IMG/VR virus record: IMGVR_UViG_3300007351_000018
Length of the DNA: 47,425 nt
DNA from: a virus
Strand: one strand, 5' to 3'
In this document: in pieces, positions 1-47,425 of the stretch
How the letters are laid out: every line of letters begins with the position of its first letter
Position numbering within the stretch: position 1 is the first letter of the stretch
Made by a program: the position numbers and the translations under genes
The notes under the pieces: generated by a model
Seen by the model: only the letters and a program-made list of their open reading frames with translations
Told to the model about the DNA's origin: nothing
The model's database searches: none

Positions 1-162
1 ATGCAAGCTGTGACCTGTCGCCAGAGGATGCAAGCTTTGACCCATAGCCAGAGGATGCAAGCTGTGACCTGTCGCCAGAGGATGCAAGCTTTGACCTGTC
101 GCCAGAGGATGCAAGCTGTGACCTGTCGCCAGAGGATGCAAGCTGTGACGCGTCAGACTTGT
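1..162. repeat. 27-bp tandem repeat, 5 good copies plus one degenerate copy; another copy sits at 47390-47425
   Basis: Unit atgcaagctgtgacctgtcgccagagg at 1, 55 and 109; variants at 28 and 82; degenerate copy at 136. On the minus strand it encodes SSG(D/Y)(R/G)S(Q/K)LA. Confidence 0.95.
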
Positions 163-484
163 CTTTCTTTTTGCAACTCTCCCACAAAAAATCAAAACTC
201 GTCTTAATAAACCCTTTCAAGTCCATTTTTGCGCCAATCTTAATTTTGTTAGTTGCACCCTTGCTGTCACCATCCACTTGTCTGTCTACATCGCCTAAAA
301 CCTCAACTTCGGTAAAATCGCTGTCGCATAAATCGTAGTAATCAAGTACGTCAAGCGGATTGTCGCAGAAGTGGAAACCATGATCACAGCAGGATGGTTT
401 CTCTGCCTGCTCGTATGTCTCTCCTTCTGCATATTGAAACCCTTGACACGTTAAGCCTTTCTTGTACCCTTTGTAAGCCTTCAT
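1..484 (-). CDS. N-terminal part of a nonapeptide-repeat phage protein; the ORF leaves the left edge and continues at 47389..47178 once the 36-nt overlap is collapsed
   Basis: ATG at 484-482 follows GGGAGGG. Translation is MKAYKGYKKGLTCQGFQYAEGETYEQAEKPSCCDHGFHFCDNPLDVLDYYDLCDSDF..., then repeats of SSGDRSQLA. There is no stop before position 1, so it is absent from the ORF track. Confidence 0.7.
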   Translation of the reverse strand, partial: MKAYKGYKKGLTCQGFQYAEGETYEQAEKPSCCDHGFHFCDNPLDVLDYYDLCDSDFTEVEVLGDVDRQVDGDSKGATNKIKIGAKMDLKGFIKTSFDFLWESCKKKDKSDASQLASSGDRSQLASSGDRSKLASSGDRSQLASSGYGSKLASSGDRSQLA

Positions 485-527
485 AACACCCTCCCTATTT
501 TTAATGGTATATATCTTATTTCGTCCA

Positions 528-713
528 TCACAGCCTCCTTAACGCGCCATACGCTGATATGCCAATCATCTTGATCTGGTGCATGGTCGTTGTTTTCCCG
601 TACAATATACGGTTAGCCTTGATATCATCTGTTGCCATCTCGCAGATGGTCTTAAATAGATCATCGGACATTGTTCCAAGATACTTCTCAAGCATTTGCC
701 GTATCATCGACAA
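528..713 (-). CDS. Hypothetical small early protein
   Basis: 61-aa ORF in the same orientation and tightly packed with neighbouring early genes. Confidence 0.4.
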   Translation of the reverse strand: MSMIRQMLEKYLGTMSDDLFKTICEMATDDIKANRILYGKTTTMHQIKMIGISAYGALRRL

Positions 714-1381
714 GCCTCCTTTTTAAGCAGGTTGCTTATATATGTCATTCCAAGGGGTGTTACAAATGTCTGTACATAATTGATAGACTTATCACCCATT
801 GAAATAGGCTTCTCCTTGACTTCAAAGTGTTTTGCTTGAATATGGGATTGATAGGGTTGATTATTCGCCATCAATATTTTTTTGGCGCGTAGGAGAGAAA
901 ATAAATTATTACGGCCTATATTAAGACACTTTGCCACCTCATTCATAGTCTGCAGATTTTCAGCAGACATAAATTTATCAAATTCAACGGCCTTGGGTTG
1001 CAGTGCCTTGACTTCATTTTGAAGTGTAGATATTTTACAATCTGCCATCTTCAATGCTCTTGCCATTACAGCCTCAGGAGAGTTCCACGCCTTTTCAATC
1101 TCGATGAAATATTGACGAATAGCATAAGCATTTTCCCCACCCGATAACATACAGATGTGTTTTGCAATATCAATAGGCAGGACGTAATCGTTGAATTCTT
1201 GGTTGTTGTTGTTAGTGTAGGTTGTCCTACAGTAGTCATTTCCTTCAACTAAATTCAAAGTTTTTTGACATCTTTCAAACCATGCTGAAAACCTTTCTCT
1301 TATACCCAACTTCTCATGTAATTCTCTCGCTGATACTGTCTGCTTATCATTGTTGAAATTGACCTTAATCAATTCGTTCAT
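704..1381 (-). CDS. Phage antirepressor (AntA/ORF6N-type N-terminus plus KilAC-type C-terminus)
   Basis: N-terminus ...TVSARELHEKLGIRERFSAWFERC...; C-terminus ...LQTMNEVAKCLNIGRNNLFSLLRAKKIL...; sits in the early leftward operon. Confidence 0.7.
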   Translation of the reverse strand: MNELIKVNFNNDKQTVSARELHEKLGIRERFSAWFERCQKTLNLVEGNDYCRTTYTNNNNQEFNDYVLPIDIAKHICMLSGGENAYAIRQYFIEIEKAWNSPEAVMARALKMADCKISTLQNEVKALQPKAVEFDKFMSAENLQTMNEVAKCLNIGRNNLFSLLRAKKILMANNQPYQSHIQAKHFEVKEKPISMGDKSINYVQTFVTPLGMTYISNLLKKEACR

Positions 1382-1393
1382 TTGTAACCCTCC

Positions 1394-1600
1394 TTATAAT
1401 TGACCCTTCATATACTGGACAAACCTATATGTATTGATATAAAACGCCCATCTGCCCATCTCAACCCCTATACCAAAAGGAAACCTCTCCTGTTGCAATG
1501 CTACCTGTAGAAATCTTGGTGTTACCCCCATAATCTCCGCTGCATCCTTTACTGGCATTGTTAATGGATGCTTGTCCAGAAGATCGTCATACTTCTGCAT
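1394..1600 (-). CDS. Small HTH DNA-binding protein (excisionase/Cro-like)
   Basis: 68 aa; ...MPVKDAAEIMGVTPRFLQVALQQERFPFG... resembles excisionase/MerR-type HTH; second gene of the leftward early operon. Confidence 0.5.
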   Translation of the reverse strand: MQKYDDLLDKHPLTMPVKDAAEIMGVTPRFLQVALQQERFPFGIGVEMGRWAFYINTYRFVQYMKGQL

Positions 1601-1733
1601 CTGAAGCCTCTATCTCATTTGACATCGTCAATCCTTTTGTCAGACCGATTACGATTAACTGTTTGTCTGCACTTAGCTTCCTGAAATTGTTTATGAACTC
1701 TTCGACTTCCTCAACTGTTAAAACTTTCTGCAT
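1587..1733 (-). CDS. Hypothetical 48-aa first gene of the leftward early operon
   Basis: ATG at 1733-1731 after GGGGG. Translation MQKVLTVEEVEEFINNFRKLSADKQ... Its stop overlaps the next gene's start region. Below the ORF-track size cutoff. Confidence 0.35.
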   Translation of the reverse strand: MQKVLTVEEVEEFINNFRKLSADKQLIVIGLTKGLTMSNEIEASDAEV

Positions 1734-1764
1734 AAATGACCCCCGTATTGCATAAAATATATAT

Positions 1765-1841
1765 CTTGTCTATATTTTAGTATATGCTACCTATATTGTC
1801 AATAGTTTTTTATAGACAAGCTATACTTATTTTGTTATAAT
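1765..1841. promoter_or_regulatory. Divergent lysis/lysogeny switch: back-to-back promoters with a 10-bp inverted operator pair
   Basis: Leftward promoter: TTGACA (plus-strand tgtcaa 1797-1802), 17 nt, TAAAAT (1774-1779). Rightward promoter: TAGACA (1813-1818), 17 nt, TGtTATAAT (1833-1841). CTTGTCTATA at 1765-1774 and its exact inverse TATAGACAAG at 1811-1820. Confidence 0.55.
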
Positions 1842-1868
1842 ACGCTTGGGAGGTTATAGTTAAAAAAT

Positions 1869-2228
1869 ATGAGCATAAACAAAAGAATTCATCAATTAAG
1901 AAAGCATCTTAAAATAAGCCAGGTTGAATTCGCTGATAAAATAGGCGTTACTCAACCGTCCCTTTCGGACATTGAGAACGGTAAGACGGTCACCATAGAC
2001 AAGCGGAATATAAAATTGATCTGCGGGTCTTTCAATGTCAGTGAAGAATGGCTTGTGAACGGTACGGGAGAAATGTTCGACAAGTCTGACCTTCGATTAT
2101 TGGAACTTGTATCAGAAAAAATTGACAAACTTACCGAATCTGAAAAGAAGCTCATTATCGAATTTATAAGATTAAGCGATAGCCAAAGGGCGATCATTAC
2201 GCAATTTATAAAAAATGTCGGGGAGTGA
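1869..2228 (+). CDS. XRE-family HTH repressor (CI-like)
   Basis: ...RIHQLRKHLKISQVEFADKIGVTQPSLSDIENGK... is a classic Cro/C1 HTH; divergent from the early operon and directly upstream of the integrase. Confidence 0.8.
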   Translation: MSINKRIHQLRKHLKISQVEFADKIGVTQPSLSDIENGKTVTIDKRNIKLICGSFNVSEEWLVNGTGEMFDKSDLRLLELVSEKIDKLTESEKKLIIEFIRLSDSQRAIITQFIKNVGE

Positions 2229-2231
2229 TAC

Positions 2232-3248
2232 ATTATTCGGCTACCAAATGGATTTGGAACTGTTTACAAGCTGAAGGGAACACGTCGCAACCCATGGATC
2301 GCCAGATGCCCGATAGGCTGCTCACAGAATGGGCGTCAGCTTTATAAGACCATAGGCTATTATAAGTCAAGCGAAATAGCCCTGCAAAAATTAGTTGAAT
2401 ACAAATCAAATCCGATCCCCAAAGAAAATATAACGCTCGGAGAACTTTACAAGGAATGGTCCGATTCTAAATACGAATACATCTCGAGACAAACCGCAGA
2501 TTGTTATCGGGCAGGGTGGAAACATCTTTCAAAATATGCCGGGACCCTATATCAGATACTGCGGACCAATCACTACCAATCCATAATCGACAGCAATAAA
2601 AATATGAGCCGGTCATCGCTTGAAAAAATAAAAGTGGTGGCTTATATGTTATGCGAATACGCCATGCAGAATGATATCATAAATAAGAATTACGCCTCTT
2701 TCGTGAGGCTGCCGAAATCCATAAAAGAAGAAAAGCAGGCCTTTACCGACCCTGAAATCAAGAAGATGTTTGACAATGACAAATGCTGGACCGATACGAT
2801 CCTGATGCTGATACATCTTGGCATGAGGATAAATGAATTCCTGGGGATCACCCGATTCGATGTCCACCTTGATGAACAGTACATTATTGGAGGCAATAAG
2901 ACAGAGGCCGGGAAGGGACGTATAATACCTATCCACCCGAAAATAATCGAATATGTGCGGAAGTGGTACAATTACGGCGGTAATTATCTTATCTGCAACG
3001 ACAAGGGACAAGCCATTACCGATAAAGCATATAGAGCGAAATACTACTACCCGGGACTTGAAAGACTTGGTATACGGAAACTCAATCCTCATTGTTGCCG
3101 TCATACATTTGCTTCCTTAATGGCAAAGGCCGGAGCCGATACATTTTCTATCCAGAGGATCCTCGGACATACGAAATATTCGTTCACGGCAGACACCTAT
3201 ACCCATACTGATATTGAAGGTCTTAAAAAAGCCATATCCCAAATATGA
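2232..3248 (+). CDS. int: Tyrosine recombinase / phage integrase, probably starting at a non-canonical ATT
   Basis: Frame is open from 2229 to 3248. Motifs: RLPNGFGTVYKLKGTRRNPW (arm-binding type N-terminus), ITLGELYKEW (core-binding), GMRINEFLGI, HCCRHTFASL, LGHTKYSFTADTYTH (R, H-x-x-R, H, Y). The first ATG/GTG/TTG is at 2604, which would delete the N-terminal domains. GGGGAG lies 6 nt before ATT 2232. Confidence 0.8.
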   Translation: MIRLPNGFGTVYKLKGTRRNPWIARCPIGCSQNGRQLYKTIGYYKSSEIALQKLVEYKSNPIPKENITLGELYKEWSDSKYEYISRQTADCYRAGWKHLSKYAGTLYQILRTNHYQSIIDSNKNMSRSSLEKIKVVAYMLCEYAMQNDIINKNYASFVRLPKSIKEEKQAFTDPEIKKMFDNDKCWTDTILMLIHLGMRINEFLGITRFDVHLDEQYIIGGNKTEAGKGRIIPIHPKIIEYVRKWYNYGGNYLICNDKGQAITDKAYRAKYYYPGLERLGIRKLNPHCCRHTFASLMAKAGADTFSIQRILGHTKYSFTADTYTHTDIEGLKKAISQI

Positions 3249-3330
3249 ATTTGTTAGAAGTTTGTTAGAAGTAGAAACAAGTTTAATCGACTTCCTATGA
3301 TTTATTATAAATACCCTATTGATAATTTAA

Positions 3331-3386
3331 GACATGAAAAAACCCGCTTAGCTATTGATATAAACGGGTTTCATGTCTTTTATTTT
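3331..3386 (+). terminator. Rho-independent terminator after the integrase
   Basis: gacatgaaaaaacccg (3331-3346) pairs imperfectly with cgggtttcatgtc (3365-3377), followed by ttttattttt. Confidence 0.5.
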
Positions 3387-3439
3387 TGGTGGAGATGAGG
3401 GGGATCGAACCCCTTACCTCTTGAATGCCATTCAAGCGC
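3387..3439 (-). tRNA. Partial tRNA-Ala(GGC): 3' ~53 nt only (anticodon arm to CCA), likely the attP core; not a functional gene
   Basis: Minus strand reads GCGCTTGAATGGCATTCAAGAGGTAAGGGGTTCGATCCCCCTCATCTCCACCA. That gives an anticodon stem-loop CTTGA-AUGGCAU-TCAAG, a T-arm AGGGG-TTCGATC-CCCCT, an acceptor 3' strand with T at position 70, and CCA. No matching 5' acceptor strand or D-arm lies upstream. Confidence 0.75.
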
Positions 3440-3461
3440 ATCTCTCAATGAATAGTGACTT

Positions 3462-3602
3462 TCAAGCCATTTTGTTAGAAGTTTGTAAGTTTTTCTGATT
3501 CTTGATCAATCCCTTGGCAGAGGCCAGTAACCTCTCAATATTCTTATCCGATAACTTTGTCATAAGTATATTGATTTCGGTTTCAATTTCTTTCCTTTTC
3601 AT
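3462..3602 (-). CDS. Hypothetical 46-aa protein
   Basis: ATG at 3602-3600 after GGAGG; translation MKRKEIETEINILMTKLSDKNIERLL...; overlaps the right arm repeat. Confidence 0.3.
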   Translation of the reverse strand: MKRKEIETEINILMTKLSDKNIERLLASAKGLIKNQKNLQTSNKMA

Positions 3603-3695
3603 ATTCGGGCCTCCGGAAGCGGAAGATTTTGTATATTATTATTATAAACCCGAATATATTAAACCGCAATAGGAATATTGAATTATTTCATGGGT

Positions 3696-3941
3696 CTAGT
3701 GGTATATAAACTGTATCAGGTCGTTTGGCTTTAATTCTCTGCCGATGCGTTTGCTTAAGTATTCTGCAATTATGGCCAATGACTCTAACATCATTGGCTT
3801 ACCCTTTTTTATGCGTGCAAGAACATCGGCCGACAAGCCTGTTGCCTGAGTGACTTCATAATTTTTAATGCCGTATTTCACCATTAACCCTATTAAAGGT
3901 AAGTAAGATATCTCAATCCTCATACGAGAATTGTATATCAT
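3696..3941 (-). CDS. HTH (XRE/Cro-type) DNA-binding protein divergent from parM
   Basis: ...YGIKNYEVTQATGLSADVLARIKKGKPMMLESLAIIAEYL... Confidence 0.6.
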   Translation of the reverse strand: MIYNSRMRIEISYLPLIGLMVKYGIKNYEVTQATGLSADVLARIKKGKPMMLESLAIIAEYLSKRIGRELKPNDLIQFIYH

Positions 3942-4027
3942 TTCCTTTAAAATTTCAGTATATTCGATAAAAGTGTAAACATTTAGGCTTTATCCGAATA
4001 TATTAGATTATAAACGATTATATAGAG

Positions 4028-4891
4028 GTGAAATTGAATATGATTCTAGGCATAGACATCGGAAACTGTATGACAAAAACATCAAAAGGGTACATATTTG
4101 AGTCAAAATGTTCGCGGATAGCAGGACTGTTGAGGTCTGAAATGATTGCAACAGATGAAGGACTATGGTACATCGGTGAGGGTACATATGACACGGAGTA
4201 CAGGAAGGTCAGCAAAAGGGGATTGCGTACCTTGTTTTTGTATGCGGTAGCCAAAAGTACCGATGAACCTGTGAAAGTGGTGGTGGGTTTACCCCTGTCA
4301 CAGTATAAACTTGACAAAGACGCTCTCCGTTCAACTCTAATAAGCACCAAAGTAAACCATGTATCAATCAACAATGTCCCTCGCAAGGTCATCATTGATG
4401 ATGTGGCGGTATATCCCGAAGGATTTGCGGCGGTAATCGGCTCTGACTTCTCCGGCATTGTCATTGACATTGGCGGTCGCACAACGGATATTGCGGAGGT
4501 GGAAATGGGGGATAGAATCAAGGTGGGTAATTCATTCTCCTTGCCGATGGGAACGCTAAACCTTTACCATGACTTTATCAAGTCGCTCAACAGCACGGGG
4601 CTTGATTTACGTCCAGAGGATGCAGGAAGGATATTGCAACACGGCTTGACGATTGACGGGGAGAAACAAGATGTAGACAAGGGCATATTCAAGTCGTACA
4701 TTGATACCCTCGTCAGTCAGCTACGGGTGGAATATCCCATACGGACACACAATGTCCTAGTCATTGGTGGTGGCGGTCAGCTATTATTTCAGGCTATTAA
4801 AGCCAAGATTCCGCAAGCTGTGTTGATACCTGATTCAATATTTGCCAATGCTTACGGATTTGAGAAGGTGGGGCGATCGCTGTGGAGTTAA
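4028..4891 (+). CDS. parM: ParM/StbA (Alp) family actin-like segregation ATPase
   Basis: ILGIDIGNCMTKTS (phosphate 1), VVVGLPLSQY, VYPEGFAAV, IVIDIGGRTTDI (phosphate 2), VLVIGGGG (adenosine). GTG start at 4028, or ATG at 4040. Confidence 0.8.
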   Translation: MKLNMILGIDIGNCMTKTSKGYIFESKCSRIAGLLRSEMIATDEGLWYIGEGTYDTEYRKVSKRGLRTLFLYAVAKSTDEPVKVVVGLPLSQYKLDKDALRSTLISTKVNHVSINNVPRKVIIDDVAVYPEGFAAVIGSDFSGIVIDIGGRTTDIAEVEMGDRIKVGNSFSLPMGTLNLYHDFIKSLNSTGLDLRPEDAGRILQHGLTIDGEKQDVDKGIFKSYIDTLVSQLRVEYPIRTHNVLVIGGGGQLLFQAIKAKIPQAVLIPDSIFANAYGFEKVGRSLWS

Positions 4892-5037
4892 GAATACCTG
4901 TATCGTTTAGACGAAAAAAAGACAAAGAGTTATATGATCATGTCAAAACAAAGTTCTGCGCGAGTGCATATATAAAGGAATTAATCAAGGCCGACATGGA
5001 GAAGAAGAAAGAAAAGAAGGATATATTCAATTTCTAG
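4882..5037 (+). CDS. Ribbon-helix-helix protein, ParR-like partition adaptor candidate
   Basis: GTG at 4882 overlaps the parM stop. 51 aa: VELRIPVSFRRKKDKELYDHVKTKFCASAYIKELIKADME..., a beta-strand then two helices typical of CopG/Arc folds. Confidence 0.5.
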   Translation: MELRIPVSFRRKKDKELYDHVKTKFCASAYIKELIKADMEKKKEKKDIFNF

Positions 5038-5136
5038 TTCAAAGTATGGTTCAAAGTATAGTCATATTACTGATTGGCTATACGGCTTTAAATATGTTAT
5101 TTTATAAGGTTTTATAAAAAGCAAGTTAATGGGGGT

Positions 5137-6372
5137 GTGGTGATGAAGTGGGTTGGTTTGGGTTTGGGGTTGGCTGGGGCAGCACTCGCCTGTGGTTCGG
5201 TGCTTACCTCGGTGGGGATGGCTTTACCCCTCTCCCCGTGGTGGATTGTTGGTAGAGGATTAGCCTTAGAGGTTATTAACCATGAGAGCAAGTATGAGAA
5301 GGTGTTTAGAATGTGTGGATTGGAGAATAAGGCGAAACAGATACCTCTTGTTATACGCAAGCAGGGCAATAACCTTATAGTACATATGCCTAATGGGATA
5401 TGTCAGAAAGACTTTGAAAGGCATCAGCAGGAAATCGAGCAAGCCATAAATAAGAAAATCGAGTTTTCCTTTAATAAGGAATTGGTTATTAAACTTTTGG
5501 ACAATAACTTGAAATATGATTATTCGTTTGAGTTATTAAGTGAATCTAAACAACTGAACATCCTGATAGGTCAGTCACGGGAAGGGAAATTCTTTCTTGA
5601 CATTACTGATTGTCCCCATGTGATAATCGCAGGGGAAACGGGATCAGGGAAGTCCTCCTTGCTTGATACCATAGTGTTATCCCTGTTACTTGGTGAGTAT
5701 AACGTGGACTTACACTTAATAGACTTTCAGGCGGTCGGCCTCGGCAAGTATGAGGATTGCCGAAAGGTCAAGTCTTATGGCGAAACCCCGAAAGACTTTG
5801 AAATGCTCATGCAAGACTTATCAGCAGAAAATGAACGCCGTCTTAAATTATTCCGCAGCGTAAAGAACAAGGTTTATATTGATAGCTTGGAGGCATGGAA
5901 TAAAAGGTTCACCCCTATGCCGTATAAGGTAGTTATCATTGACGAATTTTCCCGACTGGCTGAATCAAATTATGAGTACTTGATGGAGAAGTTTCGCACC
6001 ATGATAAGTATGTCAAGGAAGGTAGGTATACATTTCATATGTGCCATGCAAAGGCCGGATGTGAAGATCATAGCAGGAAGTATCAAAGCCAATATGCCGG
6101 TCAGAATAGCAGGGAAAACAGTCAGTCAAGTTGATAGCGAAGTCATACTCGATATGCCAGGTGCGGAGGAAATTAAGAATCCTGGACGGTTCCTTGTCAA
6201 GTACTGCGGTGAGTTGAAAGAGTTCCAGTTAAACTACATTGAATCGTCAAAGATACGGAAGTTGTTGAAGAAACAGGATGCCTTTAGGACTGCGGAAGAA
6301 ATCAAGCAGGAGAGAATAGAAAAGATGAAGGAGTTAAGGGCAAAATGTATCAACCCGTATGTGGAAAAATGA
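5137..6372 (+). CDS. Membrane-anchored FtsK/SpoIIIE-family DNA-translocase-like ATPase (TcpA/coupling-protein-like)
   Basis: Hydrophobic N-terminus WVGLGLGLAGAALACGSVLTSVGMAL; Walker A IIAGETGSGKSS; Walker B VVIIDEF; ...ICAMQRPD... Likely ATG at 5143 after GGGGGTG. Confidence 0.8.
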   Translation: MVMKWVGLGLGLAGAALACGSVLTSVGMALPLSPWWIVGRGLALEVINHESKYEKVFRMCGLENKAKQIPLVIRKQGNNLIVHMPNGICQKDFERHQQEIEQAINKKIEFSFNKELVIKLLDNNLKYDYSFELLSESKQLNILIGQSREGKFFLDITDCPHVIIAGETGSGKSSLLDTIVLSLLLGEYNVDLHLIDFQAVGLGKYEDCRKVKSYGETPKDFEMLMQDLSAENERRLKLFRSVKNKVYIDSLEAWNKRFTPMPYKVVIIDEFSRLAESNYEYLMEKFRTMISMSRKVGIHFICAMQRPDVKIIAGSIKANMPVRIAGKTVSQVDSEVILDMPGAEEIKNPGRFLVKYCGELKEFQLNYIESSKIRKLLKKQDAFRTAEEIKQERIEKMKELRAKCINPYVEK

Positions 6373-6911
6373 TTACCGAGAAGGATCAGAGTATATTAAA
6401 CTTCATAGAGGATTTTCACATTGTAACATCAGGTCAGTTACAAAGATTATTTTACCCTCATTCGTACCGTTACTGTATGACACGGCTTGCTAAGTTGGTA
6501 AGGGATGGCTTGATAAAAAAGACGGTCAGCACGATCAATAATTGTCATGCGTATTACATAGGAAAAAAGCCGGTACAAATTCATCACGATCTGATTAGAA
6601 CAGAAATATATACGCATTTAAGTGCCAAATTTGACGTTTTGGAATGGCATAACGAATACACCTTCGAGCATATCAGACCGGATGCCCTATGCTACATCAG
6701 AGATCATGAAATAGTATTCCCTGTGATAGTGGAGATACATCTTAATAACAAGTTCGATTTTGACAAGTACACCATGGACTTTATACCGATATTTGGGTGC
6801 AAGCCGAGAGTGCTGATAATAACAGATAGGGAAGTTACCATACCGCATACAGGGTTAGTGTTTAAGGTGATAGGACTGGATATGAAGGGGATAGAGAATA
6901 TATTAAAGTAG
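6345..6911 (+). CDS. Replication-relaxation family protein (wHTH plus PD-(D/E)xK-like C-terminus)
   Basis: ...ILNFIEDFHIVTSGQLQRLFYPHSYRYCMTRLAKLVRDGLI... then ...IRPDALCYI...FPVIVEIHLNNK. An alternative ATG at 6369 forms an ATGA overlap with the FtsK-like stop. Confidence 0.6.
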   Translation: MYQPVCGKMITEKDQSILNFIEDFHIVTSGQLQRLFYPHSYRYCMTRLAKLVRDGLIKKTVSTINNCHAYYIGKKPVQIHHDLIRTEIYTHLSAKFDVLEWHNEYTFEHIRPDALCYIRDHEIVFPVIVEIHLNNKFDFDKYTMDFIPIFGCKPRVLIITDREVTIPHTGLVFKVIGLDMKGIENILK

Positions 6912-6923
6912 GAGGGTATATAT

Positions 6924-7154
6924 ATGAATGAACTTGTCAAACCCAACAATCTTATAGTCAGCAATTCAGGCAATAAATACTTATCAGTAAACATATCATT
7001 TTCACGGACTTACATATATTCTAACAACGGCAAATTACAAAGTAGTGGTGGTATACTTCCATATGCGTTAGCTGGGGTGGGAATGTTGCTGATGTATGGC
7101 ATTGCAAATGTTTCCCTTGATAATGTGAGCCAGCTTGTACGCTTATTAAAGTAG
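6924..7154 (+). CDS. Hypothetical small protein with a C-terminal hydrophobic segment
   Basis: 76-aa ORF after GGAGGG; ...GGILPYALAGVGMLLMYGIANV... Confidence 0.4.
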   Translation: MNELVKPNNLIVSNSGNKYLSVNISFSRTYIYSNNGKLQSSGGILPYALAGVGMLLMYGIANVSLDNVSQLVRLLK

Positions 7155-7196
7155 GCTTTTTAAGCAAAAATATATCACACGAAGGGGATAAAACCT

Positions 7197-7391
7197 ATGC
7201 TACACATAGCAAAAACACTTTTAGTTAAAACAGCCATAAAGGCAATGAATCCACAAATTAAGAAGAAAGAGCAAGCAAGGCACACCAAGAAAAAAGAGTA
7301 CAGAAAACAGATGATAAAGATGTTCGGGCGTACACGATATTATTTGTCTGTGTGGTTCGGGCCGTGGATATTATATGAGGGGCGCAGTTAG
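7197..7391 (+). CDS. Hypothetical small basic protein
   Basis: 64-aa Lys/Arg-rich ORF after GAAGGGGA. Confidence 0.35.
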   Translation: MLHIAKTLLVKTAIKAMNPQIKKKEQARHTKKKEYRKQMIKMFGRTRYYLSVWFGPWILYEGRS

Positions 7392-7412
7392 CCCCTTGAC
7401 TTTTATTGAAAA

Positions 7413-7440
7413 TTGACATATAGGGAAAATAAGGTATAAT
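7413..7440 (+). promoter_or_regulatory. Near-consensus sigma-A-type promoter of the dockerin moron
   Basis: TTGACA (7413-7418), 16 nt, TATAAT (7435-7440). Confidence 0.6.
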
Positions 7441-7463
7441 ATAAATGAAGGGAGAGTATTATT

Positions 7464-7721
7464 ATGGTAAAAAAGGTTATTGTATTGGCATTGTTATTCA
7501 CTCTCATGGTTTCTGCGTGTGCTTCTGCCCCAATGTTCGGTGATGTCACCAATGATGGATTGATAGACGAGGCAGACATACAGTGTCTAAAGGACTATAT
7601 ACTCGGCAAAGATGTAACGATCAACCTAGACAACGCAGACGTTAATCAGGACGGAAGCATAAATGTACTTGACTTACTGAAAATCAAACGACATATTATC
7701 GGCGTAGAAGAGATCGAATAG
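7464..7721 (+). CDS. Secreted lipoprotein consisting only of a type-I dockerin module
   Basis: Signal peptide with lipobox MVKKVIVLALLFTLMVSAC; two Ca-binding dockerin repeats, GDVTNDGLIDEADI and ADVNQDGSINVLDL. Confidence 0.8.
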   Translation: MVKKVIVLALLFTLMVSACASAPMFGDVTNDGLIDEADIQCLKDYILGKDVTINLDNADVNQDGSINVLDLLKIKRHIIGVEEIE

Positions 7722-7755
7722 TAAAAAAGCCCCCGATTAAGGGGGCTTTACTTTT
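7722..7755. terminator. Bidirectional rho-independent terminator between the dockerin gene and the holin gene
   Basis: aaaaaAGCCCCCgattaaGGGGGCTttactttt: a GC stem flanked by an A-run and a T-rich run. Confidence 0.8.
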
Positions 7756-7951
7756 AGAATCCGTCTGGTTTTGTCGGGTTGTTAAGTATACCGAATATCA
7801 CAAGCATTTGTAGTACTCCTGCTGCAACATCACCTATCATACCAGCATCAACGCCAAGACTAGCCCATAAGCCAGTTATCTGACCGAGTGATATTATCTG
7901 CGCAACAATAGATGTCCATACTACCCATGACCTTAATCTGTTCTGTTCCAT
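7754..7951 (-). CDS. Holin
   Basis: 65 aa with two hydrophobic helices (WVVWTSIVAQIISLGQI and VAAGVLQMLVIFGIL); last gene of the lysis cassette, next to the endolysin. Confidence 0.65.
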   Translation of the reverse strand: MEQNRLRSWVVWTSIVAQIISLGQITGLWASLGVDAGMIGDVAAGVLQMLVIFGILNNPTKPDGF

Positions 7952-7963
7952 GACAATCTCCTT

Positions 7964-9208
7964 TCAATATTTTTCTACTAATACTTTAATCCCTGCCTTT
8001 AAACTATTGTATTTATCTGATACAGCCGTAAGGTCTTTTGCCATAAGGCTTATCTGCTCGTCTTTAAGTTTATTATCCTTTTGTAGCTGTTCAGCTATTG
8101 CCTTATAGTCAATCTCAATTATAGGCACTTCAAGTATCTGCTTCCATATCTTGATAATATCTTGACCGTATGTAGTTCCAGGATAAGCCCATTTACCGTT
8201 AAGCTGTTCCCAGTTGGGTGCAGCACCAATAAGTTTTTTCTTAATAAGTTCGCCCCATCTTTGATCTACACAAGGTTGATTAAGTGGTTCTTTTGTAGCA
8301 TACCCCTTTAAGTGCTGTATCTGCGCCCTTATACCCGTACGCCAATCGGGAAACTTATTACCATTATGCTCTTTTATCGGTTGTCCATCTGGCGTATATC
8401 CGATGATTTTTTCTGAACTATCAACACCTAAACCGGCGGGATTGTTCCATTCTATTTTTGCATCACCTGTAAACCGCCAATAGTTGGTTTCCTTTAACGC
8501 CTGTGCAAAGGCAATATCACCCCGTACACCTTCGGTTTCTCCTTCTTCAATGTACATTTGTCCAAGATTATCAGGTGCATTGGGATTGACTCGCTTAATG
8601 AAAGTGTTCATCTGTTCTGCGGTAGCCTGTGATTTACCCATTATAGGGTTCATAGCATTCACTCCCAATTTATAATGATTTTTTATAACATTAGCGATTG
8701 CATATGCCTGCTTGTTTAAATTCATTTTGCCAAAATCACCCTTGTGATCCATGAAAAATGATTCTAAGATGATTGACTGTACGGGCAAGCTATAACGCGG
8801 TATTCCATACCAATCCTGCCCTGCAATAGTCGTACTTTCCTTGCTGAATATCCTGCGATATATAACGCCTATTTCTGATACCATGCCTTTTACAAGCGCA
8901 TCTGCAAGGTGCTTACAATCCTCCGTTGCCTTGATACTATATATAGCCTCACACCCATTCGCCTTACCATCATAAGCATTATGATGTAAGGATAGTAACA
9001 AGTCTGCGTTATTGTCTTTTGCTACTTTCGCTCTAGCAGACAATGACATATCTATATCGCTTGTCCTTGTCATTATGACTTCGCAGTAATCCTTTAATAA
9101 GTCTTTTACCTTTAAAGATAGTGGAAGGTTTATATCTTTTTCCTTATACCCATTCGCTATTGCGCCGGGTTCAGTTCCTCCATGTCCGGGATCAATCACT
9201 ATTTTCAT
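7964..9208 (-). CDS. Bifunctional endolysin: N-acetylmuramoyl-L-alanine amidase (Amidase_3) plus glucosaminidase-like domain
   Basis: KIVIDPGHGGTEPGA...DINL...LLLSLHHNA (amidase_3); ...EGVRGDIAFAQALKETNYWRF...NNPAGLG (glucosaminidase/FlgJ-type). Confidence 0.8.
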   Translation of the reverse strand: MKIVIDPGHGGTEPGAIANGYKEKDINLPLSLKVKDLLKDYCEVIMTRTSDIDMSLSARAKVAKDNNADLLLSLHHNAYDGKANGCEAIYSIKATEDCKHLADALVKGMVSEIGVIYRRIFSKESTTIAGQDWYGIPRYSLPVQSIILESFFMDHKGDFGKMNLNKQAYAIANVIKNHYKLGVNAMNPIMGKSQATAEQMNTFIKRVNPNAPDNLGQMYIEEGETEGVRGDIAFAQALKETNYWRFTGDAKIEWNNPAGLGVDSSEKIIGYTPDGQPIKEHNGNKFPDWRTGIRAQIQHLKGYATKEPLNQPCVDQRWGELIKKKLIGAAPNWEQLNGKWAYPGTTYGQDIIKIWKQILEVPIIEIDYKAIAEQLQKDNKLKDEQISLMAKDLTAVSDKYNSLKAGIKVLVEKY

Positions 9209-9389
9209 CTTTATTCACCTCTTTCCACGCCCTGTACTTATCGCAAAATTCATAACAGTTACAATGACTCTCGGCGTGCCACCGTTCCGTACAGCCTGTA
9301 CATGGATATGCCATTGATTTCTCAATCGCCCTTATAAGCGTTTCAGGATTCTTTATTATAAATTCTTTGTTAAATGATGATGTTGGCAT
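9192..9389 (-). CDS. Hypothetical Cys-rich small protein
   Basis: 65 aa; ...YPCTGCTERWHAESHCNCYEFCDKY...; overlaps the endolysin start. Confidence 0.4.
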   Translation of the reverse strand: MPTSSFNKEFIIKNPETLIRAIEKSMAYPCTGCTERWHAESHCNCYEFCDKYRAWKEVNKDENSD

Positions 9390-9495
9390 AGTGTCCCTCC
9401 ACTTTAATTATATCAAACATCTGTTCGTATCTGTGAGGCTCTACGATTCGATTCTAGCCACTTTTCGGGGTAGGGTAGGGTAATTTTACCCCCTC

Positions 9496-10302
9496 TTAAT
9501 TTAACAGGTTTATTTTGTATCTCCACGTTATACCCTGCTCTGGATGGATACCGAATAACCAATATGTCTGGCAACCATCCATACCGAGATATTCCAAACA
9601 AAAATCATCATTATCGCCCATGGTGCCATTGAAAAATATGTTCGTTGACCTCCACGGCATATCACCTGTGATATGAAAATGTCCCATGAATACATTATTA
9701 AAAGTGTCTTTCAAGGATTGCTCCCACCGCATGACCCTTTGTACCGCACCATACCAGGGTATGTTCTGATACATCTTGATTCCTGCCCCGTGATAGAGAA
9801 GGTTCTTCCATCCCATTATTTCAACTATCTCATAAAATTCCTCCGATATGTTGAATGTAACCCTCTCATTGCCTCGCATGGCAAGTTTCATTTCGTCATA
9901 AAATACTAAGTCCCAGTTATTACCCTCGTGGGTAAAGTTAGTCACCCTGCCGTGATTGCCCCTTACGCCATGGACATATATGTGGTCAAAGTATTTTGTA
10001 CCCATCAATAAAAACGGCTCAAACAGTTCCACGGCCTTTATACATTGTTCCCGTCCGTATCGTGCCTGTTGGTCTGTATGGTGTGGATGTGTCTTGTAAA
10101 TATTGTCATTGTCTATGTGATCGCCAAGATCGAAAATATGTAAGTCCTCTATGGTGTAGCTTTTCCGTATGATGTCCACTACTTTAAGGGTATTGTGTAT
10201 AAGATTGCTGTGTCTTGTTTCTGCGACTTCCGTATTATATGATGATGTTTTCTTGCCTATATGTATATCGCTTATTACAAGTACCGCAGTTTCCTTTTCC
10301 AC
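9496..10302 (-). CDS. Calcineurin-like metallophosphoesterase
   Basis: Full motif set: VISDIHIG (D-x-H), LGDHIDND (G-D-x-x-D), RGNHGR (G-N-H), MGHFH (G-H-x-H). Confidence 0.8.
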   Translation of the reverse strand: MEKETAVLVISDIHIGKKTSSYNTEVAETRHSNLIHNTLKVVDIIRKSYTIEDLHIFDLGDHIDNDNIYKTHPHHTDQQARYGREQCIKAVELFEPFLLMGTKYFDHIYVHGVRGNHGRVTNFTHEGNNWDLVFYDEMKLAMRGNERVTFNISEEFYEIVEIMGWKNLLYHGAGIKMYQNIPWYGAVQRVMRWEQSLKDTFNNVFMGHFHITGDMPWRSTNIFFNGTMGDNDDFCLEYLGMDGCQTYWLFGIHPEQGITWRYKINLLN

Positions 10303-10318
10303 TCATTTTCTCCTTTGT

Positions 10319-10462
10319 TTATTGACATGGGGAATAAAAACAATTCGGGCAAATATAACATCCACCTTGAGGTATCAACCTTGTGCCACATTCTGGACAC
10401 ACTTTATTCAGCGAACAAGTGTTATTGAGGCACGCTTTTAACAGCGATAAAATGTACTTCAT
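10319..10462 (-). CDS. Hypothetical 47-aa zinc-ribbon protein
   Basis: MKYILSLLKACLNNTCSLNKVCPECGTRLIPQGGCYICPNCFYSPCQ; two CxxC pairs; below the ORF-track cutoff. Confidence 0.35.
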   Translation of the reverse strand: MKYILSLLKACLNNTCSLNKVCPECGTRLIPQGGCYICPNCFYSPCQ

Positions 10463-10467
10463 GAATA

Positions 10468-10731
10468 TCAACCTCCGATTAGCTTATTGAACAATCCTAG
10501 AATAACTCCTGCCACAACAGCACCCGTTGTAGTGAATAATGCACCAACTGACAGCCAGACGGCCTTATTGATGTTCCTTCTTAACCCTTCTATGTTTTCC
10601 GTGCAAATATCAGTCCTACTTGAAGTACGGTCTAGTTTTTCTCGGAGATTGTTGTAACTGTCGATTTTAGTTTCGATTCGTGTTACCCTTTCAAGAATTT
10701 CGACCTCGAATTTACTTATTGCGTTATCCAT
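10468..10731 (-). CDS. xhlA: XhlA-like lysis-associated membrane protein
   Basis: 87 aa; N-terminal coiled coil then a C-terminal TM (AVWLSVGALFTTTGAVVAGVILGLF); first gene of the lysis cassette. Confidence 0.5.
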   Translation of the reverse strand: MDNAISKFEVEILERVTRIETKIDSYNNLREKLDRTSSRTDICTENIEGLRRNINKAVWLSVGALFTTTGAVVAGVILGLFNKLIGG

Positions 10732-10819
10732 AATTTTTTCCTCCCTTGAAAAAATCTTGTGGAAGGGGTATACTTTACTTACCCTCCCTCGGTTCCACTA
10801 TAAAGGGAGGGGCATTAAA

Positions 10820-10850
10820 GAAGCCGTTGGAATGTCCTTCCTTCGGCTTC
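10820..10850 (-). terminator. Hairpin terminator candidate after the structural operon
   Basis: The minus strand reads GAAGCCGaaggaaggacattccaaCGGCTTCtttaat directly after the stop of the 990-aa gene. The T-tract is weak. Confidence 0.4.
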
Positions 10851-10852
10851 TC

Positions 10853-13825
10853 TCATAATTCTTCTCGCAATCTCTTAATCTGTTTTCTCAAATCCTCTAT
10901 TCGTCTTTTCTTGGCTTTTGCTGATAATGTATCGTTTTTCTGCGCCTTTTTGATTTTATCTTCAAGTGTTCCTATGCGCCGTTCTATCATCAGCCGATTA
11001 TATGTTTCCTCTGGATTCTTTGACCTTCTCACCTTCTCTGTCTGGCTAACTGATAACGGCCTCCTTCGGTTGACGTAGTATTCTTGTGTTTCAGGGAAAG
11101 CAGACGGGCCAAACGCAATACCCCTCGCTATGTTCCCCGCATTTGCATCAACAGGATACTTCAATGTTTCCCCTTCTTCGGTTTGTGAAGTTACTCCACC
11201 CTTGGAAAGAGCAGTAACACCTTTTACGGTTTTGGCAACCTGCGACCCACCCGTTGGTGGTAAAAGATAAGTAACAGGTTTCATAAACTCCTTCCCTGCA
11301 TCCGCAGTACCACCCACTATACCAAATACATCAGGGATAGCTTGTGGCAACGGAATCCTACCACCACCTGTTAATGTTGATGTAAAGGGAAGCTGATCTA
11401 AAACACGGTCTGTGAAATTCATCGTTGCTTGTCCTGTTGATAATTCGGGATTTGTATAATCATTGTAAGAATCAACAATAACACCTATGGGGTCTATTGC
11501 CGGTCTGCGTCCCGCCAATTTCTCATAGATACTATTAAACAAGAAACTATAAATAAACACTTGACCTATTGCAGAGGCCATTGAAGAACCTTGGAAATTT
11601 CGCGGGATATCCTTGAAGATGAAACTTAACTGATTATTCACCTCTAATTGGAATTGTGTCAATAATCCCAAAGTATCGCTTTTAAACAATGTCGGTACTT
11701 GCCCTACACTTCTATCCGCTATGATTCTGGCGGCCCAGTCATCAGCATACTTTATCGCATCCAGTTCACTTAAACCCTTCTTGATACCCTCATGGTACTT
11801 TCCTCTTACTATGGTTTGTGAAGTGAAGTTATCTACACTTTGGAATAACCATCCTGCTTTTTTCGCAATCTTATCCCATAGCTTTATTGATAAAGGATCT
11901 GAACCGATACGCCTTACAAGAAATCCCGATTTCTCAACGAACCCGTCCTTGACAAAAGCATTTGCAATAGTTTCTACCATCCCACGGAAAAATGAGGGTT
12001 TATCTGTTGTGGCAAGTGCCTGTGTCAATGGGATGTAGTTTGTCAATGCGGAAGATATATTTGCACCTATCATGTTAGAGGCAACTTGTGATTTCAACCT
12101 ATTGACTACACCATAAATCCCCCTACCAACAACATCCTCTGCAGCACGGTCTATCATGGCTTTCTTCCCTGCCAATAAGTTTGTATACTCTGTAAGTTCT
12201 GAAACAAAGTTACTTAATTGGTCTGTTCCCTTAAAGCCTGCGCGCAAGGTTTTATCCAAATCCCGCAATCGCTGAATGTTATCCGTATGGTAAATCAGCT
12301 TACTTGCACCATCCAAATATTTATCAATACCTGTTATGGCATCAAAGTCAGTTACATTAGTCATTCGCTTTAACGCACTAGAAAAGAAATTCTTGCCTGG
12401 TCTGAAAGTGGAAGTCAATCCGTTTATATCTGTCGGTAATTTATTCCCTTTCATAGGAATGCCGAATCTCTCAACCACACTTGAAACCTCTGTAAAATGC
12501 TTAAAATAATCTTCACGTTTCGGTATGGGATCATACCCGTTTTTCGTAAGCACATTATTGATAGATTCAAGATAAGAGTCATATTTTTGTCTTAATACTT
12601 TATTGGCATGAGAAATCTTTTTCCACGAATCGGGGGCAGCTGCTTTCATTTCATAGAAATTTATCTGCCCTTCTCCCCACTTTTGCAGTAATTCAGATTC
12701 CTTACTGCGCGGCTTTATGCCTAAGTCCTTTATGGCTTTACGTTCCATCTTTAAGAACTGAACACGTTTTGTTTCATTTGTTGTGATAGGGTCTAAAAAC
12801 TTTTTCTTCATCCTTGGTGCATCAGCACCCATTATGTCCTCAAAGTTTCGTGGCATAGTTTCACGTTTCAGAAACAGTTTAGGTTTATCTTTCCACGATT
12901 GCGCTGATTTAATAATGTCATCCACTTCCTGTTGTTTCATTACATCAGGCATAACAGAACGTGCAACCTCATAACCAGAACGCGGACTAACTTTTCCCAT
13001 TTTAGGTAATGTTGTCTTTGGTATTTCTATTGGATTATTTACATCGCCAACCAACAAACCCTCATCTAGTTTTATTTTATTTGACTTTAAGTAACGTGCT
13101 TTTTCAACCCCCGCCTTTGGCCCTGGAGATTTCAACTTCGGCAACATAGTCTTTGGTACTTTAATACCTACGTCCCCGCCCATCATTTGACCAGGAAGTA
13201 AGGGTTCTTTGTCTATTGTGGGTAATACAGTTTTAGGTTTTGGCAACCCCTTTAATGCACGTTGCCCTGACTTAGCACTCATCAAAAGATTTTCTGTTGT
13301 GCCAAGTGTTGCAGATTTACCAACAGTTCCCGCCCTTGCAAGGTCATCCAATACACCCATCCCACCGACATAAGTCGCAGGATCTATGGCACCACTTATA
13401 ATGGCTTGAACCGCAGTTCCGATAACAGGATTCTTTTCTGATAATTTTTGAAGTCCGGCTTTCGCCTCGTTAGGTAATAATTCAATGGGTTTGCTCCTGC
13501 TTTTGTCAATCGGTTTCCCTTCGGCAAGATTAACGACATTCTTTGAAATCCATGCCAAGGCTTCCCCTGGTGCTTCAAATGCCCTCACTACTGAACCCAC
13601 ACCATAGTCCAGCAATCCCTTCCCGATTTTAGCAAGGAAAGTATCATCCTGATATATGGGCATAAATTCTTCGCCCCAATTAGGATTGTAAATACTGGAC
13701 TTAGATTGAGTTAATTTCGTTCTTTCCCTATATGACTTCAATGTGTCAAGAGTATTAGTGGGAGTTGTAACCTTATTGCTGAAAGTGTTTGTATATTTCT
13801 TTAACTTTTCTAAAGTATTAGCCAT
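10853..13825 (-). CDS. Large (990 aa) virion protein, probably an internal/ejection protein
   Basis: Last and largest gene of the structural operon; hydrophobic central segments (...NMIGANISSALTNYIPLTQALA...); Lys-rich coiled-coil C-terminus. Confidence 0.45.
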   Translation of the reverse strand: MANTLEKLKKYTNTFSNKVTTPTNTLDTLKSYRERTKLTQSKSSIYNPNWGEEFMPIYQDDTFLAKIGKGLLDYGVGSVVRAFEAPGEALAWISKNVVNLAEGKPIDKSRSKPIELLPNEAKAGLQKLSEKNPVIGTAVQAIISGAIDPATYVGGMGVLDDLARAGTVGKSATLGTTENLLMSAKSGQRALKGLPKPKTVLPTIDKEPLLPGQMMGGDVGIKVPKTMLPKLKSPGPKAGVEKARYLKSNKIKLDEGLLVGDVNNPIEIPKTTLPKMGKVSPRSGYEVARSVMPDVMKQQEVDDIIKSAQSWKDKPKLFLKRETMPRNFEDIMGADAPRMKKKFLDPITTNETKRVQFLKMERKAIKDLGIKPRSKESELLQKWGEGQINFYEMKAAAPDSWKKISHANKVLRQKYDSYLESINNVLTKNGYDPIPKREDYFKHFTEVSSVVERFGIPMKGNKLPTDINGLTSTFRPGKNFFSSALKRMTNVTDFDAITGIDKYLDGASKLIYHTDNIQRLRDLDKTLRAGFKGTDQLSNFVSELTEYTNLLAGKKAMIDRAAEDVVGRGIYGVVNRLKSQVASNMIGANISSALTNYIPLTQALATTDKPSFFRGMVETIANAFVKDGFVEKSGFLVRRIGSDPLSIKLWDKIAKKAGWLFQSVDNFTSQTIVRGKYHEGIKKGLSELDAIKYADDWAARIIADRSVGQVPTLFKSDTLGLLTQFQLEVNNQLSFIFKDIPRNFQGSSMASAIGQVFIYSFLFNSIYEKLAGRRPAIDPIGVIVDSYNDYTNPELSTGQATMNFTDRVLDQLPFTSTLTGGGRIPLPQAIPDVFGIVGGTADAGKEFMKPVTYLLPPTGGSQVAKTVKGVTALSKGGVTSQTEEGETLKYPVDANAGNIARGIAFGPSAFPETQEYYVNRRRPLSVSQTEKVRRSKNPEETYNRLMIERRIGTLEDKIKKAQKNDTLSAKAKKRRIEDLRKQIKRLREEL

Positions 13826-13835
13826 TTACAACACC

Positions 13836-15680
13836 TCACAAACTATCTAAGTCTATATTGAGCCTGTTGATTACTGTTAATTGATCTGGTTCAGATAACC
13901 CCGAATTCACTATGTAGGCAACCGCGGCTTCATCATCTATATTACTTTGACGGTTAGCGGCTTCCTTATACACCGCATCTACACTGGCACCCGTATTATT
14001 CAAGTCTGAAACAGTTGCCAATGTCTCAATAAGTTTGTTATACAATGGTTCGCCTAGTGTTTCAGTATACCGTCCAGGATTGCTTATGACATACTGCAAA
14101 AAGCTATATACCGTATCAGGATTAGCAGTGTACTCCGCAACTAAGTCATTGTAATTCTTTAACTGTGTAGGCGTACCCTGTGATTGTTGATTTAACCTTT
14201 CACGGAACAATGCCATTTCCTTGTCCAACTCAAAGGCTTTCTGTTGCATGGAGTTTTCCATATCCCATGCTGCTTTTCTATCTTCCAACTCTTGAGCCCT
14301 TTGCTCCTTTGCCTCTCTTGCATCCTTGCTCAATGTCCCTGCAGGAATACCAAGTATCAAACTGGATTCTTGATCTACAAATCCCAACTGTCGTGTCCTC
14401 TCCCATGCGTCCTGAACCTTTTCACGCTCAAAGTTGATTTCATTTATCGCGGCGTTGTACTGGTCTTGATACTGCTGATATGCGAAGTCTCTCGCATCCC
14501 TGTAACGTGCGTACTGTGAATCATCCATCTGCATGATAAAAGAGGCCATATTCTGTTTCTTGGTGTACTCGTCCATGTATCTGTTGTAGCCGGACTCGTC
14601 CAATCCAAGAAGGAAATTGGCCTGTTGCATTAATTGATTGCCCTCATCCAAATACCTTGAATATGCCATTTCACGGTATCTCGGCAGTAATTCAGCTATA
14701 CCCTGCTGTATCTGATTCTCTGTTATTGTAGAGTTCAAGATGCCTCGTGAGTTCATCAGTTCCATGACTTGCTTGGCAAGTACCTTACTGTCCTGCTGGA
14801 AAGCCTCGTCCGTAGAAGCATCGTAACTGAACGACCTATTCACCACCTTATCCACTAATTGCTGAATCTGTGCTGCGAATGGTGACTGATAAGCCGGTGT
14901 ATTCATCATGTCATCAAGTATCTGCTGTATCTGTCCCGCATAAGGTGATTGATAATCCCCCATATTAGGAGGATTGAACGCGGGTAAAGAAGTGCCTTGT
15001 GATACACCCTGCGACATACCTTGTGTCATCGGCTGTCCCATATTAGCCTGTGCTTGTTCCGGAACAGTGGTTAAACTTTTATTGATAACATTATTATTGA
15101 CGAGTGACTGTCCCTGTGTCAAAGGTTGAGAACCCGCCATAAGTGTATTGGGCTGTGAAAGCGTTGTCGGCTGCTGTACTACTGCGGGTGGGGGCGCAGG
15201 AGTTGTTATGGGCATATTAACTAATCCCATAGAGGGTGGTGTTGGAGGTCCTATTGGAGATGGTTTCGATATACCTATTGCAGGTGGCGGTGTGCCTGGA
15301 GTTACCGCTGGCATACCTGTTAATCCCACTGATGGTGGTGTCGGCGTTATAGTCGGCTGTTGCACTAACCCCGTTGCCATTGGCGGTGCGCCTGGAGTTA
15401 TAGGAGCAGCAGAAACAACCCCCATTGAGGGTATCTGTGGAGATGGCATCGGACTTAAAGTAGACGGATAAGAAGCAAGCGCGCCCATGGTTTGTGGCCC
15501 GACAACCCCGTCCACTGTCAGGTTATTGGCCTGTTGGAATGAGCCAACGGCTGCCCCAGTCATATCACCGAAAACACCATCTATCGGGCCAGGGTCAAAT
15601 CCTGCATTGGATAATTGTATTTGTAGGTTTTTTACTTGATCGCCTTGTGAACCTTTGCCTAAAACTGCCATACCCATCAA
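13836..15680 (-). CDS. Virion protein with an N-terminal peptidoglycan-binding domain, a Pro-rich linker and a coiled-coil C-terminus
   Basis: GSQGDQVKNLQIQLSNAGFDPGPIDGVFGDMTGAAVGSFQQANNLTVDGVVGPQTMGAL (PG_binding_1-type), then PTPP/PAPP-rich low complexity. Likely start is the ATG at 15671. Confidence 0.6.
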   Translation of the reverse strand: MMGMAVLGKGSQGDQVKNLQIQLSNAGFDPGPIDGVFGDMTGAAVGSFQQANNLTVDGVVGPQTMGALASYPSTLSPMPSPQIPSMGVVSAAPITPGAPPMATGLVQQPTITPTPPSVGLTGMPAVTPGTPPPAIGISKPSPIGPPTPPSMGLVNMPITTPAPPPAVVQQPTTLSQPNTLMAGSQPLTQGQSLVNNNVINKSLTTVPEQAQANMGQPMTQGMSQGVSQGTSLPAFNPPNMGDYQSPYAGQIQQILDDMMNTPAYQSPFAAQIQQLVDKVVNRSFSYDASTDEAFQQDSKVLAKQVMELMNSRGILNSTITENQIQQGIAELLPRYREMAYSRYLDEGNQLMQQANFLLGLDESGYNRYMDEYTKKQNMASFIMQMDDSQYARYRDARDFAYQQYQDQYNAAINEINFEREKVQDAWERTRQLGFVDQESSLILGIPAGTLSKDAREAKEQRAQELEDRKAAWDMENSMQQKAFELDKEMALFRERLNQQSQGTPTQLKNYNDLVAEYTANPDTVYSFLQYVISNPGRYTETLGEPLYNKLIETLATVSDLNNTGASVDAVYKEAANRQSNIDDEAAVAYIVNSGLSEPDQLTVINRLNIDLDSL

Positions 15681-15683
15681 CTC

Positions 15684-16127
15684 CTAATTAATTTCATAAA
15701 AACCCGATACAAGGATTTTTACGCTTGTGTTATCTGTGCAAGTAGTAAAACTGTTAAACTTTATTAAGCCGTCATTGTCATCAAGATAAGCCAGTGGATT
15801 ACTCCAAGTCGTGTCTACTAACTGATGTGCTGAAAAAGATTGCAAGTATTCACCGCTATAACTTTTCTGCGTATAGGGTGTTGTTATTGTCAAGGCTGTT
15901 GCACCATTACCATCATCCGCGGTATAATAACCCGTGACAAAACATAGCTTACCTATAACCTGATATTGGAATTTATACGATACATTAGTTGCGGGTGTAC
16001 CTGTAGTCCATGTCAAAGTAGGCGTATAGCTTGTCACCGCAAATAAGTGAGTGAGTTGATAATTCAACTGTCTAGCCCATAGCTTTAATGTATCTTCAAC
16101 TTTCTTTAATGGTCTAAAGGTTTCCAT
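15684..16127 (-). CDS. Hypothetical structural protein (147 aa)
   Basis: ATGA overlap with the upstream tail gene; lies within the structural operon. Confidence 0.4.
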   Translation of the reverse strand: METFRPLKKVEDTLKLWARQLNYQLTHLFAVTSYTPTLTWTTGTPATNVSYKFQYQVIGKLCFVTGYYTADDGNGATALTITTPYTQKSYSGEYLQSFSAHQLVDTTWSNPLAYLDDNDGLIKFNSFTTCTDNTSVKILVSGFYEIN

Positions 16128-17530
16128 TATTTTTTCACCCTAACATTTTTCTTTAATGAATGTATCCTTACCTTACCTGTACCAGAAAACTTCATCTTGT
16201 ACCAATCCGCATTAGAAATCTTTTCTGTCGGTATAACGGTACGATGTACTTCTGCTTCGCTGTCTAATGTTATATCTGTTGAAGGTACGAGAGTAGAATA
16301 AGTCGTAGACAAAGCATTAGTCGTGTAATCAATAGCCATGGTTGCGGTACTGCTACCGTCATGCACGATGTACATATCACGCAAAGTCTTTTTACCTTCT
16401 ATTTCATTGTCATTGTACGCTTTGGTTTCAAAACTCCATGGTATAGCGGTAGAATTATCGTTCCCTGTTCGTGCGGTAGATTCCATGTTCCATATAACGC
16501 CCGTAGTGGAATGTGTCCCGTAAAGCAATCCATTGATATTGACTAAACGATTAAAGTTTCCGTCCTGTGGTGCATCCCAAATTCCCTTGGTAATATTGTA
16601 GACAAGAACCATATTGTTTGCTGTCGATTTATAAGGAATACCTATATAAATCTTGTCGTCCTTATAACCCATACAACATAAGGAAAAATCATTTATGCCA
16701 TCTATCCATTTTTGTACTTTTTGTGAGATTAAAACCGGCACACTACCATCAAAAACATAAACCCCTGAATAATCCACCCAAAACAAAAGCCCTTGTGCTT
16801 CACATACGGACTTGAAATTCACACACCCGATATCTTTTGATATCTCGATCAGTTCATAATTTGCAGGGCCCGAACCTCTCAATTCTTGCATTGAACCATC
16901 GGAAAATATTATGACCGAATCGTTGTACGCACATATCGCGCTAGCAAAACCGTACATATTAGATAAGGTTATCGAACCTGCATCGTCAATAGTAGTCCAA
17001 TCCGTTAAATCATTTAAAGCTGAAAAATGCAAACTATTATTACTTACTGCGTATACCCTGCCCTTATGAACAGTAAATATTTTCGTATAGGGAAGGTTAG
17101 TGTCGGATATTGTTAAGGCGGTTGTAGCAACCCCACCATCCCAGTACATCCTTTGTGAACTGTTCATCATAATAGCATATCTTGCCGTACCCGTAACGAG
17201 TTCGTCAAAGGCTGCTTCCGTACTCGATACCAAATTTGACATTGTTGTTAGAAACGCACCCGTCCAACATCTCCATGTTACTCCATCCGCAAGAAGTGCG
17301 AGGGCTTTTTTATATCTGCCTATACCATTAGCTGCATTTTCAAACACCGTGGTATATCTCGCCCTATCTGCTCTTGTCTGGATAGCGGGATAGCTGTCGC
17401 AGGACATATTGAGTCCGTCCGTCAATTCCCCATCCTCAATAGTAAATGGCGTAAGATAGGAATTAACACCGTTGCCGAATGTATTTATAACTGGTTCAAT
17501 TTCATATTTCATAGGTTTCCAGTAAGCCAT
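16127..17530 (-). CDS. Tail (nozzle-like) protein with beta-propeller-type repeats
   Basis: Recurring blade-like segments (RVYAVSNNSLHFS, VIIFSDGSMQEL, LLFWVDYSGVYVFDG, KIYIGIPY, LLYGTHSTTGVIWNM); position after an adaptor-sized gene. Confidence 0.45.
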   Translation of the reverse strand: MAYWKPMKYEIEPVINTFGNGVNSYLTPFTIEDGELTDGLNMSCDSYPAIQTRADRARYTTVFENAANGIGRYKKALALLADGVTWRCWTGAFLTTMSNLVSSTEAAFDELVTGTARYAIMMNSSQRMYWDGGVATTALTISDTNLPYTKIFTVHKGRVYAVSNNSLHFSALNDLTDWTTIDDAGSITLSNMYGFASAICAYNDSVIIFSDGSMQELRGSGPANYELIEISKDIGCVNFKSVCEAQGLLFWVDYSGVYVFDGSVPVLISQKVQKWIDGINDFSLCCMGYKDDKIYIGIPYKSTANNMVLVYNITKGIWDAPQDGNFNRLVNINGLLYGTHSTTGVIWNMESTARTGNDNSTAIPWSFETKAYNDNEIEGKKTLRDMYIVHDGSSTATMAIDYTTNALSTTYSTLVPSTDITLDSEAEVHRTVIPTEKISNADWYKMKFSGTGKVRIHSLKKNVRVKK

Positions 17531-18199
17531 TTACCAATCCCTCCAGTCCCATCCAAAGTCGCGTTTCCTTTCCTTCCGCAATGCCTTATCCATCCTGACA
17601 CGTTTTCTCTCGTCCCTGTAATCCGCATAATAATTGTTGGCAAGTTCTACATCAGGTGCGTTCCCTGACTTTGCCACCAACTCCAAAGTGCCAAGTAAAA
17701 GCAGTTCATAATATTCTTCCTCGATATCAGGTATGGTTGTGCTGTCGGAAGAAGCCGTACCAATCGTGGCGGGTATTCTGTCATAGTACACCCTTGCCAC
17801 CCTCAATTCAGTTGATTCAGGATAAAGCCCTATCTGTGAGGATGATACTATCGCATCGGTGGTCTGGAAATGTTCATTCGGAGTGTAGTATTGATTCTCT
17901 ATGAGCTCATCGTCAAACCCTGCATACTTATATTCCTCCCATAGTGTGGTGGAAGTTATGTCGGTAGTGGCTGTCGCATTGCTCACCAATACGCGGTTAG
18001 TCTTGTCTATGCGCCAATTAGTAGACATATCATATAACATGGATGATGAGGCCACAAACTGATATACGCTTTCCATTGGTACATCACGGTATATTTTCTT
18101 GATAACCGTGTTGAAATAATTTACTTTTTGTGCATGACTAACCCCATTAGGTAATCTTGCATCTATTTGAGTTGTCAAACCACCTATATCAGTTGACAT
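17531..18199 (-). CDS. Putative head-tail adaptor / tail tubular protein (222 aa)
   Basis: Called from position and size only; abuts the downstream gene (TAAATG). Confidence 0.3.
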   Translation of the reverse strand: MSTDIGGLTTQIDARLPNGVSHAQKVNYFNTVIKKIYRDVPMESVYQFVASSSMLYDMSTNWRIDKTNRVLVSNATATTDITSTTLWEEYKYAGFDDELIENQYYTPNEHFQTTDAIVSSSQIGLYPESTELRVARVYYDRIPATIGTASSDSTTIPDIEEEYYELLLLGTLELVAKSGNAPDVELANNYYADYRDERKRVRMDKALRKERKRDFGWDWRDW

Positions 18200-18215
18200 T
18201 TAGACCACTCCTTAA

Positions 18216-19679
18216 TTAAACTAATGTTTTATACTCTATCGTGGGTGTTGTCGTGTTGGAATCTAGCGTAGAACCGTCTGTTAATAATACCTCGATCGTA
18301 CCAGATTGAAACCCTTGCATATCATATTTTGATACAAGTGTTTTTACCGGTACGGAAAGCTGATAATTCAATTTGTATGGCGTAAATCCAACATCCTGAT
18401 TCGCAATTACAAAGGCGTAATCCCCTGCCCCTGCGTTTTTTACCGTTCCGCTTGTGATCCCTGTCCACACGCAACTTGCTACATTAGTATTTGCCGTTGT
18501 AAGCTTCCAGCCATAAAAATAGGCTTGTATTAACCCCGTCCAAGTCATCCCTGTAAAAGAAGTGCCGGGAACCCATGCTTCAAGCCAACCAGAATCAGAA
18601 TCGCCTATGTCTACATAAACCCTGCCATCACTCCAAAGCAGAAAACGGTCGGCCGTAGAAGCGGAAATTTGCCCCTGACTTCCTTGATTTATAAGGGGCT
18701 TCCCATCATACTTCCAGCAATTAGCTGTATAGTTAGTGTAATTGGTAAAGGCTGGTGTTTTTACACGCTTAAACCCTGTTGTGTCCGTATCAAAAGCCCA
18801 AGCATAACTACCATCAAGATTAAACACTCCACTATTTTTCTGCGTCTTTTCCCCATCCGTGATACTAACCTGATCCTGTACACTTCCGACAGATGTAAGT
18901 CCATATGTAGAAGAAGCTACATAACCAACGGATTGTACTGAACCACCTGAATCTTTTGTCCGTATCATCAACCCTGCTGCACCGGATGATTTTATACCGT
19001 CAAACCAATGGTTGTAACGCAAATCACAAGTGGCAGCAACAGGCTCACTTCCTGCCCCGAATTTACCTGTAAGATTTATCCCGATAACGCTTTTAACTTC
19101 CAATACCTTTCCGTTTTGAGTGGCAGCATCAGCATAGTATTCATAAATATTTATCCTGTAATTTCCTGTAAAATCAGCAGGAGTAGCTAATATACCCGAT
19201 ACGGTATACCATGTATTAGCTGTCGGCGTTAATTGCGTTGCTAATACTGTTTCCGTCCCAGCCGTAGAACCATCTATTAATATTTTTATACTTGTGCAAT
19301 TAGCATTTGTAACCCTAGCGGAACATCTTACATATATTTGCGCTCCTACCACAACAGCAGTATTTGTATCTTGTCCTAAGTAAGCATATGCCTGTGAACC
19401 ATCACCTGTAAGAGTATAAGTATTACTAGCAACGCTTTCCGCGCCCGCTGTTGGTGCCCAACTATCCCCATTGGCAAAGTTGCCATTAAGGACAATGTTT
19501 GTCTCTGTTTCACCCTTTACAACAATATTTACTGCCCCTTGTACAATGGTGGCGGGCAAAGTGATTGTCTGTGCATTTGTATCAGTTCCGGAGCCATAAG
19601 GCAACCCCCAAAGGGGTGACACTATCGCACTCTGTATCGGCGACACTATGGAATTTTCCTTAATAGACTTTAAAGACAT
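18216..19679 (-). CDS. Putative tail fibre / receptor-binding protein with a CBM-like jelly-roll segment
   Basis: ...NIVLNGNFANGDSWAPTAGAESVASNTYTLTGDGSQAYAYLGQ...IYVRCSARV... resembles carbohydrate-binding-module signatures. The ATG at 19679 after GAGGGG is a better start than 19694. Confidence 0.4.
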   Translation of the reverse strand: MSLKSIKENSIVSPIQSAIVSPLWGLPYGSGTDTNAQTITLPATIVQGAVNIVVKGETETNIVLNGNFANGDSWAPTAGAESVASNTYTLTGDGSQAYAYLGQDTNTAVVVGAQIYVRCSARVTNANCTSIKILIDGSTAGTETVLATQLTPTANTWYTVSGILATPADFTGNYRINIYEYYADAATQNGKVLEVKSVIGINLTGKFGAGSEPVAATCDLRYNHWFDGIKSSGAAGLMIRTKDSGGSVQSVGYVASSTYGLTSVGSVQDQVSITDGEKTQKNSGVFNLDGSYAWAFDTDTTGFKRVKTPAFTNYTNYTANCWKYDGKPLINQGSQGQISASTADRFLLWSDGRVYVDIGDSDSGWLEAWVPGTSFTGMTWTGLIQAYFYGWKLTTANTNVASCVWTGITSGTVKNAGAGDYAFVIANQDVGFTPYKLNYQLSVPVKTLVSKYDMQGFQSGTIEVLLTDGSTLDSNTTTPTIEYKTLV

Positions 19680-19683
19680 AGTA

Positions 19684-20130
19684 TCACCCCTCATATAAAC
19701 CTTTTAGAGCCATTACGATTAATACACTGGTAGAATCAGACGAACCACAAGTGTTATTGACAAACTGAAATCTCGCATCCGCACCGTTAAAGATACCATG
19801 CACATTTTTTATAGTCCTGCCTAACCCAGTTTCAGTTGAACCTGGAACAGTTACGGAAGTCAACAGTTCATAGTCCTGTGTCGAACCCGTGGAAAGACCT
19901 ATTTCCTCCGTGTAAATATTGCAAGTAAACGGCATAGTGGAAGGGTTGTAAAACATAGCCTGATATTCATATTTTGCCGCTTTTTGTGCTGTAGAGTTTG
20001 CATAGTCCACATTCACACCCGTTTTACTGGCGGTGGTGGAATCACTCGACAACCGAATAGACACCCTTGATATTGTGGACTGCTGTACGCCTGATGTCGA
20101 TAAAAAGAATTGCTGTGGCGGTCTATACAT
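19684..20130 (-). CDS. Ser/Thr-rich structural protein (148 aa)
   Basis: Within the structural operon; ...LSTSGVQQSTISRVSIRLSSDSTTASKTG... Confidence 0.4.
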   Translation of the reverse strand: MYRPPQQFFLSTSGVQQSTISRVSIRLSSDSTTASKTGVNVDYANSTAQKAAKYEYQAMFYNPSTMPFTCNIYTEEIGLSTGSTQDYELLTSVTVPGSTETGLGRTIKNVHGIFNGADARFQFVNNTCGSSDSTSVLIVMALKGLYEG

Positions 20131-20189
20131 TGTAAGTCACCTTCTTTCATAAAGATAAAGGGGCGGTTGTACTTCCCGCCCCAATTTTA

Positions 20190-20792
20190 TTAACCAGACG
20201 ATTCGACGGCTGCTTCCGCGTGTATACCACCCGCAGCATTTTCAAAGCCCGGTATGGTCGAATCAACACTTGTTACCATCCATACTGATGTTGAAATACC
20301 CAGTAGGTTCAATGTCTGTGGCTGTGTCCCTAGTGTGGAGAATGATATATAGCGGTGGCTTGAACCACCAGTCGAATCCATTACTCCGCAATTAGTTGTT
20401 AAGTCAACCCACAGCGTATTAGCAGAGGCACCAGTAGAGCCCCAACGTATCACTTTTGGTACACCTGGAATAGGCGCACCCACTACAATAGTCCTTGCTG
20501 ACGTTGAGAAGTCACCGCCCGTTGTGTTAGGCACGCAATAGGTCAAACCATACGGCGTTACCGTTGAAGGGCTTGCACCAGCAGACGTTACCGCAACGGT
20601 TTCGACATACGCAATAGGTACACCTTGGTTATAGGTTAGTCCCGTAGAACTCGCCACCTGTACCGCAGTCGAACCGGAACGCGCATAGATACCATTGCCG
20701 TACAACGCACCCGTGGAGTCTAGTACAGTCAAGTCCGTACTGCCATTAGTCGTACCATTGATGTAAATGCCCTCACGTTGTTCTATTTTCAT
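20190..20792 (-). CDS. Ser/Thr/Gly-rich structural protein (about 200 aa) immediately after the major capsid gene
   Basis: ATG at 20792 after GAGGTG; ...NGTTNGSTDLTVLDSTGALYGNG...VTSAGASPSTVTPYG... Confidence 0.45.
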   Translation of the reverse strand: MKIEQREGIYINGTTNGSTDLTVLDSTGALYGNGIYARSGSTAVQVASSTGLTYNQGVPIAYVETVAVTSAGASPSTVTPYGLTYCVPNTTGGDFSTSARTIVVGAPIPGVPKVIRWGSTGASANTLWVDLTTNCGVMDSTGGSSHRYISFSTLGTQPQTLNLLGISTSVWMVTSVDSTIPGFENAAGGIHAEAAVESSG

Positions 20793-20860
20793 TTTTTTCA
20801 CCTCGATTCAAAGCATAATAAAAGGGCGATTATTTAACCGCCCTTATTTAGTTAGCTACA

Positions 20861-21763
20861 TCAAGCGCCCTGATTCCCCGCAAATCCGACGTTAGGAATC
20901 ATACAGGAATTGTGCATAGCGATTGCAGCCAATTTGAGATTCTTCGTGTCGAAGTCAATCTCATCAGTGAACTGCGTTTTCATCCACCATACGAATATCG
21001 CATGGACGAATGAGTTATCCCACATGAACCAAGCGTTGGTATCATTCAAACGATGTGAATAATGCCAATTTATCCTTGCTGATGGCAGGACGTTCTTTGT
21101 GTTTACAGTCAGCCCGGCTTTCTTGTCGGATTCGTAAACTTCCTCAATGTCGAACTGATTCAAGTAATGTGTCAAGCCATCAGTCGCTTTTGAGGGCATG
21201 GGCTTACCCTGATGATTTTTGAACTGTGCAAACATCTGTATCATGGATTTGTGGTTGTCAGGATCTGTCAAGGATGAAGCTGTTGCCAATGTGTCATTGG
21301 TTGTTCCAGGAGCATCTTTACAAGGAACACTGTTCGAGCATTTGGGTACGCCTGTTGCGAGGTTAGTCGTAAAGGCATTGTCAAAATGCGCTATCAATGT
21401 TTCCTCTTCCAAGTCCCTCATGGTTCTTGCAAGTTCCTTCGCCCTTGCGGGGTCAAGACACTTATTAAGGTCGAACTTCATAGCCTCCTGCGTGATAGAG
21501 AATCCGTTACCTCTTGTTACAGACTTAACGGAGGTCTGGTACGCCTCCCTGACCGAACCGTAAGTCAGAGGCATACCCTCTGTCTTTGTGTACGCGGCAG
21601 AAAGGTTACCCATCGTGTCAAATGTTTCCGTTTCTTTTACCCCTTCATACTCCGTGCTTATCATAGGGTATTCAAGGGGGTATGCTTCATAGTTATTGTA
21701 GAAGTAGTCTTTCTGTTGGTCGGCTACACTTCTAGCAATATCTGAGGTTACTGTATATGCCAT
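20861..21763 (-). CDS. Major capsid protein candidate (300 aa)
   Basis: Called from size and position after the scaffold-like gene; strong RBS (GGAAGGAGTGAAAG); followed by a GC hairpin (aaagggcg...cgccctt). No motif-level proof. Confidence 0.55.
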   Translation of the reverse strand: MAYTVTSDIARSVADQQKDYFYNNYEAYPLEYPMISTEYEGVKETETFDTMGNLSAAYTKTEGMPLTYGSVREAYQTSVKSVTRGNGFSITQEAMKFDLNKCLDPARAKELARTMRDLEEETLIAHFDNAFTTNLATGVPKCSNSVPCKDAPGTTNDTLATASSLTDPDNHKSMIQMFAQFKNHQGKPMPSKATDGLTHYLNQFDIEEVYESDKKAGLTVNTKNVLPSARINWHYSHRLNDTNAWFMWDNSFVHAIFVWWMKTQFTDEIDFDTKNLKLAAIAMHNSCMIPNVGFAGNQGA

Positions 21764-21782
21764 AATCTTTCACTCCTTCCGA

Positions 21783-22352
21783 TTAGGTAGTCACAAGCCC
21801 TCTGAACAAGTTCGGGGCGAATGTACCACGCACTGTTTTATTGACCGTTGAGAAATCAGTCAAAATGAACGCACCAAGGGTAGAACCAGAAACACTTGCC
21901 GTTGAAGCAGTAATCCAATCCTGTACCCAAGTCGACCCTGCGGTTGAGGCATAAGTAGAACCAGATGAACATTCCTGTGCAACAAACTTGAACACCAGCC
22001 CAAGGTTTGTCGTTGTCACCCAGTCACTCGCCATCGCTCCTGCGCCATCAGACGATGCTGTGGTATAATTACCCTCACATACGTCATATGGAGTAAGAGG
22101 CTGTACATAAACTATCGCTGTTGAATCTGCTGTTGCATTTGCCGGCATAACAGCTACAATACCGGCAAGTCCACCACTCGTTGAACCCAAAGGCTCGGTT
22201 GAACCCGTGGAAGTGCCGATTGTCACCAATCTTGCACGACCAGACGATTCAAATACGAGTTTACCAACGTCAGTGGTGTATATGCTCGCTGTGCTGGACG
22301 CAATCATTTTCCTTACGGGATTTTCCTGCGCCCCATTAACGATTTTCCACAT
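21783..22352 (-). CDS. Ser/Thr-rich head decoration-like protein (about 189 aa)
   Basis: Lies between the scaffold and capsid genes; ATG at 22352 after AGGAG; ...TIGTSTGSTEPLGSTSGG..., ...SSGSTYASTAGST..., ...TASTASVSGST... Confidence 0.4.
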   Translation of the reverse strand: MWKIVNGAQENPVRKMIASSTASIYTTDVGKLVFESSGRARLVTIGTSTGSTEPLGSTSGGLAGIVAVMPANATADSTAIVYVQPLTPYDVCEGNYTTASSDGAGAMASDWVTTTNLGLVFKFVAQECSSGSTYASTAGSTWVQDWITASTASVSGSTLGAFILTDFSTVNKTVRGTFAPNLFRGLVTT

Positions 22353-22364
22353 AATTATCAACTC

Positions 22365-23060
22365 CTATCTGTTTTTGTTTTTCCAATACTTCTCAACAGT
22401 CCAACCCTCTTTGGGTTTCAACCGTTGTAGCAGTTTGAGAGAAGCCTTTTCATCATCAGTCAAGGGGTAAAGTTCTTTACTCTTCCCTGCTGCTGATTGT
22501 GGTAAAGCCTTTTCTTCCTTCTCGCTTTTCTCATACTGCGCCCTGACTTCAAGGTTTTCCCTTATCTCTCTTGTGCGCTCACGTCCGCGTAAAACTATGT
22601 ACGCTTCCTCGGCACCACAATTCAGTTGCTTCATCTTGGCAGCTATATCCTGTTCATACGCCATGGCATCGGAAAAGAACTCGTCAGACTTGGCAAGTTC
22701 CTTTATTTCATCTTTTACAGGATTGTATATGTTGGAAACAATCTCACTTAGCTTTTTAATCTCATTCGTGGTCTTTGCTTCCCGTGCTGCCAGCTTTTCT
22801 GCCACAACCTCGTCAAACCCATCATCAACGAATGACTGTTTAAGTTGCATCTTCTCGGACTGGTACTCGCTCTCGTAGAGTTTGCTTTCATACTCTTTTA
22901 CTCTTTTTTCTAGCTCCTGCCGTTTTCTGCGTTCTTTCAACAGATCATCTTTGATTGAGTTTTTCTTAGGCTGTTCCTCTTTGGTTTCGGGCTGTTCTTC
23001 CTTTATTTCTTCCGTTTCTGTTGTTACGATTTCTTCATTGGTTTTGATTTCTTCTTCCAT
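22365..23060 (-). CDS. Scaffolding protein candidate
   Basis: Highly charged Glu/Lys-rich coiled-coil sequence upstream of the capsid gene; ATG at 23060 after GGAGG. Confidence 0.55.
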   Translation of the reverse strand: MEEEIKTNEEIVTTETEEIKEEQPETKEEQPKKNSIKDDLLKERRKRQELEKRVKEYESKLYESEYQSEKMQLKQSFVDDGFDEVVAEKLAAREAKTTNEIKKLSEIVSNIYNPVKDEIKELAKSDEFFSDAMAYEQDIAAKMKQLNCGAEEAYIVLRGRERTREIRENLEVRAQYEKSEKEEKALPQSAAGKSKELYPLTDDEKASLKLLQRLKPKEGWTVEKYWKNKNR

Positions 23061-23132
23061 TTGATCCTCCGTTTTTACGGGCGTACCCCGAAATATCAAC
23101 ACTTTAGTTAAAAGTGAGGGAAAACTTAGGTT

Positions 23133-23558
23133 TTACCGTCTATCCTTGACGACATCAATATCCCAAACTTGTTTCAGAAATTCTTTAATTATTTCAGGCT
23201 TGGAAACTGTTGCGGGGTACTTTTTCATCCCGTACAGGGCTGTAAGATTCCGCAACGTAGAAGCGGGTAATGAGGAAAGGTACTCTTGTGCGTCATCTTG
23301 TTTTATTGCCGTAGCATAAACAAAAAAACCTTTCTTCGTGTTCACAAGTAAGATAATCGGGCTGTCCTCCAATTCATAAACCATCTGGACATTACCGCCC
23401 AAATCACCCTTCAATTCCTCGTACTCGTCTGCCATCCATACCTGTTTTGTTTTGCAATCTTCCTGTCGATAATTCCTGTCAAGCGTTTTTACCTCAACGA
23501 TGTTGCCTTTATCGTCTTTTACCGCATAACTGCCGGTAGTGTAGAAAACTAAAAGCAT
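23133..23558 (-). CDS. Hypothetical protein (141 aa)
   Basis: ORF between portal and scaffold, same strand. Confidence 0.4.
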   Translation of the reverse strand: MLLVFYTTGSYAVKDDKGNIVEVKTLDRNYRQEDCKTKQVWMADEYEELKGDLGGNVQMVYELEDSPIILLVNTKKGFFVYATAIKQDDAQEYLSSLPASTLRNLTALYGMKKYPATVSKPEIIKEFLKQVWDIDVVKDRR

Positions 23559-23572
23559 TTCCGACCTCCTTC

Positions 23573-23932
23573 TTAATTCCCGTAATCAGGAACATAATTA
23601 TCAACCAACCTTCGTCTATGCCTTAATGCCTCTCTTGCTGTCATCCCCGTAGGGTCTATATCCAAATTACTTGCTAGATAAGCTGCATAAGTCACGGGAT
23701 TCTTTGTAATACTCCCGCACTTCTTACATACACATACCGGCTCTCCAAAATCTCCCTTGTGCCATAATCCCAACTGTTCACACCTTCCGCAAACAGGTTG
23801 CCTTGTCAAGGGGCAAGAGTTCTCCAACATTGTCATGGTTCTGATTTCCTCGTTACTCATAACATGATTGAAGTGTTTTGAGTTGCCGAATATGATAGCC
23901 ATTAGCTTGTTATGTTCTGCTACTGATGCCAT
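23573..23932 (-). CDS. Hypothetical Cys-rich (zinc-ribbon-like) protein
   Basis: ...PVCGRCEQLGLWHKGDFGEPVCVCKKCGS...; start overlaps the portal stop. Confidence 0.4.
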   Translation of the reverse strand: MASVAEHNKLMAIIFGNSKHFNHVMSNEEIRTMTMLENSCPLTRQPVCGRCEQLGLWHKGDFGEPVCVCKKCGSITKNPVTYAAYLASNLDIDPTGMTAREALRHRRRLVDNYVPDYGN

Positions 23933-25767
23933 CAGCCACCCACCATCCCCTGTTGCTGGATTAGCCCACCACTCGGATTGTTGGCATTAACCAACGGATT
24001 ACTAGGTGGCTGTGACTGTTGTGGTTGCTGTTGATACTGCTGTACCATCATTTTCAACTGTGCTTCTTGGTCATCGTTCAATGGAAGCCCCAGCCAATCT
24101 TTCATCAAGGCTCTCATTTCTGACCATTCCACCAATGGTTTCCCGCCTATCTGTACGGGTGCCAGTTGTGCCATCATCTGATACAAGAACGCCTTATTCT
24201 TTGGCAATCCAGCACCGATATTTATCTCAATATCCAGATCCACAGACTTAGTAAGCGGCTTCCCGTCTCGTCCCATGGCTGGCTCAAACTTAGGTTTCTT
24301 CGCACCAGGACGAGCTTTCGTGTACTGTTCTTCGTAAGCACTCGTAACAGGTTTCATTACAGGCACTTTTGTCATGTCGCGGAAGTCTATCCATTCATAA
24401 TCTTCTTTGTTCTCGTCCAGCCTGAACGCCTTGCCTGATGTGTAGTTATCCATCATCAGCCCCAATGCGTACTGGCACAACTCAACAAGTGTTTCCTGCA
24501 GTAAAATCTTTTGATGGTCAATGGCGTTATGTCCCTGCTGTTGCTGTATTGCTGATTCTGTTGCGGTCTGGTCACCCCTCTTGCCGGACATACCAAGCAT
24601 CAATGACGAAAACCTCGAAACGTGTTGTATTTCTTCCTCTATCTGTTTAAGCAACGCCCACCAATCCGGCTGTACTTGCATCCACGGTACGGATATAATC
24701 GGTGTACCGTTGCCGGAGGTTAAGTCTGCAGGTCGTGGGTTCAATGAGTTCTCGTCAAAGTCTGATAGGTCACTCTGGATAATGTCGGGGTCATAAAGAA
24801 CTATGTTAGGTCTTGAAGCTATACGGATCTTGTCGTACAGTTCATTTAAAAGTTTCTGTAATGGAAGCAACAACTTACCATTACCGAACCCTTGTAACCT
24901 TCCCTCTACTGGGTACATTATCGTATAGAAATACGGGTACTTGTCGTTTACATAGTTGTAATAAGACTTGATTTCTTCCTCTGACTTTTTCTGATTGTCC
25001 TTACGTCCACCCTTTTTGTGACAGTCATACAATAGAACCCCGCAAGCCGAATACTCTCTTAACCTCAACTTACCATCCTGACGTGACCAGTACAGAATCA
25101 ATACGGATGAGTTTTCATCATCCACGTTCTGCAATTCGGTGAATATCCCACCGTCACGAAAATCCACATACTTCCCGTACTCGACCATTTCAGCCTTTTC
25201 CTCGCCGTACCTGTCAATGAACTGCTGTTTACTCATCGTAATGGTTTCAGCGATGTATTCCGCTTCCTGGAACCTTAAAGGATCTTTTATCTTAATATCA
25301 ACGTATAACTTATTAAGAGGTGTCGGATTAATGGTGACAAGTCCGAAACCATTTATCGCTTTAGGGTCAAAGGAAAGTCCGAACACGCCATTACCAAACA
25401 ACTCCCTGCGTCTTTCGTGTATAGTCAGCTTGGTTTTGATATTGTTCTTACGCAACGTCCAGTCAAGCCCTATCTGCGCCCAATTCGCAAATCCCCTGTC
25501 AGACGGCCCCTGCCCTTTACAAGTTATCGCAAGGTTCTGTTCAACCAATGCCGTAACCTGACCTTCTATGTTGGCATGGAATCTGTTTATTTTGGAGTTG
25601 GGTACATTCTTGACCTCTGGCTGTTCATTGGAATAATATTCCACAATCTCATCCCAGTCATCAAAGATATCCTGAACCATATAACGGTTAGAATTAAGTT
25701 GCGATATGACATTATCGGCTTCTTTGATTTCATCCTCTGTCATAAATTTCGATCTATCTCTTTTCAT
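23932..25767 (-). CDS. Portal protein candidate (611 aa)
   Basis: Called from size and position ahead of the scaffold and capsid genes; Gln-rich C-terminal tail; GGAG RBS. Confidence 0.6.
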   Translation of the reverse strand: MKRDRSKFMTEDEIKEADNVISQLNSNRYMVQDIFDDWDEIVEYYSNEQPEVKNVPNSKINRFHANIEGQVTALVEQNLAITCKGQGPSDRGFANWAQIGLDWTLRKNNIKTKLTIHERRRELFGNGVFGLSFDPKAINGFGLVTINPTPLNKLYVDIKIKDPLRFQEAEYIAETITMSKQQFIDRYGEEKAEMVEYGKYVDFRDGGIFTELQNVDDENSSVLILYWSRQDGKLRLREYSACGVLLYDCHKKGGRKDNQKKSEEEIKSYYNYVNDKYPYFYTIMYPVEGRLQGFGNGKLLLPLQKLLNELYDKIRIASRPNIVLYDPDIIQSDLSDFDENSLNPRPADLTSGNGTPIISVPWMQVQPDWWALLKQIEEEIQHVSRFSSLMLGMSGKRGDQTATESAIQQQQGHNAIDHQKILLQETLVELCQYALGLMMDNYTSGKAFRLDENKEDYEWIDFRDMTKVPVMKPVTSAYEEQYTKARPGAKKPKFEPAMGRDGKPLTKSVDLDIEINIGAGLPKNKAFLYQMMAQLAPVQIGGKPLVEWSEMRALMKDWLGLPLNDDQEAQLKMMVQQYQQQPQQSQPPSNPLVNANNPSGGLIQQQGMVGG

Positions 25768-25786
25768 CCGATCAACTCCTTATAAT

Positions 25787-25833
25787 AAAAAAAGACCGTC
25801 CTATTGTTTGTGAAATCAAACAATAAAACGGTC
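25787..25833 (-). terminator. Strong rho-independent terminator between the sugar operon and the portal gene
   Basis: Minus strand: GACCGTTTTATTGTTTG-atttca-CAAACAATAGGACGGTC followed by TTTTTTT. The stem is 17 positions with two mismatches. Confidence 0.75.
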
Positions 25834-25856
25834 TCTAATGGACTCTCTACTCTGCT

Positions 25857-26027
25857 CTACTCTGCTTTATAAATTAATACATTTAAGTAATGACATCTAT
25901 TACAAGTCTTCTCTATTACCACTACTTTCAAATCTTCGGGTATGTTGGTGGATGGTGCGTGTATCACTAACCCTCGCTTTAGTTCGTCAAACTTCTTCCC
26001 GCAATTTCCACATCGGATATCGGTCAT
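25857..26027 (-). CDS. Hypothetical 56-aa zinc-ribbon protein (last gene of the sugar operon)
   Basis: MTDIRCGNCGKKFDELKRG...KTCNRCHYLNV...; ATGA overlap with the upstream ORF. Confidence 0.4.
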   Translation of the reverse strand: MTDIRCGNCGKKFDELKRGLVIHAPSTNIPEDLKVVVIEKTCNRCHYLNVLIYKAE

Positions 26028-26209
26028 CTTTTAACCCTTGATTCAGGCGGGGTCATGGACTTGTTCAACATACCAGTCTGCGGGTCACGGTAAAGGGATT
26101 TCTTATCATCCTTCTTCTCTACGATTACCACCTTACCCAACCTCTCCAGTAACAAGAAAACACAAAAGCATAATGCTATTGTAGAAAAAATTAAACTAAC
26201 TATAACCAT
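26024..26209 (-). CDS. Small single-pass membrane protein
   Basis: MVIVSLIFSTIALCFCVFLLL... then a charged tail; overlaps the neuA-like stop. Confidence 0.45.
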   Translation of the reverse strand: MVIVSLIFSTIALCFCVFLLLERLGKVVIVEKKDDKKSLYRDPQTGMLNKSMTPPESRVKR

Positions 26210-26831
26210 GTAGCCCTCCGTTTTTCAATATACTTCCCGCTATGAAAACGTCATCCATGTCATCAACATCAACACTCCTGTATGATGGCATCACATATTC
26301 GATTACGTTATCGCTCCATAGCTTACCTTTGTTGAGTAAATCCCTGCGTGTTATGAATATCGCACCATTCCTCTGAAAGTGTGCTTTGTCTGTTGCTTTG
26401 TTGAATCTTTTGTCCTTAGTTTTCAATCTCAGTAAATATCCCGAATACAAACTATCGGACTCTATCAACTGGTTATCATTAAAACATTCAATAGCCCCGT
26501 CAATGTCGTTCACTGTCCGTAACGGGCTTGTGGGCTGTAATAACATTATCGCATCCACACACTTGTCAAACATGAGTTCATATTGCTCTATCGCATACGG
26601 CAACCATGTGAATATATCTTCCTTCTTACCCTTACTCATTTTGGAAGGGCGTATGATACCGTATGTTTTATATTCAGTGTACTTATCAGTGAAAACGAAC
26701 CAGTCATCAAGCATACTTTTTTCTGCTGCTTGTATTGTGTACTCTATCATCGGCTTACCACATAAAGGATATATGTTCTTGTCCTTTATGCCCTTTGAAC
26801 CTCCACGGGCTGGTATAATACCAAGTATCAT
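26196..26831 (-). CDS. neuA: N-acylneuraminate (nonulosonate) cytidylyltransferase, CMP-NulO synthetase
   Basis: ILGIIPARGGSKGIKDKNI, LLQPTSPLRT, QRNGAIFIT, VDVDDMDDVFIA: all hallmark CTP_transf_3 motifs. Confidence 0.85.
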   Translation of the reverse strand: MILGIIPARGGSKGIKDKNIYPLCGKPMIEYTIQAAEKSMLDDWFVFTDKYTEYKTYGIIRPSKMSKGKKEDIFTWLPYAIEQYELMFDKCVDAIMLLQPTSPLRTVNDIDGAIECFNDNQLIESDSLYSGYLLRLKTKDKRFNKATDKAHFQRNGAIFITRRDLLNKGKLWSDNVIEYVMPSYRSVDVDDMDDVFIAGSILKNGGLHGYS

Positions 26832-27934
26832 AATTCCTCCAATATCTTGATAATTTTCTCTCCTGCCGTACCATCTCCAAACGTATAATCTCTCGCGTGT
26901 TTCTTGCCTATCATCTTTTCCGCATAATCAAATATCTCGCCTGATGAATAACCCACCCTTACAGTATTAAAACCGTGTTCTCGTTTATCCTGTCGTGTGC
27001 CTATGCATACATAAGGAACTCCAAGATATGAACCTTCTCTTATACCTGAACTGGAATTACCTATGAACAACGAACAGTTATTTATCAGCTTATAAAACTT
27101 CAACGGCGGTAAATTCTTCACGAACCTTATCTTGTCACACAACCCCAGTTCACGCATCTTCCTGATATAACCTGAAATCTCGTCATTCCCCGCGTCTATG
27201 TTAGGCCAAAACCATACTGTCTGGATATCCAACTTATTCACCGCAGTCAATATCTCATTGGCTTGGAACTCACCTTCTCCGTATTCTCTTGTGTTGGGAT
27301 GAAACATCACAACAATATACGGCTTTGTCAAGTCGATTTCAGCACCCACACCACCATACAAATGGGAATCGTTTATATCTTCGGGCTTGTGTGTCAGGTC
27401 TACCCCTGCAATCAAATCTATGGACGGGCATCCGACATTATATACCTTGTCTTTACCCATGGCCCTTATCCTGTCGGCACTCTTTTCTGTTGCGGGGAAA
27501 TGTATGTCGGCAAGTTGTGTGATAGCGTTTCTTACCTTATCATCAATACTTCCCGTTTCCTCCCCGCCCTGCGTATGTACAAGGGGAATATTCATGTAAG
27601 AGGCTGCTGTCGCCACCGCCATCTGTTCATACCTATCGGCGTGTGCAATCACTATATCAGGCTTTAATCGTTCCAAAGCATTACATATCTCTATCAGGAA
27701 AAATCCCGTTGACAGCCCCATTATGTGGGGAGTGTCACCCTCTACCTTGTAATGGATTTTCTCATTGGGGATAAACCCCTCATTCTCCATTACCTCAACA
27801 GCCTCACCATACTTGTCCAATAACATTGAACCAGCAGCGATTATCTGCAAGGTATGTGACTCTTTTATCTTTTGAGCAACCGCTTTCATCCTGCCCCACG
27901 GCGCACGATTCGTAACCGCTAAAAGTATCTTCAC
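26828..27934 (-). CDS. neuC: UDP-N-acetylglucosamine 2-epimerase (hydrolysing), NeuC-type
   Basis: MKILLAVTNRAPWGRMK..., HADRYEQMAVATAA, VHTQGGEETGSIDDKVRNAITQLADIHF: parallels the NeuC/SiaA GDR-E...GGE-SG-DD-IR motifs. Confidence 0.8.
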   Translation of the reverse strand: MKILLAVTNRAPWGRMKAVAQKIKESHTLQIIAAGSMLLDKYGEAVEVMENEGFIPNEKIHYKVEGDTPHIMGLSTGFFLIEICNALERLKPDIVIAHADRYEQMAVATAASYMNIPLVHTQGGEETGSIDDKVRNAITQLADIHFPATEKSADRIRAMGKDKVYNVGCPSIDLIAGVDLTHKPEDINDSHLYGGVGAEIDLTKPYIVVMFHPNTREYGEGEFQANEILTAVNKLDIQTVWFWPNIDAGNDEISGYIRKMRELGLCDKIRFVKNLPPLKFYKLINNCSLFIGNSSSGIREGSYLGVPYVCIGTRQDKREHGFNTVRVGYSSGEIFDYAEKMIGKKHARDYTFGDGTAGEKIIKILEEL

Positions 27935-29040
27935 TGTGGCCCTCTTAAAATATGATTCAGTACATCACTATAAGCACCCGAAGCACCCTGCATTTGTGCT
28001 GTGTGTATGTCGCAATTCTTAATAGTTTCATCCAACTGTGTGAATGTAGGCACGAGTTTATTCAATTCCATATGCTTATGTTTTATCAACCGTTCCACTT
28101 CTTCACGCGATTGTGAGTTTAGAGCATCTGTCGCACCAGTGATATATCCTTCGGTGTTTCGCAGTTGTCTGTAAATCTCATCACGCTTAAACTCTGCCGT
28201 TGCCCTCTGTGTATGTAATGCACCACCCTTTGGCTTTAGATCGGTTATACGCTGTTTGACAAGCACGCAAGCCTTATTGTCGGATTCAAAACCGTACAGT
28301 AAGCCTCCAGGATTCGATAATAGGTCACATTCGGGAGGCTGGTAATACTTTATACCCATGCACTGTAAGAAGAACACCCACGATTCTACGGATGGCCTTT
28401 GGAAACTATACTCCGAGTCCGTTGCCATGTTAACGCCATAGATATGTACCTCTTTGAATCCTTCATACCATGCCAAAGCTATCATCCATGAAATCTGATT
28501 AGTAAAATACCTATAACCAAACGGTACTACTTCTTTCAGTTTGTTCAGAATATCGTCTTTGGGGTATGGTACAGTTCCTGGCATATCGTCATAGTGATCC
28601 CATGTATAAATGGGTATCTTAGCACTCTTTAACCATTTCTGATGTTCCGGCCTCTGTTTACTAGGTGAGTTCCGTATATCGTGTATCTCGAACCATCTAT
28701 CGGCTCTACCATTAGGTATTGATTGCAGATACTTGTAAAGTTCGTTTATGCCCCAAATCTCAAACGATGGGTCATTATATGGTGCTTTGTTCCATGAGTT
28801 AGCAAATCCCACTATTGCCACCTTATCGGTTTTGCGTGGCAGTTTAATATACTTTTTCGTGGGTAGTATTTCTTCCCATTCTTTCGGTAGCTTTTGTGCA
28901 AATCCCACCGCACGTTTCATCTGTTCTGTGTTCAAGGGTGATTCCCTTAATTGCTGTGGCGGTATTGCGGGGTCTGATATCTTAACCTTACCTTCCTGTA
29001 CTTCCTTAACAACAGCTTCAACATCTTTCTTTGTTGACAT
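27931..29040 (-). CDS. Orphan 369-aa protein; candidate nonulosonate (sialyl-type) transferase
   Basis: Sits between neuB and neuC with overlapping stops and starts. KVAIVGFANSWNK...FEIWGINELY and FTNQISWMIALAWYEGFKEVHIYGVNMA recall the nucleotide-sugar fold pattern of CstII-type (GT42) and Maf/DUF115 transferases, from memory rather than alignment. Coiled-coil C-terminus. Confidence 0.35.
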   Translation of the reverse strand: MSTKKDVEAVVKEVQEGKVKISDPAIPPQQLRESPLNTEQMKRAVGFAQKLPKEWEEILPTKKYIKLPRKTDKVAIVGFANSWNKAPYNDPSFEIWGINELYKYLQSIPNGRADRWFEIHDIRNSPSKQRPEHQKWLKSAKIPIYTWDHYDDMPGTVPYPKDDILNKLKEVVPFGYRYFTNQISWMIALAWYEGFKEVHIYGVNMATDSEYSFQRPSVESWVFFLQCMGIKYYQPPECDLLSNPGGLLYGFESDNKACVLVKQRITDLKPKGGALHTQRATAEFKRDEIYRQLRNTEGYITGATDALNSQSREEVERLIKHKHMELNKLVPTFTQLDETIKNCDIHTAQMQGASGAYSDVLNHILRGPQ

Positions 29041-29383
29041 TACCTACCTCCATCTTTTTTTGTATGATTTGCTCATAAGAGTGTAAATCACAATGTATAT
29101 GTGCGTTTTCTATAAAGAGTTGAACGATTTTATTAGAACCTTTTTGAAGTTTTGCCTTAACAATAAAATTAACAATCTCAAATTCTTTCTCATCAATTTT
29201 ATTAGCCTTATCAAACCCCAATATCAACATATCACGGTCTTTAACATAAGCACTTTCCACATAAATATAGGAATCAGGGTCAAATTCTTCCAACCTCAAT
29301 TCATGTTCTTTCCCTAAATGTTCCTTTAATTCTTTAATATCTTTAAATTCCTTCTTACACCTATGACAAATCACCCCATCCAC
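29018..29383 (-). CDS. Hypothetical protein with an N-terminal C2H2-like zinc finger
   Basis: CHRCKKEFKDIKELKEHLGKEH. Confidence 0.4.
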   Translation of the reverse strand: MDGVICHRCKKEFKDIKELKEHLGKEHELRLEEFDPDSYIYVESAYVKDRDMLILGFDKANKIDEKEFEIVNFIVKAKLQKGSNKIVQLFIENAHIHCDLHSYEQIIQKKMEVGNVNKERC

Positions 29384-30102
29384 CTCATCTTATAAATTTG
29401 ACATTTATCTAAATAATTTCGATAATCAACAAGTTCCTTAAATTCGTCTGGTGTGCTACTGAATAAGTGGTCTTTGCCAGGAAGATACTTCCCAAGCGTG
29501 TAATGTCTTTCCAACCACTCCACACCTTGTTTTATGGCCTTTTTCGCACACTCAATGTCAGGTGTGTGGTCTGAAAACCCGCCAAGTAGCGTCATCTTAT
29601 CAAAGTCAACTTCGCTTTTGGGCGCAGGATAACGTGATATACAGTATAAAAGTGATACATTAGGGTATTGGCTTAACTTATATATGTTTTTATCGTCCGT
29701 CATACCTGTACTGATTATCACATGGTTAAAATATTGGATGCAAAAATCCACCAACCTATCATTATCAGCGTCAGGAGAGGCAATTTTAACTGTATCGCAC
29801 CCCAACACGCCAATAACCAGTGCCAATTCCTTTGAAAATATCGTAAAAAGAGGTTTAACCCCACTTTCCTTGCACTTTTCCACGATAAAGGAGTAATCAT
29901 CATTCTGTAATTCAACTTTTTTGTAGTAATCATAAGATTTTTCAAAGTCAGGCCAGTTTTTATTAAGATTATCAGCTTTAAATGCTTGGAATTTTATGTA
30001 ATCAATCCCTATTTTACCAGCTTGGATTATCATTTCTTCCATGAATTGCCTATTGCCTAGATGGTTGCAACAGGCATCGGCTATGATTTTTGTCATATTC
30101 AC
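29371..30102 (-). CDS. neuB: N-acetylneuraminate (nonulosonate) synthase, NeuB catalytic TIM-barrel domain only
   Basis: IIADACCNHLGN...IDYIKFQAF, VKIASPDADN, IISTGMT, YCISRYPAP, GFSDHTPD, WLERHYTL: NeuB family landmarks. At 243 aa there is no C-terminal SAF/antifreeze-like domain. Confidence 0.75.
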   Translation of the reverse strand: MNMTKIIADACCNHLGNRQFMEEMIIQAGKIGIDYIKFQAFKADNLNKNWPDFEKSYDYYKKVELQNDDYSFIVEKCKESGVKPLFTIFSKELALVIGVLGCDTVKIASPDADNDRLVDFCIQYFNHVIISTGMTDDKNIYKLSQYPNVSLLYCISRYPAPKSEVDFDKMTLLGGFSDHTPDIECAKKAIKQGVEWLERHYTLGKYLPGKDHLFSSTPDEFKELVDYRNYLDKCQIYKMRWMG

Positions 30103-30103
30103 C

Positions 30104-31015
30104 TCACAAATTTATTAATGGGGATTTCAGTCCATCAAATCGGTATTTTATGTCGTAGTTTGCCATTGCTGTATCGTCCCACGCGCTTAAAAATCTCTTG
30201 TATTTCTCAACATCGGGCTTTATGAACTGTGGTGTCTGCGGTTCACACTTTTTAAAGAAACAATATAGCTTCTCACCCATGCTCTCAAAGTAAGTATAGG
30301 TTGCGTGTTCCCTGAATCCGCACTTTAACATTAGTTGGACAAGTGTTAATTGTGAAAAAGCGAACAAATGAGCGCAGGACATGAAAGCATCTACCGCCAA
30401 CCAATGCACACAAGTTAATACATTGGGTACGGATATCAACAAAAGTCCGTCATCTGTCAATATATTTCTTGCTTTTTGTATCACGCTTATGGGATCATAC
30501 AAATGTTCAAGAGTATTTTGCAGACTTATCAGGTCATACTTGGATGCAGGATTAAATTCCTCTATTGTCGTATTGGCTACATCTAAATTATTCTCTCTTG
30601 CTATCTCGTAGGTTTTCTTATTAGGTTCTATACCAAAAGCGTCATACTCTTTGCAACCCTCCAGAAATGTCCCTACCGCACATCCGATATCAAGCACTTT
30701 CGCACCACGTTTCACGCCAACGTCTTTCATACATTCCAAAGCGTGCCTTGCGTGCAGATGTATGCTTGCATTAAAACTCGTAGCCTTGCCGTATATGTTC
30801 CTGTAATCGTTCTCGTAAAAGTCTATGAGTTCCTGTCTATCCATTCTATTAACAACATATATGAGACCACAACCACGGCAAATAACATTAGTGCCGTTAA
30901 GAATGTTACCAAGGTTATCACGGATAACCACACTCCTTAATATCCCCTTCTTCTCTCGTTCTATCTTATCCCATATGACTTCATAATCAGTGGACCCGCA
31001 GAGAATACAACTCAT
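30104..31015 (-). CDS. Class I SAM-dependent methyltransferase with an N-terminal zinc ribbon
   Basis: CILCGS...CRGCG; SAM motif I KVLDIGCAVGTFLE; ...LISLQNTLEHLYDP...GLLLISVPN. Confidence 0.75.
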   Translation of the reverse strand: MSCILCGSTDYEVIWDKIEREKKGILRSVVIRDNLGNILNGTNVICRGCGLIYVVNRMDRQELIDFYENDYRNIYGKATSFNASIHLHARHALECMKDVGVKRGAKVLDIGCAVGTFLEGCKEYDAFGIEPNKKTYEIARENNLDVANTTIEEFNPASKYDLISLQNTLEHLYDPISVIQKARNILTDDGLLLISVPNVLTCVHWLAVDAFMSCAHLFAFSQLTLVQLMLKCGFREHATYTYFESMGEKLYCFFKKCEPQTPQFIKPDVEKYKRFLSAWDDTAMANYDIKYRFDGLKSPLINL

Positions 31016-31356
31016 ACGGTTTCCCTCTCCACTTTGATATTTTTTGTATTATAATAATTTATAACTCGAAATACGTCCCCGCTTTTCATCGTAACAATAA
31101 TATCATTACCTGAAACTTCCGCATTTTCAACCTTGTCATTTTCTTTATACCTTATTGCGTTTACCATTTCGGGGTGTGGTTTCAACGCCAAGACGTTCCC
31201 ATTAAAATATATTTCATTGCCTCTTATACCGATGTTCTGGTCAGTGTACCTTATTGGATTTTCTAGATCGTATACTTTCCTTTCTAATTTTTCTACTCTT
31301 CCTCTTAATTCAAAAAACTCCTTTGTTAATACCGCTAATTCATATTTGCTAGACAT
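31012..31356 (-). CDS. Hypothetical protein (114 aa)
   Basis: ORF with an ATGA overlap to the methyltransferase gene. Confidence 0.4.
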   Translation of the reverse strand: MSSKYELAVLTKEFFELRGRVEKLERKVYDLENPIRYTDQNIGIRGNEIYFNGNVLALKPHPEMVNAIRYKENDKVENAEVSGNDIIVTMKSGDVFRVINYYNTKNIKVERETV

Positions 31357-32189
31357 AATCCCTCCAAATACTTTCTCATTTGTTCTGCAATATAAATATC
31401 AGTCAACCTTCTAGCGTCCTTCGAGTTCCCCCCGACATGGGGTGTCTGGATAGCACCAGGTATTTCCACATCATTAAGGAAATCGTCTGCATAGTAGATG
31501 TACTCGTTTTCAATGAATGGTATCAACTCGTCAACCTTTATAACGCCCTGCCGTGAAGTGTTCACCAACAATGCGCCAGGTTTCATCAGTTCAAAATCTG
31601 CCTTACCAAACATCCCTTCATTACCCTTCAAGGGAATGTTTATCGTTATAACGTCTGAATTGCCTAAGATGTATTCGTAGTAGTCATGGTAAAACATACC
31701 GTAACTTTTCTCTTGTTTCCTGTCTATGTCGTAGATTGTCATACCGAAAGCATCCGCATACTTGCCTATCATCTTACCCAGTCTGCCATAACCTATAATG
31801 CCTATCATCTTGTCTTTTAACTGTAACCGTGCTTTTTTCGCCAACTGCAATATCAGCGACCATGTATGCTCTGCGGTAGAGGTTATCTTCTTGCCCTCTG
31901 TTGCTTTCCACTCATCGTCAAGGTGAATGACCTTCGGTGCTTTGATGTGTTCAACTGAAGTACAGGGGCAAAAAACTGGTAGATTAGTTTTAATCGGTGT
32001 CAATTGTGTATAGACTGCGGAATAAACATTTTCATTAAGTCCGTAGAATTGAAGATACTCAAACTCTGCAATATCCTCAATAACTTTCTGTGCATCCTGA
32101 TGAATCTTGTCCAACATCAGAATCTTCGTTTTCCTCACACCCTTCCAATAAACTTTCAGCAGGATAAACCGATATAAAAACCCTTGCAA
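31335..32189 (-). CDS. D-isomer-specific 2-hydroxyacid dehydrogenase family, NAD-binding
   Basis: IGIIGYGRLGKMIGKYADAFGMTIYDID (GxGxxG then acidic residue), LLVNTSRQGVI, TPHVGG. The probable start is the ATG at 32117 (MLDKIHQD...). Confidence 0.7.
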   Translation of the reverse strand: MQGFLYRFILLKVYWKGVRKTKILMLDKIHQDAQKVIEDIAEFEYLQFYGLNENVYSAVYTQLTPIKTNLPVFCPCTSVEHIKAPKVIHLDDEWKATEGKKITSTAEHTWSLILQLAKKARLQLKDKMIGIIGYGRLGKMIGKYADAFGMTIYDIDRKQEKSYGMFYHDYYEYILGNSDVITINIPLKGNEGMFGKADFELMKPGALLVNTSRQGVIKVDELIPFIENEYIYYADDFLNDVEIPGAIQTPHVGGNSKDARRLTDIYIAEQMRKYLEGLCLANMN

Positions 32190-32550
32190 ATCTATTAAGG
32201 TTTCGTTCCATCTCTAGTTCATAATTTGCCCAGTGGTCTTTGGATAAGTGTTCCTCTATCCAATCATCAAGCGTTATGTGTATAATGTGCATCATTTCAT
32301 GTATCAGGACATTGTACCACCCAAAGGATTCAAAGTCTGATGTCTTAGTATCTATTAAGTCTGTATTGAGGTATATGACGGAGTGCATATTCTGCTTATC
32401 CATGACGTTACAACCTTCTGACTTTTTACCGTATATACCCTGCATCTCATGGTCATTGATTAATCGTAGGCTTATATCCCAATCCTGAATCCGCATGATA
32501 CATTGAAGTATCTCTATCATTTCTTCAAACTTTTCTTTTGTCGGCAGCAT
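32077..32550 (-). CDS. HExxH zinc-metallopeptidase-like protein
   Basis: ...WYNVLIHEMMHIIH...; acidic C-terminal tail. Confidence 0.4.
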   Translation of the reverse strand: MLPTKEKFEEMIEILQCIMRIQDWDISLRLINDHEMQGIYGKKSEGCNVMDKQNMHSVIYLNTDLIDTKTSDFESFGWYNVLIHEMMHIIHITLDDWIEEHLSKDHWANYELEMERNLNRFARVFISVYPAESLLEGCEENEDSDVGQDSSGCTESY

Positions 32551-32552
32551 AG

Positions 32553-32693
32553 TTACCTCTTTTCCTTTTTGGCGTATTTACCGCTTCTCGATGGATTATC
32601 GTCATTGAAGTCATCTATGTCTATGCGTCTGTCGTGAAGGTCAACCTTCAAATCCCATATACCCAGCCATAAAGCTATAACACCTATGACCAT
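32553..32693 (-). CDS. Hypothetical 46-aa membrane protein
   Basis: MVIGVIALWLGIWDL... then a charged tail; lies between terL and the HExxH gene; below the ORF-track cutoff. Confidence 0.3.
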   Translation of the reverse strand: MVIGVIALWLGIWDLKVDLHDRRIDIDDFNDDNPSRSGKYAKKEKR

Positions 32694-32719
32694 GGCAATC
32701 AGTTCAAACCAACTCTGTA

Positions 32720-34249
32720 CTATTGGCACTTCCCTATCACCCTTACTCCGCTTTTCTCCAAGCGGTCGATTTCGTGTTCCTTATAACCTTTCAGTTTCAA
32801 CTCCGTATACAACCACTCACCCTTTAATGGTGCTGATGGTTCCGCACTCCTGCGTGGACGATGTACACAAAAACACCGTAAGCTATCAGGTAAGTGTGTT
32901 ATGTTATGAGGCTCTTTTGCAACATCATCAGGATCCTTGTCGGACTTCTGGATATTGTTCATACACTTCCACAACTTAGGGCAACTGCCCTTGTCAAAAG
33001 TCAGGTAAGCCGTTTTGTACTTATCGCCGGTCTGCTCATCCCTTAACTCAACAGGCAACAACCATTCTCGGACATTCATCCAACCCTTTACCCTGTCATT
33101 GGAGGTCTTGGTCAGCCTAATGCCATGCTCGATGAAAATATCTGCTGCACTCTTGCCCGTATCGTTCCTGCGATTCCATAAATCCGGCGGGGCATAATAA
33201 TGATGTATGTTTTCTTTCGTCAGCTTCGCAATAATCTTCGCCGCTTCCGATATGATCAAATTGGATTGTTCAAACTCTCTATAGACCCTTGCGAACCCCT
33301 GTTCATCAACGTAAATCCACAACACTGCCGTGGAATCTAAGCCGTAGTCTATGGTGACATACTTGCGATACCATTCGGGTATGGAACCAATACTGTCCTT
33401 CAAATGTACTTCTTCCTTCATCTGGAACGCGAACCCGCACAACGAACTAAACCGTCCGTACTGTCGTGCTTCACGTTCCTCTGGTGTCATGGTGGCAACG
33501 AGTTTATTTATCTCTTCCAGCGACAGCCAGGGGTTATCTTCCCATTCTACCAGCCAATACTTCACATCAGAGTCATTGTTCTCATTCAGATAGACCACGT
33601 TGTAAACAAACGTCAAACCTTTAAGCGGGGTCATGGTGAACCATATATCACCCCGTGTGTCCATGATCCTCATTTTACACTCGTCAAAGACTTCCTGTGT
33701 GGGTTCCTCGTCAAACCATATCCAACCCTGTGAGGTTCCCTGAAAACTCTCACGACCCTGCTCTACCGTCTTAAAGCCTATCGTCTGACCGTTCTTTAAA
33801 ATTATCTTATCTATGATGGCGTTTATCGGGTCATCCTTCTTGCCGTGTCTTACTATGATGTTCTTGATCTGTTCCTTCGGCAACCACCTTAAAATTTCTC
33901 GCTGTGCTACATCACGCTGGACTTCGTTAGTCAAACTCACTACCCAGCCGGATGAAGGTTTCAGCTCCCTGTACTTACTCCAGCCCATAGTATGACATAC
34001 GGCCTCTACCGCGCCCGCTACCGTCTTACCTACCCTGTTACCGCCGAATATGGCTTTTAATCTATGGGAATCAGTATGGAACTCAACTTGTTTCTTGTGT
34101 ATGCCCTTCCCCTTAAGCTGGCAGTAATCCTCATTATTGTAAAGAAGAAGCCTATTGTGTTGGGATTCCTTCTCAAATTCCTCTATGGCTTTATTGATTA
34201 ACTCGGCTGTTCTATCTTGCCAATATTTTAACTCTGCTTGTTTATCCAT
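32720..34249 (-). CDS. terL: Terminase large subunit
   Basis: Walker A-like FGGNRVGKTVAG, Walker B GWIWFDEE, C-terminal nuclease-type acidic motifs (VTIDYGLD...); 509 aa. Confidence 0.8.
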   Translation of the reverse strand: MDKQAELKYWQDRTAELINKAIEEFEKESQHNRLLLYNNEDYCQLKGKGIHKKQVEFHTDSHRLKAIFGGNRVGKTVAGAVEAVCHTMGWSKYRELKPSSGWVVSLTNEVQRDVAQREILRWLPKEQIKNIIVRHGKKDDPINAIIDKIILKNGQTIGFKTVEQGRESFQGTSQGWIWFDEEPTQEVFDECKMRIMDTRGDIWFTMTPLKGLTFVYNVVYLNENNDSDVKYWLVEWEDNPWLSLEEINKLVATMTPEEREARQYGRFSSLCGFAFQMKEEVHLKDSIGSIPEWYRKYVTIDYGLDSTAVLWIYVDEQGFARVYREFEQSNLIISEAAKIIAKLTKENIHHYYAPPDLWNRRNDTGKSAADIFIEHGIRLTKTSNDRVKGWMNVREWLLPVELRDEQTGDKYKTAYLTFDKGSCPKLWKCMNNIQKSDKDPDDVAKEPHNITHLPDSLRCFCVHRPRRSAEPSAPLKGEWLYTELKLKGYKEHEIDRLEKSGVRVIGKCQ

Positions 34250-34563
34250 AACGCTCCAAACTGGAAATTATCGTGTGTTTCTGCGGTGGTACAATGGCAT
34301 TTTAGGTTGATATATCAACATTCGGTACTGGAAATTGGGAGGCCCCTTTTGTATAAAAAATGTATGATGGGGATATATCTTGTTTGATACCCCGGCCCTG
34401 GGGGCTCCCCCCCTATGGATAGGCAGGTCTGTGTATCGCTATATTGCTCTACATTACCAATAAGGTATCTATATGGTAATTTGATTATGGTAATATGTTT
34501 TGGTTATAAATATGCACTAAAACAAGGGGAATATTAGCCTATACCATAAACTATCCTTTTTGG
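34250..34563. other. Unusually long terS-terL spacer carrying repeats and a GC block; candidate pac/cos region
   Basis: ACTGGAAATT twice (34260, 34327); palindrome GTTGATATATCAAC (34306-34319); 24-nt tract 34390-34413 with only two non-G/C bases; TGGTAAT twice (34474, 34488) plus the inverted ATTACCA (34453). No ORF longer than 17 codons on the minus strand. Confidence 0.3.
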
Positions 34564-35016
34564 TTATGAGGTCAACTCCTGGACTCTCTGCTGTGCCTCT
34601 CTAAGCTGTGTCAGGACAATAGATAGATTATGACTCTGGTTGATCTCTGTGGGCTCTCCGGATGCTAAGGCTTGCTTGTCGTATATCTGTGCTAGTGATA
34701 AGGTTATATCGGTTAGCCTAGCCTTTTTGAGTGCTTCCGGGTCTTGTAGTAGCTGATCGGCCTTCATATTGGCTGCCCTTATGCCCTTCTCGACGAAGTC
34801 CCAGGCATTAGCAATAAACTCCTTTTTTCTTTTGGCTCGAATCTCTTCGAATAAATCCTTATCCTCTTCCACAATCTGCACCTTTATATCATGCACCGTT
34901 GTAAAGGGTAACTCTGTCTTTTCTGCTATTTGTGCCTCTGTTACATCAGGGTCTACCATCATAATAGCTTTAATCTGTTCTCTTTTCTGTTCTGGTGTCT
35001 TAACTCCTCTTGGCAT
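34564..35016 (-). CDS. terS: Terminase small subunit candidate
   Basis: 150 aa; N-terminal HTH-like segment (VTEAQIAEKTELPFTTVHDIK), helical middle region; lies upstream of terL. Confidence 0.5.
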   Translation of the reverse strand: MPRGVKTPEQKREQIKAIMMVDPDVTEAQIAEKTELPFTTVHDIKVQIVEEDKDLFEEIRAKRKKEFIANAWDFVEKGIRAANMKADQLLQDPEALKKARLTDITLSLAQIYDKQALASGEPTEINQSHNLSIVLTQLREAQQRVQELTS

Positions 35017-35029
35017 ATATATTCAATCC

Positions 35030-35260
35030 TTAATAAGTATTGTTTGTATCATCTGCATACCATGTACTACCTAACTCAATGCTATATGCTTCACCTGATA
35101 CTTGCGTAGGTATGGCTTCAAGCATATTATTTATCATGTTGTTAACTCCGTTTAATACTTCTAGCAGCTCTTTCCTGTGTACTGCATTAATATAATCGAT
35201 ATAAAATGTAAGACTTATTACGATCAGTACTAATACACCTATTATCCAATATGTAAACAT
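35030..35260 (-). CDS. Small membrane protein
   Basis: MFTYWIIGVLVLIVISLTFYI... Confidence 0.4.
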   Translation of the reverse strand: MFTYWIIGVLVLIVISLTFYIDYINAVHRKELLEVLNGVNNMINNMLEAIPTQVSGEAYSIELGSTWYADDTNNTY

Positions 35261-35261
35261 G

Positions 35262-35534
35262 TTATTCCCTTTCTTTCTGCTCTCTCTTTATAAATTGCTC
35301 TCTTAGCTCATTGTACTTGTTTTTAAACTCGTCTTCCGTACATATTCCTTTTTCTACTAGCACCTGCATTATTGTTTTGATTGCCAATGTGTTACCTATG
35401 GTCTGTATTGTATCGTTATCCATTATAGGTATATCCTCTCTATTGTTATTAGTATATATTCTTTCCCATCTCTCGTAGTGGTGTAACCTTAATGCTTTAT
35501 ATATTATTTTTATAATCTTAGTTATTTTCCCCAT
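35262..35534 (-). CDS. Hypothetical protein (90 aa), first gene of the late leftward operon
   Basis: ORF with only a 1-nt gap to the next gene. Confidence 0.4.
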   Translation of the reverse strand: MGKITKIIKIIYKALRLHHYERWERIYTNNNREDIPIMDNDTIQTIGNTLAIKTIMQVLVEKGICTEDEFKNKYNELREQFIKREQKERE

Positions 35535-35704
35535 ATTACCACGCCTTTTCTTGAAATACTTTGATATTTAAAGATATTAAGATATATTACTATCTATTGC
35601 ATAATATTACCTCCACATCATCCCACCTAACATTATTTGCTTGCTGTAATTTAACGACCATTGTCGTATAATAGTAATATAATCAGTTGAAAGGGGATGT
35701 AACA

Positions 35705-35875
35705 ATGGAAATAGTAAAAATCACTCCAAAGATGTATGCACAGCTATGCAAAGAAGATGGTAAAGACGTAACGGATCGTAGAATACAGGCAACTAATAAA
35801 GTCATCCACAGGATTGCTGAATTAAAAAGGGAATATCATAATCCAGATGGTAGCATAAAGGAGCAGTACAAATAA
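35705..35875 (+). CDS. Hypothetical protein (56 aa from the ATG at 35705)
   Basis: AAAGGGGA RBS 7 nt before the ATG; the ORF track begins at an upstream TTG (35687). Confidence 0.4.
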   Translation: MEIVKITPKMYAQLCKEDGKDVTDRRIQATNKVIHRIAELKREYHNPDGSIKEQYK

Positions 35876-35905
35876 TCTATCAAATATAAAAAGGAGGTGT
35901 AAACA

Positions 35906-36100
35906 ATGAATAAGTTTAATGTGGGAGATAAGGTTATTTTTACAAACAGCAACGGCGTATATTTTGGCGAAAGAACGATAACAGAGGTTGGCAAAGTAAC
36001 ATACAGTGAATCAGGGTACGGCTATAAAATAGCCCCAACAGATACACCATGGTTTTATATCAGTGAAGAATGTTTTAAAGCAATCTCAAAAGAGGTCTAG
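35906..36100 (+). CDS. Hypothetical protein (64 aa)
   Basis: AAGGAGG RBS. Confidence 0.45.
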   Translation: MNKFNVGDKVIFTNSNGVYFGERTITEVGKVTYSESGYGYKIAPTDTPWFYISEECFKAISKEV

Positions 36101-36144
36101 CTAATCGCCCCGCCGGTGGCATCGTAACCGGCAAGGAGGTTACC

Positions 36145-36690
36145 ATGATAATAGGCTATGCTAGAGTATCCACAGATGAACAATGTCTTGATCGCCAGAT
36201 TGACGCGCTCACCAAATACGGCATAGATACGCTATACACCGAAAAAATGACAGGTACTCGCGCCAATAGACCGGAACTCGACAAGATTAAATTGCAAGCC
36301 CGTAAAGGTGACACGGTTGTCATCGAAAGTCTTAGCCGTCTAGGTCGTAGCACAAAAGACTTACTAACACTAATCAGCACATTTGACGAAAAAGGCATAA
36401 AACTTGTATCGCTCAAGGAGAGTATCAGCACGGACACAGCCGCAGGAAAACTGATAACAAGTATATTGTCTGCCCTGTGTGAGTTCGAGCGTGATACCAT
36501 CGTTCAGCGTACAAAGGAGGGTATGGCCGCCGCCAAATCAAGGGGGAGAAACGGAGGGCGGCCACGGAAAAACAGTAAAAGCATCGAAAAGGCAACACAG
36601 CTATATAATGCTGGTAAATCTATATCTGAAATAAAATCATTTACAGGTGTTAGTGCTACTACACTTTACCGCTACTTAAAGGAGGGTTGA
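36145..36690 (+). CDS. Small serine recombinase (resolvase/invertase family)
   Basis: MIIGYARVSTDEQ (catalytic Ser), VIESLSRLGRSTKDLL, C-terminal HTH ...AGKSISEIKSFTGVSATTLYRYL. Confidence 0.85.
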   Translation: MIIGYARVSTDEQCLDRQIDALTKYGIDTLYTEKMTGTRANRPELDKIKLQARKGDTVVIESLSRLGRSTKDLLTLISTFDEKGIKLVSLKESISTDTAAGKLITSILSALCEFERDTIVQRTKEGMAAAKSRGRNGGRPRKNSKSIEKATQLYNAGKSISEIKSFTGVSATTLYRYLKEG

Positions 36691-36691
36691 T

Positions 36692-36838
36692 ATGCAGCAG
36701 CAAGTACGAAAAAACTTTCGGGTATTGAAAGACCTTGACGATCAAATCAAGGCACGATGTAAAGAACTAGGATTGACGGAAGCTGAATACTTTCGGATGT
36801 TAATCGTAAAGGATATGCACTATGATAAGGAGGCGTAA
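36692..36838 (+). CDS. Ribbon-helix-helix-like 48-aa protein
   Basis: MQQQVRKNFRVLKDLDDQIKARCKELGLTEAEYFRMLIVKDM...; ATG 1 nt after the recombinase stop; GGAGGG RBS. Confidence 0.4.
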   Translation: MQQQVRKNFRVLKDLDDQIKARCKELGLTEAEYFRMLIVKDMHYDKEA

Positions 36839-36851
36839 AGCCTCTTTTTTT
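36830..36851 (+). terminator. Terminator candidate ending the plus-strand island
   Basis: GAGGC-gtaaa-GCCTC followed by TTTTTTT. Confidence 0.45.
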
Positions 36852-36999
36852 ATGCTAGCTTTTTATTTATCAAGTAATGCACAAACTCATCTATACCGCA
36901 TAAATGGCAAGCCATATCCTTCTTTCTACATCCACCGCAAAACTGTATAAACAGATATTGCAATTCCTCTATACTGATTGTCTTATCCTTCTCCTTCAT
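36850..36999 (-). CDS. Hypothetical 49-aa Cys-rich protein
   Basis: MKEKDKTISIEELQYLFIQFCGGCRKKDMACHLCGIDEF...; below the ORF-track cutoff. Confidence 0.3.
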   Translation of the reverse strand: MKEKDKTISIEELQYLFIQFCGGCRKKDMACHLCGIDEFVHYLINKKLA

Positions 37000-37131
37000 A
37001 TTGTTTCTTCTTTCATCCTGGACAAAAAGAAACGCCTATTTGCAATAGACGCATCATTATCCTTTATTTGCCATTGATTAATTACATTACTCGCAATTAT
37101 ATTATATCATATATACAAGTCAAAAATCGTA

Positions 37132-37593
37132 TCATTTCGTATCATTTCGTATCATATTTTCCAGTGTTTGTTCCCTTATACGTTTGCATTGAATAATACT
37201 GTAATGTAAAATATCACTAACCTTTTTCCATCTGTATCGCCGGAAATAAAATAGCTTAATTACAAACTTCTCTCGTTCGCTTAAAAGCCGTAACATTTTC
37301 CTCGTAGTCCTGCATTGATCCTCCTTGTCCTCTATGATCCTAGTCAGATATTTGATATGTGTATCATACTTATTTTCAAGGCGTAATAATTCTTCCGCTG
37401 CTCTTGGTGTCGGATCACTCTTTTCTCCTGTTCCTGGTGTACTGCTTATTGTCATGCCTGGTAACATCTTAATATTTAGTAATGCTTCTTCCTTGCTTTT
37501 GTATGTTTCCCGCAATTCCTCCTTATCGTCTCGTAAACTTTGCATCAGGTCAGGATAGTCGTATAACATATTTTCAATTTCCTGCTTTGTCAT
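37132..37593 (-). CDS. ArpU/RinA-like late-gene transcriptional regulator (sigma-70 region-4-like HTH)
   Basis: ...LSEREKFVIKLFYFRRYRWKKVSDILHYSIIQCKRIREQTLENM...; last gene before the packaging module. Confidence 0.5.
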   Translation of the reverse strand: MTKQEIENMLYDYPDLMQSLRDDKEELRETYKSKEEALLNIKMLPGMTISSTPGTGEKSDPTPRAAEELLRLENKYDTHIKYLTRIIEDKEDQCRTTRKMLRLLSEREKFVIKLFYFRRYRWKKVSDILHYSIIQCKRIREQTLENMIRNDTK

Positions 37594-37999
37594 ATGTGAC
37601 CTCCCTTAAAATATCTAATTTTATCTGGTTAATGGTTGCCTCAAACGTCTTATCTTTAAAATCATTATTCGGCCAATGTTGAGATTCATTGTATATCTTC
37701 CATTGGATGGCTTTTATCAATCTGCCTTTGGGTTGTAATTCTCTCTGTATGCTTGCCTCTATGCTTTGCAGGAATTTTAATGCACCAGATTCCCCTGATA
37801 ATAATTGCTCTAGCTTGGAATACGAATTTTTCTGTTTAATGCCGTATATGTATAATATAGGGTATTGCTTGTGTGCAAGATTTGTAAGTATTCTATAGCT
37901 TTGTATTCGGATTTCATCCTGTATGGCCTGTTCCCATATTGCAATATTAAGATTTGCATATGCCTGATCCATGTCTCTTGGTGATATGACCGCCCTCAT
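37574..37999 (-). CDS. Hypothetical protein (141 aa)
   Basis: ORF in the early/middle operon. Confidence 0.4.
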   Translation of the reverse strand: MRAVISPRDMDQAYANLNIAIWEQAIQDEIRIQSYRILTNLAHKQYPILYIYGIKQKNSYSKLEQLLSGESGALKFLQSIEASIQRELQPKGRLIKAIQWKIYNESQHWPNNDFKDKTFEATINQIKLDILREVTYDKAGN

Positions 38000-38021
38000 A
38001 TGTACCTCCCCACGATAAGGT

Positions 38022-38246
38022 TTATAGTTGTGCCAACATTATAGTCAGCCGTGTTAATGCGTGTTCCAGTTCTACCTTCCTGTCAAGCCCTGTATCTGTT
38101 AAGTTATATATGTGCTGTAATGCGTGTTCAGCGTGGTCCGCAAATGGCCTGTCCATGAAATCGTTGCGGGGATATGTAGCCTCACCTTCGTTCATCACTT
38201 TTAGTACAGCATATTTTGCTATATCAGCTAATTCAGCGTAATTCAT
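38022..38246 (-). CDS. Hypothetical protein (74 aa)
   Basis: ORF; ATGA-type overlap with the upstream gene. Confidence 0.4.
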   Translation of the reverse strand: MNYAELADIAKYAVLKVMNEGEATYPRNDFMDRPFADHAEHALQHIYNLTDTGLDRKVELEHALTRLTIMLAQL

Positions 38247-38542
38247 TCTTCGACCTCCTCATATGTAGCTTCAAATATGTCAGGCTTGCAAGGATAATAT
38301 TCACCCTTTACACCTTTAATGATGTAATCGCCTTGCCGTGCAATCATCTGCCCTTCGGGCGTGTTGATGCGTAATCCTATTGTGTATGATGTTTGAGACT
38401 CTGGTAATACTTCAAGGGTTTTATCGTCAAGATAACATCCTTTTCCAAATACAGGTATAGGCACAAAGTCACACACCTCGTTCCATGTGTCCCAACCAAG
38501 CTTAACTGCCTCAATTACTACTGGCTTTTTACGATATTTCAT
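38243..38542 (-). CDS. Hypothetical conserved phage protein (99 aa from the ATG at 38542)
   Basis: GGAGG RBS 7 nt before the ATG; MKYRKKPVVIEAV...GDYIIKGVKGEYYPCKPDIFEATYE. Confidence 0.45.
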   Translation of the reverse strand: MKYRKKPVVIEAVKLGWDTWNEVCDFVPIPVFGKGCYLDDKTLEVLPESQTSYTIGLRINTPEGQMIARQGDYIIKGVKGEYYPCKPDIFEATYEEVEE

Positions 38543-38868
38543 TCCTCTACCTCCTTCATAATTAAGGTGTATACCTTTTCCCCTTTGATGGTAAGCCATG
38601 AATAATATATTGACGTGCCATGCTCTATTAGATTTGCATTATCTAAAACATGCATTATTAACTCATTGTATTTTGTTTGCTCTATATCTTGCCTTTCAGC
38701 AATCTTGCAGAATATATTGACAATATCCTCCTTTACATCGTTCCTCCCACATCCACAAAGACCACACAAACCAATAACCAGCCATTCATCGGGAGAATCC
38801 CACGAACATCGATCCCTTTCATCCATAAAAGACCGACAACCTTCCTTCCAGCCCTTTTTACTTTTCAT
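38539..38868 (-). CDS. Hypothetical Cys-rich protein
   Basis: ATG at 38868 after GGGAGG; ...VIGLCGLCGCGRND... Confidence 0.4.
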   Translation of the reverse strand: MKSKKGWKEGCRSFMDERDRCSWDSPDEWLVIGLCGLCGCGRNDVKEDIVNIFCKIAERQDIEQTKYNELIMHVLDNANLIEHGTSIYYSWLTIKGEKVYTLIMKEVEE

Positions 38869-39296
38869 TTCTCGACCTCCCATATCTCTACTTCAACCCT
38901 CGGCACTTCGCTATACCATTTCTCCACTTTTACCCTGACAATCTGTGAATCATCATTGTATGCCAGTTTATTGAGTGCATCCGCAACCGATTTCAGCACA
39001 TTATCGGCATCAGGTTTTTTTGTTGGCCTGATCTCACCCAGCATCATTTTTTTACGCCTGTAATTGCTTGCTGACTTCGGCACTTGAAAATATGCGTTGA
39101 CTGTCATAGATAATGGACCTTCAAGCGGTGATTGATATATACCATTCTTGTAATTGGATTGCATGAATGTGTCCATGATAAGCAATTCATAATCTTTTGT
39201 TTTCTTCGGTGTGTATGTTCCATGTCGGCATACTCTCGCCCTTGCTTTCCCAACCGGCTCACCTGGAATTGTTAATTTTATCATTTTAACCCTCAC
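38865..39296 (-). CDS. rusA: RusA-family Holliday junction resolvase
   Basis: ...LTIPGEPVGKARARV..., ...KKPDADNVLKSVADALNKLAYNDDSQIV... Confidence 0.8.
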   Translation of the reverse strand: MRVKMIKLTIPGEPVGKARARVCRHGTYTPKKTKDYELLIMDTFMQSNYKNGIYQSPLEGPLSMTVNAYFQVPKSASNYRRKKMMLGEIRPTKKPDADNVLKSVADALNKLAYNDDSQIVRVKVEKWYSEVPRVEVEIWEVEK

Positions 39297-39362
39297 TTTT
39301 CCCTTAAACGTAAATTTACCCTTGGTTTTACAAATAATTGATTTTAGGTGCCTTTTTGACCC

Positions 39363-39569
39363 TCACAGGGCTATGTCACGAATGTATGTTCGGTAGTCCA
39401 TTAACCCAACTGTCGTTACTCTCTCACCACGACCGTAATGAGAATACTTTTCCACTTCCTCTGGTGTGAGCTGCTTTTTAATGATATCTCCATTACATCT
39501 GCCAGGGTGTGGCATGATCCTCCACGGGTAAAATGCTATTTTAGAAATGTATGTACGCCTGACCTCCAT
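39363..39569 (-). CDS. Hypothetical protein (68 aa)
   Basis: ORF with a GGAGGGG RBS. Confidence 0.4.
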   Translation of the reverse strand: MEVRRTYISKIAFYPWRIMPHPGRCNGDIIKKQLTPEEVEKYSHYGRGERVTTVGLMDYRTYIRDIAL

Positions 39570-39583
39570 AACCGACCCCTCCT

Positions 39584-39751
39584 TTAAAATATCGCCTTAG
39601 CTAATACAATAATGACCGTAAGCATATACCATGTTCTAACTAGCCCGTATACCTCGCTTGTCACCCTTTTACGGATATACCAAAGGGCATTGATCCCCAT
39701 ATAGATTATCAGTGATACCGCTATAATCTGGAATATGTTATGTAATAGCAT
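39584..39751 (-). CDS. Hypothetical 55-aa membrane protein
   Basis: MLLHNIFQIIAVSLIIYMGINALWYI...MLTVIIVLAKAIF; below the ORF-track cutoff. Confidence 0.3.
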   Translation of the reverse strand: MLLHNIFQIIAVSLIIYMGINALWYIRKRVTSEVYGLVRTWYMLTVIIVLAKAIF

Positions 39752-40128
39752 TACCCCTCACCCCCTATCAGCTTGTCTATGGCTTCAATGTCTATAACCA
39801 ACTTATGTGCGGCATCTTTAAAGCCACCTGTTGTCTTGTATTCATTTATTGCATCTGGTAATAAGCATTTAGCCTGTTGTAATACTTCAGTATAGCGATC
39901 TACCTCAATTTCAAGTTCTATCCGCCGTTTGTCGCTCTCAAGTAATTGCCCATGCAATTCTTCTTCGCAAGCATTCCAGTTTCTTAACGATTCAATAACG
40001 TCAAGTGCCTCAAGGTGGCTGTCAATTATACTGTCAAATCTTTCGCCCATATCCTCTACAAATACCCAGCCGGTTTGTGTTAATTTTATACACTTTCTTT
40101 TCGCTTCAAGTTCATCCTTGCTATACAT
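39751..40128 (-). CDS. Hypothetical coiled-coil protein (125 aa)
   Basis: ORF downstream of the loader-like gene. Confidence 0.4.
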   Translation of the reverse strand: MYSKDELEAKRKCIKLTQTGWVFVEDMGERFDSIIDSHLEALDVIESLRNWNACEEELHGQLLESDKRRIELEIEVDRYTEVLQQAKCLLPDAINEYKTTGGFKDAAHKLVIDIEAIDKLIGGEG

Positions 40129-40131
40129 TCC

Positions 40132-40680
40132 TTATCCCTCCCCTGTGTATTCTGGTAAAGCCATTTTTTCTGCTAATGCCTCAATCATCTGCTTAGTAGA
40201 TTCCGGCAACATAGCCCTACTTTGTTCTCTTTGCTGCACAACTTTGTATGACCTCATAAAATTGCTCTGTATCACGCTGTTTACTGTTTCGATGTCCATC
40301 ATGGCCCATTCCCGTAATTGATTCGGACTGCCAATAACCTTTTGGATCACTGGAGGCAATACCTCAAAACACTCCACCGCCCGATAATTAGAATCCTGTA
40401 TCGCTTGAAACACTTTATTCCAGGCTTCCATTTCCGTCATGCTTGGTGGCGTTGTAATCTCATACATCTTTGTTTTTACGTCCGCTATTGTTGGGGGAAA
40501 TTTCAAAGTACAGATCAATGACTTAACCGCCTCAATAACGACATTCGGATTATCCCCCGCAAACATCATTGACCATAACTTTACTGCTTCCTCTGCCTCT
40601 TTCGGCTTAATGTCCTTATAAAATGCCGGGTATGCTGTTTTCATCAGCCCCAATGTCATTATTGTTTCTTGTTTATTCAT
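40132..40680 (-). CDS. Replicative-helicase loader-like protein (SPP1 G39P-like)
   Basis: ...TIMTLGLMKTAYPAFYKDIKPKEAEEAVKLWSMMF... resembles the G39P N-terminal signature (from memory); lies downstream of the replisome organiser. Confidence 0.4.
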   Translation of the reverse strand: MNKQETIMTLGLMKTAYPAFYKDIKPKEAEEAVKLWSMMFAGDNPNVVIEAVKSLICTLKFPPTIADVKTKMYEITTPPSMTEMEAWNKVFQAIQDSNYRAVECFEVLPPVIQKVIGSPNQLREWAMMDIETVNSVIQSNFMRSYKVVQQREQSRAMLPESTKQMIEALAEKMALPEYTGEG

Positions 40681-41438
40681 ACCTTGCCCCCTTCCAACAT
40701 ATTGAAAAACAGATTGCCGGATTCAGGTTTATCCTGTTTCACCTTATCCACTACCCATGACAATATCGCTCTGTAATCAGACTTGTATTTATAACCCTTA
40801 GCACCCTTAGCGTTATCCAGTATATCTATCATTTTTTTTGTATTGACCTCACCATACTTATCAATAAGTTTTTGATATTCATCTTCGGTCATGGTTACAA
40901 ATTCGGCATAGGGTATTTTGGGATTCGCCGTTTGTTCTTCTTCTTGTTCTTCTTCTTGTTCTTCTTCTTGTTCTTCTTCTTGTTCTTCTTCTTGTTCTGG
41001 TTCTTCTTCTGGTTCTTCTTTTTCCCCCAAGTCTATGGATAGTCTATCTATACTGTATCCATACTTGTCGCACAATTTATAAAACAAGTCTACAAACGCC
41101 TTATTCTTCACGCTTTGCAGTTCTTTAAGTATGCAACTTTTTACCTTTGGGCTTTTGAGTGAATTATGTTTTAACCAATTAAGCAATATTACCTCATTGG
41201 TCTTGTCATCATAGAGTATTTTTTTATATTTAATAAAGCTTGTTAACAGTTGGGATAGTCTATCTATACTGTATCCTGTTTCTATCATGGCAAGTTTTTT
41301 ATTAAATTCATATATGCCACATTGTGAGGTTTTGCTATTGGTCATAAGATAGAGATAAAAATACCTTTCCTCTGGCTTTAGATCAATCACAAAACCGTCT
41401 TGCCAAAAACTGATATGTACTAATCTGTATATCGCCAT
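40677..41438 (-). CDS. Phage replisome organiser (DnaD-like) with an internal poly-Glu repeat
   Basis: MAIYRLVHISFWQDGFVIDLKPEERYFYLYLMTNSKTSQCGIYE is the typical replisome-organiser N-terminus. The ATG at 41438 after GAGGTAGGG is preferred over 41486. Confidence 0.6.
   Translation of the reverse strand: MAIYRLVHISFWQDGFVIDLKPEERYFYLYLMTNSKTSQCGIYEFNKKLAMIETGYSIDRLSQLLTSFIKYKKILYDDKTNEVILLNWLKHNSLKSPKVKSCILKELQSVKNKAFVDLFYKLCDKYGYSIDRLSIDLGEKEEPEEEPEQEEEQEEEQEEEQEEEQEEEQTANPKIPYAEFVTMTEDEYQKLIDKYGEVNTKKMIDILDNAKGAKGYKYKSDYRAILSWVVDKVKQDKPESGNLFFNMLEGGKV
40930..41030. repeat. 12-nt tandem repeat (ttgttcttcttc and variants) encoding (EEEQ)n / EEPE
   Basis: About 5 exact copies plus 2 variants, read directly from the sequence. 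Confidence 0.85.
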
Positions 41439-41591
41439 ATACCCTACCTCACAAAGTTTATTTCTTCTCCGTCCTATCCTCCACATACGCCATACACTTC
41501 GCCACCCCTGTAAATTTCTCGTCCTCTAGGCGATTGCATCCGAGTCACTTGTGGCATATCGACAGTTTTATGCGTGCATTGTTGATGGGGA

Positions 41592-41909
41592 TCATAGGAT
41601 GTACCACTGACCATTAAGGATTTCATTGGCTGTTATGTAAGCACCCATATTATCAGTCAATCCTTTATTTTGGGGCGTGTAAGTTCTCGTATATCCCGTT
41701 ACTGCGCATTTTATTGTCTTATCTTCCTCATACGCCTTTAAAGCCTCTAAGAACGATACAGGGGTTTCAACTTGTGGGTGTAGTTCGTCATACATTTGCA
41801 AGATAAATTTGTGCATTTCCTGTGAACAAGCATTAGTGTGCTTGTCAAGCCAATTCTTAACGTCCCATCTCGTAAATTCATTCAGCCCCATTTCCTTTTC
41901 TCCCTTCAT
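41592..41909 (-). CDS. Hypothetical protein
   Basis: An ATG at 41909 or 41891 avoids the long overlap implied by the 41592..42032 track ORF. Confidence 0.4.
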   Translation of the reverse strand: MKGEKEMGLNEFTRWDVKNWLDKHTNACSQEMHKFILQMYDELHPQVETPVSFLEALKAYEEDKTIKCAVTGYTRTYTPQNKGLTDNMGAYITANEILNGQWYIL

Positions 41910-41913
41910 ATTT

Positions 41914-42114
41914 TCAATTATTGGATGATAAAATCCCATAGTATTCCTCCCATCTGTACTCCCGTATCGGCATAGGCTGATGATTGTCAAAATATAGTAC
42001 CAATGCCGGACTAATGCTGTTCCATCTGTCAACTATGTCATGGCCTATCAGGTGTCCATCGGTGATGAGTTGTTTTATGCGGGCGTGGTAGTTGTAGTAA
42101 CTCATAGCCTCCAC
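41914..42114 (-). CDS. Hypothetical protein (63-66 aa)
   Basis: ORF; the ATG at 42105 forms an ATGA overlap with a possible upstream mini-ORF. Confidence 0.4.
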   Translation of the reverse strand: MEAMSYYNYHARIKQLITDGHLIGHDIVDRWNSISPALVLYFDNHQPMPIREYRWEEYYGILSSNN

Positions 42115-42203
42115 CGCTTACCACAGGCATACAGGTATATCAGTACAACTATGCCAATTAGACAGCCTATTAGTATGTACCATTCAAGTGGTGATAGTTT
42201 CAT
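42102..42203 (-). CDS. Possible 33-aa membrane peptide
   Basis: MKLSPLEWYILIGCLIGIVVLIYLYACGKRWRL. Confidence 0.2.
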   Translation of the reverse strand: MKLSPLEWYILIGCLIGIVVLIYLYACGKRWRL

Positions 42204-42206
42204 CGT

Positions 42207-43049
42207 TCAGACCTCCGTATCTAAAGATTCTTGTCCATCTATGGCTTTATCGTCATATGCAGATTTAAGCCACCAGTTCCAGTAATCATCTACTGTTTTA
42301 AATGATTGCTTGCGTCCTGTTTTCTCCCTGTGTTTTATATGTCGTTCTAATGCTCTCTTGTAAGCATCGGAAAATTTAGGATACCTTAATAATTCCCTCG
42401 CCATATTTGCCGATAAAGGACAACCTATACAGCCTAAACGAGTAAACCCCTCATCATATAAGCAACAATGCTTTATTCCCCCATTGTTAAGGTAATCCCA
42501 TACATCCTCGTCCGACCAATCAATAATCGGATTAACAACTCTTTTTCCTTTTCGCACACAGTTCTCGAATCCCAACCTGCCATCGTCATTATCGTTGAAT
42601 AATATTGAATTTCCTTTACCGTGTCGAACCACTTCAAATGTATTTCTGCTGTTTTTTCTTCTTGCGCTTTCCGCCCACCTAACTCCAGTAACACATATCC
42701 GTCCCTGTCCGCCATGCTCTTTTAGTTCGGAACAACAAAACCGTGCCATTCGTGTCGGCAATCCCCTTTTCTCTATAAGCCTCCATATAGTAGTTTGAGG
42801 ACGGTCAATAATCACATCAGGATAGTTTTCTCGCATAAAGTAAATCAACTCTGGCGGATCAACAGTGGTAAGATTATAATGTGCATCAAATTTAACTCCT
42901 GCTTCTTTGGCAAGGTGGTATATACATTGACTGTCTTTGCCACCACTAAAGGCAAGGTAATACCCCTCTGGTGGCTCAAATGCTTGAAGCCGGTCTATCG
43001 CTATTTTAACCTTGTCCCTCTCACCAAAGAGCGTATTTTCGATTAACAC
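42207..43049 (-). CDS. Phosphoadenosine-phosphosulfate (PAPS) reductase family PP-loop protein
   Basis: PP-loop YLAFSGGKDSQCI; ...RFCCSELKE...; C-terminal Cys cluster CCLYDEGFTRLGCIGCP; GTG start. Confidence 0.75.
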   Translation of the reverse strand: MLIENTLFGERDKVKIAIDRLQAFEPPEGYYLAFSGGKDSQCIYHLAKEAGVKFDAHYNLTTVDPPELIYFMRENYPDVIIDRPQTTIWRLIEKRGLPTRMARFCCSELKEHGGQGRICVTGVRWAESARRKNSRNTFEVVRHGKGNSILFNDNDDGRLGFENCVRKGKRVVNPIIDWSDEDVWDYLNNGGIKHCCLYDEGFTRLGCIGCPLSANMARELLRYPKFSDAYKRALERHIKHREKTGRKQSFKTVDDYWNWWLKSAYDDKAIDGQESLDTEV

Positions 43050-43135
43050 TAGCGTTCAGACCTCCCCTTCCAATTCGGACACCATCCACGTTTACCGCAT
43101 ACCGGTTTATGGATGCACGTTGCACAGGTTTTCAT
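43049..43135 (-). CDS. Possible 28-aa Cys-rich peptide
   Basis: MKTCATCIHKPVCGKRGWCPNWKGRSER; exactly fills the gap between flanking genes. Confidence 0.2.
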   Translation of the reverse strand: MKTCATCIHKPVCGKRGWCPNWKGRSER

Positions 43136-43474
43136 TTACTTGCCCCCCCATTCCTGCTTAACCTCATTCTCCAATAGTCTTAATTCCAGCTTGATTGCGT
43201 TGATTTTTTCAATACAGACATCATAATCAGATTGTTTTATATCGCGTTTAAGTTTCAATTCAGCAATCTTTTCCTCACCCCTGCATATATCAGATATAAT
43301 AGTGACAGGAGTACCTTTATCGCGTTCTGTTAAAATCTTTTTACACAATGCCACACGATAATCCCGTTCAGCCTCAGAGCGTAACCTCCCGACTACCTTC
43401 ATGGCATTTACTGTGTCAACTAAAAGGGTTCTTTGTTCCCTCATGGCTAATATTAAATCTTGACCGCTACTCAC
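43136..43474 (-). CDS. Hypothetical coiled-coil protein (112 aa)
   Basis: ORF; overlaps the upstream gene by 4 nt. Confidence 0.4.
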   Translation of the reverse strand: MSSGQDLILAMREQRTLLVDTVNAMKVVGRLRSEAERDYRVALCKKILTERDKGTPVTIISDICRGEEKIAELKLKRDIKQSDYDVCIEKINAIKLELRLLENEVKQEWGGK

Positions 43475-43782
43475 AAATACGACCTCCCTATCAATCGTAT
43501 AAATTCTTCTCTTGTGCTTGTTTGCTCAAACTTTGCTTGAAACTCCCTCTTTAACTCCAAATCTCTACCTTGTAGCGGATGTAGCTGTATATCCCTGTGA
43601 CAGTCATCACATAACTTTACTTGCATACCGTACCTGATTGACAACTGCCTCCTGCCCGTCCCCTCGTATACCTCGTGCGTTTGTGCATATGGAGTATTGT
43701 GATATCGGCATACATCATCTATTGTCGGCACAGGGTTGCGGAGGGGACGCTTCTTTTTGTTCGTCGGCTTAGGATACATCAT
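43471..43782 (-). CDS. Small zinc-binding HNH/NinG-Ref-like nuclease candidate
   Basis: ...CRYHNTPYAQTHEVYEGTGRRQLSIRYGMQVKLCDDCHRDIQLHP... Confidence 0.35.
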   Translation of the reverse strand: MMYPKPTNKKKRPLRNPVPTIDDVCRYHNTPYAQTHEVYEGTGRRQLSIRYGMQVKLCDDCHRDIQLHPLQGRDLELKREFQAKFEQTSTREEFIRLIGRSYL

Positions 43783-44761
43783 TTCTCATAAACGATGGCT
43801 CAGATAGGTCAGCCTTTTCGGTTGCCATATATTGAGGGATCAACCCCTCCATATGTTCAACATCTTCAAGAGTCCATTTCTTCCCGTATGACGTGGTCAG
43901 TTTTCCGGCTTTCCATTCATCCCTGCAAAGCTGTGAGTACCACTCTTTTGAATAGCCTAATTCAATAAATTTATGGTATATGCCCGTTGCTCTCTTTTCT
44001 AACTCCGGCGGTACCGCTCCGGATTTCTCGGGTTCCTTAGCGCTTGATGCAATGTCGGGCTTCTTGCCCTTCTTTGACTCTATGGCTTGGCTAGCCTCAG
44101 ACCTTGTCAGGTCATCCCATTTTTCGATGGTCCGGCCAATTATGGCCGATATCTCCACGAGGGCATTGCTGGAATTTTTAAATAATGTTTTTGCATAATC
44201 GATCTGCTTACTGGAAGCCTTCTCGTCTTTAAGCCAGGGCATATCTTCTGCATCCTGAGTGAACATCCTACTAGCGCCAGTGGCTTTTAACACTCCGTCG
44301 ATAAATGCCCGTTTGGAAGCCATCTTTATAAGCGTGTTCTGGTTATCTGCAGGTTCGGGGTTCAGCATTTTTTCTTTTTCTGTCCCTTCTTGCTTCATGT
44401 ATCTGTACTTGTACTTTATTTCCTGTGAATTGGCGGCCCCGATTCCGTATGAAACTACTTCCCCGGTTTCCCTGCTTAATATTGGTACGCCGATGGTATA
44501 AGAGAATAACCCGTTTAAAAAATCTTCGTTGGCAAATACCATTTCCGGCTTGCCATTAGCAAGTTTGAAAATTTGACACAGCAATTCACCACCAGGTTTT
44601 AGAAGTGTCGGCTTATCTGTTCCGGGGATCCTGTCAAAATCAACTCCCTGCTGCAATACTGTTGTGAATAACTTATTAAGCATTTCCCTTCCTTGAGTAG
44701 CAGCTATAATTTGCGCTTCAAGACCTGTATTGATAGTGGCAATTTCTTTACTCTCAGACAT
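43769..44761 (-). CDS. Putative single-strand annealing / recombination protein (RecT/Red-beta-like by one C-terminal motif)
   Basis: ...GTDKPTLLKPGGELLCQIFKL..., ...NTLIKMASKRAFIDGVLKATGASRMFTQDAED...; lies in the recombination module. Confidence 0.35.
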   Translation of the reverse strand: MSESKEIATINTGLEAQIIAATQGREMLNKLFTTVLQQGVDFDRIPGTDKPTLLKPGGELLCQIFKLANGKPEMVFANEDFLNGLFSYTIGVPILSRETGEVVSYGIGAANSQEIKYKYRYMKQEGTEKEKMLNPEPADNQNTLIKMASKRAFIDGVLKATGASRMFTQDAEDMPWLKDEKASSKQIDYAKTLFKNSSNALVEISAIIGRTIEKWDDLTRSEASQAIESKKGKKPDIASSAKEPEKSGAVPPELEKRATGIYHKFIELGYSKEWYSQLCRDEWKAGKLTTSYGKKWTLEDVEHMEGLIPQYMATEKADLSEPSFMRNDVS

Positions 44762-44773
44762 TGATAATCCTCC

Positions 44774-45448
44774 TTATACATATCTTGCTTTAATGGCGAT
44801 TTTTATATCTTCGTAAAACTCGACTCCTGGTATGGTAACTTTCCCCTTGCTGATCTGTGCCAATTTATTTAAGGCAGACACATCTACCGGCCTTATAACC
44901 GTACCCATAATAGACACGGGCACTATTGACTCATTGATTATTCTTGCCTTCCATGTAACCGAACTTGAAGAGTCCCTTGCCCTAACAGGATCGATGGGTG
45001 CGAATTGTATGTTTTTCGCCTTCTCTGCTTGGTCCATGGCATATTCAGCCTGCTCTATTTTACCTTCTGCCTCCGCCTCCATTGCCACTTTAAGCAACCG
45101 GGCCTCTTCTTCTTTTCTGAATCTTTCCTGTTCTTCCTTTAAGATTCTTTCTTCCTCAAGCTTCTTTCTTTGATATTCTGATAATTTAGCCTTAATGCAC
45201 GATTCGGCTTTTGTAAAAGGCTCAGACAACTGTTTTTCTTTGGCGCAAATATCCTTCCATGCCCCGTATGCCTTTTCTTTCAACGGCTTCCAATACTCCG
45301 TTATAACATTCTGCCGGAGTTTAATTTCCTTACAGAAATCCACCGCGTTTCTGTAGTCATCAGGCGTATCGACTACTATCTGCGATACCTTAGCCTCGAT
45401 TGATGTGATTGCCTGTTTTTGCTGTTCGATTACTTGTAAATCTTCCAT
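44774..45448 (-). CDS. Hypothetical coiled-coil protein commonly paired with phage recombinases (DUF1351-like)
   Basis: Called from position upstream of the annealing-protein candidate; charged coiled coil ...KKLEEERILKEEQERFRKEEEARLL... Confidence 0.3.
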   Translation of the reverse strand: MEDLQVIEQQKQAITSIEAKVSQIVVDTPDDYRNAVDFCKEIKLRQNVITEYWKPLKEKAYGAWKDICAKEKQLSEPFTKAESCIKAKLSEYQRKKLEEERILKEEQERFRKEEEARLLKVAMEAEAEGKIEQAEYAMDQAEKAKNIQFAPIDPVRARDSSSSVTWKARIINESIVPVSIMGTVIRPVDVSALNKLAQISKGKVTIPGVEFYEDIKIAIKARYV

Positions 45449-45548
45449 AGCGACCTCCCCTTTAATTTATCCCCTTCCGGTTGCCTTGCCCGGAATACCA
45501 TAGCGAAGTGGGCTCCTGTTCGGCGAAGAAAAGCGGAAGGGGAATAGT

Positions 45549-45737
45549 TTAATCTTGTTCCTGCCCTTTCATCCTTAGTGCTTCAAGTTCCTTTTGGACT
45601 TTTTCTCTTTCGTTCCTTTCCTCTAACCACCATCTTTTGTAATCATCAGATTGCTTTTGTGTGAGTTCAAGATTCTCCAATGCTTGTGCAAGTTCCCTTG
45701 CTAGTTGTTCAATACCTTGTGCTATTTTCTTATCCAT
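45549..45737 (-). CDS. Hypothetical coiled-coil protein (62 aa)
   Basis: ORF. Confidence 0.35.
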   Translation of the reverse strand: MDKKIAQGIEQLARELAQALENLELTQKQSDDYKRWWLEERNEREKVQKELEALRMKGQEQD

Positions 45738-46368
45738 GCTCGACCTCCTTCAAATCCTTGTCGCTTATCTCATACACTACCTTTGCATCCTTTCCTGCGT
45801 GTAATCTCCATTCAAGTTCTCTTATCTTTCTTTTAAGTATTTCCTTTTCGTTTCTTAATTTGATTACTTCTTTCCGCGCAGAATCGTGATCCAAATAATT
45901 GTCTTTTGCACTTCCCAACATCAAATTTTCTAAAGTATTATTTTCTCTATTGCCATCCAGATGTCTTACAAATTCAACCTTTGATAAAACGCGGCCTTCT
46001 TGCAAAGCTATTAAAGCCCTGTGTTCCAATATATATAAACCTCTTTTATGATAGGTTGAAAACATAGGCTTTAGTAGTTCGTATTCTTCCTGCGTGAAAG
46101 TGGACTTATGACGCAATATATACCCATTGTGTTTGATATAACCGCCTTCCCAATTAGCGGGTCTTGTCCATTCATTTACCCTTTTTCTCCAATCAGGGTC
46201 TTTTGCGTTGTGAGAGGGAAGATATCTTACGGGGAATCCTTTAATATCCCCTCGATCATTTCTGGTTACTTTTGCAATCCTTGTTTTCTGACCGCACCCA
46301 CAAAGGCAAAATCCATCTCTATTTTGAGCGGGAATGTTTTTAAATAAGTTCGGATTTATCGACTTCAT
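45730..46368 (-). CDS. HNH endonuclease
   Basis: ...YILEHRALIA...VRHLDGNRENNTLENLMLGSAKDN...; N-terminal Cys pair CLCGC. Confidence 0.75.
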   Translation of the reverse strand: MKSINPNLFKNIPAQNRDGFCLCGCGQKTRIAKVTRNDRGDIKGFPVRYLPSHNAKDPDWRKRVNEWTRPANWEGGYIKHNGYILRHKSTFTQEEYELLKPMFSTYHKRGLYILEHRALIALQEGRVLSKVEFVRHLDGNRENNTLENLMLGSAKDNYLDHDSARKEVIKLRNEKEILKRKIRELEWRLHAGKDAKVVYEISDKDLKEVEHG

Positions 46369-46981
46369 AAACTATATCCGCTCCTTTATTTGAATGTAAT
46401 CTCCACTTTCTTCCGTCAAAAGTTGGCACGAATCCACTATTCCAAAGGTCTATGCAGGGTTGGAATGGATTGATTCCTTTGGCGTGGTCAATATACTTCC
46501 ATTTTTTTAGGTCAAAATAAGATGATACATAAGCCCAGATCGAAGCCCAGACCGAATCCCAGACCGAATCCCAGACCGAAGCCCCGACCGAATCCCCGAC
46601 CGAATCCCATTGTTTTAATAAGTCAATCTCTTTTTCTGTTACCTCTCCTGCGACAACATCCTTAAATGGATGTACGATAGGATGAATTGTCAACTCTGGC
46701 ACAATGGCCTTAAAGTCCAGGCCATGACAGAATCCTTTGATGATAGCTGAATCATCCTTGTTGATGATTTTGTCTACCGTGAATTCCTTTGTGAGTGGAT
46801 TATACTCATATTTATTGAGCATATCCTCGTCCTTACCCTTAAAACCGTGATAGTCAGCTATGCTCGTATGGCTGTCTGCTTCATACTTTAACTCACCGTC
46901 AATTATCCTTTTGCGGATTTCATAATCAAAATAGTACGGTTTCCCTGCTCCATCTGATACTAAACTAAAAAACTTACACAT
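46340..46981 (-). CDS. Hypothetical protein with an internal (D/A)SV(G/W) tetrapeptide repeat
   Basis: ...WDSVGDSVGASVWDSVWDSVWASIWAY... Confidence 0.45.
   Translation of the reverse strand: MCKFFSLVSDGAGKPYYFDYEIRKRIIDGELKYEADSHTSIADYHGFKGKDEDMLNKYEYNPLTKEFTVDKIINKDDSAIIKGFCHGLDFKAIVPELTIHPIVHPFKDVVAGEVTEKEIDLLKQWDSVGDSVGASVWDSVWDSVWASIWAYVSSYFDLKKWKYIDHAKGINPFQPCIDLWNSGFVPTFDGRKWRLHSNKGADIVYEVDKSELI
46534..46605. repeat. 12-nt tandem repeat, 6 copies (cccagaccgaat and variants)
   Basis: Read directly from the sequence; encodes the DSVW-type repeat on the minus strand. Confidence 0.9.
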
Positions 46982-47064
46982 TACTCGACCTCCTGTTATT
47001 TTTTATCTGGTGACGGACTGTTATCGCACAGCCCGCCGAAGCGTATAAGAGGGTATTGTGTGAG

Positions 47065-47181
47065 TTATCGCCTCCTTTTGTTCAATGCCTTGTTAAGCCT
47101 ACCGCCTACTATCACAAACAGTAAAAATGCCGATATGCCGTATATCATTACTGTGGTAAATGCCTGTAATTGTTCGCTCAT
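47065..47181 (-). CDS. Possible 38-aa membrane peptide
   Basis: MSEQLQAFTTVMIYGISAFLLFVIVGGRLNKALNKRRR; ATGA overlap with the upstream stop. Confidence 0.25.
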   Translation of the reverse strand: MSEQLQAFTTVMIYGISAFLLFVIVGGRLNKALNKRRR

Positions 47182-47425
47182 ACCGTTACCTCAACAAAAT
47201 CACCATTTTGCAATTTATACCATACGTCCTCTTTAATGATTACTCCATCAATTTGAATGGATTTGACACATATAGGCACGCAATATCCATCCTTGATGAT
47301 GTATTCTGCAAGCGTTATCCAACAGCCAATTTTGCTTTTTACTATGCCGTCAATACCGATATTTGCACCAACAGTATTTTTACCCTCTAATGCAAGCTGT
47401 GACCTGTCGCCAGAGGATGCAAGCT
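47178..47425 (-). CDS. C-terminal part of the nonapeptide-repeat protein that starts at 484
   Basis: ...SQLALEGKNTVGANIGIDGIVKSKIGCWITLAEYIIKDGYCVPICVKSIQIDGVIIKEDVWYKLQNGDFVEVTV, stop at 47180-47178; the frame is open to the right edge. Confidence 0.7.
   Translation of the reverse strand, partial: LASSGDRSQLALEGKNTVGANIGIDGIVKSKIGCWITLAEYIIKDGYCVPICVKSIQIDGVIIKEDVWYKLQNGDFVEVTV
47390..47425. repeat. Terminal 36-nt exact duplicate of positions 1-36 (circular-assembly overlap inside the 27-bp tandem repeat)
   Basis: atgcaagctgtgacctgtcgccagaggatgcaagct is present at both ends. Confidence 0.95.

Follow-up and report, generated by a model that had tools for sequence, protein, structure and literature searches.

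What is an FtsK/SpoIIIE-type ATPase doing beside a replication-relaxation protein in the genome of a phage? The window, that is, the whole stretch of 47,425 bp analysed here, is a complete phage genome with direct terminal repeats (CheckV 100%) that encodes a terminase and virion proteins, in agreement with an earlier note that had described it as a complete phage with its own capsid. That note regarded the gene pair as unusual in a phage, and read it either as a mobilisation module that would make the element a phage/IME chimera or as a defence pair. We instead favour, with modest confidence, the reading that the window carries a clostridial-phage member of a known FtsK/SpoIIIE plus Replic_Relax (MOBC-like) cassette, which processes and translocates the phage's own DNA. 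The two genes are as follows.

5143–6372, plus strand: FtsK/SpoIIIE-domain ATPase, with PF01580, phrog_1358, Walker A/B, a QRP motif and a C-terminal CINPY, and with no alpha or gamma domain.
6369–6911, plus strand: Replic_Relax/MOBC-like protein, with an N-terminal winged HTH and a C-terminal PD-(D/E)XK domain according to Pfam, models, structure matches and hhalign.

The first product was described in the note as a membrane-anchored FtsK-family ATPase, and the family assignment holds: it matches PF01580 (FtsK_SpoIIIE; E 1.8e-17, 64 bits, cut-off 24) in Pfam and phrog_1358 ('FtsK/SpoIIIE-like protein', 5e-67) in PHROGs, and both its Walker A (GETGSGKS) and Walker B (VVIIDEF) motifs are kept across 32 homologues. 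The hydrophobic N-terminus is also there (residues ~1–45, Kyte-Doolittle mean up to 1.8, with homologues likewise), while the anchoring itself is a prediction only. The C-terminus is a short charged tail with a conserved terminal CINPY motif. A Pfam scan found none of the FtsK alpha (PF17854), gamma winged-helix (PF09397) and 4TM N-terminal (PF13491) domains in the window ATPase; these are also missing from the Pfam lists of ~70 close homologues, and are carried by its distant cellular FtsK matches. With only 80 bits against the NCBIfam FtsK equivalog (cut-off 1566), the protein appears to fall outside the cellular FtsK/SpoIIIE chromosome translocases. For the Streptomyces TraB type (NF041214, plasmid_TraB) it reaches 25 bits where the cut-off is 800, and it has the charged, CINPY-ending tail instead of the C-terminal winged helix by which TraB-type proteins bind clt repeats. 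Nor is it a VirD4/TraG-type coupling protein by family, being PF01580 rather than T4SS-DNA_transf/TraG.

The second product reaches the PF13814 (Replic_Relax) threshold (29.2 bits, cut-off 25.3) through its winged helix alone (residues 18–59). A wider match comes from hhalign, in which the family profile of the nuclease aligned with full-length Replic_Relax proteins over 151 columns (98.8% probability, E 7e-17), and Replic_Relax clusters are its nearest in the Atlas. In structure models (pLDDT 94 and 92), the winged HTH resembles MarR-type structures (Z 8.8, rmsd 1.7 over 64 residues). The top PDB matches of the C-terminal domain, folded alone and compared by VIA-align, are nearly all PD-(D/E)XK nucleases (Z 8.0–8.8), including NucS (Z 8.8), BstEII (8.6), Can2 (8.3) and VC1899 (8.0). 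Foldseek gave no match at E 0.001 or better for either the whole model or the nuclease domain (E above 0.01), and a profile search against PDB sequences gave one chance match only. A tblastn search with the window nuclease returned zero matches among 50,697 phage records because its subfamily has diverged too far from the proteins of Bacillus phages; homology was therefore established by profile-profile comparison. As for the active site, the note had pointed to an RPD...VEIH motif resembling PD-(D/E)xK. The RPD aspartate (D105) and the VEIH glutamate (E122) are invariant over 70 diverse relatives, as is H73; the histidine of VEIH is not conserved, and the conserved basic residue is instead K133, nearly invariant in the same relatives. 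Taken together, profile comparisons and models place the protein, in all likelihood, in the Replic_Relax/MOBC family with a winged HTH and a PD-(D/E)XK fold, which bears out the earlier assignment to a replication-relaxation family with a winged HTH.

The FtsK-like ORF covers 5137–6372 when read from a GTG, but the ATG at 5143, 7 nt past a GGGGG Shine-Dalgarno sequence, is the more likely start; the recorded form of the protein has 409 aa (P0050). The nuclease ORF spans 6345–6911, and its recorded form (180 aa, P0001) begins at the ATG at 6369, which overlaps the FtsK-like TGA as ATGA. The other candidate start is the ATG at 6345, which has an AAGGAG Shine-Dalgarno sequence and gives a 28-nt overlap. 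Judged from these overlaps, the two genes are coupled whichever nuclease start applies, as the note had proposed.

The pairing of FtsK and Replic_Relax genes has been mentioned in genome papers since the mid-2000s. FtsK-like genes were found in 363 phage records and the Replic_Relax gene in 105, whose hosts are Bacillus (97), Geobacillus (6) and Staphylococcus (2); of 30 records sampled, 29 had the latter gene overlapping the FtsK gene. Over 100 cultured phages of Bacillus and Geobacillus, Wbeta, Gamma, Cherry, Fah and phiCM3 among them, have the pair annotated; it also occurs on plasmids of Clostridium (8) and Thermoanaerobacterium (2), and Ruminiclostridium is among the genome contigs that have it. 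The two genes are adjacent in all 12 related loci, plus five located by DNA motif, and adjacency with overlap is constant among relatives; Bacillus phages phiCM3, vB_BhaS-171 and PfEFR-4 share this arrangement, and so do clostridial plasmids, among them the phage-plasmid pCKL555A. With a phage operon of this kind described as early as 2012 (PMC3357382), the pair cannot be called unusual in phages. Because the pairing is common in phages, the cassette gives no evidence of a phage/IME chimera, and among the relatives it is carried by ordinary integrated prophages, by phage-plasmids and plasmids, and even by lytic phages. Few accessory cassettes of Bacillus and Clostridium phages are as widespread as this pair, and the window adds a clostridial (Ruminiclostridium-type) branch to it.

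The closest described system is the 'DNA translocation operon' of the Bacillus thuringiensis phage 0305phi8-36, analysed by Pathria et al. in 2012, who also noted partial versions in SPO1, GBSV1, BV1 and Gamma/Cherry/Fah/Wbeta (PMC3357382). Both 0305phi8-36 and the window have, as accessory genes, a MobC-like protein (winged HTH plus nuclease) beside a P-loop translocase-like ATPase, membrane protein(s) and an actin-like protein. In 0305phi8-36, however, there is a VirB6-like gene, and the ATPase is VirD4/TraG-like and not membrane-anchored. The window has a PF01580 ATPase with a hydrophobic N-terminus and an actin-like gene that has an RHH gene as its partner, and we found no VirB-like gene in it. 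By gene content the window cassette seems to fit the phage FtsK + Replic_Relax 'DNA translocation' type of Pathria et al. The sole reported deletion, in phage 0305phi8-36, left growth unaffected (PMC3357382), and we found no experimentally shown function of the cassette reported in the literature. Among temperate Bacillus siphophages (Wbeta, Gamma, Cherry, Fah, phiCM3, BtCS33, BceA1, PfEFR-4 and vB_BhaS-171), the pair resembles that of the window in gene order, overlap, place between lysis and integrase/regulator genes and upstream direct repeats, and the nuclease domains are homologous by profile-profile comparison. However, the ATPase is only ~25% identical, the nuclease is not detected by tblastn, and small membrane proteins stand where the window has ParM and RHH. 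Among the plasmid relatives, the 59-kb phage-plasmid pCKL555A of Clostridium kluyveri DSM 555 carries ParM after its holin and lysin genes, then small genes, and then FtsK, which a Replic_Relax-like gene overlaps; in it and in the 34–40 kb C. perfringens plasmids the nuclease is 28–32% identical to that of the window, with direct-repeat arrays upstream. These plasmids are extrachromosomal, whereas the window phage is integrative, with a full-length integrase gene and a tRNA fragment that resembles an attP; C. perfringens p4 has Rep genes of its own and no phage genes.

In the window, the cassette sits between the lysogeny and lysis genes on the same strand as the repressor and integrase, and its operon runs from the ParM-like and RHH genes through the cis element to the genes for the FtsK-like ATPase and then the winged-HTH/PD-(D/E)XK nuclease, with genes for two small proteins last. 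The phage has separate replication genes, a DnaD-like replisome organiser and an exonuclease, and the cassette is accessory and distinct from this lytic replication system. A short Xer-like recombinase teamed with the FtsK-like protein was considered and rejected; the 214-aa ORF in question is the tail of the full-length integrase frame. The features upstream of the cis element are as follows.

3696–3941, minus strand: Cro/C1-type HTH regulator (PF13443 HTH_26, E 4.3e-07), divergent from the ParM-like gene.
3959–4004, plus strand: inverted repeat (21-nt arms at 3959–3979 and 3982–4002) and promoter-like site, a possible operator.
4040–4891, plus strand: actin-like (ParM/ALP) protein (PF17989 ALP_N, 4.3e-11; PF21522 MreB-like_C, 1.2e-06; phrog_691 'partition protein', 2.3e-44).
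4882–5037, plus strand: predicted ribbon-helix-helix-like (RHH) 51-aa DNA-binding protein (phrog_4223, 3.1e-12; a beta-strand then two helices in sequence).

The Cro/C1-type regulator is likely the local repressor of the cassette operon. The promoter-like site, TAAACA-17-TATATT at 3976–4004, is a consensus match only (9 of 12 positions). For the ParM-like gene, the ATG at 4040, after an AGAGGTG Shine-Dalgarno sequence, is a more likely start than the listed GTG at 4028; about half of the related loci have this gene. The RHH-like gene overlaps the ParM-like stop, and homologues of it stand before the cis element in L005, L009, L017, L020, L025, L028 and L030; its product is a candidate ParR-like adaptor or relaxosome-accessory-like protein. 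Type II ParMRC systems comprise an actin-like ATPase and an RHH adaptor encoded downstream, with centromere iterons classically upstream of parM. In the window there are actin-like domains and an RHH-like gene overlapping the ParM stop, and the iterons come after the RHH gene; relatives that have no ParM-like gene keep the iterons.

The element between the RHH and FtsK-like genes is what is new here.

5023–5126, no strand assigned: conserved cis element of ~100 bp, from an alignment of nine loci, upstream of the FtsK-like gene.

It has iterons of 12-bp period (GTTCAAAGTAT at 5037 and 5049; invariant T at 5026, 5038 and 5050), followed by a TTGKC box at 5074–5078, a fixed 38 nt, and an invariant core, AAGCAAGT, at 5119–5126. 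The core occurs within ~150 bp upstream of the FtsK gene in 13 of 13 related loci, and the core-containing 11-mer AAAAAGCAAGT has a single exact occurrence in the window. In five further metagenomic loci the element likewise lies between the RHH and FtsK genes. The strict pattern was absent from the viral contigs searched and had 11 matches in metagenome contigs, six of which are A/T-rich chance matches without cassette genes. More distant cassette members also have upstream direct-repeat arrays, several of them spaced by 12 bp or a multiple of it. The core is inverted in one sublineage (L005, L006, L009, L016 and L018), which argues for a DNA site and against a promoter; no sigma-70-like promoter was predicted at it, and Rfam gave zero RNA families within 3400–8000 of the window. 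In most lineages the core could be part of a 5' UTR, and the iterons could simply be a ParR centromere. The winged-helix residues of the nuclease are conserved, while the iterons and the small binding protein encoded upstream vary together between lineages. Together with the invariant H73, D105 and E122 and with K133, the element makes the question of what the cassette does a testable one.

A conserved cis site inside the cassette suggests that the cassette acts on DNA of the phage itself, and the site speaks against the defence reading of the note, in which the FtsK/HerA-type ATPase and its nuclease partner would act on incoming foreign DNA as prophage defence or superinfection exclusion. The moron-rich position on the lysogeny strand and the cassette's own regulator would suit such a role, and the FtsK domain does resemble the ATPase parts of SspH and MADS mad8. 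However, in PADLOC-DB v2 these resemblances are generic: the ATPase domain alone matches SspH, mad8 and HerA models, the nuclease and neighbours match none, and there is no system-level match. The pair is also found in lytic phages and, on plasmids, beside partition genes, and the cassette, unlike the shuffled genes of defence islands, keeps strict synteny and passes down within phage lineages. We consider a defence function very improbable.

The iterons, which lie beside an A/T-rich stretch, look origin-like, and the Pfam family name with its pUA140 reference (PMC3424549) would suggest a plasmid-type replication initiator, in which the Replic_Relax protein nicks the iteron/core site as an origin and the FtsK-like protein resolves or segregates the products. 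RefSeq labels the Bacillus phage homologues of the nuclease 'replication initiation protein', an annotation that agrees with this, but the label is apparently derived from the family name, and the literature that we found reports no test of a replication role for the PD-(D/E)XK family. Further, the window carries its own replisome-organiser module, one relative is a chromosomally integrated prophage, and separate Rep genes stand beside the pair in C. perfringens p4, RBClin15 and the tyroviruses (PMC11526630; PMC9703825). It is therefore quite unlikely that the pair serves as an initiator.

The note's comparison with a relaxase plus coupling-ATPase mobilisation module was well founded as a likeness, in that PF13814 is the MOBC relaxase family (PMC5357655, PMC12857230). 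In its full form, the nuclease would be a MOBC relaxase, the cis element an oriT and the ATPase a TcpA-type coupling protein working on a co-resident T4SS, allowing virion-free transfer of the excised or replicating genome; Pathria et al. took this view of the phage cassette as well (PMC3357382). Like the window nuclease, the MOBC relaxases pAD1 TraX (oriT2) and CloDF13 MobC belong to PF13814 and have an N-terminal winged HTH and a restriction-endonuclease-like catalytic domain (PMC12857230; PMC5357655; PMC3424549). The N-terminal winged HTH of TraX binds five direct repeats 70–120 bp from nic, and TraX forms no covalent intermediate (PMC12857230). In these relaxases the binding site consists of direct repeats distant from the processed site; the site in the window has an oriT-like layout, with direct repeats ~40–95 bp from the conserved core, and in this it resembles the pAD1 MOBC origin of transfer. 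RHH auxiliary proteins are usual and FtsK-like TcpA coupling proteins are known in Bacillota (PMC12857230); in the window, an RHH gene adjoins the cis site, and the ATPase is built like FtsK-like coupling proteins, with an N-terminal hydrophobic hairpin, PF01580 and no gamma domain. However, known MOBC relaxases, carried by conjugative or mobilisable elements, are paired with VirD4/TraG-type and not FtsK-type coupling proteins (PMC5357655), the window nuclease reaches the Pfam threshold through its winged helix alone, and nicking by phage members is putative. The oriT-like inverted repeat that the note sought at 6.9–7.4 kb came down to weak intragenic repeats. No type IV secretion match was found among the subset of window ORFs scanned with profile libraries, MOB-suite typed 10 of 10 plasmids carrying the pair as non-mobilizable, and a 47-kb genome with a functional capsid would gain little. 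The pair also occurs in the strictly lytic SPO1, 0305phi8-36 and B. megaterium podophages, for which conjugative escape makes little sense (PMC3357382). Conjugative mobilisation therefore seems unlikely.

Alternatively, the cassette might be an inheritance module for spore-forming hosts, in which ParM and RHH position the unintegrated genome and a pump guided by the cis-bound nuclease moves or clears phage DNA across the division or sporulation septum. The carriers found are almost all from endospore-forming genera (Bacillus, Geobacillus, Clostridium, Thermoanaerobacterium and Ruminiclostridium), although this pattern is confounded by phylogeny, database content and the Bacillus query. Presence in both lytic and temperate phages is as expected if the benefit is spore carriage, and a sporulation link of the phage FtsK/SpoIIIE gene has long been suggested (PMC4113786, PMC3359378). 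The pair is linked with ParM/RHH in the window, in pCKL555A and in the tyroviruses (PMC9703825). In tyroviruses Thrax1–5, the 'plasmid-like' region gp11–gp19 shares ParM, RHH and the replication-relaxation protein with the window; its ATPase is annotated as type IV secretion, a tyrosine recombinase adjoins it, and, unlike the window, these large Bacillus phages have the genes spread across nine ORFs (PMC9703825). Their authors propose a plasmid-prophage lifestyle (PMC9703825). For the window phage, an obligate plasmid prophage was rejected, and a plasmid state would be at most transient, because it has a full-length integrase and an attP-like site and one relative is chromosomally integrated. 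Further, segregation has no obvious need for a nuclease with an invariant active site. An inheritance module is thus conceivable but doubtful.

In the translocation of the phage's own DNA that we favour, the variable small DNA-binding protein (RHH here) would coat the 12-bp iterons, and the conserved winged helix of the nuclease would recognise the invariant core or the box, where the enzyme may nick or cut. The processed phage DNA would then be handed to a membrane-anchored hexameric FtsK-type pump and moved across a membrane or septum, and ParM-like filaments, where the gene is present, might position the same locus. That an integrated prophage can encode an actin-like protein is known from AlpC/AlpA of the Corynebacterium glutamicum prophage CGP3 (PMC4446434), where this protein and a DNA-binding adaptor act on excised phage DNA (PMC4446434, PMC5539076), but without an FtsK-like or nuclease partner, with another adaptor and in another host phylum. 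The destination might be a helper conjugation channel, a daughter cell beyond the division septum, or a forespore. Pathria et al. gave the phage cassette a like reading in 2012 (PMC3357382), and the strict adjacency of the two genes, the conserved cis element, the separate replication genes and the parallels with pAD1 TraX and TcpA described above speak for it too. Several points stand against translocation of the phage's own DNA: the Pfam match covers only the winged helix, the structural matches of the nuclease are moderate (Z 8–9), no helper conjugation genes were found, the deletion in 0305phi8-36 left growth unaffected, MOB-suite types the plasmid carriers as non-mobilizable, and the iterons or the core might instead be a ParR centromere or 5' UTR sequence. 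A bolder and improbable version is that, through the cassette, tailed phages of spore-forming Bacillota have a second route for passing on their DNA that needs no virion, with the nuclease marking the iteron/core site and the pump and ParM/RHH driving the genome into the forespore or into a neighbour's conjugation channel; were it true, the 100-bp element would count as the first 'origin of translocation' to be defined in a phage. If the module moves phage DNA without virions, the view of prophage spread and spore carriage would change; if it does not, the cassette stays an ordinary accessory cassette.

Downstream of the nuclease gene, the operon closes with two small genes and a hairpin.

6924–7154, plus strand: 76-aa protein with a single C-terminal hydrophobic helix and an AGGAGG Shine-Dalgarno sequence ahead.
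7197–7391, plus strand: 64-aa basic protein, with BLASTP/tblastn matches at the equivalent position in relatives.
7376–7398, plus strand: terminator-like hairpin ending the cassette operon (8-pair stem with five G-C pairs, T-rich tail).

The 76-aa protein has no match in Pfam, PHROGs, NCBIfam or PADLOC. The C-terminal part of the 64-aa protein is kept 3' of the nuclease gene in the majority of the related loci, namely L005–L010, L013–L016, L018, L020, L025 and L030.

The FtsK-type ATPase and replication-relaxation protein encoded at 5143-6911 add a clostridial representative to an already known phage cassette of putative function. The observation in the earlier note that the two are paired and translationally coupled is confirmed, and its interpretation of the pair is partly supported. 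The cassette and the elements preceding it are arranged as follows.

3696-3941, minus strand, divergent HTH regulator preceding the cassette
3959-4004, inverted repeat across a promoter-like site, preceding the cassette
4040-4891, plus strand, actin-like ParM/ALP gene
4882-5037, plus strand, RHH-like gene (51 aa), overlapping the ParM/ALP gene
Between the RHH-like and FtsK-like genes, spacer of 100 bp
5143-6372, plus strand, FtsK-like gene
6369-6911, plus strand, Replic_Relax gene, overlapping the FtsK-like gene
6924-7154, plus strand, 76-aa protein with a single hydrophobic helix
7197-7391, plus strand, basic protein of 64 aa
7376-7398, terminator-like hairpin at the 3' end of the cassette

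The ATPase is of the FtsK type (PF01580, 64 bits vs. a cut-off of 24; phrog_1358, 5e-67), and the Walker A, Walker B, QRP and C-terminal CINPY motifs are conserved among 32 homologues. Cellular FtsK has alpha, gamma and 4TM domains, which this family lacks, as judged by Pfam and the homologues. The membrane anchor that had been read from the sequence is indeed predicted, because the N-terminal ~45 residues are hydrophobic throughout the family, but it stands as a prediction. No family match was found for the 64-aa basic protein. In most related loci its C-terminal half is retained immediately behind the nuclease gene, and the protein may be a fourth core component of the cassette.

The partner protein reaches the Pfam Replic_Relax threshold only via its winged helix. 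However, when its family profile was compared with full-length Replic_Relax proteins from Bacillus phages and clostridial plasmids, they matched at 98.8% probability over 151 columns, catalytic domain included. In confident AlphaFold models (pLDDT 94 at full length and 92 for the C-terminal domain alone), the N-terminal domain is predicted to be a MarR-type winged helix (Z 8.8, rmsd 1.7, 64 residues). PD-(D/E)XK nucleases account for nearly all of the best PDB matches of the modeled C-terminal domain, including NucS (Z 8.8), BstEII (8.6), Can2 (8.3) and VC1899 (8.0). Across 70 representatives sharing just 24-33% identity with the window nuclease, H73, D105 and E122 never vary, and K133 and Y134 almost never. 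Of the VEIH stretch previously proposed as part of a PD-(D/E)xK-like motif, the Glu is conserved at catalytic grade, but the His is not, and the position of the Lys seems to have shifted to K133.

The pairing had been considered unusual in a phage, a view that does not hold. Using the vB_BhaS-171 protein as the query, relatives were found in 105 phage records, and in 29 of 30 sampled the match overlaps the FtsK gene; carriers include Wbeta, Cherry, Fah, B. megaterium podophages and Andromeda-like phages of B. pumilus. FtsK-like genes occur in 363 phage records, 241 of which are Bacillus phages. Phages phiCM3, vB_BhaS-171 and PfEFR-4 share an order of lysin, HTH, small genes, FtsK, an overlapping ~200-aa gene annotated as a replication-relaxation or "replication initiation" protein, and integrase or regulators. 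HHpred previously tied this phage protein family to the CloDF13 MobC relaxase, and a "DNA translocation operon" was named, comprising relaxase, translocase, membrane proteins and an actin-like protein; 0305phi8-36 lacking the operon showed no growth defect, and why the module associates with phages was not known (Pathria et al., 2012; PMC3357382). The MOBC relaxase family is PF13814 (PMC5357655), which was placed in the PD-(D/E)XK superfamily in 2012 (PMC3424549), and in tyroviruses a region with ParM, RHH protein, ATPase, replication-relaxation protein and recombinase was read as plasmid-like (PMC9703825). What is new here is a defined cis element together with catalytic residues, which opens the old question to experiment.

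Closer relatives of the nuclease form about 49 clusters at 90% identity, nearly all metagenomic and many on contigs of 37-68 kb, and 648 representatives at 50% identity (E <= 0.001); Ruminiclostridium papyrosolvens C7 and Bacillota MAGs are among the hosts with a name. One relative, on a 620-kb contig, belongs to an integrated prophage in which tail genes are followed by HTH, ALP, RHH, FtsK, nuclease, two small genes, a 330-aa integrase and host genes. Ten records in the plasmid collection carry a nuclease relative, with an FtsK gene adjoining each time. Among these is the phage-plasmid pCKL555A of C. kluyveri, in which ParM, small genes, FtsK and nuclease come after the holin and lysin genes. 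Another, p4 of C. perfringens, is an ordinary plasmid that carries ParM and Rep genes of its own. FtsK and nuclease adjoin in each related locus examined, about half of these loci have a ParM-like gene, and most have the small basic protein downstream.

The interval from the RHH stop to the FtsK start (5038-5142) contains GTTCAAAGTAT direct repeats, a TTGKC box and, exactly 38 nt downstream of the box, a AAAAAGCAAGT motif. The core A[AT]AAGCAAGT occurs at most about 150 bp upstream of FtsK in 13 of 13 related loci. In a nine-locus alignment, a T is invariant at 5026, 5038 and 5050, giving a 12-nt period, as are the box G and C and the entire AAGCAAGT. The iterons vary by lineage (TTCAAA, TTCATA, ATTCC, TACCAAAC, GTTTCGTTA), with the core constant. 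When metagenome contigs were scanned with a strict pattern, five additional true loci came up, each ordered ALP, RHH, element, FtsK, nuclease, along with six A/T-rich chance matches. Distant members likewise have direct-repeat arrays ahead of the cassette; the repeats are spaced by 12 bp in C. perfringens p4, by 35 bp in pCKL555A and mostly by 36 bp in phiCM3. No sigma-70-like promoter was predicted at the element, and in five loci (L005, L006, L009, L016 and L018) the entire element of iterons, box and core is flipped relative to the flanking genes, an orientation that favors a DNA site over a promoter or 5' UTR. The sublineage with the flipped element includes R. papyrosolvens C7, and an example is L005 8553-8753; the flip may be a rearrangement that became fixed, or the segment may be invertible.

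The small upstream DNA-binding protein co-varies with iteron type: the RHH beta-strand differs between lineages, and an XRE-type HTH takes its place where the iterons are TACCAAAC. We infer that the nuclease, whose winged-helix residues show high conservation, recognizes the invariant box or core, and that the iterons are the target of the small protein. This layout resembles the oriT of pAD1. The pAD1 MOBC relaxase TraX carries a winged HTH at its N terminus and acts without a covalent intermediate; its binding site consists of five direct repeats lying 70-120 bp from nic. RHH auxiliary proteins are the norm in relaxosomes (PMC12857230).

Gene content, two-gene coupling and the conservation of the active site and of the cis site are all direct observations; the following steps are a proposal. 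A nucleoprotein complex would assemble at 5023-5126 and be cut or nicked by the nuclease, the membrane-anchored FtsK-type pump would engage the processed complex, and ParM filaments, where a ParM-like gene is present, would position the same locus. The DNA might be destined for the septum, daughter cell or forespore, which we regard as a tentative possibility: the pair is linked to ParM and its carriers are nearly all endospore formers, although the latter pattern is confounded by phylogeny. Delivery into a helper conjugation channel would suit a relaxosome-like module, but we consider it unlikely, given that the ORFs scanned with profile libraries gave no type IV secretion match, that lytic phages also carry the pair and that the partner ATPase differs from the VirD4 type. 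A role of the pair in defence, also raised in the earlier note, seems very improbable.

The window is a complete virus record in IMG/VR (47,425 bp, direct terminal repeats, CheckV estimate 100%). The minus strand holds nearly all large ORFs, including the terminase large subunit and virion proteins, and on the plus strand lysogeny genes come first and the cassette after.

1869-2228, plus strand, repressor-like HTH (lysogeny gene)
2229-3248, plus strand, integrase frame (lysogeny gene)
7754-7951, minus strand, holin-like gene
7964-9208, minus strand, endolysin
40677-41486, minus strand, DnaD-like replisome organiser (early replication/recombination module)
44774-45448, minus strand, exonuclease (early replication/recombination module)

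Separate replication genes, present here and in other carriers, make it quite improbable that the pair is a replication initiator, as the annotation of some relatives would have it.

Within 2226-3248, the integrase frame is open for ~340 codons from 2229, right behind the repressor TGA and in frame with the repressor, and contains no ATG, GTG or TTG before 2604. ATT ATT at 2232-2237 is preceded by a GGGGAG Shine-Dalgarno, and in a relative (L025) the corresponding codon is ATG, which suggests translation from a weak, non-canonical start or by read-through out of the repressor gene. Downstream, the 3' end of a tRNA (acceptor and T arm) lies in reverse complement at about 3388-3445, flanked on both sides by repeated TTTGTTAGAAGT motifs (3250-3275 and 3472-3487) that could be arm-type integrase sites; ARAGORN found no intact tRNA in 3250-3490. 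This region is attP-like, its tRNA fragment and repeats being as expected of an attP. The phage is integrative, and therefore the cassette is no substitute for integration. Nor is there anything chimeric, in the sense of the phage and IME chimera previously suggested, beyond the carriage of a common cassette.

Several other genes were observed. A serine recombinase of the DNA-invertase type (36145-36690, plus strand; phrog_125, 5.4e-67) is the lone plus-strand gene amid minus-strand genes, and in C. perfringens p4 a serine recombinase lies just upstream of the FtsK-nuclease pair. The lysis region contains a calcineurin-like metallophosphoesterase (9496-10302, minus strand; weak Pfam match, E 2.4e-4), and the early region a PAPS-reductase-like gene (42207-43049, minus strand; phrog_424, 1.4e-40). 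A self-contained moron at 7413-7755 consists of a perfect TTGACA-16-TATAAT promoter, one gene and a bidirectional terminator. Its gene (7464-7721) encodes an 85-aa secreted or lipoprotein-like protein made up of a type I dockerin (PF00404, 3.4e-14), which points to a probable clostridial host bearing a cellulosome and fits the Ruminiclostridium and Bacillota hosts of the nuclease relatives.

Follow-up and report, generated by a model that had tools for sequence, protein, structure and literature searches.

A gene cassette lying between the terminase and portal genes of an uncultured tailed phage very likely constitutes a module for both the synthesis and the transfer of a CMP-activated nonulosonic acid (NulO). 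Three of its genes encode NeuC-, NeuB-, and NeuA-type enzymes, and a fourth encodes what profile matches and a structural model indicate is a previously unrecognized sialyltransferase-like enzyme. Retention of the cassette throughout a phage lineage is suggestive, though not proof, of placement of the sugar on the phages' own particles. We consider the complete chain, with virion proteins as the acceptor, to have an even chance of being correct. If true, the resulting phage particles would be sialylated and negatively charged.

Architecture and transcription of the cassette

The window (the whole stretch of 47,425 nucleotides analyzed) is probably a complete, temperate-type tailed phage genome of roughly 47 kb. 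In lysis, replication, and ribosome-binding features, it is similar to Firmicutes phages, and its temperate traits include an integrase-like recombinase, Ant, and a partition-like protein. No terL protein of a deposited phage shares more than 31% identity with that of the window. For the portal protein, the clade profile matches the solved portal 8jov (E=7e-4); its size and position also fit this assignment.

The cassette comprises twelve tightly packed ORFs on the minus strand (25857-32729), with terL directly upstream (Table 1), in agreement with the location and gene count of the original prediction. The tight translational packing behind terL proposed there is likewise evident from the twelve junctions. 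From the terL side, these measure -10, +2, -113/-62/-41, -22, -4, +1, -13, -23, -4, -4, -14, and -4 nt, wherein the third value is set by the choice of start codon; the true start of the dehydrogenase gene is probably GTG 32138 or ATG 32117. The proposed 26-nt gap between terL and the first gene holds if an internal ATG at 32693 is used, but the full ORF (start 32729) overlaps terL by 10 nt. The composition of the cassette is not anomalous.

An 89-nt gap between the end of the cassette and the portal gene, overlooked previously, carries an intrinsic terminator-like hairpin ahead of the portal ribosome-binding site. The predicted fold has a free energy of -28.4 kcal/mol (z=-5.3), and none of 200 shuffled sequences was equally stable. 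In four relatives (L001, L009, L018, L022), the terminator retains its position and differs in sequence. Thus, the cassette forms part of the transcription unit of the terminase, and its connection to the head genes is not seamless. The proposal that it is fused into the late operon therefore stands with regard to its coupling to terL, but not at the portal side, where a strong, conserved terminator argues against simple cotranscription with the head genes. As the cassette is translationally coupled to terL and terminates ahead of the portal gene, it should be expressed late, alongside the packaging enzymes. Promoter-like hexamers number 46 compared to 46.9 expected from shuffled sequence, and internal promoters are thereby neither supported nor excluded.

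Table 1. Cassette genes and flanking features of the window, in order from the terminase side
Feature	Position	Strand	Evidence
terL, large terminase subunit, 509 aa	32720..34249	-	Pfam Terminase_6N E=4.6e-12; phrog_2 E=1.9e-30
Small protein, 58 aa, one hydrophobic helix	32553..32729	-	Kyte-Doolittle 19-residue maximum 2.06
HExxH protein (motif HEMMH), 157 aa, accessory	32077..32550	-	Weak SprT-like match E=0.0026, under cutoff
D-isomer 2-hydroxyacid dehydrogenase (2-Hacid_dh_C)	31335..32189	-	PF02826 E=2.2e-23
Protein, 114 aa	31012..31356	-	Only sub-threshold BapA_N matches
Class I SAM-dependent methyltransferase, Cys-rich N-terminal segment	30104..31015	-	Methyltransf_23 E=5e-18
NeuB-type nonulosonic acid synthase, 243 aa	29371..30102	-	PF03102 E=2.9e-41
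Protein, 121 aa, N-terminal C2H2-like zinc-finger motif	29018..29383	-	Sub-threshold zf-C2HE and C2H2 matches
Soluble GT42-like (CstI/CstII sialyltransferase-fold) transferase, 369 aa	27931..29040	-	Profile, profile-profile, and fold searches
NeuC-type hydrolyzing UDP-GlcNAc 2-epimerase	26828..27934	-	Pfam Epimerase_2 E=1.4e-61
NeuA-type CMP-nonulosonate cytidylyltransferase	26196..26831	-	PF02348 E=6.7e-15
Small membrane protein, 61 aa	26024..26209	-	Kyte-Doolittle 19-residue maximum 2.85
CxxC...CxxC zinc-ribbon protein, 56 aa	25857..26027	-	Homologs in 9/12 related cassettes
Intrinsic terminator-like hairpin, 20-bp stem, 6-nt loop, U7 tract	25791-25836	-	Scan and RNA fold
Portal protein, 611 aa	23932..25767	-	Weak SU10_portal match E=5.2e-5
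Ser/Thr-rich protein	21783-22361	-	S+T content
Major capsid protein	20861-21763	-	Phage_capsid_4 27.2 bits (cutoff 27)
Ser/Thr-rich protein	20190-20801	-	S+T content

Sugar-synthesis enzymes and their product

Profile searches (Pfam and NCBIfam) agree with the NeuC, NeuB, and NeuA families to which three of the genes had originally been assigned. The NeuC-type enzyme scores 330 bits against the NCBIfam model for hydrolyzing NeuC/NnaA enzymes (TIGR03568; cutoff 235.9) compared to only 62 bits for non-hydrolyzing WecB. Its best solved relative is the epimerase domain of human GNE (4zht, 192.8 bits), with the legionaminic-pathway epimerase 5xvs scoring lower (148 bits). The best solved relatives of the NeuA-type enzyme are CMP-NeuAc synthetases (6ifd at E=3e-16, then 1qwj and 1eyr), and its top NCBIfam match is PseF.

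The NeuB-type synthase has only the TIM barrel and lacks the C-terminal SAF (antifreeze-like) domain, which the original prediction had missed. Clade members show no variation at the positions that align with metal, PEP, and catalytic residues in solved synthases (K37, K106, S109, S131, S177, D178, H179, E198, H200, D211). The homologs, at least 120 among the matches listed, are all 221-278 aa in length and reside on contigs of 51 kb or less, and SAF is absent throughout the phage NeuB clade. In N. meningitidis NeuB, this domain supplies Arg314 for substrate binding (PMC8208679). The best solved match is B. subtilis SpsE (71.7 bits), with PseI (61.3) and N. meningitidis NeuB (57.3) close behind. 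Both the synthase (139.8 bits against TIGR03569; cutoff 399.65) and the cytidylyltransferase score under their NCBIfam equivalog cutoffs, which together with the missing SAF domain makes substrate and product uncertain.

Bacterial NeuC/NeuB/NeuA proteins (E. coli K1; SiaA/SiaC/SiaB of N. meningitidis) belong to the same three families and are likewise encoded in one co-directional cluster. The resemblance includes the NeuC score above the equivalog cutoff, the conserved metal and PEP ligands of NeuB, and the proximity of the cytidylyltransferase to solved CMP-NeuAc synthetases. However, the window genes are carried by a phage, in the interval from terL to the portal gene, their NeuB and NeuA proteins depart from the bacterial enzymes in domain content (NeuB) and in score (both), a 2-hydroxyacid dehydrogenase is an obligatory extra, and the phage cassette carries neither a polysialyltransferase nor export machinery.

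In our best explanation, for which we infer product chemistry, late timing, and acceptor identity, the NeuC-type enzyme would hydrolyze and epimerize UDP-GlcNAc to ManNAc, the SAF-less synthase would join ManNAc with PEP, and the NeuA-type enzyme would use CTP to activate the product. The soluble GT42-like transferase would then move the sugar from CMP to an acceptor. Tailoring of the sugar would probably be carried out by the dehydrogenase and, in this phage, also by the methyltransferase. The dehydrogenase is a core member of the cassette, conserved as well as the Neu enzymes: It is retained in 12 of 12 fully sequenced cassettes, is duplicated in some, and in every case precedes the other enzymes behind terL. 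The dehydrogenase clade profile matches structures of PGDH, D-LDH, and glyoxylate reductase with E values down to 1e-38. The methyltransferase has homologs in part of the related cassettes (L018, L022, L045, L049, and others) and weakly matches the pseudaminic acid-associated methylase TIGR03587 (E=0.004).

The originally proposed three-step route from UDP-GlcNAc through ManNAc and Neu5Ac to CMP-Neu5Ac matches the gene content; however, NeuB is SAF-less, and the conserved dehydrogenase and frequent methyltransferase suggest that the product may not be plain Neu5Ac. Gene content and best matches favor a Neu5Ac-type sugar, possibly tailored. Somewhat short of an even chance is the alternative that the synthase, dehydrogenase, and methyltransferase yield a different or tailored keto-sugar acid, such as an O-methylated or glyceroyl/lactyl-substituted nonulosonate, or a legionaminic-type sugar made from host UDP-diNAcBac. 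It is favored by the conservation and leading position of the dehydrogenase, by the closely spaced NeuB scores, by the PseF match, and by a relative (L179) that encodes the dehydrogenase, methyltransferase, transferase, and cytidylyltransferase together without NeuB or NeuC. Moreover, acyl-tailored NulOs exist, for example the di-O-methylglyceroyl-Pse of C. jejuni (PMC3068675). Against this alternative, the NeuC-type enzyme lies well over its equivalog cutoff and nearest to GNE, no dehydratase, aminotransferase, or acetyltransferase of the Leg/Pse route is present here or among the extra ORFs of the relatives' cassettes examined, and the enzymes that could attach a hydroxyacid, an acyl-activating enzyme or an acyltransferase, are absent. 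This alternative concerns the product only and fits either hypothesis on the acceptor.

A GT42-like transferase

The gene originally described as orphan and transferase-like indeed encodes a sialyltransferase-fold protein, a distant homolog of GT42 enzymes. As a single sequence, it matches no model in Pfam (including Maf/DUF115), NCBIfam, or PHROG. When its family profile was searched against the PDB with hmmsearch, CstII was the best match (E=1.2e-4), and hhalign aligned 141 columns with CstII (probability 93.4%, E=2.4e-7). The sole significant Foldseek match in the PDB for its AF2 model (pLDDT 88) is Cst-I (2p56, E=8e-4). Thus, profile, profile-profile, and fold searches all point to C. jejuni CstII/CstI, at about 12-25% identity.

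The phage protein shares with these enzymes a homologous nucleotide-sugar-binding Rossmann core (approximately residues 70-255) and a gene linked to CMP-sugar synthesis. The N-terminal donor-site motifs GxxPS and N..Y are kept in the CstII-aligned columns, as is a G-Y-K-E-I..G-[VI]-D motif in the protein. In contrast to CstI/CstII, the membrane-association segment is replaced by a long helical hairpin at the C-terminus (residues 256-365, about 110 in all), and no hydrophobic or membrane segment is evident from Kyte-Doolittle hydropathy. The alignment also stops ahead of the catalytic His188 of CstII, and therefore catalysis must differ in detail.

The family forms approximately 4,700 clusters that no Pfam model covers, and it is almost exclusively phage-encoded (271 IMG/VR loci compared to 13 of 185,579 species genomes) and found almost only in head modules. 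A cytidylyltransferase gene adjoins the transferase gene in unrelated SPP1-/HK97-type head modules (L053, L058, L076, L082, L094). A role as prohead protease was ruled out for this family, whose loci in unrelated phage head modules encode separate S78 proteases.

Retention in the lineage and the proposed acceptor

The same terL-to-portal insertion, sought in related phages as originally suggested, is not a one-off: It is present in 33 of the 35 IMG/VR contigs anchored on a portal of at least 36% identity, a sample picked without reference to the cassette. Relatives whose terL is 62% identical but whose portal is different lack it. Thus, the cassette tracks the portal/capsid lineage rather than terL. 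Strand and gene order are unchanged in dozens of diverged relatives. In approximately 13 relatives, the transferase gene has moved directly behind the capsid gene and its Ser/Thr-rich neighbor (the homolog of 20190-20801), while the sugar genes remain ahead of the portal gene. One lineage member (L145) has no cassette, which indicates that it is not essential for assembly. The slot in relatives also holds unrelated extras, including a G8-domain protein, MT-A70, amidase, and HNH.

The claim that no described tailed phage carries such a pathway holds for the arrangement, which is in no deposited phage. However, one earlier report mentions NulO genes on contigs from viral metagenomes, as LPS/capsule AMGs (bioRxiv 10.1101/655167). 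That report's uncultured viral genome LBVG_26, from Lake Biwa, shares neuA, neuB, and neuC with our cassette, but it also carries capD, pseA, pglC, and pglD, a Leg/Pse-type content that was read as LPS/capsule modification. The report describes no terL-portal placement, dedicated transferase, or lineage-wide conservation.

Circumstantial genomic evidence suggests that the acceptors are virion head proteins, most plausibly the two Ser/Thr-rich proteins flanking the major capsid protein. Their Ser/Thr contents (27% for 21783-22361 and 26% for 20190-20801) are the highest in the genome, which has a mean of 12.4% (sd 5.2); the predicted structure of a candidate acceptor has a pLDDT of 46.6. Occurrence of the transferase family in the head modules of many unrelated phages also argues for a head acceptor. 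Ser/Thr-rich beta proteins, however, are common on phage particles anyway.

Virion glycosylation has been reported for mycobacteriophages (Freeman et al. 2023, Cell Host Microbe; cited in PMC12619734). In mycobacteriophages, glycosyltransferase genes also reportedly reside beside capsid genes, and glycan-decorated capsid or tail proteins are the proposed outcome. Such phages reportedly draw on nucleotide sugars of the host and on ordinary GT families, whereas the lineage studied here encodes a full nonulosonic donor pathway and a sialyltransferase-fold enzyme. Flagellin, which is well known to be O-glycosylated with NulO in the cytoplasm (for example, PMC4065374), provides another precedent: The soluble enzymes Maf and FlmG move CMP-NulO onto Ser/Thr of a structural protein that is later polymerized. 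Those enzymes belong to different families, and the target in the phage would be head proteins. Acceptor regions in flagellin NulO glycopeptides are Ser/Thr-rich (PMC3068675).

The main competing explanation, which we regard as possible but unlikely, is that the activated sugar is attached late in infection to a host glycoconjugate (LPS/LOS, capsule, teichoic acid, S-layer glycan, or flagellin). The resulting receptor masking would spare progeny from debris and infected cells or exclude competing phages. To our knowledge, every GT42 enzyme whose function has been established sialylates lipooligosaccharide rather than proteins, and it is CstI/CstII that the transferase matches. The earlier reading of viral NulO genes, the cytoplasmic glycosylation of flagellin, and the two small membrane proteins of the cassette, which could indicate an envelope-associated process, are also consistent with remodeling of the host surface. 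Yet it is the portal/capsid lineage that the cassette follows, as opposed to the modules for lysis, receptor binding, or terL, and the transferase gene occupies either the sugar cassette or the slot right behind the capsid genes, besides residing inside the head modules of unrelated phages. In addition, the transferase is soluble, and no flippase, polymerase, or lipid-carrier enzyme was found in the cassette by Pfam and NCBIfam scans. These features favor head proteins as the acceptor.

Two further explanations are much less likely. The cassette could be an auxiliary metabolic island for lysogenic conversion, with prophage expression leading to sialylation of the lysogen's surface and with only an incidental location between terL and the portal gene. 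The temperate features, the unrelated genes gathered in the same slot in relatives, and the terminator as a defined transcript end fit this idea, which is nevertheless improbable: The cassette begins within or directly beside terL, its coupled junctions leave no intergenic room for a dedicated promoter, promoter-like sites occur at chance level, strand and order are constant among dozens of diverged relatives, and the composition is not anomalous. More improbable still is transfer of the sugar to phage DNA bases as protection from restriction. DNA hypermodification by phage glycosyltransferases is known (10.1101/2023.12.21.572611), and a site beside the packaging genes is compatible with such a role. 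However, that report mentions neither nonulosonic nor CMP-sugars, the cassette is associated with the capsid module, and no base-hydroxymethylating, TET/JBP-like, or thymidylate synthase-like enzyme or DNA polymerase was found in the window.

The remaining cassette genes vary in their distribution. The HExxH, 114-aa, and zinc-finger proteins have no homologs in the 12 related cassettes and are particular to the window. The 58-aa protein has homologs in L018 and L022, and the 61-aa membrane protein in 4 of the 12. The zinc-ribbon protein is possibly similar to Mu Com: The L037 homolog scores 24.2 bits against Zn_ribbon_Com in Pfam (cutoff 22.9) and five other homologs match weakly, although the window's own protein does not match this model. 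Its gene is the conserved last gene ahead of the portal gene.

Enzymes of the predicted sugar pathway

Profile searches bear out the original prediction that three of the twelve cassette ORFs encode the enzymes of a nonulosonic acid (NulO) pathway, as the products assigned to NeuC, NeuB and NeuA match the Pfam families Epimerase_2, NeuB and CTP_transf_3, respectively. The methyltransferase, 2-hydroxyacid dehydrogenase and HExxH protein proposed at the same time are likewise present according to profile searches. The NeuC protein is assigned as a hydrolysing UDP-GlcNAc 2-epimerase by TIGR03568 (330.2 bits, equivalog cutoff 235.9) and by PF02350 Epimerase_2 (E=1.4e-61), compared to only 62.4 bits for non-hydrolysing WecB (cutoff 210). 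Among solved structures, it scores 192.8 bits with the epimerase domain of human GNE versus 148.3 bits with a LegG-type enzyme of the legionaminic pathway (5xvs), and no diNAcBac genes were found among the cassette ORFs.

The NeuB protein matches PF03102 with 141.9 bits (cutoff 22.1, E=2.9e-41) over its TIM-barrel domain, and its GFSDHT and ERHYT motifs align with those of solved synthases. Ten residues (K37, K106, S109, S131, S177, D178, H179, E198, H200 and D211) are invariant in 25 clade members; the positions aligned with them in solved synthases are those for metal, PEP and catalysis. At 243 aa, the protein is without the C-terminal SAF (antifreeze-like) domain, and the ORF downstream of it is not SAF-like. 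Its TIGR03569 score of 139.8 bits is far under the N-acetylneuraminate synthase equivalog cutoff of 399.65. The short form is general in this group: all 120 homologues among the matches listed are 221-278 aa, and all copies in the fetched loci of the lineage (the portal and capsid relatives) are 234-267 aa. Synthases without the SAF domain occur in environmental bacteria, and the survey of 13,941 synthases that describes them does not mention viruses (PMC8208679). Scores with solved structures (SpsE 71.7, Leptospira 62.9, PseI 61.3 and N. meningitidis NeuB 57.3 bits) are too close to separate the Neu, Leg and Pse classes.

The cytidylyltransferase matches PF02348 CTP_transf_3 with 55.9 bits (cutoff 22.6), and its top PDB matches are all CMP-NeuAc synthetases. 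It scores under the NCBIfam equivalog cutoffs, the best being PseF with 66.5 bits versus 205.7. The gene content as a whole fits the Neu5Ac route, and no dehydratase, aminotransferase or N-acetyltransferase of the Leg or Pse routes was found in the window or in additional ORFs of the related cassettes; these ORFs encode a G8-domain protein, MT-A70, an amidase, a UDP-sugar dehydrogenase and a homing endonuclease.

The dehydrogenase matches PF02826 with 83 bits, and its clade profile matches 157 solved 2-hydroxyacid dehydrogenases at E<=1e-10. R189 is invariant and a TPH motif is present in the consensus, and by these sequence features the protein is assigned as a true member of the D-2-hydroxyacid dehydrogenases. 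The sugar may be tailored by this enzyme and the methyltransferase, and C. jejuni offers a parallel in its di-O-methylglyceroyl-pseudaminic acid, which carries a hydroxyacid-derived, O-methylated substituent (PMC3068675). However, no acyl-activating enzyme for such a step is encoded.

Layout and conservation of the cassette

Adjacent cassette genes overlap by 4-23 nt or are separated by gaps of 1-2 nt, with one junction varying according to the dehydrogenase start chosen. Strong GGAGG ribosome-binding sites are present, and the cassette is on the same strand as terL and translationally coupled with it. Therefore, the part of the original prediction that joined the cassette to terL within the late operon stands. 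However, uninterrupted transcription from the cassette into the portal and head genes is not predicted. A predicted intrinsic terminator, with a 20-bp stem and a U7 tract (z=-5.3 compared to shuffles), is located 20 nt 5' of the portal ATG, and a hairpin and U-tract of other sequence occupy the same position in four related loci (L001, L009, L018 and L022), while none is present in remoter relatives. Because this terminator precedes the portal gene, we place the cassette in the terminase transcription unit, without a seamless fusion to the head genes. A promoter scan performed at chance level (46 sites versus 46.9 expected) and thus is silent either way on internal promoters.

Features of the window and their coordinates
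Feature	Coordinates	Strand	Remarks
27-nt tandem repeat	1-149		five and a half copies; holds the terminal overlap
Recombinase, partition and ATPase genes	2604-6372		214-aa tyrosine recombinase, ParB-like partition protein and FtsK/SpoIIIE-like ATPase together
Ser/Thr-rich virion-module proteins	19684-22361		three small proteins (192, 203 and 148 aa) around the major capsid gene
203-aa protein gene	20190-20801		candidate acceptor
Terminator-like hairpin	20822-20845		second in the window; 10-bp stem, 5 GC pairs; between major capsid and 203-aa protein genes
Major capsid gene	20861-21763		
Portal gene	23932-25767	minus	611 aa; weaker support: sub-threshold SU10_portal, clade profile versus solved portal E=7e-4
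Predicted terminator	25791-25836		inside the 89-nt spacer
Cassette, twelve ORFs	32729 down to 25857	minus	followed by 89-nt spacer
Zinc ribbon gene	25857-26027	minus	last cassette gene; 56 aa, CxxC...CxxC
Cytidylyltransferase (NeuA)	26196-26831	minus	
NeuC	26828-27934	minus	
GT42-like transferase	27931-29040	minus	369 aa
Zinc-finger ORF	29018-29383	minus	
NeuB	29371-30102	minus	
Methyltransferase	30104-31015	minus	
114-aa ORF	31012-31356	minus	
2-Hydroxyacid dehydrogenase	31335-32189	minus	
HExxH protein	32077-32550	minus	
terL	32720-34249	minus	Terminase_6N and phrog_2 support
Non-coding gap	34250-34563		314 nt, between putative small terminase gene and terL; no other large intergenic space where the late operon begins
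Possible small terminase gene	34564-35016	minus	first in transcription order, ahead of terL
Serine recombinase/resolvase gene	36145-36690	plus	Resolvase and HTH_7; strand opposite to late operon; between phrog_36 regulator gene and late-operon start
phrog_36 regulator gene	37132-37593		
Tandem repeats of 6/12/24 nt	40932-41024		in frame within DnaD-like replisome organiser gene
PAPS-reductase-domain protein	42207-43049		phrog_424; in replication module
Tandem repeats of 12/36 nt	46534-46609		in frame within 213-aa ORF near right end
Terminal overlap	47390-47425		last 36 nt, exactly the first 36 nt

The zinc ribbon gene is immediately 5' of the terminator hairpin ahead of the portal gene. Homologues of its product in relatives match Pfam Zn_ribbon_Com, which represents the translational activator Com of Mu, and one homologue scores above the cutoff. 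One possibility raised by this placement is RNA-binding control of the head genes, by antitermination or at the level of translation.

Related loci were fetched from IMG/VR contigs, genomes and phage records by using terL, the transferase, NeuB and the portal gene as anchors. The core gene order is terL, 2-hydroxyacid dehydrogenase, (methyltransferase), NeuB, GT42-like transferase, NeuC, cytidylyltransferase, (small membrane protein), zinc ribbon and portal gene. The dehydrogenase gene is always the first enzyme gene after terL and is at times duplicated, as is the transferase gene; one or both are duplicated in L025, L035 and L049. Three ORFs of the window, those for the HExxH, 114-aa and zinc-finger proteins, are without a counterpart in 12 related cassettes. 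The slot between terL and the portal gene also gathers unrelated genes in relatives, for a G8-domain protein, an MT-A70 methylase, an amidase and an HNH endonuclease, and L047 carries an extra gene of the UDP-glucose/ManNAc-dehydrogenase family (5765-6973).

A sample anchored on the portal gene (at least 36% identical, with at least 3 kb of upstream sequence) is independent of the cassette genes, and 33 of its 35 contigs carry the cassette. The exceptions are L145, in which terL, a 70-aa ORF and a fragmented portal gene are adjacent, and L179, in which genes for the cytidylyltransferase, dehydrogenase, methyltransferase and transferase are 3' of the portal gene (11792-17850) without NeuB or NeuC. 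The 3' end of the cassette is also present in each of the nine contigs whose upstream sequence is shorter, and eight loci with remoter portals (27-33% identity) have no cassette. In contrast, two loci whose terL genes are 62-63% identical to that of the window (L004 and L005) carry no cassette, and their portal-sized gene is a different one. Thus, the cassette follows the portal and capsid module rather than terL.

A phage-borne family of GT42-like transferases

The 369-aa protein, called an orphan transferase-like product in the original prediction, has no match in Pfam, NCBIfam or PHROGs, but hundreds of relatives without annotation occur on metagenomic contigs of phage size. Its homology to sialyltransferases emerged from profile, profile-profile and fold searches. 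A 41-sequence profile has as its best PDB matches the GT42 enzymes CstII and CstI of C. jejuni (1ro8, 2drj and 1ro7; hmmsearch E=1.2e-4), and two motifs align with the Cst enzymes, an N-terminal G-x-x-P-S...N..Y and G-Y-K-E-I..G-[VI]-D. Comparison with CstII by hhalign gave 93.4% probability (E=2.4e-7) over 141 columns, using a CstII sequence that agrees with the PDB in two segments. The AlphaFold model (pLDDT 88) has a single significant Foldseek match in the PDB, to Cst-I (2p56, E=8e-4, probability 1.0).

We describe this protein as a predicted distant, soluble GT42-like transferase rather than as a proven GT42 member because the alignment stops at CstII residue 165, ahead of the catalytic His188, because the C-terminal 110 residues are modeled as a long helical hairpin, and because no hydrophobic segment was found in the protein. 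In the phage family, the residues conserved without exception (H120, H133, E118, E210 and Q214) are at other positions. Because the protein is located in head modules and has invariant His residues, we also considered whether the protein could be a prohead protease or scaffold. This candidate was rejected, as the fold is an alpha/beta Rossmann type and the PDB and BFVD matches are sialyltransferases. Furthermore, loci of the family also hold separate S78 prohead proteases and DUF4355 scaffolds, and therefore the family itself serves as neither.

The family comprises 4,681 clusters at E<=1e-3 (1.84 billion representatives, clusters at 50% identity) for which there is no Pfam model. It is present in 271 IMG/VR loci, in 13 of 185,579 species-representative genomes and in one of 50,697 deposited phage records, and is almost entirely phage-borne. 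The single deposited phage is a Microcystis phage (Mvi-Yong1342-1, PP496355.1), whose gene at 6914-7717 is called "type 11 methyltransferase," probably in error. That gene is directly 5' of the terS, terL, portal, scaffold and capsid genes. The sole chromosomal contexts found are the complete Acidobacteriota MAG chromosomes L094 (OZ242374.1) and L096 (OZ246889.1), presumably as prophages; in L094, a cytidylyltransferase gene is immediately 3' of the GT42-like gene.

Among 130 ORFs flanking the transferase gene in unrelated phages, the most common Pfam family is CTP_transf_3, and a clade HMM identifies the cytidylyltransferase gene immediately adjacent in L053, L058, L076, L082 and L094. This recurring pair ties the family to CMP-activated sugars. 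Within the lineage, the transferase gene is between NeuB and NeuC in about 20 members, including the window, whereas in about 13 members it is directly 3' of the major capsid gene and its Ser/Thr-rich neighbor (a homologue of the 203-aa protein), with the sugar genes still 5' of the portal gene. In unrelated phages with SPP1- or HK97-type portals, MuF, DUF4355 scaffolds and HK97 or P22 coats, family members are located inside the head module, between the MuF or portal genes and the scaffold or capsid genes.

Candidate acceptors and the phage background

We consider it highly probable that a late-expressed module would make a CMP-activated, Neu5Ac-type nonulosonic acid and that a dedicated, soluble enzyme with a sialyltransferase fold would move this sugar onto a cytoplasmic acceptor. 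The most likely acceptors are virion head proteins, although for the full chain ending on the virion we regard the case as evenly balanced. The main argument, which is circumstantial, is that the family recurs in head modules, including those of unrelated phages. In addition, the cassette co-varies with the portal and capsid module, the transferase gene alternates between a place in the sugar cassette and one near the capsid gene, and no membrane or export functions are encoded. In the virion glycosylation known from mycobacteriophages, glycosyltransferase genes are also next to the capsid genes. The two proteins flanking the major capsid protein have the highest Ser+Thr content encoded in the genome (27% and 26% versus a mean of 12.4%, sd 5.2).

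The main competing explanation, which we judge possible but rather unlikely, is that the enzymes remodel surface glycans of the host. This would fit the recognized activity of GT42 enzymes and an earlier reading of viral NulO genes as auxiliary metabolic genes (AMGs), whereas the association with head modules and the lack of export functions favor virion proteins. A role as a lysogenic-conversion moron is poorly supported, and we consider it improbable. Least probable is DNA modification, which is also poorly supported; DNA hypermodification was rejected because neither a base-modifying enzyme nor a DNA polymerase was found in the window. Taking virion proteins as the acceptors, it is conceivable, if somewhat doubtful, that the GT42-like family constitutes a class of protein O-nonulosonyl transferases not known before, with capsid or decoration proteins as substrates, and that self-sialylation of virions is widespread but so far overlooked in uncultured tailed phages. 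The lineage of the window would then have gone furthest, as a complete donor pathway could free particle sialylation from host metabolism.

The three small Ser/Thr-rich proteins around the major capsid protein have 25-27% Ser+Thr, about 2.5 sd above the mean. The 203-aa member has only three detectable homologues in a database of 5.8 billion proteins, and its model, built from four sequences, is all-beta and of low confidence (pLDDT 46.6).

NulO biosynthesis, GT42 sialyltransferases and glycosylation of phage virions are each already known. In our literature search, neither a cassette between terL and the portal gene nor sialylation of phage virions nor the GT42-like transferase family was found described, and NulO genes on a viral contig are mentioned once, where they are read as an AMG (10.1101/655167). 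Megablast of the locus against the 50,697 deposited phage records gave no match, and no cultured member of the lineage was found among them. Searches of deposited phages by tblastn with NeuC, NeuB and the transferase identified no genuine cultured phage that carries them, the exceptions being NeuB-like sequences in a 484-kb uncultured phage and a marine single-virus genome, and the transferase relative of the Microcystis phage. Relative to the literature and deposited phage genomes, four features are thus not previously described: a complete donor pathway, lineage-wide, at the junction of terL and the portal gene; the association of this pathway with phage sialyltransferase-like proteins of a large head-module family that lacks annotation; a clade of phage synthases without the SAF domain; and the conserved dehydrogenase.

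If the sugar is placed on particles, this would be the first known lineage of tailed phages coated in a self-made, sialic-acid-type sugar, and a function would be available for a large unannotated family of phage proteins. Nonulosonic acids contribute negative charge and control what lectins, Siglecs, antibodies and sialidases recognize. Therefore, sialylated virions could differ in their adherence to mucus or biofilm matrix, visibility to the immune system, colloidal stability and loss on cell debris, which bears on phage ecology and phage therapy. Should the host surface be the target instead, a complete, lineage-wide, late NulO pathway beside the packaging genes would still be unusual among host-takeover functions. 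For chemoenzymatic sialylation, candidate tools include the compact synthase without the SAF domain, the cytidylyltransferase and the soluble transferase.

The 36-nt terminal overlap is inside a tandem repeat (ATGCAAGCTGTGACCTGTCGCCAGAGG), which suggests that the window is a complete genome of about 47.4 kb whose circular assembly was broken inside an iteron-like array. It also encodes a tyrosine-recombinase-like protein, Ant, ParB-like and FtsK-like proteins, a resolvase, a DnaD-like organiser, a G39P-like protein, RusA, exonucleases, a PAPS-reductase-like protein, a phrog_36 regulator, an endolysin with Amidase_3 and Glucosaminidase domains, and podovirus-like internal virion proteins. No tRNAs were found in the window, and an Rfam scan gave no match. 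The TerL protein is at most 31% identical to that of any deposited phage. Indirect signs point to a Firmicutes-type host, namely an endolysin closest to those of Bacillus, Paenibacillus and Faecalibacterium phages, the G39P-like and DnaD-like proteins, and the GGAGG ribosome-binding sites. A genome scan found the transferase in 13 MAGs from many phyla, including the two Acidobacteriota chromosomes, and the full cassette in none of them. The grouping of the recombinase, partition and FtsK/SpoIIIE-like genes may reflect an episomal (phage-plasmid-like) or unusual integration lifestyle.

What the first reader, a model, noticed from the sequence alone, without database searches (positions are those of the whole stretch)
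27931..29040. Orphan 369-aa protein between neuB and neuC is the best candidate for a new nonulosonate transferase
A CMP-sugar pathway needs a transferase, and no recognisable GT-A or GT-B glycosyltransferase is present in the operon. This ORF overlaps neuC by 4 nt and is overlapped by the upstream ORF by 23 nt. Its core, KVAIVGFANSWNK...FEIWGINELY...FTNQISWMIALAWYEGFKEVHIYGVNMATD, has the same order of elements I recall from CstII-type (GT42) sialyltransferases (I-I-A-G-N-G-P-S ... C-N ... T-S-G-x-x-M-x-x-x-A-x-x-L-G-Y-K-E-I-Y-L-x-G-I-D) and from Maf/DUF115 flagellin NulO transferases. The resemblance is by eye and from memory only. The C-terminal ~100 aa look like a coiled coil that could dock onto a structural protein.
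Basis: inference. Interest (0 to 1): 0.62.

Follow-up and report, generated by a model that had tools for sequence, protein, structure and literature searches.

The report
Phage sialyltransferase-like enzyme for virion glycosylation
An unannotated phage gene inside a sialic-acid-type sugar pathway is predicted to fold like bacterial sialyltransferases and always travels with that pathway and a serine/threonine-rich head protein, so the phage probably sugar-coats its own particle, which I did not find reported in the literature searched.

Summary
The ORF is real: 27931-29040 on the minus strand, 369 aa, strong RBS, 4-nt overlap with neuC. Single-sequence searches find nothing. A family profile hits only CstII/CstI (GT42) sialyltransferases in the PDB (E 1e-4; hhalign 88%). 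The AlphaFold core (pLDDT 91) has GT42 enzymes as its 16 best Foldseek matches (TM about 0.55). It does not reach the Pfam cut-offs for CST-I or Maf/DUF115, so it is a new family with that fold, with about 4,000 clusters at 50% identity, almost all from phages.

Context supports a nonulosonate transferase. The gene lies either inside the neuB/neuC/neuA cassette or directly after the capsid gene and a Ser/Thr-rich protein (the p203 family). Among portal relatives, 19 of 19 cassette-bearing loci have it and 6 of 6 cassette-less loci lack it and p203. The same trio recurs in an unrelated Mu-like siphovirus. Inteins split the invariant EY..Q motif, whose Tyr aligns with CstII Tyr162. The complete phage genome has no other recognisable glycosyltransferase.

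This scan has noted similar capsid-linked sialyltransferase-like enzymes on other phage DNA before. Those notes are unchecked.

The parts
27931..29040 (-). Target gene: 369-aa predicted CMP-nonulosonate transferase, a new family with a GT42/CstII-like fold
   Evidence: ORF and RBS. Family profile against PDB finds CstII. hhalign 88%. Foldseek hits are GT42.
28276..28833 (-). Catalytic alpha/beta core, residues ~70-255
   Evidence: Core model pLDDT 91.1, pTM 0.88. Foldseek ranks 1-16 are GT42 enzymes, TM 0.46-0.57. Invariant polar residues N99, E118, H120, H133, E210 and Q214, plus nearly invariant E100, K128, N181 and Y211 and mostly conserved D204 and R215.
28795..28815 (-). Gly-rich nucleotide-binding loop I76-V-G-F-A-N-S82; family consensus IVGFAPS, aligned to CstII IIAGNGPS
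   Evidence: HMM and hhalign alignments. I76, G78, F79 and A80 are invariant in 54 sequences.
28399..28413 (-). Invariant E210-Y211...Q214 motif. Y211 aligns with CstII Tyr162. This is the intein insertion site in relatives.
   Evidence: hhalign, conservation table, intein alignment A3.
27943..28275 (-). C-terminal antiparallel coiled-coil hairpin, residues 256-366. Its length varies across the family, and short forms have a single helix of about 45 aa.
   Evidence: AF2 secondary structure, coiled-coil Foldseek hits, alignment A1.
26828..27934 (-). NeuC-type hydrolysing UDP-GlcNAc 2-epimerase, directly downstream with a 4-nt overlap
   Evidence: PF02350 1e-61; TIGR03568 330 bits against a cut-off of 236.
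26196..26831 (-). NeuA-type CMP-nonulosonate synthetase, which makes the predicted donor
   Evidence: PF02348 7e-15; a weak TIGR03584 PseF match.
29371..30102 (-). NeuB-family nonulosonate synthase, 243 aa, without the C-terminal SAF domain
   Evidence: PF03102 3e-41; TIGR03569 matched at positions 2-249 of 329 only.
30104..31015 (-). SAM-dependent methyltransferase of the cassette, probably for sugar tailoring
   Evidence: PF13489 5e-18. Recurs in related cassettes.
31335..32189 (-). D-2-hydroxyacid dehydrogenase-family protein, the conserved first gene of the cassette after terL
   Evidence: PF02826 2e-23. Present in 23 loci of the first set and in all cassette loci.
20190..20801 (-). p203: Ser/Thr-rich (26%) protein encoded after the capsid gene; the best-supported candidate acceptor
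   Evidence: Immediate upstream neighbour of the target in the after-capsid arrangement. Absent together with the target and cassette in 6 of 6 cassette-less relatives. The family recurs beside the target in an unrelated Mu-like phage. No Pfam, PHROG or PDB relative.
21783..22361 (-). p192: Ser/Thr-rich (27%) protein between the scaffold and capsid genes; second candidate acceptor
   Evidence: S+T is 0.23-0.27 in cassette-bearing phages against 0.14-0.15 for the protein at the same position in cassette-less relatives.
20861..21763 (-). Major capsid protein
   Evidence: PF25209 Phage_capsid_4, 27.2 bits against a cut-off of 27.

Best explanation
The gene encodes a cytoplasmic glycosyltransferase with the modified GT-A fold of GT42 sialyltransferases (CstII/CstI), a fold also related to the DUF115 domain of Maf. 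The phage's own NeuC, NeuB and NeuA make a CMP-activated nonulosonic acid late in infection. This sugar is Neu5Ac-type and is probably further tailored by the conserved methyltransferase and 2-hydroxyacid dehydrogenase. The enzyme binds the CMP-sugar through its N-terminal IVGFAxS loop, N99 and the E210-Y211 motif. It then transfers the sugar onto Ser/Thr hydroxyls of a head-associated protein, most likely the p203 family encoded after the capsid gene and possibly p192, so that the virion carries an acidic sugar coat. Shown here: the ORF, the predicted fold and distant homology, the conserved motifs, the co-occurrence patterns, and the lack of any other recognisable GT family in the genome. 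Inferred: donor identity, transferase activity, the acceptor, and any role of the coiled coil in oligomerisation or docking.
For: Fold and homology: a profile of 54 relatives hits only GT42 sialyltransferases credibly in the PDB (2drj, 1ro8, 1ro7; E 1e-4), aligned on both the Gly loop and the helix-strand motif. hhalign against CstII, whose sequence was verified identical to 1ro7_A, gives 88% and E 3e-6 over CstII residues 2-164. The full model (pLDDT 86) has CstI as its top hit. The core model (pLDDT 91) has GT42 at ranks 1-16 with probability 1.00. Weak Pfam hits in 21 and 14 of 54 members go to MptE-like/DUF115 and CST-I on the same motif.

Enzyme-like conservation: a dense set of invariant polar residues. 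Inteins in four relatives split the invariant EY|S..Q motif.

Context: the target is adjacent to NeuB and NeuC in 22 non-redundant loci. In others the cassette lies 5-10 kb away. Eight of 10 records with no nearby NulO gene carry NeuB elsewhere, including 4 of 4 records at least 90% complete. Among portal relatives, 19 of 19 cassette-bearing loci have the target and 6 of 6 cassette-less loci lack it. Four of 4 further contexts from other sources agree, including a Mu-like siphovirus with a different NulO gene set. NeuB is very rare in deposited phages: 3 of 50,697 records. The gene moved between the cassette and the position after the Ser/Thr-rich protein at least 3 times.

Acceptor: in 46 of 61 non-cassette loci the upstream gene has S+T of at least 22%, against 14% of all genes. 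p203 is co-absent in cassette-less relatives. The p203 HMM hits the 38%-S/T protein beside the target in the Mu-like phage at E 2e-13, with 0 of 300 shuffled decoys hitting.

No other GT family was found in a complete genome. Precedent: Maf enzymes, whose DUF115 domain is structurally related to CstII, O-link Neu5Ac directly to Ser/Thr (10.1101/2020.06.03.131540).
Against: There is no biochemical or expression evidence. Sequence similarity to GT42 is remote: 12-18% identity, TM about 0.55, rmsd 6-9 A. It covers only the donor-binding half, and the alignment stops before the catalytic His188 of CstII. Tyr156 and Arg129 are not conserved. Maf (5mu5) was not among the 50 best Foldseek hits. The window's copy is divergent: it has a long branch and carries N204, N81 and V218 where most relatives have D, P and C. 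The cassette-less portal relatives are probably one clade, so the 19/6 table reflects few independent events. One complete phage with a distant relative, Microcystis phage Mvi-Yong1342-1, has no NeuB. Ser/Thr richness is common in phage fibre and decoration proteins in any case.
Confidence: 0.65

Rival explanations
1. It is a nonulosonate transferase, but the acceptor is not a virion protein. It sialylates a host envelope glycan (LOS, teichoic acid, capsule or S-layer glycan) during infection or lysogeny, for example for superinfection exclusion, as viral neuABC genes are usually interpreted.
For: The nearest structural relatives, CstII and CstI, act on lipooligosaccharide glycans. The literature reads viral neuA/B/C genes as host-surface modifiers (10.1101/655167). 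The phage looks temperate, with resolvase, antirepressor and ParM-like genes.
Against: The gene lies on the same strand inside the terminase-to-portal block, or directly after the capsid gene, in every lineage examined. It repeatedly relocates next to a Ser/Thr-rich head-module protein. That protein family is gained and lost with it. No flippase, polymerase or other glycan-assembly genes were seen in the cassette.
Confidence: 0.15
2. It is a nucleotide-dependent enzyme of the same fold class but not a glycosyltransferase. It could be an MptE-like or thiamin-pyrophosphokinase-like kinase, or an enzyme that tailors the sugar or its precursor within the pathway.
For: Twenty-one of 54 members weakly hit Pfam MptE-like, a family that includes a pterin diphosphokinase. 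SteA and thiamin pyrophosphokinases appear as weaker Foldseek hits. The CstII catalytic His could not be aligned.
Against: GT42 enzymes outrank all kinases by orders of magnitude in E-value and occupy ranks 1-16. The MptE-like hits score 12-15 bits against a cut-off of 34.6 and cover only the shared helix-strand motif. NeuC, NeuB and NeuA already form a complete route to a CMP-sugar, and without this gene the complete genome would have a donor but no recognisable transferase. In many phages the gene sits away from the pathway, next to a head protein.
Confidence: 0.1
3. It is a non-catalytic assembly factor, such as a chaperone or scaffold for the Ser/Thr-rich head protein, that keeps an old transferase fold.
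For: It has a long coiled coil, as many assembly chaperones do. The window's copy carries substitutions at three near-invariant positions.
Against: About 20 invariant or near-invariant polar residues are kept across some 4,000 clusters. Inteins sit in the most conserved motif. Co-occurrence is with the sugar pathway, not only with the head protein.
Confidence: 0.05

Closest known systems
Campylobacter jejuni CstII / CstI sialyltransferases (CAZy GT42; Pfam PF06002; PDB 1ro7, 1ro8, 2p2v, 2p56)
   Same: They are the best hits by profile-sequence, profile-profile and structure comparison. Shared features are the N-terminal Gly-rich nucleotide loop, Asn31 (N99 here), the helix-strand motif ...MxAxAxxxGYKEIxxxG(I/V)D, and Tyr162 (Y211 here). 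Both are encoded beside neuB/neuC/neuA genes.
   Different: Identity is 12-18%, and no member reaches the Pfam cut-off. Tyr156 and Arg129 are not conserved, and His188 and the lid region cannot be aligned. The family has its own invariant set (W116-F-E-x-H120, H133, E210, Q214). It is phage-specific, often carries a C-terminal coiled coil, and its predicted acceptor is a protein rather than a lipooligosaccharide.
Maf (motility accessory factor) flagellin nonulosonic-acid O-glycosyltransferases (Pfam PF01973 MptE-like/DUF115; PDB 5mu5)
   Same: The closest functional analogy. Maf has a modified GT-A domain structurally related to CstII, flanked by helical regions. It is encoded next to NulO biosynthesis genes and its cognate Ser/Thr-rich structural acceptor, and it transfers Pse, Leg or Neu5Ac directly onto Ser/Thr (10.1101/2020.06.03.131540). 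Twenty-one of 54 family members weakly hit PF01973.
   Different: Scores are 12-15 bits against a cut-off of 34.6 and cover about 25 residues only. Maf was not among the top 50 structural hits. Maf proteins are much larger and bacterial, and their acceptor is flagellin. Here the candidate acceptor is a head-module protein of a phage.
Virion glycosylation in mycobacteriophages (phage-encoded glycosyltransferases proposed to modify capsid proteins)
   Same: A phage encodes its own transferase, apparently to glycosylate its own structural proteins. One genome announcement infers capsid glycosylation from two putative glycosyltransferases (PMC11256854).
   Different: From my own knowledge, those systems use ordinary GT-A/GT-B enzymes and host nucleotide-hexoses. 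Here the phage also carries a complete CMP-nonulosonate pathway and a GT42-like enzyme. I found no paper reporting nonulosonic acids on a tailed-phage virion.

Membership tests
GT42 / Pfam PF06002 (CST-I) | Sequence match to the family model above the curated cut-off (25 bits) | tested here: not met
   The window protein has no hit. Fourteen of 54 relatives hit weakly, with best E 1.5e-4 and 14-16 bits over about 33 residues.
GT42 / Pfam PF06002 (CST-I) | CstII-type modified GT-A (single Rossmann-like) fold | tested here: met
   For the core model, Foldseek ranks 1-16 are all GT42 structures, with probability 1.00, E 2.5e-5 to 2.7e-3 and TM 0.46-0.57. The full model has CstI as its top hit. 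This rests on a predicted, not a solved, structure.
GT42 / Pfam PF06002 (CST-I) | N-terminal nucleotide-binding loop (CstII 6-IAGNGPS-12) and Asn31 | tested here: met
   These align to I76-VGFA(P/N)S-82 and invariant N99. The loop is a variant (GFAPS rather than GNGPS).
GT42 / Pfam PF06002 (CST-I) | Active-site tyrosines Tyr156 and Tyr162 (roles per 10.1101/2023.08.01.551455) | tested here: inconclusive
   Tyr162 aligns with Y211 (Y in 49 of 54, next to invariant E210). Tyr156 aligns with A206 (A in 52 of 54).
GT42 / Pfam PF06002 (CST-I) | Catalytic base His188 (role from my own knowledge of the CstII literature; not confirmed in a paper read here) | tested here: inconclusive
   hhalign ends at CstII residue 164. 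By position only, invariant Q214 heads the following helix. The invariant histidines H120 and H133 lie elsewhere in the sequence.
GT42 / Pfam PF06002 (CST-I) | Uses a CMP-nonulosonate donor | not testable with these tools
   Only indirect support: a NeuA-type CMP-sugar synthetase is encoded in essentially every phage that has the gene.
Maf / Pfam PF01973 (MptE-like, DUF115) | Sequence match above the curated cut-off (34.6 bits) | tested here: not met
   Twenty-one of 54 relatives hit weakly, at 12-15 bits, on profile positions ~143-169 only. The window protein has no hit.
Maf / Pfam PF01973 (MptE-like, DUF115) | Encoded beside NulO biosynthesis genes and a cognate Ser/Thr-rich structural acceptor | tested here: met
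   Cassette adjacency or presence in the same genome. A Ser/Thr-rich upstream neighbour in 46 of 61 loci. The acceptor is a head-module protein, not flagellin.
Maf / Pfam PF01973 (MptE-like, DUF115) | Catalytic acidic residues equivalent to M. magneticum Maf E324 and D415 | not tested
   No Maf sequence or structure was aligned here, and Maf was absent from the top 50 Foldseek hits. The family does have invariant acidic residues (E118, E210), plus nearly invariant E100 and mostly conserved D204.
MptE-type 6-hydroxymethylpterin diphosphokinase | Folate/pterin pathway context and a kinase-type match | tested here: not met
   No folate genes were found in the window. Pyrophosphokinases appear only at Foldseek E > 0.05, well behind GT42.

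The most novel reading that the evidence does not exclude
This is one member of a very large, unnamed, essentially phage-specific family (about 4,000 clusters at 50% identity) of sialyltransferase-fold enzymes. Together with a phage-encoded CMP-nonulosonate pathway and a dedicated Ser/Thr-rich head protein, it forms a mobile three-part module with which diverse tailed phages, both podoviruses and siphoviruses, O-glycosylate their own capsids with sialic-acid-like sugars. That is a virion modification I did not find described for tailed phages. Some phages carry two paralogues, which might attach and then extend the sugar.
Probability: 0.5. Interest if true: 0.85.

Novelty: new variant of a known kind. 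Interest (0 to 1): 0.74.

Why it matters
If confirmed, this adds a new and abundant sialyltransferase family to the few known bacterial ones, of interest for glyco-engineering, particularly for direct protein O-sialylation. It also changes how phage neuA/B/C genes are read. They would not be auxiliary genes that remodel the host surface but part of a self-contained system that coats the phage particle with an acidic sugar. Such a coat could affect particle stability, adhesion to mucus or biofilms, immune recognition, or recognition by host defences and receptors. The three-part module (pathway, enzyme, acceptor) is small enough to test directly by co-expression in a laboratory strain.

Tried and rejected
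- Single-sequence searches of the target against Pfam, PHROGs, NCBIfam and the PDB gave nothing meaningful. Only profiles and structure reached GT42.
- Foldseek with the full-length model was swamped by coiled-coil matches such as dynein, LSD1-CoREST, SMC and Rad50, so the core was remodelled on its own.
- BFVD returned only uncharacterised phage proteins.
- Profiles of p203 and p192 have no PDB, Pfam or PHROG relatives, so their fold and their place in the virion remain unknown.
- Model coordinates are not exposed in the sandbox, so the catalytic pocket could not be superposed on CstII or Maf.
- The GT52 six-frame search was uninformative because its control found nothing anywhere.
- Five literature searches found no paper on a phage NulO transferase or NulO-bearing tailed-phage virions.
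- A DNA-glycosylation role was considered and dropped. No recognisable hypermodification enzymes turned up apart from a PAPS-reductase-like protein, and the gene consistently sits in the head module.
- Two further earlier-findings look-ups, by place (relatives) and with the sequence of relative P0007, found no look-alike stretches, so I cannot say whether the enzymes noted on other genomes belong to this family.
Full report
**Observation.** The window is a complete 47.4-kb phage genome, with direct terminal repeats and a CheckV estimate of 100%. On the minus strand, an ORF of 369 aa runs from ATG 29040 to TGA 27931. The plus-strand reading is full of stops. A GGAGGT Shine-Dalgarno lies 5 nt before the ATG, and the stop overlaps the GTG start of the next gene as GTGA.

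The gene sits in a same-strand block that runs terL (32720-34249), a SprT-like ORF, a 2-hydroxyacid dehydrogenase, a 114-aa ORF, a SAM methyltransferase, NeuB, a 121-aa zinc-finger ORF, the target, NeuC, NeuA, a 61-aa ORF, a terminator-like hairpin, and portal (23932-25767). Two details need adding: the gene is on the minus strand, and a small ORF separates it from neuB.

**What the protein is.** On its own the sequence matches nothing in Pfam, PHROGs, NCBIfam or the PDB. It does have many unnamed relatives: 286 in the word-indexed search. An exhaustive profile search found 3,999 representative clusters at 50% identity with E <= 1e-10.

An alignment of 54 relatives shows a core of about 190 residues with many invariant or nearly invariant polar positions. 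These include N99, E100, E118, H120, K128, H133, N181, D204, E210, Y211, Q214 and R215.

- A profile of that alignment searched against all PDB sequences returns seven CstII entries as its best hits (E 1e-4 to 1e-3), followed by CstI. Both the N-terminal loop (IVGFAPS against IIAGNGPS) and the motif NQISWMIALAI..GYKEI.YGVDMA...EY (against ITSGVYMCAVAIALGYKEIYLSGIDFYQNGSSY) align.
- I checked that my CstII sequence is identical to 1ro7_A. hhalign between the core alignment and CstII then gave 88% probability and E 3e-6 over 141 columns, covering CstII residues 2-164.
- AlphaFold2 models are confident: full length pLDDT 86, core alone pLDDT 91 and pTM 0.88.
- Foldseek of the full model against the PDB puts CstI first, at probability 1.00, but coiled-coil matches crowd the list.
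- For the core alone, ranks 1-16 are exclusively GT42 sialyltransferases: CstII, CstI and a Pasteurella multocida enzyme, each at probability 1.00 with TM 0.46-0.57. SteA and thiamin pyrophosphokinases follow far behind.

Three independent methods therefore agree on a CstII-like donor-binding fold.

**Membership.** The family is not a member of the existing models. PF06002 (CST-I) and PF01973 (MptE-like/DUF115, the Maf domain) are hit only weakly, at 12-16 bits against cut-offs of 25 and 34.6. Only 14 and 21 of the 54 relatives hit them, always on the same ~30-residue helix-strand motif. The window protein itself hits neither.

Of the CstII active-site residues, Asn31 and Tyr162 have conserved counterparts (N99, Y211). 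Tyr156 and Arg129 do not (A206; Q182 or a gap). The region of the catalytic His188 is not alignable. The family may instead use acidic residues or its own invariant histidines. Maf enzymes, which share the fold, depend on acidic residues. I therefore file it as a new family with the GT42/Maf-type fold.

**Support for the motif.** Four relatives (P0087, P0014, P0033, P0112) carry an intein of about 270-300 aa with a LAGLIDADG-like block. It is inserted at the same point in all four, SEY|C...SHN|S, between Y211 and S212. Many more representatives are split at the same profile position. Inteins typically sit in the most constrained functional motifs, which fits E210-Y211...Q214 being at the active site.

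**Context: is it tied to the nonulosonate pathway?** I fetched 80 IMG/VR loci through the family profile and annotated them with HMMs built from the window's proteins. Two arrangements dominate.

- (A) The gene lies between NeuB and NeuC inside the terL-to-portal cassette, as in the window (22 non-redundant loci).
- (B) The cassette stays between terL and portal, but the gene lies 5-10 kb away, directly after the capsid gene and a small Ser/Thr-rich protein of the p203 family.

For ten records where no NulO gene was visible within 10 kb, I searched the whole record for PF03102. Eight carry a NeuB gene elsewhere, including all four records that are at least 90% complete. The exceptions are a fragment that is 26% complete and Microcystis phage Mvi-Yong1342-1. 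NeuB itself is very rare in deposited phages: 3 of 50,697 records by tblastn with the window's NeuB.

**Test in the other direction.** I then sampled phages through the portal protein. Among informative loci, 19 of 19 with a NulO cassette have the target. In 6 of 6 more distant relatives, terL directly abuts the portal gene, and these lack the cassette, the target and p203 together. These six are probably one clade, so the number of independent events is small.

Independence comes from three other results:

- A maximum-likelihood tree of 92 family members needs at least 3 (by well-supported branches) and 7 (by parsimony) moves between the two positions. The position after the Ser/Thr-rich protein occupies the deep branches.
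- Contexts from other databases agree in 4 of 4 cases.
- One of these, L161, is a siphovirus with a Mu-type portal and MuF and an unrelated capsid. There the gene follows a full-length NeuB, NeuA, an acetyltransferase, a PseB-like dehydratase/epimerase and a methyltransferase.

In cellular genomes the family is very rare: 19 loci in about 186,000 species, all in MAGs and mostly on short contigs.

**The likely acceptor.** In the window, p192, p203 and p148, which flank the capsid gene, contain 25-27% Ser+Thr. The portal, scaffold and terminase proteins contain 9-10%. Across 61 non-redundant loci where the gene is not in the cassette, the nearest upstream same-strand gene has at least 22% S+T in 46 cases, against 14% of all genes in these loci. 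The nominal binomial p is 5e-27, but the loci are not independent.

In cassette-less relatives, the proteins at the p192 and p203 positions have only 13-19% S+T, and the p203 HMM finds nothing. In the unrelated Mu-like phage, the protein after the capsid gene is 38% S+T with tandem GTLTASSN repeats. Its C-terminal domain matches the p203 HMM at E 2e-13, whereas 0 of 300 composition-matched shuffles match and the capsid HMM does not hit.

So three components travel together across different head modules: the pathway, this enzyme and a p203-type protein. Neither p203 nor p192 has any Pfam, PHROG or PDB relative. Their position in the virion is unknown.

**Is there another transferase?** No cassette ORF, and none of 40 further ORFs scanned, hits a glycosyltransferase family. 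Six-frame searches of the genome for GT2, GT4-type and GT38 models are negative, with positive controls. The GT52 search had no working control. The phage thus makes a CMP-sugar, and this gene is its only transferase-like protein.

**Mechanism proposed.** Late in infection NeuC produces ManNAc from UDP-GlcNAc, NeuB condenses it with PEP, and NeuA activates the product with CTP. The conserved methyltransferase and 2-hydroxyacid dehydrogenase probably tailor the sugar. The target binds the CMP-sugar in its CstII-like pocket and transfers the sugar to Ser/Thr of p203, and possibly p192, before or during head assembly.

The variable N-terminal helices and the C-terminal coiled coil could mediate oligomerisation, since CstII is an oligomer, or acceptor docking. 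Nothing here tests that. Direct Ser/Thr O-linkage of Neu5Ac by fold-related Maf enzymes is the precedent.

**Rivals.** The alternatives are a host-envelope acceptor, the usual reading of viral neuABC genes; a non-transferase nucleotide enzyme; and a non-catalytic assembly factor. The head-module position, the co-variation with p203, the GT42-specific structural ranking and the conservation pattern all argue against them. None is excluded without biochemistry.

**Novelty.** Five literature searches found no description of this family or of nonulosonic acids on tailed-phage virions. The only deposited phage with a relative annotates it as 'type 11 methyltransferase'.

Within this scan, earlier follow-ups on other phage genomes reached similar conclusions about capsid-linked sialyltransferase-like enzymes. 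No sequence look-alikes were found, so I cannot say whether they are the same family. Those notes are unchecked AI readings and I do not count them as evidence.

**Verdict.** This is a new family-level variant of a known enzyme kind, with a new biological role proposed for it.

Noticed in passing
relatives P0087, P0014, P0033, P0112 (alignment A3); also over-long matches in L048, L051, L056, L074, L078, L079: Inteins of ~270-300 aa with a LAGLIDADG-like block are inserted at one identical site of the family (SEY|C...SHN|S, between Y211 and S212 in window numbering). Many more representatives are split at the same profile position.
   Followed up: partly
L003:2554-3342, L017:8109-8963, L027:7951-8802, L038:11797-12609, L048:13051-13848; tandem copies in L079 and L095: At least 12 related loci carry two paralogues of the family. 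One distinct clade of shorter second copies sits inside the cassette, so there may be two transferases per phage, for two acceptors or for attach-and-extend.
   Followed up: partly
window 29371-30102 (-): The NeuB homologue is only 243 aa and lacks the C-terminal SAF/antifreeze-like domain of canonical NeuB. It matches TIGR03569 positions 2-249 of 329. The same short form (232-269 aa) recurs throughout this phage lineage, whereas the Mu-like phage L161 has a 354-aa NeuB.
   Followed up: partly
window 31335-32189 (-) and 30104-31015 (-): A D-2-hydroxyacid dehydrogenase-family gene is the conserved first gene of the cassette in nearly all related phages, often with a SAM methyltransferase. This suggests a tailored sugar rather than plain Neu5Ac. 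One relative (L164) adds a UDP-glucose/GDP-mannose dehydrogenase.
   Followed up: no
window 25791-25836 (-) and 20822-20845 (-): Two terminator-like hairpins lie on the coding strand. One has a 20-bp stem with a T-run and sits between the end of the sugar cassette and the portal gene. The other sits directly after the capsid gene and before p203. The total number of terminator-like sites in the region was no higher than in shuffled sequence.
   Followed up: no
L084 (Microcystis phage Mvi-Yong1342-1, PP496355.1) 11914-12717: This is the only deposited phage with a relative (31% identity). It annotates the gene as 'type 11 methyltransferase', which looks like a misannotation. The complete genome has no NeuB, so this copy may use a host-made donor.
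   Followed up: partly
L163:9751-10053: In one relative, a 100-aa gene with an Acb2/Tad1-hairpin Pfam hit (an anti-CBASS/anti-Thoeris sponge family) sits between NeuB and the transferase-like gene.
   Followed up: no
L092 and L095 (complete Acidobacteriota MAG chromosomes): These are the only family members found in long cellular chromosomes. In L092 the gene is followed directly by a NeuA homologue, and L095 has two copies about 700 bp apart. They may be prophages that could lead to a cultivable system.
   Followed up: no
window 42207-43049 (-), 36145-36690 (+), 4028-4891 (+), 5137-6372 (+), 7964-9208 (-): Other genes of the phage: a PAPS-reductase-domain protein, a serine resolvase/invertase, a ParM-like actin, an FtsK/SpoIIIE-type ATPase, and an amidase_3 plus glucosaminidase endolysin. 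A PG_binding_1 tail protein lies at 13836-15680. The lysis genes suggest a Gram-positive host.
   Followed up: no
L161:14332-15489: An IS605 OrfB / Cas12f-like TnpB gene is inserted on the opposite strand within the tail module of the Mu-like relative.
   Followed up: no
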